From assembly GCA_002269645.1 (NCBI GenBank), contig NIVC01001923.1, positions 1-34,960 of the forward strand: a stretch of DNA of 34,960 nucleotides. Reading direction: 5' to 3'. The notes below the pieces were generated by a model. The model was not told the DNA's origin. It worked only from the letters and a program-made list of their open reading frames with translations, and made no database searches. The DNA comes from Macrostomum lignano. Taxonomy: Eukaryota. Numbering within the stretch: the first letter of the stretch is position 1; each line of letters begins with the position of its first letter. A program made the position numbers and the translations under genes. Of this stretch, positions 1-34,960 are shown piece by piece.

Positions 1-562
1 TGGGTAATTCTCGAGTCTTTGTGCCGTGGTTTTTGGAACTCTTTCTGTGCGTTTTTTAGTTTTCTGCCATGTTTTGTGTTTTTTCCATCATTTACTTGTA
101 GGAATCTTGAACGGACAATGCAAAATCGAGTATTAATCCTAAATAAATGATTATCTGCTACGGCAGAAGGCATAGTCAAGCAAAAACTCCCCAGAAACTG
201 TTGGAAGTTTTCTTAGTACTTACAGAACATTAACCCAAATTTACTTGAATATGTTTCACAGATAATTCTGACCGTCTTTCCTGATAATTTGAGAACACAC
301 TCGTACGGGAAAATCGTATTGATTTACCCAATGCTGGTCACACCTTCCCAGGGGAGTCCAATTAAAAATTTTTAATAAAACAACTTCCTCAGATGTCACT
401 AAAAGCATCACGGACTCCCAGGACTTGGAAAAAGTTTGTATCAATTTAAATCAAAGAAGCCAAATACTCGTATTTTTACAGAATGTGACACTTGAAAAGA
501 CGTTTCACTAACACTCATCGAAAGACAAACATAGCGAAATGAAATAAACTTCGTGTTTTCAG

Positions 563-907
563 GTTCAGCTGCGACTGCTCTCGCGTCGACTTCCAAGGCG
601 CCACCTGCAGCTCCAAGATCGATGACTGCGCGTCGAGCCCGTGCCAGCACGGCGGCAGGTGCACCGACGGTGTCAGGAGCTTCACCTGCGACTGCACAGA
701 CACGGGATTCGCAGGTGACAGGTGCCAAAACAACATTGACGACTGCGCCAGCAAGCCGTGCATTAACGGCCTGTGCACGGACCTGGTGAAAAACTACAGC
801 TGCAGCTGCTTCACAGGCTGGGAGGGCAGGAACTGCTCAGTGGACACTGACTACTGCCTGTCAGGGCCCTGTCAGAACGGCGGCGTCTGCAGGGATGGAA
901 ACTCCAC
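563..907 (+). CDS. paralog exon: tandem EGF repeats (phase 2-2)
   Basis: FSCDCSRVDFQGATCSSKIDDCASSPC...CRDGNS; ttttcag acceptor, GTGAGT donor. Confidence 0.9.
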
Positions 908-3900
908 GTGAGTGGCTCAAAGCTGGTTGAGTTTTTAATTCCTTGGGATAATCTTGCAGTTCTGGATAGCGCTTCAGTTTTATTTGCATGAAATCCAGAG
1001 AGTTATGTTTTCGGTTTCTTGGGCTGACTTAATTTTTGGGATTGGGTACTTGATGGGTTGTGACTGGGTACTTGCTGTTGCGTATTTGAGGTTGGGTGCC
1101 TGGGAATAGGTTTTGCTGAGTGCTTTGGGTTGGGTTAGCTCTGGCTGGGTGTCAGGGGTAGGTGCGTTGGGTTGCGTGATTGGAGATGGGTTGTACCTGA
1201 GTGCTTGTGTTGGGGTAGGTGCTTAGATTTGGATCGTTGTTGGGTGCTGGGGTTGAGTTGTTGTTGGGTGCTTGAGACTTCGTTCTCGGTGTCGGGTTGT
1301 TAGGTTTGAGTCCAGCTTCTGGTTGCTTTGTAGTTAGGCACTTTGAGTTGGTTTCTTGTTGTTGGGTTACGATTGCGTCCTTGTTGAGTTAGATGCTTGG
1401 GGTTGCATAGTGGTTGGGTGCTTGAGGATGGGTTGTGGTTGGGTGCTTGCGGTTGAGTTCTTTTTGGGTGCTTTGGGTTTGAGCTTAGGGTCGATTGATT
1501 GGGTTAGATGCTTCTAGGTGCTGAAGTTGCCTTGTGGTTCGGTTCTTGAGTGTGCGTGCTCTGGACAGCGTCTTCGGGGTTGGGTTCTTAGTGGCATACA
1601 GGTATTAGGTTCGCTTCTATCATACATGTATATGGTTATTGATAGGTATGTTAAGGAGCTGGAAGTTAGGTTTCCGAGTGTTTCCACCGTGCTTTAAAGC
1701 ATTTTTGTGCATTTTTTAAAGTTGTCACAAAGCCGAAACGCAAATGTGAGCTGCTATACAACATGGCTATAATACCTCGCTTTTAAGCTGCCAATCGCTA
1801 AAAGTGAGGATAAAAACCTGATGTCTTAATCGCATGATCTGCTTCTGCGTTACTTATATAAATTTATATATTATATAATATTGTGGGTAAGCAGACATTC
1901 ACACATTCCCGAGCACTCACCTGAACTTCAATCGGACCCAGTGACCCACTAAACAGAGAGCAGAGCCGCTGCTGAATGCTCTATACGATTGGATATTGGA
2001 TGAGTGGCGATGGTTCGTGTCGTGTTGTCAATTTTATCTTTGACCTCTTCCATTGCTCCAATTTTTCTATCTTGTCTGTCCTTCTTGTCTTGTTCCTGTT
2101 TTTTATTTTACTCTTATTTTCGATAATTTGCTGTGTTTTATCTCTTTGCTGAAATAGAATGTAACTTTGTTTCTTTTGAATTTTAAATCTGCGCATGGGC
2201 GTCACTTTGTGGACAATTTTGGCCACAGACAGTCTGAATTAAATGTCTTCTGTTTCAATAAAAAAGGGGACCTTGTTTGAATTGAATTTCCGTGAGGACT
2301 GATATTTCTTAGTGTTTGAATTGAAGTACTGCTAGTTTCTTTTGAACAAGACTTTTTTCAAAAGTCTTGTTCAAAAGAGGTAAAATGGTGTATACTATTA
2401 ATGGTGTATACTATTAACGGAAAATCACTGCTAAACGCTTCTCACATAATTGCAATCGTTGAGTCTGATAATATAAGAAAGAACGCATTGGGGAAACGTA
2501 TTGATTTAGGTCATTGCTGGTCAGAACAGAAGTTTTTACATCAGTTTAAATAACACATTTGTACGTATGTACGTATGTGAGGCTTGAAAACAGGCATTTT
2601 TGGTAAAATAAGGTCACTAATTAAAAACCGCAAGCACAATTAAAACATGTTTTCAATTGTGTACAATTCAGAAAACAAAAGCCAAGTCTAGCAAAATGAA
2701 ATCAACGTCACTATTTCAGGTTCACCTGCGACTGCTCTCACATCGACTTCCAAGGCGACACCTGCAGTTCCAAGATCGATGACTGCGCGTCGAGCCCGTG
2801 CCAGCACGGCGGCAGGTGCACCGACGGTGTCAGGAGCTTCACCTGCGACTGCCTGCCCGGCTACGAGGGCTCGACCTGCTCAGTCGACATCAACGAGTGC
2901 GAGCGGTTCGGACAGCCGTGTCAGAACGGAGCCGTCTGCAAGGACCTGGTAGCGGATTATGCCTGCACCGGCTGCCCCGCTAAGTTCGGAGGCAAAAACT
3001 GCTCCGTGCTGCTTCCACTGTACTCGTTCGGCATAAGCGGACTTGTATCGTCTGCGAGTTTCGCTTCTCTGCCAAATGCGTCAACTGTGTCTGGAGGAGA
3101 CTCGTGGACGATTGAGCTGAGGCTGGTGACTTTGTCTCGAGGAGCGTTTCTGCTGCTGCTGGGCGACCCGAGCGACTCGGCGACCACTCCGAGACTGCTC
3201 GTTACGGTCAGTGACCTTAATGGTTCTTTTTTTTGGATTTCATCAGGTCTCCTAAAGTCAATTTTCGTTTAAATATTTTCAGATTGATCACGACGGCCAT
3301 CTGTCCGCCCAGTTACTGCACAGCAACGGCTCCCACATCGCAGCGCTGACGTCCCCAGTCTCGGTGACCACCGGCAGCTTCGTCTCCGTGAAGATCTATG
3401 TGTCGATATCAGGTCGCTCACTGTCGCTGTCAGTGTCATCTTCAGTCAGTTCGGCATCGCTGAGCAGTGCGAGTCCGCTGCCGCAGCTGTCAGGCCAGCT
3501 CATCATCGGCGGCTTCAGCGGCGCCAAGCCAGCTCCGGCTCCATCGTTTAATCCCAGCCGCCGATCAAGACGATCCATGGCCGCACTGCCAACTGACATT
3601 GCTCGGCTTCTTTCATCAAATATTTCTGCGTTTCGAGGTGTTATAGGCGCCACTAAAATTAATTCGGACCGGGCGTTGATTTTCGAGCAAAACGATTCCA
3701 GTTGGACCGACAGGCTTCCAGCAGCCATTGTTGCCAGCGAGTCAGTAGGTGTCGCTTTTATCACTGAAGCTGAAACTCCTTGCAAGACTTCAAAATCTTG
3801 TCAGAATGGCGCTACGTGTTTGAATGTTTTCTTTGTCACTCATAGGTAAGTTTAGTTAAGGTAGCTAAATACGAGTAGTAACCCAAATTGTATTCTATCA

Positions 3901-4288
3901 CCGCATCTGACTCCAATGTGTTACAGATGTGAGTGTGCAGATGGGTGGCAAGGTCCTACGTGTTCTGACAAGGATTCAAATAAAGACTCGCCTAGAAGTG
4001 CGAGTGCATTGATCGCAGGAATTGTTTCATCCACGATCATTATCATTGGCGCCTGCATTGGTGAGTCCGTTGTTTTACACAACTAACGAGCGAGGCTTCG
4101 TTATTCTGTTCAAATCATTTTCACCTGCAGGTATTCTTGTTTTCCTGAAGCTCCGACGAGCTCACGACGAGAAGCATCGAAGCCCGTGGGTTTGGGACAG
4201 ATTCGACTTGAACGGCCCAACCGGTGTTCGAGTTGGACACCTGAGACCGGACGGAATGCCGCCGTGTCCACAAGAGGTGTTTTTCTGA
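563..4288 (+). CDS. Crumbs-like paralog, 5'-partial (at least 6 EGF - one LamG - EGF - TM - 46-aa divergent tail ending EVFF)
   Basis: Exons 563-907, 2720-3206, 3283-3845, 3927-4060, 4131-4288 join in frame with GT-AG sites. It is homologous to the minus-strand crumbs, with the two LamG2-region intron positions and the intra-TM intron position conserved. The start lies left of the window. Confidence 0.9.
1030..1600. repeat. G/T-rich degenerate low-complexity tract in paralog intron
   Basis: Recurring gggttg and gggtgcttg motifs with strong strand bias. Confidence 0.8.
2720..3206 (+). CDS. paralog exon: EGF repeats joined directly to a LamG2-type domain start
   Basis: FTCDC...[19 protein letters not shown]...TTPRLLVT; GTCAGT donor. 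Confidence 0.9.
3283..3845 (+). CDS. paralog exon: LamG remainder and EGF start
   Basis: IDHDGHLSAQLL...LIIGGFSG...CQNGATCLNVFFVTH; GTAAGT donor. Confidence 0.9.
3927..4060 (+). CDS. paralog exon: EGF end and TM start
   Basis: CECADGWQGPTCSDKD...ALIAGIVSSTIIIIGACI; GTGAGT donor. Confidence 0.88.
4131..4288 (+). CDS. paralog last exon: TM end and cytoplasmic tail
   Basis: cctgcag acceptor; ILVFLKLRRAHDEKHRSPWVW...MPPCPQEVFF*. Confidence 0.85.
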
Positions 4289-5039
4289 GCATTCAATAAC
4301 TTTCAATATGTTTGTTGCGAACAATCATGCTGCCATTGTTTTAGAAATCCTATTAATTGTAAATATGCTTTCAATCCTAAAACTTTTCACCAAAATTTTA
4401 CGAGCGCTCGTACTTTGAACAAATACTTGTGCCTGATCACATCCCAGTTTGCATCCTTTTGAAAAAAAATTACGTCTTAACAACTATACATTTTACTTTC
4501 CTTATACTATTTAAAGTACATGTAAAAAACTTCTTGCATCTTCTGAAATGCATCTGGAATGCATCATGACAACCTGGAACTTAATGATACTATAAAACCG
4601 TAGGGTAGCATTGTTTACAAAGAGAAACTGCAAAAAATTATAGTGCTGTAGCTACATTTTATAGCTTGTATTAGCTGGGCTTACCCGTTTATTCTCGAGT
4701 GCGAACTCTCTACTGCTCGACGCGGAGACTTTTGCCTGCTGGGTGTACCCCCGGGGCCTGTACGTCTCTCCTTCACTAAACTGGTCGCCCGGCCTCCGAT
4801 AGAGTGACATTGTTGACGCCATACTTACAAGTGGACAGAAAAAATTAAAATGAATTACCTTTTATCGATCAAAATTTTAGCAAACAAAGAGAAATGAGCC
4901 ATTATAGACGCACATATAACCATAAGACGCGTATGTCAAAAAAGAGCAGTCTGCACTAGCAATAACAAAAAAATGGTTTGCACCGATAGGTATCGAAATA
5001 GAAAAAGCAACAACATCAAAATACTTAGTCCCCCAGTTA

Positions 5040-5700
5040 GTGGAGAGAGCATCAGATGTCAAATCGATGCGTCAGCGAGCGAACTTGTAAAGCCAATTGA
5101 AGGTGTCTGGCGCCCCAGCGTCGCTCAGGATGCAGTCTACGTACCTCGGGTCCTCGCTTGACCCCACCTAAGCGGTCCCGGCAAAGTGAGCAGCAGGACA
5201 TCCTGAACGGGCTTGAAGGCAGTAGCTCTCAACCCGGTTCACGTGGCTTACCAGTTGACGTTGCCGCCGGTGCAGGATGGTGGATGGGCGCTGTAGCTAA
5301 GTCCTCTGTTACAGGTCTTCGGACCGGACACTCTCATCAGCTTAAAAGGCGTCAAGTCCAGCTGCCCCTCCAGCGTGGCCGCTAAAGTCCACGTCTCGGC
5401 AGTGTAGAACAGGACGGTCTCGACTACCACCGCCTGCCACAGCCGAGCCCTCTGGCAATCGGTCGGGCAGCGAATCGACCTGTGGGCCATCCAGGACTGT
5501 CCTTTCGAGCGCCGGATGTCGTCCTGGCGCCGGGTGGGTACCAGACCTCCGAGGTAGGTGTTCCACTGGCAGTTCTCGAGCCTATAATCATCTGCCCGTC
5601 TTCGCAGCGGCATGGCAGCTCCGTTGGGATATCGGCTAGGATGGTCAGCACCTTGGACTTCAGCGTGTTGACAACTAGGCAGACGCTTGATGTCACGTCG
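5040..5700 (-). mobile_element. degenerate 5'-truncated non-LTR retrotransposon (RTE-like ORF C-terminus)
   Basis: Frameshifted motifs LVVNTLKSKVL, YLGGLVP, RARLWQAVVVETVLFYTAETWTL, DVLLLTLPGP; homologous to the plus-strand copy at 5920-6605. Confidence 0.75.
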
Positions 5701-5919
5701 ACAAACCGAATTAATCATAATTCGAATTAATCGTAATGAGAATTGCAAATGACTCTAGTGGTTTCTAGAGTCATTGGCATTAGCTCAGCGTGAAGGTCAA
5801 TTTAAATCAGTACGAATAATTAGAAAATATGTATGTTGAGAACATGAGCTAGTGTTTCCAATTGTCCATTGCACAATACTTGTAAAGTTGCTCATGCAAC
5901 TGGTGAATTTGCTTTTGCC

Positions 5920-6605
5920 TAGGGACTGTTGGTGAGCGAGTTCCAGTTGGACCATTTCGGACTGTCCGCGAATACCAAAAAGACGATGGTGCTGACCGTG
6001 CCGACGAACCTCCCAGCTGAGATCTACTGCCGCTGCACGAACGGGCAGGTGGCGTTGCTGGCCCGCTGCAAAGAGTGATCGTCTACCTCGGTGGTCTGGC
6101 GCCAAGCATCATGGGGGACACGGCACGGCGCAGGGCGCTTGCCTGGGGCGCATTCCGCACCGTGCGGACTGTCCTGCAGAGCCGGCCGCGCTGCCGGATC
6201 GGCTGAGAGGGCGGCTGTTCCAGGCCGTCACTGAAACCGTCCTCCTTTACAACGCTGAAACGTGGACACCGACGAGTTATACCGACGGGCCCAGCTCTCC
6301 CGACCCAGCCAGCTGCTGCGCATCCGGCACCTACAGCTGGCCGGCCACGTCATCTTGGCAGAGCAGTGCTGCCTTGAGCCGCTTCCAGACGTGCTGCTGC
6401 TCTCCCTCCAAGGGCCGCGCCGGCTTGGTCAGGCGAGAAGTCTGCGTTTTGTCGACCTGCTTTTAAGAGACGCTGAAATCTCCGATCCCGCGGACTCGCT
6501 ATTCTGCGCAAATCTGCGCTTGCGCGCGCATTTTGACAGCAACCCAATTTAGTTGGCTTGCCCAGGGTTGTTGTAGTTTGTTGTAGTTTGTTGTTGTTGT
6601 TGTTG
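5920..6605 (+). mobile_element. degenerate 5'-truncated non-LTR retrotransposon (RTE-like) with (GTT)n-type 3' tail
   Basis: FGLSANTKKTMVL, VYLGGL, RRALAWGAF, RLFQAVTETVLLYNAETW, RHLQLAGHV; tail gttgttgtagtttgttgtagtttgttgttgttgttg at about 6567-6604. Confidence 0.8.
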
Positions 6606-7213
6606 AGCTATTTATGAATGTTATAATGTGATTAACCTAATTTTCTGAACGAAAAGCTTTATGAATATCGATAGAGAGCAATAAAAAAGGCACAACATAT
6701 CAAAAAATGAACACTGGATCTGCCTCCTATCAAAAGCAATAGCAGTTTTTGTGTTGAAAAAATGAAAACTTCCTATCTCCGTAGTGTATTTTTTTTCGGA
6801 AAAACCTACCTTTTAAATTTTCTAAGAAACGAGGTCTCCCGTCAATTCTACTTAAGTCGTCCTTGGTATGTATGCCAATTTAATGTATATAATAAATACT
6901 GAGTTAGCCAGGTATTTTTTTCGAAGTTTCCAAGGCCATATCAACAGCTGAAATTTTATTTTTCATGCCAATAAAACGTTGCCAGCACTGGGGTATAAAG
7001 CTAGTGTAGAAATTACCTTATGATTATTATTAACGAATTACTATAATGGGAAGACAGATTTAACCATAAAAACTCCATGATAGCATTTTCAAGTATTTTC
7101 GCAGCCAAAAATTGCATGGAAAACTTATATACCTACAACCCCGGATTGGGGCGAAAAAATTTTAAATATTTTTTAAAGACTTTTAAGTTGGGGTATTTCA
7201 TATCACTAACGGT

Positions 7214-7613
7214 ACTACTATATGAACCCGTAACGGTTGATTTTGGAGGTGGGGTGGGTGTCAACCCTCCTCGCCTCTCATTGGCTGGCGCCCCGATCAC
7301 TAGGTGATCGATACCCGTATCGATATCGGCGCTCGGCGCGCGCGCGCCGTAGGCGCGTGGCGTCAAGCGCCGTCCAGCCGCAGGCGACCCTCCCCAGCCG
7401 CAGGCGCACCTACCGATATTAGATCCCAATAAATCAATCAGATCCCAAATCAATCAGATCCCAAATCAATCAGATCCCAAGCGCACCCTCCCGAGCAGCA
7501 GGCGTCCATGCCGCAGGCGCCCCTCCCCGCCGCACGCGCCCTCCCCCGACATGTATGCCGCAGGCGCCCTCCCCGCCTCAGGCGCCCCTCCCGATATGTA
7601 TGCGCACTCTCCC
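7214..7613 (+). repeat. left terminal inverted repeat (400 bp, CpG-rich)
   Basis: Reverse-complement identity to 10946-11345. Confidence 0.95.
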
Positions 7614-9057
7614 GAATCTTGCACTATGGCTCTCTAGTGGAAAGTACTCTTACTTGTGCTGGTTGCGGGTGATTGTAAGGCTTTCTGCTTGACTTCTTTA
7701 GTTTACTTGATGGTTAAATGAGGAGTGGGAGCTGACGCGCCTACCTCGGGGGAGGAATGCAGCCCCGCGGTCTGATGCAGCGCTTTCTGTTACCCCTCTC
7801 CGTCCGCACTGTACTTGGTCTCCGCTAGGATCCCCCGGCCCTGGCTCTGGGGGCGGGTCCTTTGTACTCGACCCTGGGTTAAAAACTCACATTTGGAGGC
7901 TCTGGGGAGAGTTGCAGTGGAGTTCAACAAATTTCTGATAAGATCTCTTGCGGGGGCATGACACTCGTCTCGAAATAATAAAAACCTGAACAAGTGCTGG
8001 ATGCCCTTACTAGTTGGCGGGTTGTTACCTCTACAATTGTGTACTATTTCTGTCAATATTTTCCCCTGCATTATGTCAATATGTGCTACAGGGTGTCATA
8101 ATATGATACTTTTACGCACTAATATGTACACTCGTATCATAATTTTCCTGCATTGTGTCTGCTTCTACATCTACGATGTGTGTATTTTAACCTATCCCCC
8201 GATATATAATATGTGCCCGCGATGTGTGGTAATATGCCGAAATGTACATGTACAAAATCAATAGTGTGTATATACGTCTGCATCGTTTTTGTCTATGTTT
8301 TAATAATATACACCTGCATTATACTGGCTTTCCATATGAGTGGCAACTCCTTTGTAACCTACAATTCGTTGACTCAGTGTTAGTGGTATTTTGTAATTAA
8401 ATTACTACGTCTAAATGTTGTATTATTATTGAATTCAATTATTATTGAATTTCACTCCTCATGTGCTAGGGAGGTCTAATTGTAATATAATCTTGCTATT
8501 AATCTACCATCTCTACTGTAAGTAGACTGTGACTTGGTGTCTGGGCTCGAGTTGTGTACTCTTTGTATGAATGCATTCTTGGTGTGTAACTCCTGACCAT
8601 CCCTTCCCTCTGGGAGCACTGCAGGTAGACTAGTATGGCTTGGTATTCAGGGCTGGCGTGTGCACGTAATACTCTGTAATATTTACCGGACTCGGGTGGG
8701 GAAGCTCACTGTACGGCTCTCTCCGTGGGGTGTGATTCACCGCCTCTCTGTCCCGCGCCTCCTGCCAGGGCAGCTCTCTGTCCCTCCGCGGGGGTGACTT
8801 ACACACTGCCTCTCTGTCCCGCGCCGCGTGCTGCGACATGCCGGGTAGCGTCCTCTATCTCCTACTGCCTCCACGCACTCTCTGTCCCCCTCCTGCTACA
8901 GGAGGGCTGGTTGCTCGCTGTACAGGGCAGCGTCAGCATCTGGGTTTCCTTCCTGCACCGTCTACCCCACCACTATACTGACTAACCGCATGCACACGAC
9001 ATTGGTGGGAGGGGCGGAGTTCCCCACTGACGGGTGTACACCTACTCGACGCTGAAG

Positions 9058-9156
9058 GTACACTTGCTGAACGCCCACCCTGTCAGATGTACACTTGCTG
9101 AACACCCATCCTGTCAGATGTACACTCGCTGGACGCCCACCCTGCCGGATGTACAC
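9058..9156. repeat. 31-bp tandem repeat, about 3 copies
   Basis: gtacac recurs at 9058, 9089, 9120 and 9151; unit gtacacttgctgaacgcccaccctgtcagat. Confidence 0.85.
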
Positions 9157-10945
9157 CCCGGGTGACTAATTCGCTTACTTTTCTATTAAAATACTTGCCA
9201 TTTATTATGTCTGCTTTTTATTCAATTTTATATGGTTTGAAGGTTTATTTTGCTGTAATACCTAGTTTCTTATAAAAATCTACTCTCGACGATGGTTGTG
9301 TTGGCTATTTCATTAAAATAACCTGCTTTTGAATAAAACGTTGTATTTAAGCCTCCAGTTTTTTTTCAAAATCATAATGGAAACCCTCCCGACACCCCTG
9401 GAACCTCCTCGAGCAGCTTACATAGAGCTTGCAGACCCTCGAAACCCCTCTAGTGTGCCCTGATTTCAGCGGTCTAGAGGTTAACATCTGAATTTTTACA
9501 CTATATTTTCCTTACATACAATGAGGGTTTGGGATACAGGAGTCTGGAGGGTTTGGAAGAGTGAGTCTGGCGGGAGAGGGGGCTTGTGGGATGATGAGGA
9601 TGTGTACACTGTTTAGCAGTTTTAGCCTACCTTTTGGGCTAATATGCTTACTATTATTACTACTATTATACCTACTATGTACATACTATTATACTACCCA
9701 CTATTAAATATGCGGCACTAAAACCAACTTTTGATAATACATAGCGTGTTTTGGTGGATTCTCCCTCACGTCTCTGTCCCTACACATGTGCTTTTTAGTA
9801 TTCTCTGTTTGTGTACCTCTCTGTAACGTCTCTGTACGCTCAGACTGGTTTCTCCGTCCCCGCGCGCGCCTCTACTAAAGTTTGCTGTTACCTACCCCTA
9901 CACACTGCTCTCTGTCTCCCTCCGCGCACACCTCTCTGCCCTTGCATGCAACTTGCATGTCTACTCCTCTGTCCTGCCCTCGCGTGGGTCCCTGTCTATA
10001 CATAGCTACCAGACCCTACCTCTCTCTGTGCCTTGCTCGCAACTCTGTCCCAGGCCCCCCTTCATACTTCTCTGTCCCGGGCTGCAACTGGCTGACACGC
10101 GCCTCTCTGTTCCCCAGCCTGCGTGGCTGCCTACCCCTGCACACTGCTCTCTGTCCCCCTCCGCGCCTCTCTATCATCCTATTCCTGCAGCTGACCGTGC
10201 CGTTTAGCTCTGTCCACGCACGGCTCCACCCCTGCCCGTGTCTCACTGTACCGCCCTGTGTGGCTCCCTTACCCTGCGCGTTTGCTCCCCATCTCCCTCC
10301 TGCTCCATATGTTTCTGTTCCCTCACACTACGCACACGTGGCTGGCTCTCTGTCCAAACACATCTCTGCTCCTCCACTCTATCCTCGCGTGGCCCCTTGA
10401 CGGTTCGCATGCCCCTGCATACCCTGCCTGCCTCTCTGTCCCCTGCAACTGGGGAGGGAGCTCTCTATCCTCTGTATGGCTTTCTCTGTGGGGTGTGTGT
10501 GACTCACACTACCTCTCTGTCCTAGCATGCGCCTCTCTATCCGGCTCCTGTAGCAGGCTGTGTTGTTCACATCTCTTTCCACCCACCCTCTGCCCGTACA
10601 CGCTCAGTGTACAGGGCTGCGTCAGCATCGGGGTTAAAACTTCTCGCTCCCTATGCTTCAACAGTATAACAACCTAGTGGCTGGTTCTCTGTCCACCCAC
10701 CCCTCTCTGCCCGTACACTCTCACTGTACAGGGCTGCGTCAGCGTTAGGGTTGAAACTTCTCGCTCCCTATACCCCACAACCGTGTAGTGTCCTAGTATG
10801 GGCGCGACCTGGGTTCGATTTCGCTAGTTGAGATGTAGGTGAGAGAGGGGAAGAGGCCCGTATCGATGACTACATATCGGTGTACACACATATCGGGAGA
10901 GTGTACACTCGGGGCGCCTGCTGCATACATATCGGTGTACATATA

Positions 10946-11345
10946 GGGAGAGTGCGCATACATATCGGGAGGGGCGCCTGAGGCGGGGAGGGCGCCTGCG
11001 GCATACATGTCGGGGGAGGGCGCGTGCGGCGGGGAGGGGCGCCTGCGGCATGGACGCCTGCTGCTCGGGAGGGTGCGCTTGGGATCTGATTGATTTGGGA
11101 TCTGATTGATTTGGGATCTGATTGATTTATTGGGATCTAATATCGGTAGGTGCGCCTGCGGCTGGGGAGGGTCGCCTGCGGCTGGACGGCGCTTGACGCC
11201 ACGCGCCTACGGCGCGCGCGCGCCGAGCGCCGATATCGATACGGGTATCGATCACCTAGTGATCGGGGCGCCAGCCAATGAGAGGCGAGGAGGGTTGACA
11301 CCCACCCCACCTCCAAAATCAACCGTTACGGGTTCATATAGTAGT
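10946..11345 (-). repeat. right terminal inverted repeat (400 bp)
   Basis: Reverse-complement identity to 7214-7613. Confidence 0.95.
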
Positions 11346-11361
11346 AACGGTCATGTCATGT

Positions 11362-11590
11362 CGCCCCTGGTGCTGGCGCCCCTGGTGCTGGCGCCCCTGG
11401 TGCTGGCGCCCCTGGTGCTGGCGCCCCTGGTGCTGGCGCCGCTGGTGCTGGCGCCCCTGGTGCTGGCGCCCCTGGTGCTGGCGCCCCTGGTGCTGGCGCC
11501 CCTGGTGCTAAAGCCCCTGGTGCTAAAGCCCCTGGTGCTAAAGCCCCTGGTGCTAAAGCCCCTGGTGCTAAAGCCCCTGATGCTGGCGCT
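11362..11590. repeat. 15-bp GC-rich minisatellite, about 15 copies
   Basis: (gcccctggtgctggc)n switching to a block of gcccctggtgctaaa variants. Confidence 0.95.
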
Positions 11591-11651
11591 CTTTGGTATC
11601 TATTGATACTAGCGAGTATCGTCAGCAAGTTTTGATTCTTTCCCAAATTAT

Positions 11652-11943
11652 TCAAGTGTGTATGGCGGAGACTGGTGGACGATTGAGCTGAGGCTGGTGA
11701 CTTTGTCTCGAGCAGCGTTTCTGCTGCTGCTGGGCGACCCGAGCGACTCGGCGACCACTCTGAGACTGCTGGCTACGAGCGTACGGTCAGTAGCTTTTAT
11801 GACGCCTTTGTTTGACTGCATGAGATATTTTAAAGTCAACTTTGTTTTTTACACCTTTTCAGATCTATCATTCTGGCCGTCTGTCCGCCCAGTTACTGCA
11901 CAGCAACGGCTCCCAAATTGCAGGGCGGACGTCTTCATGTTGA
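11652..11943 (+). pseudogene. third crumbs-family fragment (LamG2 exon end, 77-nt intron, next exon start, then stop)
   Basis: [40 protein letters not shown], intron 11786-11862 (GTCAGT...ttttcag), [26 protein letters not shown]. No flanking crumbs exons were found. Confidence 0.8.
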
Positions 11944-13585
11944 ACTTGACAAATCAATATTATAATTTTGACAGTATGATCAGTACAACTGAATCAGGTT
12001 CCCATTCGATTTTGATAACTTTCAAAATGCCAATTATTTCTGCTTAAAATGGCTGGCCTTTTCTTAAGTTGATGCTCGACTTCTTAAATAAAATGAAAGA
12101 ATCGATTTGATAATCTTCAATGTACGAGGCCCATTGAATGTTCAAATCTACCTATTGAATATGCTAGCGCTTATGGAGAAAAATCCAACCTTCCTGCAGA
12201 ATCGTCGAATATCTCAAAGGTCCGGTGAGCTACCGACTTGTTAATTCTTGTTTGAGAAGGTGCGCAAACTCAAGTTGGCCCGTGTTTTGGAATTTTGTGT
12301 GCCTGCGTTGCTGTCGAAGGCGGGATCCCCCTTGGTGTTTCGACAGGAGGAAAAGTGTGCTTTCTTTCCAAGCTTCATTCACATCAGCACAAGAAGTGAT
12401 ATTGGAGAGCGGTCAGTAACGCTCATATTACAGCTGAATTGTCTTAAAATATACTGTCACTAATGCTACCCTTTTTCTACTTTAACTGTTTAACGTTTCT
12501 GAAAGGACGAAGTAATCAAGAAAACCACGTAGGAAAAGCTGGGTTGCATCAAAGCTCGAGCACTAGTTTAGTTATTAGTAATTTGAAGCTATCTACCAAG
12601 ATTGAAAAATGAAAAGTATAAACAATATTATAAATAGATTTGAGCATGATTATTTATTTAAACTGCCGATGCAGCAATGCATCATAAATCATTGTGATAA
12701 ATTTGAAATAAAAACGCAACTTGTGTATTCATAATAAATTTAACATTTAAGTACAACATGCCCGCCAAAAACTGCTGCAGCTGTTTGGAATAAAAATTAT
12801 GTCACACATTATCAGTCGTTAATTCAAATAGGTAGCATATCAAAAAATTCTTTACTCAAGTTTTTTGAGCTAGAAAAATAAAAATAAAATAAACTGAATT
12901 GATCGAAGCGACCACAGCAAAGGCCAATGTTTGTTCAACAAGTGTGGAATTTACTAACCAATCTAAGCAATACTTTTTGATTAATTAAGTGCAATAAAAC
13001 TAAAAAACATACAATTACAAGTAAAAACCTGGAAATATAAGAATGGATTATAAAAAAATATATAATTTTCCTGCGAACTTATAATTTCAGCTCGCAGACC
13101 AGCACTTAATTAATTAATTATTACGAGTCTGAAACAGCTTGCGTTGCTTAATCATCTGAAATGCAGTTCTACAAGACAGTCAAATTAGATTTTAAAAATA
13201 CACGCAAAATATATAAAGCTGATTATAACAATTTTTAATATACGGCTGGAAAAAATATTAACAGTTAAGCTGTCTGCTGGAAATAAAATATCAATGAAAA
13301 TGTATGCGCCTAATAGTACAGGAAGCACTTGTGAATATCTGCTGGTTATAAACAGAAAACTGAGAATGTTCTCAAGCACAGTTAAAAACACAGTGGAATG
13401 TTACTGCAGTGAACCCGCCCACCTCAATACTGTACTCAATTTACAACATTTTTGTACAACACTTCTACTAATAATAAAACAGTTAATACATGTACCATAA
13501 AAACTATTAAATCTTTATGACGTGTTATTAAACATCTAATAACCACAATATCTCATGACAATACATCGCAATGGAAATTAGCAAG

Positions 13586-13591
13586 TTTATT
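13586..13591 (-). promoter_or_regulatory. candidate polyadenylation signal AATAAA for crumbs
   Basis: First AATAAA on the minus strand, about 84 nt after the stop codon. Confidence 0.5.
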
Positions 13592-13674
13592 AATGTTCAT
13601 TGCAATTTCGCTTTGAAAAAGACATAATTCCCATATCTCATTTATAAGTGACAAAGTATTTATCAAGGACAGAC

Positions 13675-13817
13675 TCAAATGAGGCGCTCCTCAGGCGGTG
13701 GCCTCACAGGTGGCTGGGCCTGCGCGTGGGCGTTGCTCCGGCTCTCAGCCTTGGACGGGCCGTAGGTGCCAGACTCTTTGCGACGGTTCTGCACGTACTT
13801 GAATAGCAGCACTGCAA
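13675..13817 (-). CDS. crb: crumbs exon 9: cytoplasmic tail with FERM-binding (GTY) and PDZ-binding (ERLI) motifs
   Basis: cttccag acceptor; [46 protein letters not shown]. Confidence 0.96.
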
Positions 13818-16800
13818 CTGGAAGTTCGGGTTGAAATAAAAATTAAATAATAACAATTAAGTCATTTTACGATTAGCTTACTTTTAGTAGAGTTTGCCGG
13901 CTTAGAAATTTAAACTTTGCATAAGACCGGTTCAGGAAGTGGATTAATACAGATTGATAACTGATTACAGCAGATTGATAACTGATTACTGCAGATTGAT
14001 AACTGATTACAGCAGATTGATAATTGTTTACAGCAGATTGATAACTGATTACTCTAGATTGATAACTGATTACTGCAGATTGATAGCTGATTACTCTAGA
14101 TTGATAACTGATTACTGCAGATTGATAACTGATTACTGCAGATTGATAACTGATTACTATAGATTGATAATTGTTTACAGCAGATTGATAACTGATTACT
14201 GTAGATTGACAACTGATTACTGCAGATTGATAGCTGATTACTCTAGATTGATAACTGATTACTGCAGATTGATAACTGATTACTGCAGATTGATAACTGA
14301 TTACTATAGATTGATAATTGTTTACAGCAGATTGATAACTGATTACTGTAGATTGACAACTGATTACTGCAGATTGATAACTGATTACTGCAGATTGATA
14401 ACTGATTACAGCAGATTGATAACTGATTACAGCAGATTGATAACTGATTACAGCAGATTGATAACTGATTACAGCAGATTGATAACTGATTATTGCAGAT
14501 TGATAACTGATTATTGCAGATTGATAACTGATTACGGCAGATTGATAACTGATTACTGCAGATTGATAATTGTTTACAGCAGATTGATAACTGATTACTG
14601 CAGATTGATAACTGATTACAGCAGATTGATAACTGATTACTGCAGATTGATAACTGATTACTGCAGATTGATCATTGTTTACAGCAGATTGATAACTGAT
14701 TACTCTAGATTGATAACTGATTACTGCAGATTGATAGCTGATTACTCTAGATTGATAACTGATTACTCCAGATTGATAACTGATTACTGCAGATTGATAA
14801 CTGATTACTGCAGATTGATAACTGATTACTGCAGATTGATAACTGATTACTGCAGATTGATAACTGATTACTGCAGATTGATAATTGTTTCAGCAGATTG
14901 ATAACTGATTACTGTAGATTGACAACTGATTACTGCAGATTGATAACTGATTACTGCAGATTGATAACTGATTACAGCAGATTGATAACTGATTACAGCA
15001 GATTGATAACTGATGACAGCAGATTGATAACTGATTACAGCAGATTGATAACTGATTATTGCAGATTGATAACTGATTATTGCAGATTGATAACTGATTA
15101 CTGCAGATTGATAACTGATTACTGCAGATTGATAACTGATTACTGCAGATTGATAACTGATTACTGCAGATTGATAACTGATTACAGCAGATTGATAACT
15201 GATTACTGCAGATTGATAACTGATTACTGCAGATTGATAATTGTTTACAGCAGATTGATAACTGATTACTCTAGATTGATAACTGATTACTGCAGATTGA
15301 TAGCTGATTACTCTAGATTGATAACTGATTACTGCAGATTGATAACTGATTACTGCAGATTGATAACTGATTACTGCAGATTGATAACTGATTACTGCAG
15401 ATTGATAACTGATTACTGCAGATTGATAATTGTTTACAGCAGATTGATAACTGATTACTGTAGATTGACAACTGATTACTGCAGATTGATAACTGATTAC
15501 TGCAGATTGATAACTGATTACTGCAGATTGATAACTGATTACAGCAGATTGATAACTGATTACAGCAGATTGATAACTGATTACTGCAGATTGACAACTG
15601 ATTACTGCAGATTGATAACTGATTACTGCAGATTGATAACTGATTACTGCAGATTGATAACTGATTACTGCAGATTGATAACTGATTACTGCAGATTGAT
15701 GACTGATTACTGCAGATTGATAACTGATTACAGCAGGTTGATAACTGATTACAGCAGGTTGATAACTGATTACAGCAGATTGATAACTGATTACTGCAGA
15801 TTTATAACTGATTTCTGCAGATTGATAAATTGTTCTGAGTGGTCCAAGAATCGAACCCCCAATCTTTCAGTCGTGATTCCGACGCTCTAACCACTAGGCT
15901 ACAACCCGCTTTGCTGCAGATTGCTGAGAACATATCTAATTAGAAGTTGGCACAAGTATAAAATGAGATATCAAATTAATTAATAACTCTTGGCATTGCA
16001 TGCCAAGAAGCACGATCACAATAGGCAGGCTGACACATACTGAACGGGGCTAACAAGGCTCAAAGTTAAATAATTTATAACCTAAACTCTCTCCCACGTG
16101 GGTAAATTAAGAAACTCTTCTGCCTAGATAAGAATTAAAAAGAAAATTGTGTCATTCTGTAAATACAATTCTGTATAGCTGTTGTTTGCGTGTCTGTCAC
16201 GGGAGTGTCTATCAGTGAAGTGTCTGTCACTGGAGTGCCTATCAGTAAATTGTCTGTCACTGAAGTGTCTGTCACGGGAGGGTCTGTCACTGGAGTGTCT
16301 GTCACTGGAGTGTCTGTCACTGGAGTGTCTGTCAGTGAAGTGTCTGTCAGTGAAGTGTCTGTCACGGGAGCGTCTGTCACCGGAGTGTCTGTCATTGGAG
16401 TGTCTGTCACTGGAGTGTCTGTCAGTGAAGTGTCTGTCAGTGAAGTGTCTGTCAGTGAAGTATCTGTCACTGGAGTGTCTGTCAGTGAAGTGTTTGTCAG
16501 TGAAGTGTCTGTCAGTGAAGTGTCTGTCAGTGAAGTGTCTGTCAGTGAAGTGTCTGTCAGTGAAGTATCTGTCACTGGAGTGTCTGTCAGTGAAGTGTTT
16601 GTCAGTGAAGTGTCTGTCAGTGAAGTGTCTGTCAGTGAAGTGTCTGTCAGTGAAGTGTCTGTCAGTGAAGTATCTGTCACTGGAGTGTCTGTCACTGAAG
16701 TGTCTGTCACTGACGTTTCTGTCACAGAAAGTGTCCGTCACTGCAGTTTCAGCTGCATCAACATTAACTCACCAACAGAGATGATGATGACGAGGCCCAC

Positions 16801-19800
16801 AACGGACACGGCGATGATGACAGCCGTGGAGACGCTCGCAGTGGCGCCAAGTTTCGCCGAGCAAGTGTCGCCATAGAAGCCATCAGTGCAGCTGCACTCG
16901 AACTTGTTCCACAGATCGGTGCACCTGCCAGAATTCTGGCACACGTTCTCTGCCCGCTCGTTGACAGTAGTCTGGCACACCTGGTCGCCATGACAACCGA
17001 TCATAGGTGCGGACACTGACTCCGAGGCCCACTCGAACCCGACAGCTCCGCTAGGAAGCAGCGATCGATTCGCCAGAGGTGCCAGACGACCGTTGAGTCG
17101 CACGTTGTCAAGGCAACCTTTGAATTTGACGCCGCCCAAGGTAACCTTGGCAGCGGAGTCTAGCAACAAGTCGGTTGCTAGGGCAGACTTGCTGGACACC
17201 GAGACCGAGTCGCTGCTATTGACAGATACCTGCAGGCTGAGAGGTGAGCCCGCAGAACAATTTACGCTAAAGGTGAACGGTAAACCCGTTGCTATGCCAA
17301 CCGCTACCAACGCTGTCTGGTTGTCAAGGCCGGCCTGCAGTTGACCGGAGCTGCAGCCCACAGTCAGCTGACGACCGCCGCTGGACACTGACAGCAGCTG
17401 ACAGTCCGACTGACGGGTTCGAGCCCACCCGGTAACCGTTGCTAGGGACTCATTTAGACTGGATGCGGACAGAATCAGCTGACTGCTGCTGGGCGGCGAC
17501 TGCAGATTGCTGCCGAATGTGGCAGCCGCGCGACCTGGCAATGGGGAATTGATGGTCACTTGTGTCAAACGTGACAACAGTCACTTGTGTGTCGCCACAG
17601 AGTCGCTGCAGGTAACACAGGTAAAATACTTGTAGGAAAGAAGTGACTCTACATGTAGATGACTCTAAAGCAGCGATCGGAAAACTCCGGCCCGCGAAGC
17701 CTCTCTATCCGGACCTCGGGTTCTTTGAAACTTCACAATAGCGATCCAGCTCGCTCAAGGTTTGTCTCTTCTCATCTCCTCCCCTAATCACATATCCTAT
17801 CTCATCTCTCCTCCCTTTCTTCTTCTCTCTCCCCCATTCCCTCTCTTTGACGCGCTTGTCTGGCCAGCAGCAATGATCTAGCTTCTTTACCCGGCCCTTG
17901 AAATAAAAAGTTTGTCGACCCCTGCTCTAAAGCGACGAGATGTCACGGTACAAATCGCCAAAAGTGGTCAAAAAGTCGTATAGGAGAGTTAATTTGAGGC
18001 GTCTTATTGTCTGCGACTTTGAAACGACTTTTAAGCCGTAGATTCAGTCGTATTTGATGCGCGCGCTAGATTTGCAGTAAAACCACTGGGTAGATTACCT
18101 TGATGAATATGAGTCAAATCTCTAAACAAATTTAGGCGTCAACACAGCAACTCTTTTGAGTCGTCCAACTTACGTGGCGAGCTTGTACGCAACAGCCGCC
18201 TCCCAAACGAATTTGACGCGTTTGAGTCGTTAAAAAGTCACAATAGTCAATTCAGAGTCACTTTAGAGTCACTAGCGAGTTGTTTGAAATGACTTTAGTA
18301 AGTTTTCAAAGGGATTTTGGAGAGACTGAATAGGGGATTTGGGACTTTAGGGAAATAAAAATCACAGATTAATACAAGCAAAATTCTCTCACACTCAAAT
18401 CCACCGGAGCCGTCCAGATTGACGCACTGGGTGCCGTTCGGACACGAGCCGGCGGATGGGTGGCACAGGTCTCGGTCTGAGCAGTTGCGTCCTCGCCATC
18501 CAGCGGTGCAATTGCACCTACGAGTAAAAATGGAAAATTACTACCAAACTTATCAAATTAAATTTTTGTAGTGACGCATGGATCTTAGTGGGGAGGTCAT
18601 GGGAGCTCAAATGACTCTCTACAATAAAATAAAGAAGCAATCAGCAAAGCCTCACGAGTAGGAGTTGTAAAACACATCCGAACAGTTCCCTCCATTCTGG
18701 CAGGGTGTGAAAGCTACGCAGACGCTCTCAGTGCGAGCCCCAGTGGTCACTTCTGTGGAGTTGTCGGCGCTAACGGCTGTTGGCAGGCTGTCAATCAACC
18801 CGGCGGGCACAGGGCCCAGCAGTAGCGGCGTGTCACCGTTGAGTCTCACTGAGCTCAGCACTCCGCGAAATGCCGTTGTGTCATTGCCAACAGCTGCGGC
18901 GACACTGGATGGCAGCGATCTCCTTGATCTGCTGACGCTGCCGCTCAACGGCGGAGCCGGGGCTGGCTTGGCGCCGCTGAAGCCGCCGATGATGAGCTGG
19001 CCTGACAGCTGCGGCAGCGGACTCGCACTGCTCAGCGATGCCGACCTGACTGAAGATGACACTGACAGCGACAGCGAGCGACCCGATATCGACACGGAGA
19101 TATTTACGGAGACGAAGCTGCCGGTGGCCACCGAGTCTGAGGACGTCAGCGCTGCGATGTCGGAGCCGTTGCTGTGCAGTAACTGGGCGGACAGACGGCC
19201 ACTGTTGTCAATCTGAAAGTTAGTAAATGGCTCAACTGATAGTCAATGCAGTTTTGCTTTTGGACAATTCAAGCATAGGGACGAATATTTTTGAAAAACT
19301 ACGCTTAGGACTAGCAAATAAATAAACAAATATTAATGTGCTTTGTTTGACGTTAATCCAAACAAGACGTCGAGACACGCTGTTTACGGAAAAGCCACCG
19401 GTAAGATTCACGTAGTAAAAGTCAGTAATAAAAAAACTGACTAATTATAAATGGATTCACTTGGATTCATTTGGTTTTCTACAAAAGACACTGACCGAAG
19501 CGAGCAGTCTCGGAGTGGTCGCCGAGTCGCTCGGGTCGCCCAGCAGCAGCAGAAACGCTCCTCGAGACAAAGTCACCAGCCTCAGCTCAATCGTCCACGA
19601 GTCTCCGCCATACACACTTGACACACCTGCTGCAGACGCGAAGCTCGCTGATGACACGCTGCCGCCCAAACCCAGTGAGAACGATGGAAGCTCAACGGAG
19701 CAGTTTCGGCCTCCGAAGCCCGCAGCGCAGTGGCACACAAAGTCATTCCACACATCTGAGCACATCGAGCTCGTCTTTGCTTCACAAGGCGACGGGCTGC

Positions 19801-22800
19801 CGCACTGCACCGACCGACTGCAGACTCCCCAGGTCGCGTTGCTCGACTCCGCCGTCCTCTCCGTAGCGACCAATGTCGAGTCGTTCGTCACGAGCCGCAG
19901 GTCTCTCACGCAGCCGCGGAAGCCGCCGCCGTCGATGCCGGATCCGCTCTCGCCGCCGACACGAACTGACATTCGACTGTTCGGCCTGAATGAGTCCGAC
20001 AGTCCATCGACCAGCTGTGCTCCAGGCATCTGACTCACTCCTGACTCACTGCGACTCAATGTCGCACTGCCATTGGTCAGCGAGACCGACAGCGTCAGCC
20101 AATCAGTAGAGGCCAAGCTGTCACTGATTGGCCAAGCGGCCCGACCAATCAAAGACGATGAGGCATTGAAGAGCAACAACACGAGACTGGAGTCGTGAGC
20201 GCCGACTCGGATGTCTCCCCAGTGAGACGAGAGCCGGACCAGATCGAAGTGGGCGAGACTCGTGCGGAACGACAGCTCGAAGGTGCAGTCAGCTGTTGTG
20301 GTGAAATTGGCGCTGAAACTGGACGTCCCGTTGAATGAAGCCAGAGTGTTCTCGTTGCACTGCGGTCCAGACCAGCCAGGCTTGCAGGTGCAGCGGTAGC
20401 CGTGATCAGGTGATGGCAGCTCGCGAAGAAGCAGCGGCTCGCAAGTAGCATTGTTCTCGCACGGGCTGGAGTCGCAGCCAGTCAGTCTGACGCTGCAGTT
20501 TTTGCCTCCGAACTCAGCGGTGCAGCCGGTGCAGGCATAATCCGCTACCAGATCCTTGCAGACGGCTCCGTTCTGACACGGCTGTCCGAACCGTTCGCAC
20601 TCGTTTATGTCGATTGAGCAGGTCGGGCCCTCGTAGCCGGGCAGGCAGTGGCAGGTGAATGAGGCCAGGCCGTCCGTGCAGCTCGACGCGTGAGCGCACA
20701 GGCTGCGGTTGGTGGCCGGGTCCAGACAGTCGTTCGGGTTGATGGAGCAGTCATTTCCAGATGAGCCTTTGGTGCAGAAAATGAACTATATTGGATAGTA
20801 ATTTGAGTGCAGGTGGACAAGTTGCAGGGAACACAGGTAAAAAAGCAAAGAAGTGACTCTAGACGACTCCAAAACGACGAGATGTCACGGTACCAGTCGT
20901 CAAAGTCCTTTAAGAGTCAATTTGAGGCGTTTTATTGTCTGCAACTAGTAAGTAAGCTGCGTTACTTTTTAAATTAGAATCGCATTTCGCACTAATAACT
21001 TATAGCAACTCTATTTAGTCTACTGAAGTTATCAGAAAGTTAAGCGCTAACACGATGGCTTTTGGAGGACTTTTTCGCGACTGTTTTAACAATTTTTGAA
21101 AGCATTCGATGTGCTCGTGACTCAAAACTCGCATCTTTATCTTATTACAGTCGTTTGAGTTGTTAAACGACACTAGGGTCACTAGGTCACTAGTCGTTTG
21201 AGTCACTAGGGAGTTGTTTGCAATGACACTTTAGCGATTCTTGTAACGCTAAGTGATAAGTGATAGTGGTAAGTTTAAATAACATATGATTCATACCGTT
21301 AGAAGTCAGTATTCCTTAAAGCACTTAGACCGACTTCTATCGGTCTAATTAAATGTTAGTGCAACGATCAAATAACACTACGATATGAGTTCGCTTGGCC
21401 AAGGTAGCTTCATTTCATCGATTTTAAAAAACTCAATTCATTATGCCACATGTCGACGGATTCTAAAATGACTTGCCTTTAAATACATTTTAAGTCCAAG
21501 GGTTTTTTCAGGTTGCGAGCACACTATGATATTAAGGGTCGCTTACACAAGCCTATGGTGTAAGGCTCAAAAGCGTTAGTTTCAAATTTTGTCGCAAATT
21601 GTTTAAATTGTGAACAAATGGCAGTGAGTGGACTCAGTGAATAGCAGAAGCTAACTGAACTCAGAAGAGAACTTACCATTCGGACAGAGGCACACAAACC
21701 CAGCAGCCGCTGAATAGTTAAACACACCATCAAATGGATATGGCAGGCTGGCATTGCCATACAGAGCCTGGTTGCTTCTCTCTAAGCAGGTGCCATTGTA
21801 GTGGCACGGGTTTGGACTGCAGTCCGGCTCATCCACCGTGCAGTTCCTGCCGGAGTAGCCAGCCAGACACTGGCATGTGTAATTTTTCACTCCGTCAATG
21901 CAGACGCCACCGTTGGAGCAGGGGTTGGATGGTGAAGCGCAATCGTCAATGTTTTCGCTGCAGTTGGCACCGCGAAATCCCGTATCGGAGCAGTTGCAGG
22001 TGTAGCTGTCAAGGTGTGGGCGCATTTTATGGGTTTAAATTAACCCACTTGACTATATAATAGAATTGATTGAACCGAAAATATACATTATGAAGAATGA
22101 AGGTTTTCATTTTTTTCAGCACAAAAGTCGTTATTGCTTTTGATAGAAAAGAGAGCCAGTGGTTATATTGTGATATATACTCAGCAACATTGAAAATTCG
22201 CCATTCTAGCTGTAGCTTTATAGCTTTATAGATTCGTAGCTTTAATCCGTCCAACCCTAGCACACCGCTTCCCCCACTTCATTCCTGAACTCAAGTCTGC
22301 CGCGTGGCGTAGCTAAGCTGCGTCACTCGCAAAGATCGAGAGACTTTACCTGCGATCTCAAAAGTGGCGACTACATAGTGAATATTCTGTGATGGCGACT
22401 TTTCGATGTTGCTGAGTATATATCTTGCCTTTTTTAAAGCTTTTCCTTTATAAAATACTCGTAGGATTCCATGTTAAATATAGGGGGGCCGTAGCCCAGC
22501 GGTAGCGGAGCTGCTCTGGTGTGCCAGCGACCCAGGCTCGATTCCAAGTGCAGTCACATTAATTTGGGGCTGAATTGGAATCTCGGCTTGGCTCTGCTCG
22601 TGCAATTAACGGCTTTGAGAGCCAACCCCCCCAAGGCGCAGTGAAGTGTACATGTCTAACGATAATATAAAGTTAGGGCCGCTGTACACTCCTGTGTGAG
22701 CGTGTGCCTGCGTACGTATCCGCGCGCTTGTATGCCTGCTCAGGGGAGTCGGCGGAATGGGCAGTAATGCCTCTCGCCGGTTGTGTGCCTATGTCGCTTA

Positions 22801-25800
22801 AAGTGCGCCAGGGTGCACACAACCCCCTGCCTCTAATAAAAAAATCCTGCGTCTTATGCCTAAAATCACTCGCTGGTTTTAAGAATCAATTTAATCATTC
22901 TGGTACACATTTTGTTACACAAGTCAGAGATGAAATAAATAAAAAAATTGAACCCGTGCAAACAGAAACGCCTAATCTTTCTGCAGAGAGCGCCAACCCC
23001 TGAGTCATAAACGGAGTGCAACACAATAAAGTGAAATCGTCCGTAAAAATTGTTTTTCTACCAACCTAGAATTGCCATCGATGCACTGACCGCCATTCAG
23101 ACAGGCGCCAGCAAAGCAGTCATTAATGTTTGCTGAGCAGTGCCGACCTTGCCAGCCCTGATAGCAACTGCAGGTGTAGTTATTGATTAAATCTTTACAC
23201 AGGCCGTTTATGCACGGATTGGTGGCGCAGTCGTCAATGTTGTTCTCGCAGCGGGTGCCTGCATTTGTGAGGTTGGTTGGTTCGCATTGCCTATGGAAAT
23301 TCATATTTTTATGACTGATTTTATCGCGACTCTGTGAATCAGTGAGCCATTGATTGCTTTAATGAGAACCTTTGATAAACAGGTAAACACTTGAACAGAA
23401 ACTCTCCAAAGAGGTATTGTGAAAAATACTACATGTAACTAAAAATAACTGTGACTGTGAAGTGAATGAAGATTTAAAACAATAAAACACAATAACAGAA
23501 GAGAAAAGGGAGAAAGAAGGAAGAAAAGGTGAGATGATATGGAGAGAGTAAAGGGAGAGAGACAGGTGGAGAGGGAGAGAGAAGAGGGAGAGAGGAAAGG
23601 ATAGAAGAGGGGCGGAAAAGAGGAAGAATGAGAGAAGTGAGAATAGAAGAGGGGGATGAGAGAGTGAGAGAAGAGAGAAAGAAGGATGAGAGGGCAGAGA
23701 GGAGAGAGAGGAGCGAGGAGCGGAGAGTGGGAGGAGTGGATAGGAGAGTTGGAGGGAGAGACAGGAAGGTGAACTCACCTAAAGGACACTACTCAAAGCT
23801 ATGTACAAACAAATACTCCCATGACTCCCAAGAATGTGCTTGCATTACAAGCCAATAACATATATGCAATAAAAATTACAACTTGAAACAGGCAGTTAAA
23901 TAAAATTCAAGCCTCAAGCATCTGTGTTGCCAGCAATAACTGATAATAGTTATGCAATACCACGAATTTGAAAATGCAAGCTCAACTCCAAGAAAGCAAG
24001 CCATTTATAAAATGCAACCCTAATAACTGTAGCTAATGAAGCACAATTAAAAGTCAGACTCAGACACAGGTGCTTAATTGAGCTACACTTTAACCTCTAA
24101 GCTTTTAAGCCCCATTATGCGGTGAAAAAGCCCATTGTATTTAAGTGGAGTTTTGATTAAAAATCTTTACAAATTAGCAAATATAATAAAATGTTCAAAA
24201 CAATTAGTGAATGAATAGAAATTTTTGAACGCCATAAACCAGGCAATAAATGTTTAGTGTGGTTACCTCTCTAGTTAGTAGGTTAAAGATCTGTTAATGT
24301 TTTGCGGCACAAATGAGATGATTTATGACAGTTTAGCTTAAAATTGCAGTTGCTCCCGCAGTATTGGGGGGGGGGCAAGGGGGCAAACGACCCTAGTAAC
24401 GAGAGGGGAGGGGGGTGGGGTGGGCGAGGACTTCCAGTATTGAGGGGGCAAATGACCTCAGTATTAAGAGGGGGGCAAACGACTTCAGTATTGAGTGGGG
24501 GGCAAATGACCCCAGTATTGAGGGGGCAAATGACCCCAGTATTGAGGGGGGCAAATGACCCCAGTATTGAGGGGGGGGCAAATGACCTCAGTATTGAGGG
24601 GGGCAAATGACCTCAGTATTGAGTGGGGGGGGCAAATGACCCCAGTATTGAGGGGGCATATGACCTCAGTATTAAGAGGGGGGCAAATGTATTGAGTGGG
24701 GGCAAATGACCCAGTATTGAGGGGGCATATGACCTGACAAACGACTTCAGTATTGAGTGGGGGGCAAATGACCCCAGTATTGAGGGGGGCAGTATGACCT
24801 CAGTATTGAATGACCCCAGTATTAAGTAGGGGGGAAATGACCTCAAAATGACACCATCATTGAGGGGAGAGCAAATGACTCCATTTTGAGGGGAGATGAG
24901 ACTTGTTGGGGGGAACGCAAATGACCCCAGTATTGGGGGAATGACCCTAGTATAAAGGGGGGGGGCAAATGACCCCAGCATTGAGGAGGGGCAAATGACC
25001 TCATTTTGAAGGGGGGGGGAAATGACTCCATTTTGAGAGGAGCAAATAAATTTATGTAAACATTTAAACCGATTACAGTAATCATTAAATAAATGATTAA
25101 TCCATTAACAAGGATATCCGAATAACACACAAACAAACCGCATCAACTCACCATTGAATCCTGGCAAGCAACTGCAGTTGAAGTAGGGCTCAGTCAGCAC
25201 AGTACCAAGGCATGTACCGTTCAGACAGACGGGAGCAACTTTGGGGTCGATGCCAATCTCGGGCTGTGCCGTGGTACAATAGTCAATAATGACGGTGCAA
25301 GTCTGCCCAGTGTAAGGCAGGCTGCACAGACACATGTCTTTGCCGCTGACGGTGACACAGAGTCCGCCATTTTTGCAGTCGGGGCTGCAAACTGCACGTC
25401 TTTGGCGAGATAGAAGTTCTGAGTTGGAATCTATGGGAAAATTGAAATACATTGTTTAATAACAATTAGATGTGGGGAGTACTGATTCGGACACTTTAGT
25501 ATTATGAAGGACACTATTCTGTTTATTGCAAAATTATTTTTTAAACAAGGCCAAGAAAGCAGAAACTAGACTGTTTTGACCATTAAAATTCTATTCAAAT
25601 TCAATACTATAATCTATACATAACTGGATAAGGGAATTGAACATTTTATATTATACCTGCCGCAATAGGCAGATGTGCAACTGACAGCTCAGCCGAAGCT
25701 ATTGTGTGGCGCATCCAAAGCTGTTCAGTCCAAGGACTGGGGGGTCGCCACACACTTCCTCAATCACTCCAGCTAATGCTGGCACCCATTTTACAGCTGG

Positions 25801-26041
25801 GTGAACTGAATCAATGCAGAGTTAAGTGTCTTGCTCAAGGACACAAATTGTTCCAAGTGGGACGAGAACCTTACAGCTATGAGTCCAACACTTAAGCCAC
25901 TAGGCTACAACCCTTTTTACAATATCTTATAAATATTAAATATTCAAAGAACTTACTATGGAACAGTTCAGCTGTGACAGGCATAATGATAACCAAAATC
26001 AAGGCACACATCAGTATTGTTAAAACACTATGAGAAGCCAT
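13675..26041 (-). CDS. crb: Crumbs, complete gene model, 9 coding exons, 3744 nt / 1247 aa (SP - 9 EGF - LamG - EGF - LamG - 2 EGF - LamG - EGF - TM - 41-aa tail)
   Basis: Exons 26041-25957, 25430-25152, 23258-23066, 22005-21677, 20766-19496, 19212-18656, 18517-18393, 17534-16773, 13817-13675 join with GT-AG sites and compatible phases into one open frame. It contains the Crumbs-type long-loop EGF ([11 protein letters not shown]...[13 protein letters not shown]), CSVRLTGC before LamG1, and the tail [14 protein letters not shown]...PPPEERLI*. Confidence 0.95.
13950..15827. repeat. 21-bp minisatellite, about 90 copies, in crumbs intron 8
   Basis: Unit cagattgataactgattactg with recurring variants. 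Confidence 0.97.
15828..15907 (-). mobile_element. tRNA-derived SINE head (truncated)
   Basis: Minus strand gggttgtagcctagtggttagagcg...ggttcgattc carries A- and B-box-like motifs; related to the SINE at 25685-25913. Confidence 0.7.
16190..16730. repeat. 15-bp minisatellite, about 36 copies, in crumbs intron 8
   Basis: Units gtgtctgtcagtgaa and gtgtctgtcactgga. Confidence 0.95.
16773..17534 (-). CDS. crb: crumbs exon 8: LamG3, EGF, most of the TM helix
   Basis: cattgccag acceptor completes GGFE-C-RAAATF; [12 protein letters not shown]; [17 protein letters not shown]; GTGAGT donor. Confidence 0.9.
17615..18300. repeat. interspersed repeat shared with 20829-21230 (unclassified)
   Basis: Shared blocks aacacaggtaaaa, aagaagtgactcta, acgacgagatgtcacggtac, aatttgaggcgt, gtcactag.gagttgtttg.aatgac. 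Confidence 0.7.
17671..17924. mobile_element. hAT-type MITE, 254 bp, 8-bp TSD CTCTAAAG
   Basis: Left end cagcgatcggaaaact versus reverse-complemented right end caggggtcgacaaact (12/16 match). Identical 8-mer at 17663-17670 and 17925-17932. Confidence 0.8.
18393..18517 (-). CDS. crb: crumbs exon 7: EGF
   Basis: [41 protein letters not shown]; phases 2 and 1 fit both neighbours. Confidence 0.9.
18656..19212 (-). CDS. crb: crumbs exon 6: LamG2 remainder and EGF start
   Basis: ctttcag acceptor; [12 protein letters not shown]...LIIGGFSG...[16 protein letters not shown]; GTGAGG donor. Confidence 0.92.
19496..20766 (-). CDS. crb: crumbs exon 5: 3 EGF, LamG1, EGF, start of LamG2
   Basis: 1271-nt open exon; [10 protein letters not shown] LamG motif; caaag acceptor, GTCAGT donor. 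Confidence 0.92.
20829..21230. repeat. interspersed repeat shared with 17615-18300, lacking the hAT MITE
   Basis: Same blocks in the same order. Confidence 0.7.
21677..22005 (-). CDS. crb: crumbs exon 4: EGF repeats including the Crumbs-type long-loop EGF
   Basis: [15 protein letters not shown]...[37 protein letters not shown]; cttgacag acceptor, GTAAGT donor. Confidence 0.93.
22172..22424. mobile_element. MITE with about 33-bp TIRs (TA-rich ends, possibly Tc1/mariner-type)
   Basis: gatatatactcagcaacattgaaaattcgccat versus reverse complement of atggcgacttttcgatgttgctgagtatatatc (2 mismatches). Confidence 0.75.
22485..22680 (+). mobile_element. tRNA-derived SINE (tRNA-like head about 22485-22556)
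   Basis: ggggccgtagcccagcggtag (A-box-like) ... ggctcgattcc (B-box-like). The acceptor stem is imperfect, so it is not called a tRNA gene. Confidence 0.6.
23066..23258 (-). CDS. crb: crumbs exon 3: Ca-binding-type EGF repeats
   Basis: aaatgcag acceptor gives ...[20 protein letters not shown]...CIDGNS; GTTGGT donor. Confidence 0.9.
23500..23770. repeat. GA-rich polypurine low-complexity tract
   Basis: Almost exclusively A/G on the plus strand. Confidence 0.9.
24360..25040. repeat. degenerate G-run minisatellite (about 22-25-bp unit) in crumbs intron 2
   Basis: Recurring ggggggcaaatgacc(c/t)cagtattga. Confidence 0.9.
25152..25430 (-). CDS. crb: crumbs exon 2: RQRR pro-segment and EGF1-2
   Basis: cccatag acceptor; [24 protein letters not shown]...[10 protein letters not shown]; GTGAGT donor. 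Confidence 0.9.
25685..25913 (-). mobile_element. tRNA-derived SINE with CORE-like central domain
   Basis: Head gggttgtagcctagtggc, then tgtgtccttgagcaagacacttaact...cacccagctgtaaaatgggt, resembling the CORE-SINE motif tgtgaccttgggcaagtcacttaacc as recalled. Confidence 0.7.
25957..26041 (-). CDS. crb: crumbs coding exon 1: signal peptide [28 protein letters not shown]
   Basis: gtcATGG start context, hydrophobic core, donor GTAAGT at 25956; phase 1 matches the next exon. Confidence 0.85.
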
Positions 26042-28930
26042 GACAATAGCTGCTGTCTATTGATAGCTAAAGAGCAGGTCCAATTTAAATTTTTGCAGCA
26101 ATGAAGAAATTAACAAAATGAATTTGCTCAAGTTATCAATTTTAGAATAACTCAAAGATATTATAAAATGCATTAATACTAGGAAGAATATTTATATAAT
26201 AAGATCCAATCATTGATTAGTTAGAGATTAGCATAAGTAAGTACCATGAAAATAGATCTATATAAGCTAGGTTAATTTATTGAAAATCCCTTTTTGGCTA
26301 ATGCATATTGCATGTATATACAAAATATACTAAACTTTACCAAGTTAATGCAGCAGTTTTTTGTAGAAATTTAATATAATTATATAGGCTCTTTTAGAAA
26401 CATGCATATACTCTATTTTGAATGTAATTTAAATATTTCTTATCTGTAGCTTCAACTATTTAATGCTCATCTATTTTGTTTGTGTTTGATCAATTATATC
26501 AATTATTCTCTTTTTGTCTATATTTCTATGTTTTTCTTGTTGAATATTGTATTTATTTAATTTTTATATTTATCTTGCTTAATCTTCTTATAGCTTTTAG
26601 TGCTTTGTTCATTAGTCTTGCATTATATCTACTTTGGCTACTTTGTCATGTAGCCAAATTTGCTAGCTGTTCTGAATTTACAGGAACAGGGCCTAGAAAA
26701 AATCTCATTCTTTGTCCAACTCATTATTTCATAGACAAGGAAAGTCTAGACAAAATGAGGGGACTTCTTAAACTTTAGATATATAGGAAGGTAAAGTTTA
26801 GGTATATAAAATATATCCCTATAAATAATCCTCCAACCCTAAAACCCCCCATTTCCCTGCCCAGTGGTTGGCTTTTAGCTACAAAAATTCAGCTAAAATT
26901 TAAAATCAGCACTATCAAAAACCTCTATGTTTTATAGAGATAAAAATAAGATCCTATCAAAACTATAAAATTTTCTTAACCTAAGCTCTATAGCCAGGAT
27001 GGCTTTTTTCATGGAAAATTCAGGGCAAATTTAGCCTAGCCAAAGCAAAGTGGGGTAAGGCAGGTTAAGCTTTCACTATTTAAGGTAGATTGGGGCAAGG
27101 CAAGGACAAATAGGGCTAGGTTAGGAACAAAGTAGGGTAAGGACAAGGAGCAACAAAGTGGTTGATTGACATGCTAGAATAGCCAAGCCATGTTGCCTAT
27201 TTGTTGGCCAATATTGCAATGTAGATCTAGATAAAAATGAGTTATTGCCCAAATTAGACATTGGGGGAAAAATAAAGACTACTTCAAGCCCAGGGCATTA
27301 GGGTAAATTTATGAGTCTGAATTTTGGAGAATCAGGGCATTGGAGCAGAAAGTTTTTTGGTCTTAAATATATTCTAGGTATGCATTCCATGATACTGACT
27401 ATAGCCTGACTGACAAACCTTAACTAGAAGAAGACAAGTTTTATTTAAATAGAAATAAACTGACACATATTATATTACCACCTAAAATTAGAGATGCACT
27501 TTCCTTCCCAAAGCCAAAGGGAGTGCTAGGGCCTAGGCCTAATGTTAGCGCATAGGCCTACTCTAGAATATATGCGCTAGGCCTAGCTTACCTAGTGTTA
27601 AATTATATAGGTCGTTTTGTCATAAAAAGTAGGTTCGTACATCTTAATCTTACTTTTAAATTTTTTAGATTGCCAAATTCTACTGCAATAACGTGGCAAC
27701 AACCGCAAGACACAATGGCGTCAGTCAATGGAAGCGAAGGTCTGAAGTATACTTGATTCTATAGATGTATATTTATTTGACCGAAAAAAGTTATTACCAA
27801 AAAATCTGAAAGGACGACTACTCTTACGTTACCAGTAACGCTATCACTTATCAGTTACGTTACCTCTGTCACTATCACTTGGGCGTGTGTGTATCGATTA
27901 ATAACAGGAAAAAGTTCGCTGCACGCTGCATGTTAAAAAATTTTCTAGAACGCAAATAGTACAACTGCAGAGATAATAATAAAGCAAAAAGCTTAATTTT
28001 AAGCAAACTTTGTCAGTCAAATGTCAATTAAAATTTGTAAAAAAGAATTTTTAACATCAATGAAAGTATTTTTTGTTTTACGACGTCTGAAACCGTCTTT
28101 GATTTAACGCAAATTCTATCTGTTTGATCTGATCTGGATTAATTGAAATAAAATGATCTATCACCTGATTTCTGATGATAAGGCTTATCCATTACAATTA
28201 GCAAAATAGTTGGCAGACTTCGACACCTAATTGGACTGTTAAATATCCATCATGACTTCTTGACTTAAGATAACATGCAAGAAAATTTCGAAAAGATATG
28301 CGCATTCCATGCATGCATATAATTGATCAAGAAGACGCAATGAATAAAATGTCATGTCAAAGTTCCCTTTGTACAGCAAGTTTAGTTCCCGCTAAAATTC
28401 TGGAAGTCAGCAACTGTAATGCAGTATTTAGATCTTAAATTATCTCGCTCAGTTAAATGAAAAAGCAATATATATTTCGCCTTCATATACATTTACATAT
28501 ACGTCTGCCTTATAGTTTCAATAAATTTTATAGCTTGTACGTATAGACTTCCGCATATACAATTTAAGTACTCAATTTACTCCCTTACAATCCTAATTGA
28601 TGCATGTATGTGTTTTATAGTTGGACAAGCGCACCCAAGCAAGGCAGTACGTCGCCTCGACGTCGCTATGAAGTCGCCATTGGTCGCCATCGTCGCGGGC
28701 AAATATTGGTTGCACTGTTTTAGTCGGGGCGACGTCATTGTAACGTCGTCGCTTCTGTATTGAAAATGTTCAATTTCGTATTTATGGTTTTTTGCAATTA
28801 ATATTTAAAACTATATCTATTTTGGTCTAATGTTTGTAACTTATTTTTAGTTACTTTCCTCATTTGGTTTAATTTTGTTTTTCTATTTTCAATTAGTGCA
28901 GTTATTCAAATTTTGCTTCTTGATAGTTTT

Positions 28931-29190
28931 TGTGTAGAGTGCTGCGCTCTGTGTGTTGGTCTTAGTTCCCGTAGGCTGGGTGGCATTAGCATTATATTAT
29001 CGCCTCAGATTTCCCTTTGGTAAATAGTTGGCATTGCCATACTGCTTCTGACCTACTCACCATTATTCAGACTAGCAATTGAGTTGTTAAATTAATAATA
29101 TGTATATTGGCCTAGGACAAGATCAACACTCAGACTCAGCACGCGCACGCGCATCAGTCCCATGTTCTCGAACTAAATAAACTCGTCACA
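28931..29190 (+). repeat. candidate 5' LTR (about 260 bp)
   Basis: Starts tgtgtagag and ends ctcgtcaca (7/9 inverted match); AATAAA at 29176; followed by the PBS. The 3' LTR is outside the window, so the left boundary is unconfirmed. Confidence 0.5.
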
Positions 29191-29196
29191 TAAATT

Positions 29197-29212
29197 TGGA
29201 GGGTCCCACCGA
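29197..29212 (+). promoter_or_regulatory. primer-binding site, tRNA-Gln-like
   Basis: TGGAGGGTCCCACCGA versus TGGAGGTCCCACCGA, the complement of the metazoan tRNA-Gln(UUG) 3' end as recalled; one extra G. Confidence 0.65.
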
Positions 29213-29831
29213 ATTCGTCGAACTCGCATCAGCTCGGATTCAGCTCGCATACGGCTATATGCCATCAAGTATCTGCAGCAGTGCACAGGTACTCTAAAAC
29301 CAAGTGGCAAGTGTTCCTGCATCCAACAGCGAGAGCGAGACAAACCCCCGCCATCACGTGACCGCGAGTCACCCCTTAGCTGGCCAACCAGAAGCTACCT
29401 GCCCGACTGCCTGCAAGTTTTCGTCCTTTGGGGTTGCGCGCAACGATACCCCTGTCAGAATCAACGCCAGTCAGAGTCAGCCAATCGAGACTGCACTACA
29501 AGTACAAGCGCCAAGAGACCAACTGACCAACAACAAATTGAGCTTAAGCCGGGAGGCCAAGCCAACGCCGGCGGCAACCCAGGACTACACCGAATCACGT
29601 GGCAGTGGCAGGAGACCAGCTAGGTGAGGGAGTTTTCTTAGTATTCAACTCTGCATAGGAACATAGGGCCTGTCTGGCAGAGCCAGTATAATATTTTCTG
29701 GGTTAGTCTAATTTTTCTAGGAATTGTAGTGAGGCTCTTTAACTCTGCCAGACTTCTTTCGTGTTTTTATTATCTGGCCTTTCCTCTCGCCACTCTCTGG
29801 CAAAGCAATATCTGTCATATCTCGTCTCCTA

Positions 29832-32800
29832 ATGTCCTCTTCTAACGAAGAAAGTGATGGGGCCTTGTCGCCCAATGGGGCTGCTGGCCAGGGCCAGCAG
29901 GTTTTACAGTTGCAGACAGAGAGTAGCACATCAACGCCACCTGAAGCTGGTGCCTCAAGCCAACAGGCTGCGCAGGTTGGAGACACAAGTAGGGATGCGA
30001 AACCACCACATGGTATGGCAGAGCAGTCAGACTTAAGTAAGGTCCTCCAGACTCTAACAATGATCCTAGAGAAAACTTGTGACAGAGAGGCTTCCGCAGC
30101 AGCTGAGAAACTTTCAAACTCGAGCCCAAAGCTACGACCACCACCACCCTTTCAACCCCAAATGAATTTCGAACTATGGGAGACACAGTTTCTGACTTAT
30201 GTTGAAGCTCATCATGTCCCAACACTTCAGCAACCAGCTGTCCTATTGTCAATGCTCGCACCTGAGTGCCAAGAATTCATTTTTAACAACTCTCTGCACC
30301 GCGAGTCCATTCAAACTGCACTAAAAAGTCTGAAAGATCGATTCACAGATTCGGGAACAGAACACAAAAGCTACTTAGAGCTTGCGGTTGCCGAACAGTT
30401 AAACTCGGAAACAACACAGGAGTTCTTTGACAGACTAACAAGACTATCAAAGTCTGCTAATCTTAAAAAACCTACCGCCGAACCCTTGGTGCGAGCTCGG
30501 TTTTGCTATGGTCTGAGAGATAAGGGTCTTGCTGAAAGACTGATCCTCCTGGGTCAAGAAAACCCAACATGGTCTGCTGAAGATTTAGCAAAAAAGGCCA
30601 GGGAAATTGCCGGTGTCAAGAAGCTCTTATCTAGTGAAGTAACTCCAGTCATCAGAGCTGCCGCCCCTGACAGAACAGCAGAATTAGAAGCCCGAATCCG
30701 CGAGCTTGAAAAACTAGTTCAACAGAATCAGACCACTCAGTCTTCAGATCATAATTCAAAAGATTTTCAGAACTTTCCTTCACAAGTGCCGCCTGTCAAT
30801 CTGGGGCAATCTGGCCAGTACAAGAACAGTAGTCGTTGGTCTAAATCCCCTAAGCGATGCAATCGGTGCAGCGACCATGACCATTTAACTGCGGACTGCC
30901 CGAAACCACCGCCCTCCAATGGGGTAGGGGCAGGTGGAAGACCAACTGGTATGGCCCCAATGATGGAAATAGGAACCATAACGGTTTGGAAAGGTGGATT
31001 TGGCTTTATCCAGCCAAGTCAGATGCCAGACTCCCTCTTTTGCCATTATTCCAGCCTTGACAACGAGTTAAAACAGGTTGCAAACAGCCATCAGTTAGTA
31101 GGCACAACTGTGCAATTCTTACGCCGAGCAGATCCTGGTCACAAACATGATAGAGCAGTAGGGGTCTGTCGCTACCAAATGCCTGTCCGATGTGACCAAT
31201 CCTGGGCGGCCGATACTCCAGTCGAGTCTAGTATGTTTGTGCAGTTGGGAATTGGAGACAACAAGGTCATCGCTTGCCTTGATTCAGGTTGCAATGCAAG
31301 CGTCATGGGCACCAAAGTCAGAGACCAACTGATTGCAAACGATCCAATCAACAATACATTTATTCCTGCTAGAAAATACCAAGCTGCAACAGCATTTAAT
31401 GGTACCTCGACACAGATTCTAGGCACCCTACACTGTGAAGTCAAGCTGGGCAAAATATCACAGACTCACGTGTTCCTAGTCACAGAAGGTCAAGTTACAG
31501 ACGTCCTCTTAGGAATAGACTTTATGAGAGGTTTTAACGTGAACCTGCTTGTTGCAGATGGTCAGGTAACTGTAGCGGGCGAAGTGGTACCTGTGATTGA
31601 AGGCGATCGGGGAGTCTTTCAAGCTCGCAGAGTCACTGCAGCTTGCAACGTGCAGTTACCCCCCAGATCAGAGACCATGGTGCCAAGCCGAGTCATTGGT
31701 GCAGATCCTGGCTCTCCTGGATTCCTGGGCACCAAGCTCTTTTGTTCTGACTCGGAATTCTTTGTGGCTCATTCTGTGGATAGTGTGAGCAGCACTGGTC
31801 ATGTCCTGGTACGCCTATTGAATAGTGGCAACCAGCCGTCCGAAATTGCTGCGGGACAGGAGATCGCCTCCTTTCAAAGCTTAAGAGTTGGTGAGACCAT
31901 CTCGCACACTGCTCTCACCGAGAAGGACTTCTCAGTTAGCAGTTCCAAAGATCTGGGAACCAAGCTTGCTAAACTTCCTGACCCTGATCTTGGCACAGCA
32001 TCTTGGCTAAAGAAGCAGTTCAAACTAGAAGAGTCCACCCTGTCAGAAACCCAGTTGACAATAACATTAAAACTGTTAAACTATTTCCTCAGTGCGATAT
32101 CTAAAAGTGACACGGATTTAGGGAAAACACACCTTCACGAGATGGCTATTGAGCTCAACGAACCAACCTGCCGACCCATCTCGCAACCCTCAAGACGCAC
32201 AACACCAGCGCAAAAAGAATTTTTAGATCGGCACATAAACCAGCTAATTGAACAAGGAGTGATCGAAGAAAGCAACTCAGAATGGGCTTCTCCCATAGTC
32301 TTAGTTAGGAAAAAAGACGGCTCGCAGCGCCTTTGCATTGATTACCGTAGTGTCAACAAAGTCATAAAACCGTGCACCTTTCCGCTGCCTCTAATAGAGG
32401 AGTCCTTTGATAGCTTAGCGGGGTCAAAGGTATTCTCAAGTTTAGATCTTACATCTGCCTACTGGCAGGTAGGTATCCGAGAACAGGACCGTGATCTCAC
32501 GGCCTTCACATGTCCCCAGGGGACCTATCGCTGGAAAGTTGTCCCATTCGGGATAAAAACAGCCCCAGCGAACTTTGCCAAGTTGATGCACAAAGTTTTC
32601 CGACCTTTATTAATGCGCGTCAGCCTCATCTACTTGGACGACATCATTATAAAAGCCAGAGACAATGACGAAATGATCGTCCACCTGGCCCTTGTCCTTT
32701 GGCAACTTAAAAAGGCCAATCTAAAAATCAAGCCATCGAAATGTGAACTTTTTAAGGATCGAGTTCGTTTCTTAGGATTCGTCGTCTCCTCCCAGGGCAT

Positions 32801-33791
32801 AGAAGCAGATCCGACTAAGATCGACGCTGTTAGAAACTGGTGCAAGCCAACAGACAAGAGGCAATTACTAGCTTTTCTTGGATTCGCGAATTACTACAGG
32901 AAATTTGTAGCTCGATTTTCTGTAATCGCATCTCCTCTGTATTCGTTGGCCAAAGGGTCATCAAAATTCTGCTGGCTCGAACATCACGACAGAGCATTTG
33001 AAGAGTTGAAGGCCAATTTATGTGCTCCTCCAGTTCTAGCATATCCTGACCTCAAGCCGTCAGCTGGGCCCTTCATCTTGGACTGTGACTCCTCGCTCGA
33101 AGGAGTTGGCGGAGTATTGTCACAAGAAGGCCCAGATGGACAAGAGCACGTTGTGGCGTACGCGTCCAAGAAATTCACGCACTCCCAGCGGAACTATTGT
33201 GCTACTATGCGCGAACTACTTGGCTTGGTCATTATGTTAGAACACTTCAGAACGTACCTCTTGGACCGCAGTTTTCTGGTGCGTTCCGATGCAGCAGCCT
33301 TGCAGTGGCTGCACACCAAAAAACATAGCACGGGCATGCTAGCTCAGTGGCTGGCAACCATTGACGTCTACAACTTTAAGGTATGTCAGACACCACTGGA
33401 ACGACTTGCGGAGTATGACTTCTCAGTGGAGCATCGTCCTGGCCGTGATCATGTTAACGCGGATATGCTCAGCCGCAACCCCAGGTTTAGGTCAGATCAC
33501 CATGACTGCCCAACGTGCAGCAAAATCCCTGCTTTCCAAGACAAATTTAGGAAGTTGGAGGAGCACAGGTGCCAGGACGAGGATGAGGATACAGACAGCA
33601 TGCCCGCTGTGCAGCTGAGAACAGCACAAATAGACGCTTGCTGCCAGACGGAGCCCCACCAATCAAACCAAGAGCCGAAGTATCCTTCCGAGATTTTGAC
33701 CAGCCATGAAGGGTCGGATGAGGTCAGAAGCCATCGGTCGCTTAGCTTGCCTTCGACAGCCAGGATCCGGACCCGGAGGGAGAACATCTGA
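29832..33791 (+). CDS. Gag-Pol polyprotein: capsid-like Gag, CCHC knuckle, cold-shock domain, aspartic protease, dUTPase-like spacer, RT, RNase H
   Basis: 1319-aa ORF: CNRCSDHDHLTADC (30858-30899), WKGGFGFIQP...LFCHYS (30987-31052), CLDSG (D at 31281), WASPIVLVRKKDG, YLDD (32631-32642), FILDCDSS...RELL...VRSD. Confidence 0.95.
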   Translation: MSSSNEESDGALSPNGAAGQGQQVLQLQTESSTSTPPEAGASSQQAAQVGDTSRDAKPPHGMAEQSDLSKVLQTLTMILEKTCDREASAAAEKLSNSSPKLRPPPPFQPQMNFELWETQFLTYVEAHHVPTLQQPAVLLSMLAPECQEFIFNNSLHRESIQTALKSLKDRFTDSGTEHKSYLELAVAEQLNSETTQEFFDRLTRLSKSANLKKPTAEPLVRARFCYGLRDKGLAERLILLGQENPTWSAEDLAKKAREIAGVKKLLSSEVTPVIRAAAPDRTAELEARIRELEKLVQQNQTTQSSDHNSKDFQNFPSQVPPVNLGQSGQYKNSSRWSKSPKRCNRCSDHDHLTADCPKPPPSNGVGAGGRPTGMAPMMEIGTITVWKGGFGFIQPSQMPDSLFCHYSSLDNELKQVANSHQLVGTTVQFLRRADPGHKHDRAVGVCRYQMPVRCDQSWAADTPVESSMFVQLGIGDNKVIACLDSGCNASVMGTKVRDQLIANDPINNTFIPARKYQAATAFNGTSTQILGTLHCEVKLGKISQTHVFLVTEGQVTDVLLGIDFMRGFNVNLLVADGQVTVAGEVVPVIEGDRGVFQARRVTAACNVQLPPRSETMVPSRVIGADPGSPGFLGTKLFCSDSEFFVAHSVDSVSSTGHVLVRLLNSGNQPSEIAAGQEIASFQSLRVGETISHTALTEKDFSVSSSKDLGTKLAKLPDPDLGTASWLKKQFKLEESTLSETQLTITLKLLNYFLSAISKSDTDLGKTHLHEMAIELNEPTCRPISQPSRRTTPAQKEFLDRHINQLIEQGVIEESNSEWASPIVLVRKKDGSQRLCIDYRSVNKVIKPCTFPLPLIEESFDSLAGSKVFSSLDLTSAYWQVGIREQDRDLTAFTCPQGTYRWKVVPFGIKTAPANFAKLMHKVFRPLLMRVSLIYLDDIIIKARDNDEMIVHLALVLWQLKKANLKIKPSKCELFKDRVRFLGFVVSSQGIEADPTKIDAVRNWCKPTDKRQLLAFLGFANYYRKFVARFSVIASPLYSLAKGSSKFCWLEHHDRAFEELKANLCAPPVLAYPDLKPSAGPFILDCDSSLEGVGGVLSQEGPDGQEHVVAYASKKFTHSQRNYCATMRELLGLVIMLEHFRTYLLDRSFLVRSDAAALQWLHTKKHSTGMLAQWLATIDVYNFKVCQTPLERLAEYDFSVEHRPGRDHVNADMLSRNPRFRSDHHDCPTCSKIPAFQDKFRKLEEHRCQDEDEDTDSMPAVQLRTAQIDACCQTEPHQSNQEPKYPSEILTSHEGSDEVRSHRSLSLPSTARIRTRRENI

Positions 33792-34960
33792 GGATGAGAT
33801 GTCAGAAAACTCCGAGAATCTATGGGCTAGAGAAGCTCAAGAATCTAGCACAGATCTCGTGAGATTGATTGAGGCCGTTGAAGGGAAATCTCCAAGACTA
33901 ACTAAGGTTGAAGTCCAGGACTGCAGTCGTGAAATTCGAACGCTTTGGGCCATGTTTGACGAACTCGAAGTTGTAAATGGCCTTCTGACTCGCGTCAAAC
34001 CGCTAAGCAGGGCCAAGTCAGTCAGCGACTCATAATCATACCAGAGACAGCAGATGTTGATGAGCTAGTTTCCTGCTATCACAGAGACATTAATCACTGC
34101 GGAATCAACAAAACAGTCCGGGCCTTAAAACAAAGGTTCCAAATCACAAACCTCGAAGTATTCGTGAAGGGAATCATTGCTGAATGCGAGGTATGCTGCC
34201 GCACTAAGAAGAACAAACGGAAGAATAAAGAACCATTAGAACCAATTTTATCAGGCTATCCAAATCAAATTGTGCACGTTGACCACGCAGGGCCTTTCCC
34301 AGAGCAGGAGGGCAACCGTTACTTGCTGGTGCTAGTAGATAACTTTTCTGGGTATGTAGAGATCGTGCCTGTCCCAGACGTCTCGGCCGCAACTACCGCC
34401 ACAGTTATACTAACCGAGTGGATAGTTCGATATGGCACTATGGAGAAACTTGTTTCGGATAATGGCACGGCCTTCATAAATAAAACGGTAGCGGAGCTCA
34501 CCAGACTACTTGAAATAGACATGGCACGTATCACCGCACACAGGCCGCAATCAAACGGTAAAGCGGAAAGGACCATACAATCAATCAAAGCGCAGATTCG
34601 TGCAATTTGCCTTGAAAAAAGAGTCAATTGGGTCTATGCAGCTCGTTTGGCCGGTCTTTCAATCCGGACGACTGTGGCCGAATCCACAGGCTGGACCCCA
34701 GCCAGGCTCTTTTTCGGTCGGGAACTTGTGCTGCCTCTAGACCTGCTGTTCAACCCGCCAAGGCACGACAGGTATGATCCAGACTGTTATGCACACAAGC
34801 TGCACAAACTATTGGTGGAGGTATCGGCGATCGCCCGCATGGAGCGAGGTAAGGCCAACAGAGGCAAAAGCGGAAATTATGATCGTATACCATTCACTCC
34901 AACTTCGAAATCGGAGAACTGGTGTGGGTACTCAACCCCGACCATCGGGATTAGACTCAG
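33792..34960 (+). CDS. Pol continuation with frameshifts: tether region and integrase (HHCC, D-D35-E)
   Basis: LWAREAQ...RTLWAMFDELEVVNGLLTR in the shifted frame. From 34014 the original frame resumes: H34080/H34095/C34185/C34194, D34281, D34458, E34566, GWTPARLFFGREL. NFEIGELVWVL follows a further shift near 34885. Confidence 0.9.

Follow-up and report, generated by a model that had tools for sequence, protein, structure and literature searches.

How does a gene that lies next to crumbs and shares its descent come to carry a cytoplasmic tail that lacks both hallmarks of the Crumbs family, and what would such a tail be for? The Crumbs tail, which is among the most conserved short signaling peptides of animals, provides a FERM site for Moesin, Yurt and Expanded and, through its C-terminal ERLI, a site for Stardust-PALS1 and Par-6. 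Contig NIVC01001923.1 of Macrostomum lignano (assembly GCA_002269645.1), whose 34,960 bp are the window analyzed here, has two called genes, a CDS at 3147-4288 on the plus strand and a CDS ending at 13675 on the minus strand. The original prediction held that the minus-strand gene is crumbs and that the plus-strand gene is a paralogue of it with a rewritten tail, in which the GTY FERM motif is missing and EVFF replaces ERLI. Here, we address whether this gene is genuine, whether it descends from crumbs, whether its tail is under selection, and with which partners the tail might work. As the best explanation overall, we consider it probable that the gene encodes a crumbs-derived membrane protein with a new tail that is uncoupled from the canonical partners and is itself selected.

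The plus-strand gene, hereafter the EVFF gene, has five exons in the window, and a fragment of a further family copy lies apart from it:

563-907, plus strand: exon A, three EGF repeats; the junction of exons A and B is confirmed by the protein P0001
2720-3206, plus strand: exon B, EGF repeats and the start of the LamG domain
3283-3845, plus strand: exon C, body of the LamG domain and the first half of an EGF repeat
3927-4060, plus strand: exon D, second half of the EGF repeat, a 15-aa linker and most of the transmembrane (TM) helix
4061-4130, plus strand: last intron, GT-AG, phase 1, within the TM segment
4131-4288, plus strand: exon E, the last coding exon, with the last five TM residues ILVFL, a 46-aa tail and the stop codon TGA at 4286-4288
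11616-11933, plus strand: family-copy fragment resembling the LamG part of exons B and C, with a broken frame and separate from the EVFF gene; probably a pseudogene remnant

Several lines of evidence identify positions 4131-4288 as a genuine terminal exon of a transcribed M. lignano gene. First, all five exons are bordered by canonical GT-AG sites and fit together in phase, and the ORF is intact. Exon D ends in ...GCC TGC ATT G/gtgagt and the intron in ...cctgcag; the protein sequence of exon D ends in ...GACI and a G codon that is split in phase 1, and exon E completes this G and continues with ILVFL, KLRRAHDEKHRSPWVWDRFDLNGPTGVRVGHLRPDGMPPCPQEVFF and the stop. Second, the annotated CDS at 3147-4288 uses both the 4061-4130 splice and this stop, as predicted from the sequence. 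Its product, P0121, is contained letter for letter in our spliced model; at 304 aa, it is only a fragment because the contig ends inside the gene. The GenBank models for this assembly derive from RNA-seq by genome-guided assembly with StringTie and TACO, with gene boundaries taken by TBONE from trans-splice and poly(A) reads and ORFs by TransDecoder (PMC5730564). Because RNA-seq-derived models use exon E, the gene is transcribed. Third, a search of the whole window for an alternative last exon of the ERLI type (E[RK][LIV][LIV]-stop) found none on the plus strand, including the stretch downstream of the EVFF gene. The region after the stop was uninformative with respect to polyadenylation, with no AATAAA within 550 nt and an ATTAAA at 4844. 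One UniProt model, P0002, skips exon D; we take it to be a misprediction since the TM helix would be lost.

The best protein matches to the spliced gene are all M. lignano models, and the locus has a second copy. Window positions 1-7213 are collinear with NIVC01000114.1 (locus L001) at 95.75% identity over 7.2 kb and with equal gene order, and the window and the BOX15_Mlig031842g2 locus are therefore twins, either as alleles or as homeologs. This level of identity fits the published redundancy of the M. lignano genome, in which 180 Mb of nonrepetitive sequence lies in blocks at least 95% identical (PMC5730564). The intron at 4061-4130 differs from the L001 copy in 1 nt of 70, and the tail encoded by exon E is identical in P0121 and in P0001, the 830-aa protein of L001, which is 94% identical to the window gene. 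The 5' exons beyond exon A lie off the contig, and L001 has ∼7.4 kb of gene upstream of the equivalent point. P0001 starts with a signal peptide followed by ∼12 EGF repeats and one LamG-like domain. The complete EVFF protein is thus laid out as signal peptide, ∼12 EGF repeats, one LamG-like domain, one more EGF repeat, TM helix and 46-aa tail. By hydropathy, the TM segment ALIAGIVSSTIIIIGACIGILVFL followed by KLRR indicates type I topology, and the tail runs from KLRR to PQEVFF (KLRRAHDEKHRSPWVW...MPPCPQEVFF and the stop). The Pfam EGF match of the plus-strand gene is strong (E = 5.9e-31). Laminin_G_2 falls just below threshold in the window fragment (21.3 vs. 22.9 bits) and is also subthreshold in P0001; it is above threshold in the related protein P0004 and in crumbs.

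The second called gene was modeled as follows:

26041..13675, minus strand: crumbs, complete, 1247 aa, nine GT-AG exons; ATG at 26041, stop at 13675
13817-13675, minus strand: last exon of crumbs, VAVLLF followed by the tail ending in ...PPPEERLI and the stop

This gene has what defines the Crumbs family, i.e., an ectodomain of EGF and LamG domains, a TM helix, and a tail with GTYxPS and PPPEERLI. The model is uninterrupted from signal peptide through EGF repeats, LamG-type regions and TM helix to a tail with GTY...PPPEERLI; it matches Pfam EGF and Laminin_G_2 (E = 6.9e-13), and one LamG-type region passes the Pfam threshold. The N terminus matches P0029 in 499 of 502 residues. P0126 is 97% identical over a C-terminal crumbs query of 342 aa, and its last 60 residues are those of the model. 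In a word-indexed protein search, this C-terminal region retrieved only P0126 and one weak EGF match, and the orthology of the minus-strand gene is therefore based on its architecture and on a match of its tail in the PDB. This match runs from end to end and pairs the 41-aa tail with that of Drosophila Crumbs (37 aa; 4WSI and 4YL8; E = 3.9e-4), which was crystallized with PALS1 and with Moesin. The crumbs and EVFF genes are arranged tail-to-tail (convergent), ∼9 kb apart.

The EVFF gene is an old paralogue of crumbs by descent, in agreement with the original prediction. The two genes have a common 3' exon structure and share 84 to 95% nucleotide identity in tracts. The intron that splits the EGF repeat after LamG-B, the middle LamG-type region, is in phase 2 in both, with the junctions ...FFVTH(R)/CEC... 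and ...FYNSY(S)/CNC.... The last intron is in phase 1 and lies inside the TM segment, five to six residues before the basic stop-transfer cluster, in crumbs and in both types of EVFF gene described below:

crumbs: ...IIISV up to the junction
type 1: ...GACIG/ILVFL-KLRR
type 2: ...AAFVG/IFIVV-RHKK

Two other family members, P0003 and P0013, have introns after the TM helix and long tails encoded by several exons, and the single tail exon therefore ties the EVFF genes specifically to crumbs. Exon D matches the beginning of crumbs exon 7 over its 5' part, at 59% identity, and the TM end of crumbs exon 8 over its 3' part. From these alignments, it looks like a fusion of the two, which would imply an internal deletion of one EGF repeat, LamG-C and another EGF repeat. 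LamG-A is also absent from the EVFF gene, and two of the three LamG-type regions of crumbs are thus gone. Despite this descent, the EVFF gene is not a member of the Crumbs family under a definition based on the tail.

In a codon alignment of the EVFF gene and crumbs, dS is at least 1 (saturated) over most of the gene, but it is only 0.06 to 0.12, corresponding to 92 to 97% nucleotide identity, at residues 163-202 and 243-362 of the plus-strand protein. In nucleotide alignments, a tract of exon B (2838-3002) is 95% identical to crumbs 20659-20495, and a tract of exon C (3283-3548) is 93% identical to crumbs 19218-18947. Because of this mosaic of dS values, we conclude that the duplication is old and that parts of the ectodomain have recently been homogenized by gene conversion between the inverted neighbors. 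Between the tail exons of the two genes, nucleotide similarity is not significant (local alignment p = 0.2 for type 1 and 0.6 for type 2). Ectodomain sequence has been exchanged between crumbs and the EVFF gene by conversion; the tails have not been exchanged.

The EVFF tail is not confined to the window gene and its twin. We examined five copies, and all five end in EVFF:

type 1, window, exon E at 4131-4288, plus strand: the window gene
type 1, L001: encodes P0001
type 1, L002, upstream copy: a +14 nt insertion in exon D shifts the frame; unannotated
type 2, L001, upstream copy: near-identical to the type 2 copy of L002; absent from the called genes
type 2, L002: encodes P0004, 977 aa, 58% identical to the window gene

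The frameshifted type 1 copy of L002 is probably a pseudogene and, for this reason, was left out of the selection test; it also indicates that part of the family is decaying. Thus, where the original prediction described a single rewritten gene, EVFF defines a small family with types 1 and 2 in tandem, the duplication behind it is old, and conversion of the ectodomain is ongoing. The C terminus of type 2 reads RHKKLAAEKLISKSYWATLDLDGPTGVRVGHLRYDGVAPVPQEVFF, and the distal 28 residues, DL(N/D)GPTGVRVGHLRxDGxxPxPQEVFF, are common to both types.

The distal tail is under purifying selection. Between types 1 and 2, the 28 distal codons have 11.8 synonymous and 8.2 nonsynonymous differences, giving dS 1.01, dN 0.144 and dN/dS 0.14 (Fisher p = 1.2e-4), an estimate that comes from 28 codons, one subfamily pair and a saturated dS. 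Neutral evolution of the tail, which would have undermined the original prediction, is thereby contradicted. For the 24 codons of the TM end and juxtamembrane region, dN/dS between the two types is 0.71. Because dS between types 1 and 2 is high, conservation of the tail does not stem from recency or conversion. When the window is compared with L001, the only two changes in the tail exon are synonymous, and dN/dS over 561 codons is 0.29.

What is missing from the conserved tail and what is present in it bear on its possible partners. As predicted, the EVFF tail contains no G[ST]Y and hence no R-x-x-x-G-T-Y-x-P-S motif for binding FERM domains, and all that is left of ERLI is the E at −3 and hydrophobic residues at −1 and 0. 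A profile-free search of the PDB with the EVFF tail gave no match at E ≤ 10. At the sequence level, the C-terminal V-F-F fits the class II PDZ pattern hydrophobic-x-hydrophobic, and it is kept between the subfamilies with synonymous changes. The juxtamembrane basic cluster is RR in type 1 and KK in type 2. In Drosophila Crumbs, a juxtamembrane di-basic RxKR motif serves Sar1/COPII export (PMC6681134). The RR of the EVFF tail coincides with this di-basic cluster and is also a generic feature of stop-transfer sequences.

From these features, we suggest a model for the EVFF protein. Outside the cell, it would display a Crumbs-like surface. Inside, judging by the tail sequence, it would be uncoupled from the FERM-dependent machinery of Moesin, Yurt and Expanded and from the ERLI-dependent machinery of Stardust-PALS1 and Par-6, with the conserved distal peptide as its docking site instead. 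Tentatively, we favor a mode of docking in which this peptide is bound as an extended C-terminal ligand by another PDZ-type scaffold, as the class II pattern of V-F-F suggests. The length of the conserved stretch is reminiscent of PALS1, whose PDZ-SH3-GK unit recognizes an extended peptide of Crb. We know of no characterized partner for a C-terminal -VFF. Because the ectodomain stays Crumbs-like, interaction with Crumbs in cis or in trans is plausible. A more specific version of the model, doubtful as yet, is that the EVFF proteins are "tail-swap" partners of Crumbs, in which an ectodomain kept similar by conversion would pair with Crumbs in cis or trans and the lineage-specific 28-residue module ending in PxPQEVFF would recruit a scaffold other than Stardust/PALS1, Par-6 or FERM proteins. 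If this were true, M. lignano would have a second, parallel apical or junctional signaling output analogous to the pair CRB1-A and CRB1-B of the vertebrate retina, with gene duplication as its independent origin.

A change of partners or a role as decoy, as already proposed in the original prediction, is plausible on the basis of the tail sequence, and the decoy alternative deserves to be weighed in its own right. The ectodomain of the EVFF protein might titrate Crumbs or heterodimerize with it and thus act as a decoy or modulator, with a C terminus that serves for transport only by combining an FF signal for COPII export with the di-basic cluster. C-terminal di-phenylalanine is a COPII signal for export from the endoplasmic reticulum, as in ERGIC-53, and the EVFF tail has FF at its extreme C terminus and RR or KK next to the membrane. 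Crumbs itself uses a di-basic COPII export motif, and hydrophobic C-terminal export signals are known (PMC6681134). The homogenized tracts of the ectodomain likewise fit a protein that engages Crumbs; however, gene conversion may be a mere by-product of inverted proximity. Conservation extends over ∼28 residues (DLxGPTGVRVGHLR...), far beyond what FF-dependent export needs. We regard the decoy or trafficking role as unlikely.

Somewhat improbable, too, is that the EVFF protein is functionally still a Crumbs, i.e., that EVFF binds the PDZ domain of Stardust/PALS1 or Par-6 and that the gene would provide a FERM-less isoform from a separate locus. This idea draws on the positional homology of exon E to the tail exon of crumbs and on the retained C-terminal pattern P-x-P-[EQ]-E-x-hydrophobic-hydrophobic. 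However, the EVFF tail has V and F where all canonical tails compared have R (−2) and I (0), and this change is fixed in both subfamilies. Also, the PDB search that found the Crb tail for the neighboring gene found nothing for the EVFF tail. We return to the reading that the tail is a conserved docking peptide for partners other than those of Crumbs, and ask how it arose.

Two routes to the new tail can be envisaged: divergence in place, and capture, in which the 3' exon beyond the TM intron would have been replaced by an exon of an unrelated gene. In ungapped alignments anchored at the C terminus, PPCPQEVFF of type 1 and APVPQEVFF of type 2 align to RPPPEERLI of crumbs better than shuffled sequences do (p 0.005 and 0.0005, respectively). 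Identical residues are P at −7, P at −5 and E at −3; position −4 is occupied by E or Q, and the last two residues are both hydrophobic. The original prediction had seen a skeleton persisting from one tail to the other; its C-terminal part, PxP[EQ]ExΦΦ, stands, but its "RR...SP" part is a generic basic stop-transfer cluster. Beyond the last 8 to 10 residues, neither protein nor nucleotide similarity to the crumbs exon is significant (local alignment of the rest of the tail at the protein level, p 0.5 and 0.13), as capture would predict, and the quite different multiexon tails of other family members suggest that tails in this family are labile. By contrast, no donor was found, and the tail motif is confined to the EVFF family among 1.84 billion representative proteins; moreover, the EVFF genes agree with crumbs in intron phase, in the TM remnant of five to six residues, in the basic cluster and in having a single tail exon. 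Capture of the exon is thus rather unlikely. Because of the C-terminal similarity and the positional homology of the exon, it is more likely, though not proven, that the tail diverged in place. An origin by frameshift was considered and rejected: an alternative frame of crumbs reads RVWHLRP where EVFF tails have RVGHLRP, but this resemblance was not significant against shuffled nucleotide sequences (p = 0.06 for type 1 and 0.15 for type 2), and the two stretches sit ∼20 codons apart.

That the EVFF gene is a nonfunctional recent duplicate or pseudogene, with a tail conserved by recency or conversion, would suit the genome redundancy described above (PMC5730564), the frameshifted type 1 copy and the fragment at 11616-11933, but it is largely refuted and very improbable given a tail dN/dS of 0.14 at a dS of ∼1.0, ORFs and splice sites that are all intact in the window and L001, the dN/dS over the 561 codons, and transcript-derived gene models.

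Compared to canonical Crumbs proteins (Drosophila Crb and the ERLI forms of CRB1/2/3), the EVFF protein has the same type I architecture of EGF repeats, LamG, EGF and TM helix, and its tail is likewise short (46 aa vs. 41 aa in M. lignano crumbs and 37 aa in Drosophila), encoded by a single exon, basic next to the membrane and closed by P-x-P-[EQ]-E-x-hydrophobic-hydrophobic. It differs in lacking GTYxPS, in having EVFF for ERLI, in its new conserved core DLxGPTGVRVGHLR, and in a shortened ectodomain with one LamG-like domain. Class II PDZ ligands are found on other LamG/EGF-type receptors, such as neurexin (EYYV), syndecan (EFYA) and glycophorin C (EYFI). The EVFF protein resembles these three in that E at −3 precedes hydrophobic or aromatic residues at the end of a type I receptor of the adhesion type. 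However, their tails carry a juxtamembrane 4.1/FERM-binding motif that the EVFF tail lacks, and there is no sequence homology.

Crumbs isoforms with noncanonical tails are already known from vertebrates (PMC7335077 and PMC2064851), which qualifies the uniqueness that the original prediction had implied. In CRB1-B, the photoreceptor isoform of CRB1 in vertebrates, the intracellular domain that accompanies the Crumbs ectodomain is entirely different and has neither motif; this domain is conserved across species, and the isoform acts alongside CRB1-A (PMC7335077). The EVFF genes similarly place a Crumbs-type ectodomain on a different, itself conserved tail without either motif. However, CRB1-B arises from one gene by alternative 5' and 3' exons, whereas the EVFF genes are a separate, tandemly duplicated family, and the C terminus of CRB1-B, ...WGAQENY, is unrelated in sequence to the EVFF tail. 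In CRB3-CLPI (CRB3b), ERLI is replaced and the protein binds importin beta-1 and has other functions (PMC2064851). Replacement of the ERLI PDZ ligand by another C terminus is common to CRB3-CLPI and the EVFF genes, but CRB3-CLPI keeps the FERM/4.1-binding region and changes only its last 23 residues by splicing, whereas the EVFF tail lacks both motifs and is encoded by a separate gene. Because CRB1-B and CRB3-CLPI precede it, the combination of a Crumbs ectodomain with a noncanonical tail is known in principle, and the EVFF family is a variant of it that is specific to one lineage and not a new type of system.

Three aspects are new. First, the route is a separate tandem gene family beside crumbs and not alternative splicing. 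Second, as far as sequence comparison can tell, the tail has no relatives outside M. lignano. An exhaustive phmmer search of 1.84 billion representative proteins with a tail query of 51 aa found no EVFF tail outside this species; four weak matches, P0122-P0125, are internally repetitive, were matched in several stretches and are spurious. Third, the ectodomain undergoes concerted evolution with crumbs, whereas the tail is diverging. The few cases in which a Crumbs ectodomain is combined with a different conserved tail, CRB1-B and CRB3-CLPI, are each functionally important, and the EVFF family reached the same solution independently by gene duplication in an animal open to RNAi and transgenesis. 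The pair of crumbs and EVFF genes is a natural experiment that separates the functions of the Crumbs ectodomain from those of its tail, and the defined 28-residue peptide is usable as bait for a new partner.

Our literature search found no description of Crumbs-family genes in M. lignano, and a search by Mlig gene identifiers found no paper that names the EVFF genes. Judged by their titles, none of the papers mentioning both Macrostomum lignano and Crumbs is about the EVFF gene family. The EVFF-family loci carry only the annotation "hypothetical protein."

The EVFF gene, a plus-strand paralogue of crumbs, and the canonical minus-strand crumbs gene of the window (26041..13675) are linked by gene-conversion tracts:

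2838-3002 and 3283-3548, plus strand, tracts in the EVFF gene
20659-20495 and 19218-18947, minus strand, counterpart tracts in crumbs

Synonymous divergence (dS) between the two genes is 0.06-0.12 within these tracts but at least 1 outside them. All family members retrieved have almost the same LamG core (...[36 protein letters not shown]...), and this near-invariance suggests concerted evolution throughout the family cluster. This cluster adjoins crumbs and spans ∼200 kb of NIVC01000114.1, at about 687-905 kb (loci L001, L003, L004 and L005). P0003, P0009, P0013, a gene of the type-2 EVFF-tail subfamily and P0001, a type-1 EVFF protein encoded in L001, all lie on the same strand, and crumbs faces them. 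The tails vary among the members of the cluster, being either EVFF or long, multi-exon and rich in tyrosine motifs.

L001 is nearly identical to the window copy of the EVFF locus, and divergence between the two loci is uneven along the sequence in the region of 3283-3845. Exon C (3283-3845) differs at 9.1% of sites and the short B-C intron (76 nt) at ∼20%. For the long A-B intron the figure is 3.2%, and the 81-nt C-D intron, immediately 3' of exon C, shows no differences. Exon C in one of the two loci has probably been overwritten by a different family member.

Within the EVFF gene, an exon that encodes EGF sequence has been tandemly duplicated: 521-695 and 2678-2852, which cover the beginnings of exons A and B plus, in each case, ∼40 nt of the preceding intron, share 91% identity. 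Further copies of family sequence are also present:

window 11616-11933, plus strand, LamG exon B/C-like fragment of ∼320 bp whose frame is broken and which shares 81% identity with 3045-3353
L002 6706-7081, third type-1 EVFF copy, upstream of the type-2 gene P0004, with no called gene

The first of these is probably a pseudogene remnant of a further copy, because L001 carries the same remnant. The second is probably a pseudogene as well, because a 14-nt insertion in exon D shifts the frame, the tail has a 2-codon deletion and no gene is called.

A block of ∼4.15 kb (7213-11363) is missing in full from L001, which is elsewhere collinear with the window, and resembles an insertion specific to one haplotype, with long inverted repeats at its ends. 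Two 415-nt inverted-repeat arms (7199-7613 and 10946-11360) are 99% complementary; the spacing between them is 3332 nt.

The window contains additional repeats and retroelement sequences:

13942-15828 and 16190-16747, large tandem arrays within the last intron of crumbs
11362-11589 and 24435-24809, further large tandem arrays
29733-34960, plus strand, long ORF (1352 aa), then a second one of 333 aa that contains integrase-like sequence
5251-6463, reverse-transcriptase-like ORF fragments

The array units are 21 bp (∼90 copies), 15/105 bp, 15 bp (15 copies) and 27/130 bp, and the two intronic arrays occupy most of the 3-kb last crumbs intron. The element at 29733-34960 is a Ty3/gypsy-type LTR retrotransposon that continues past the contig end.
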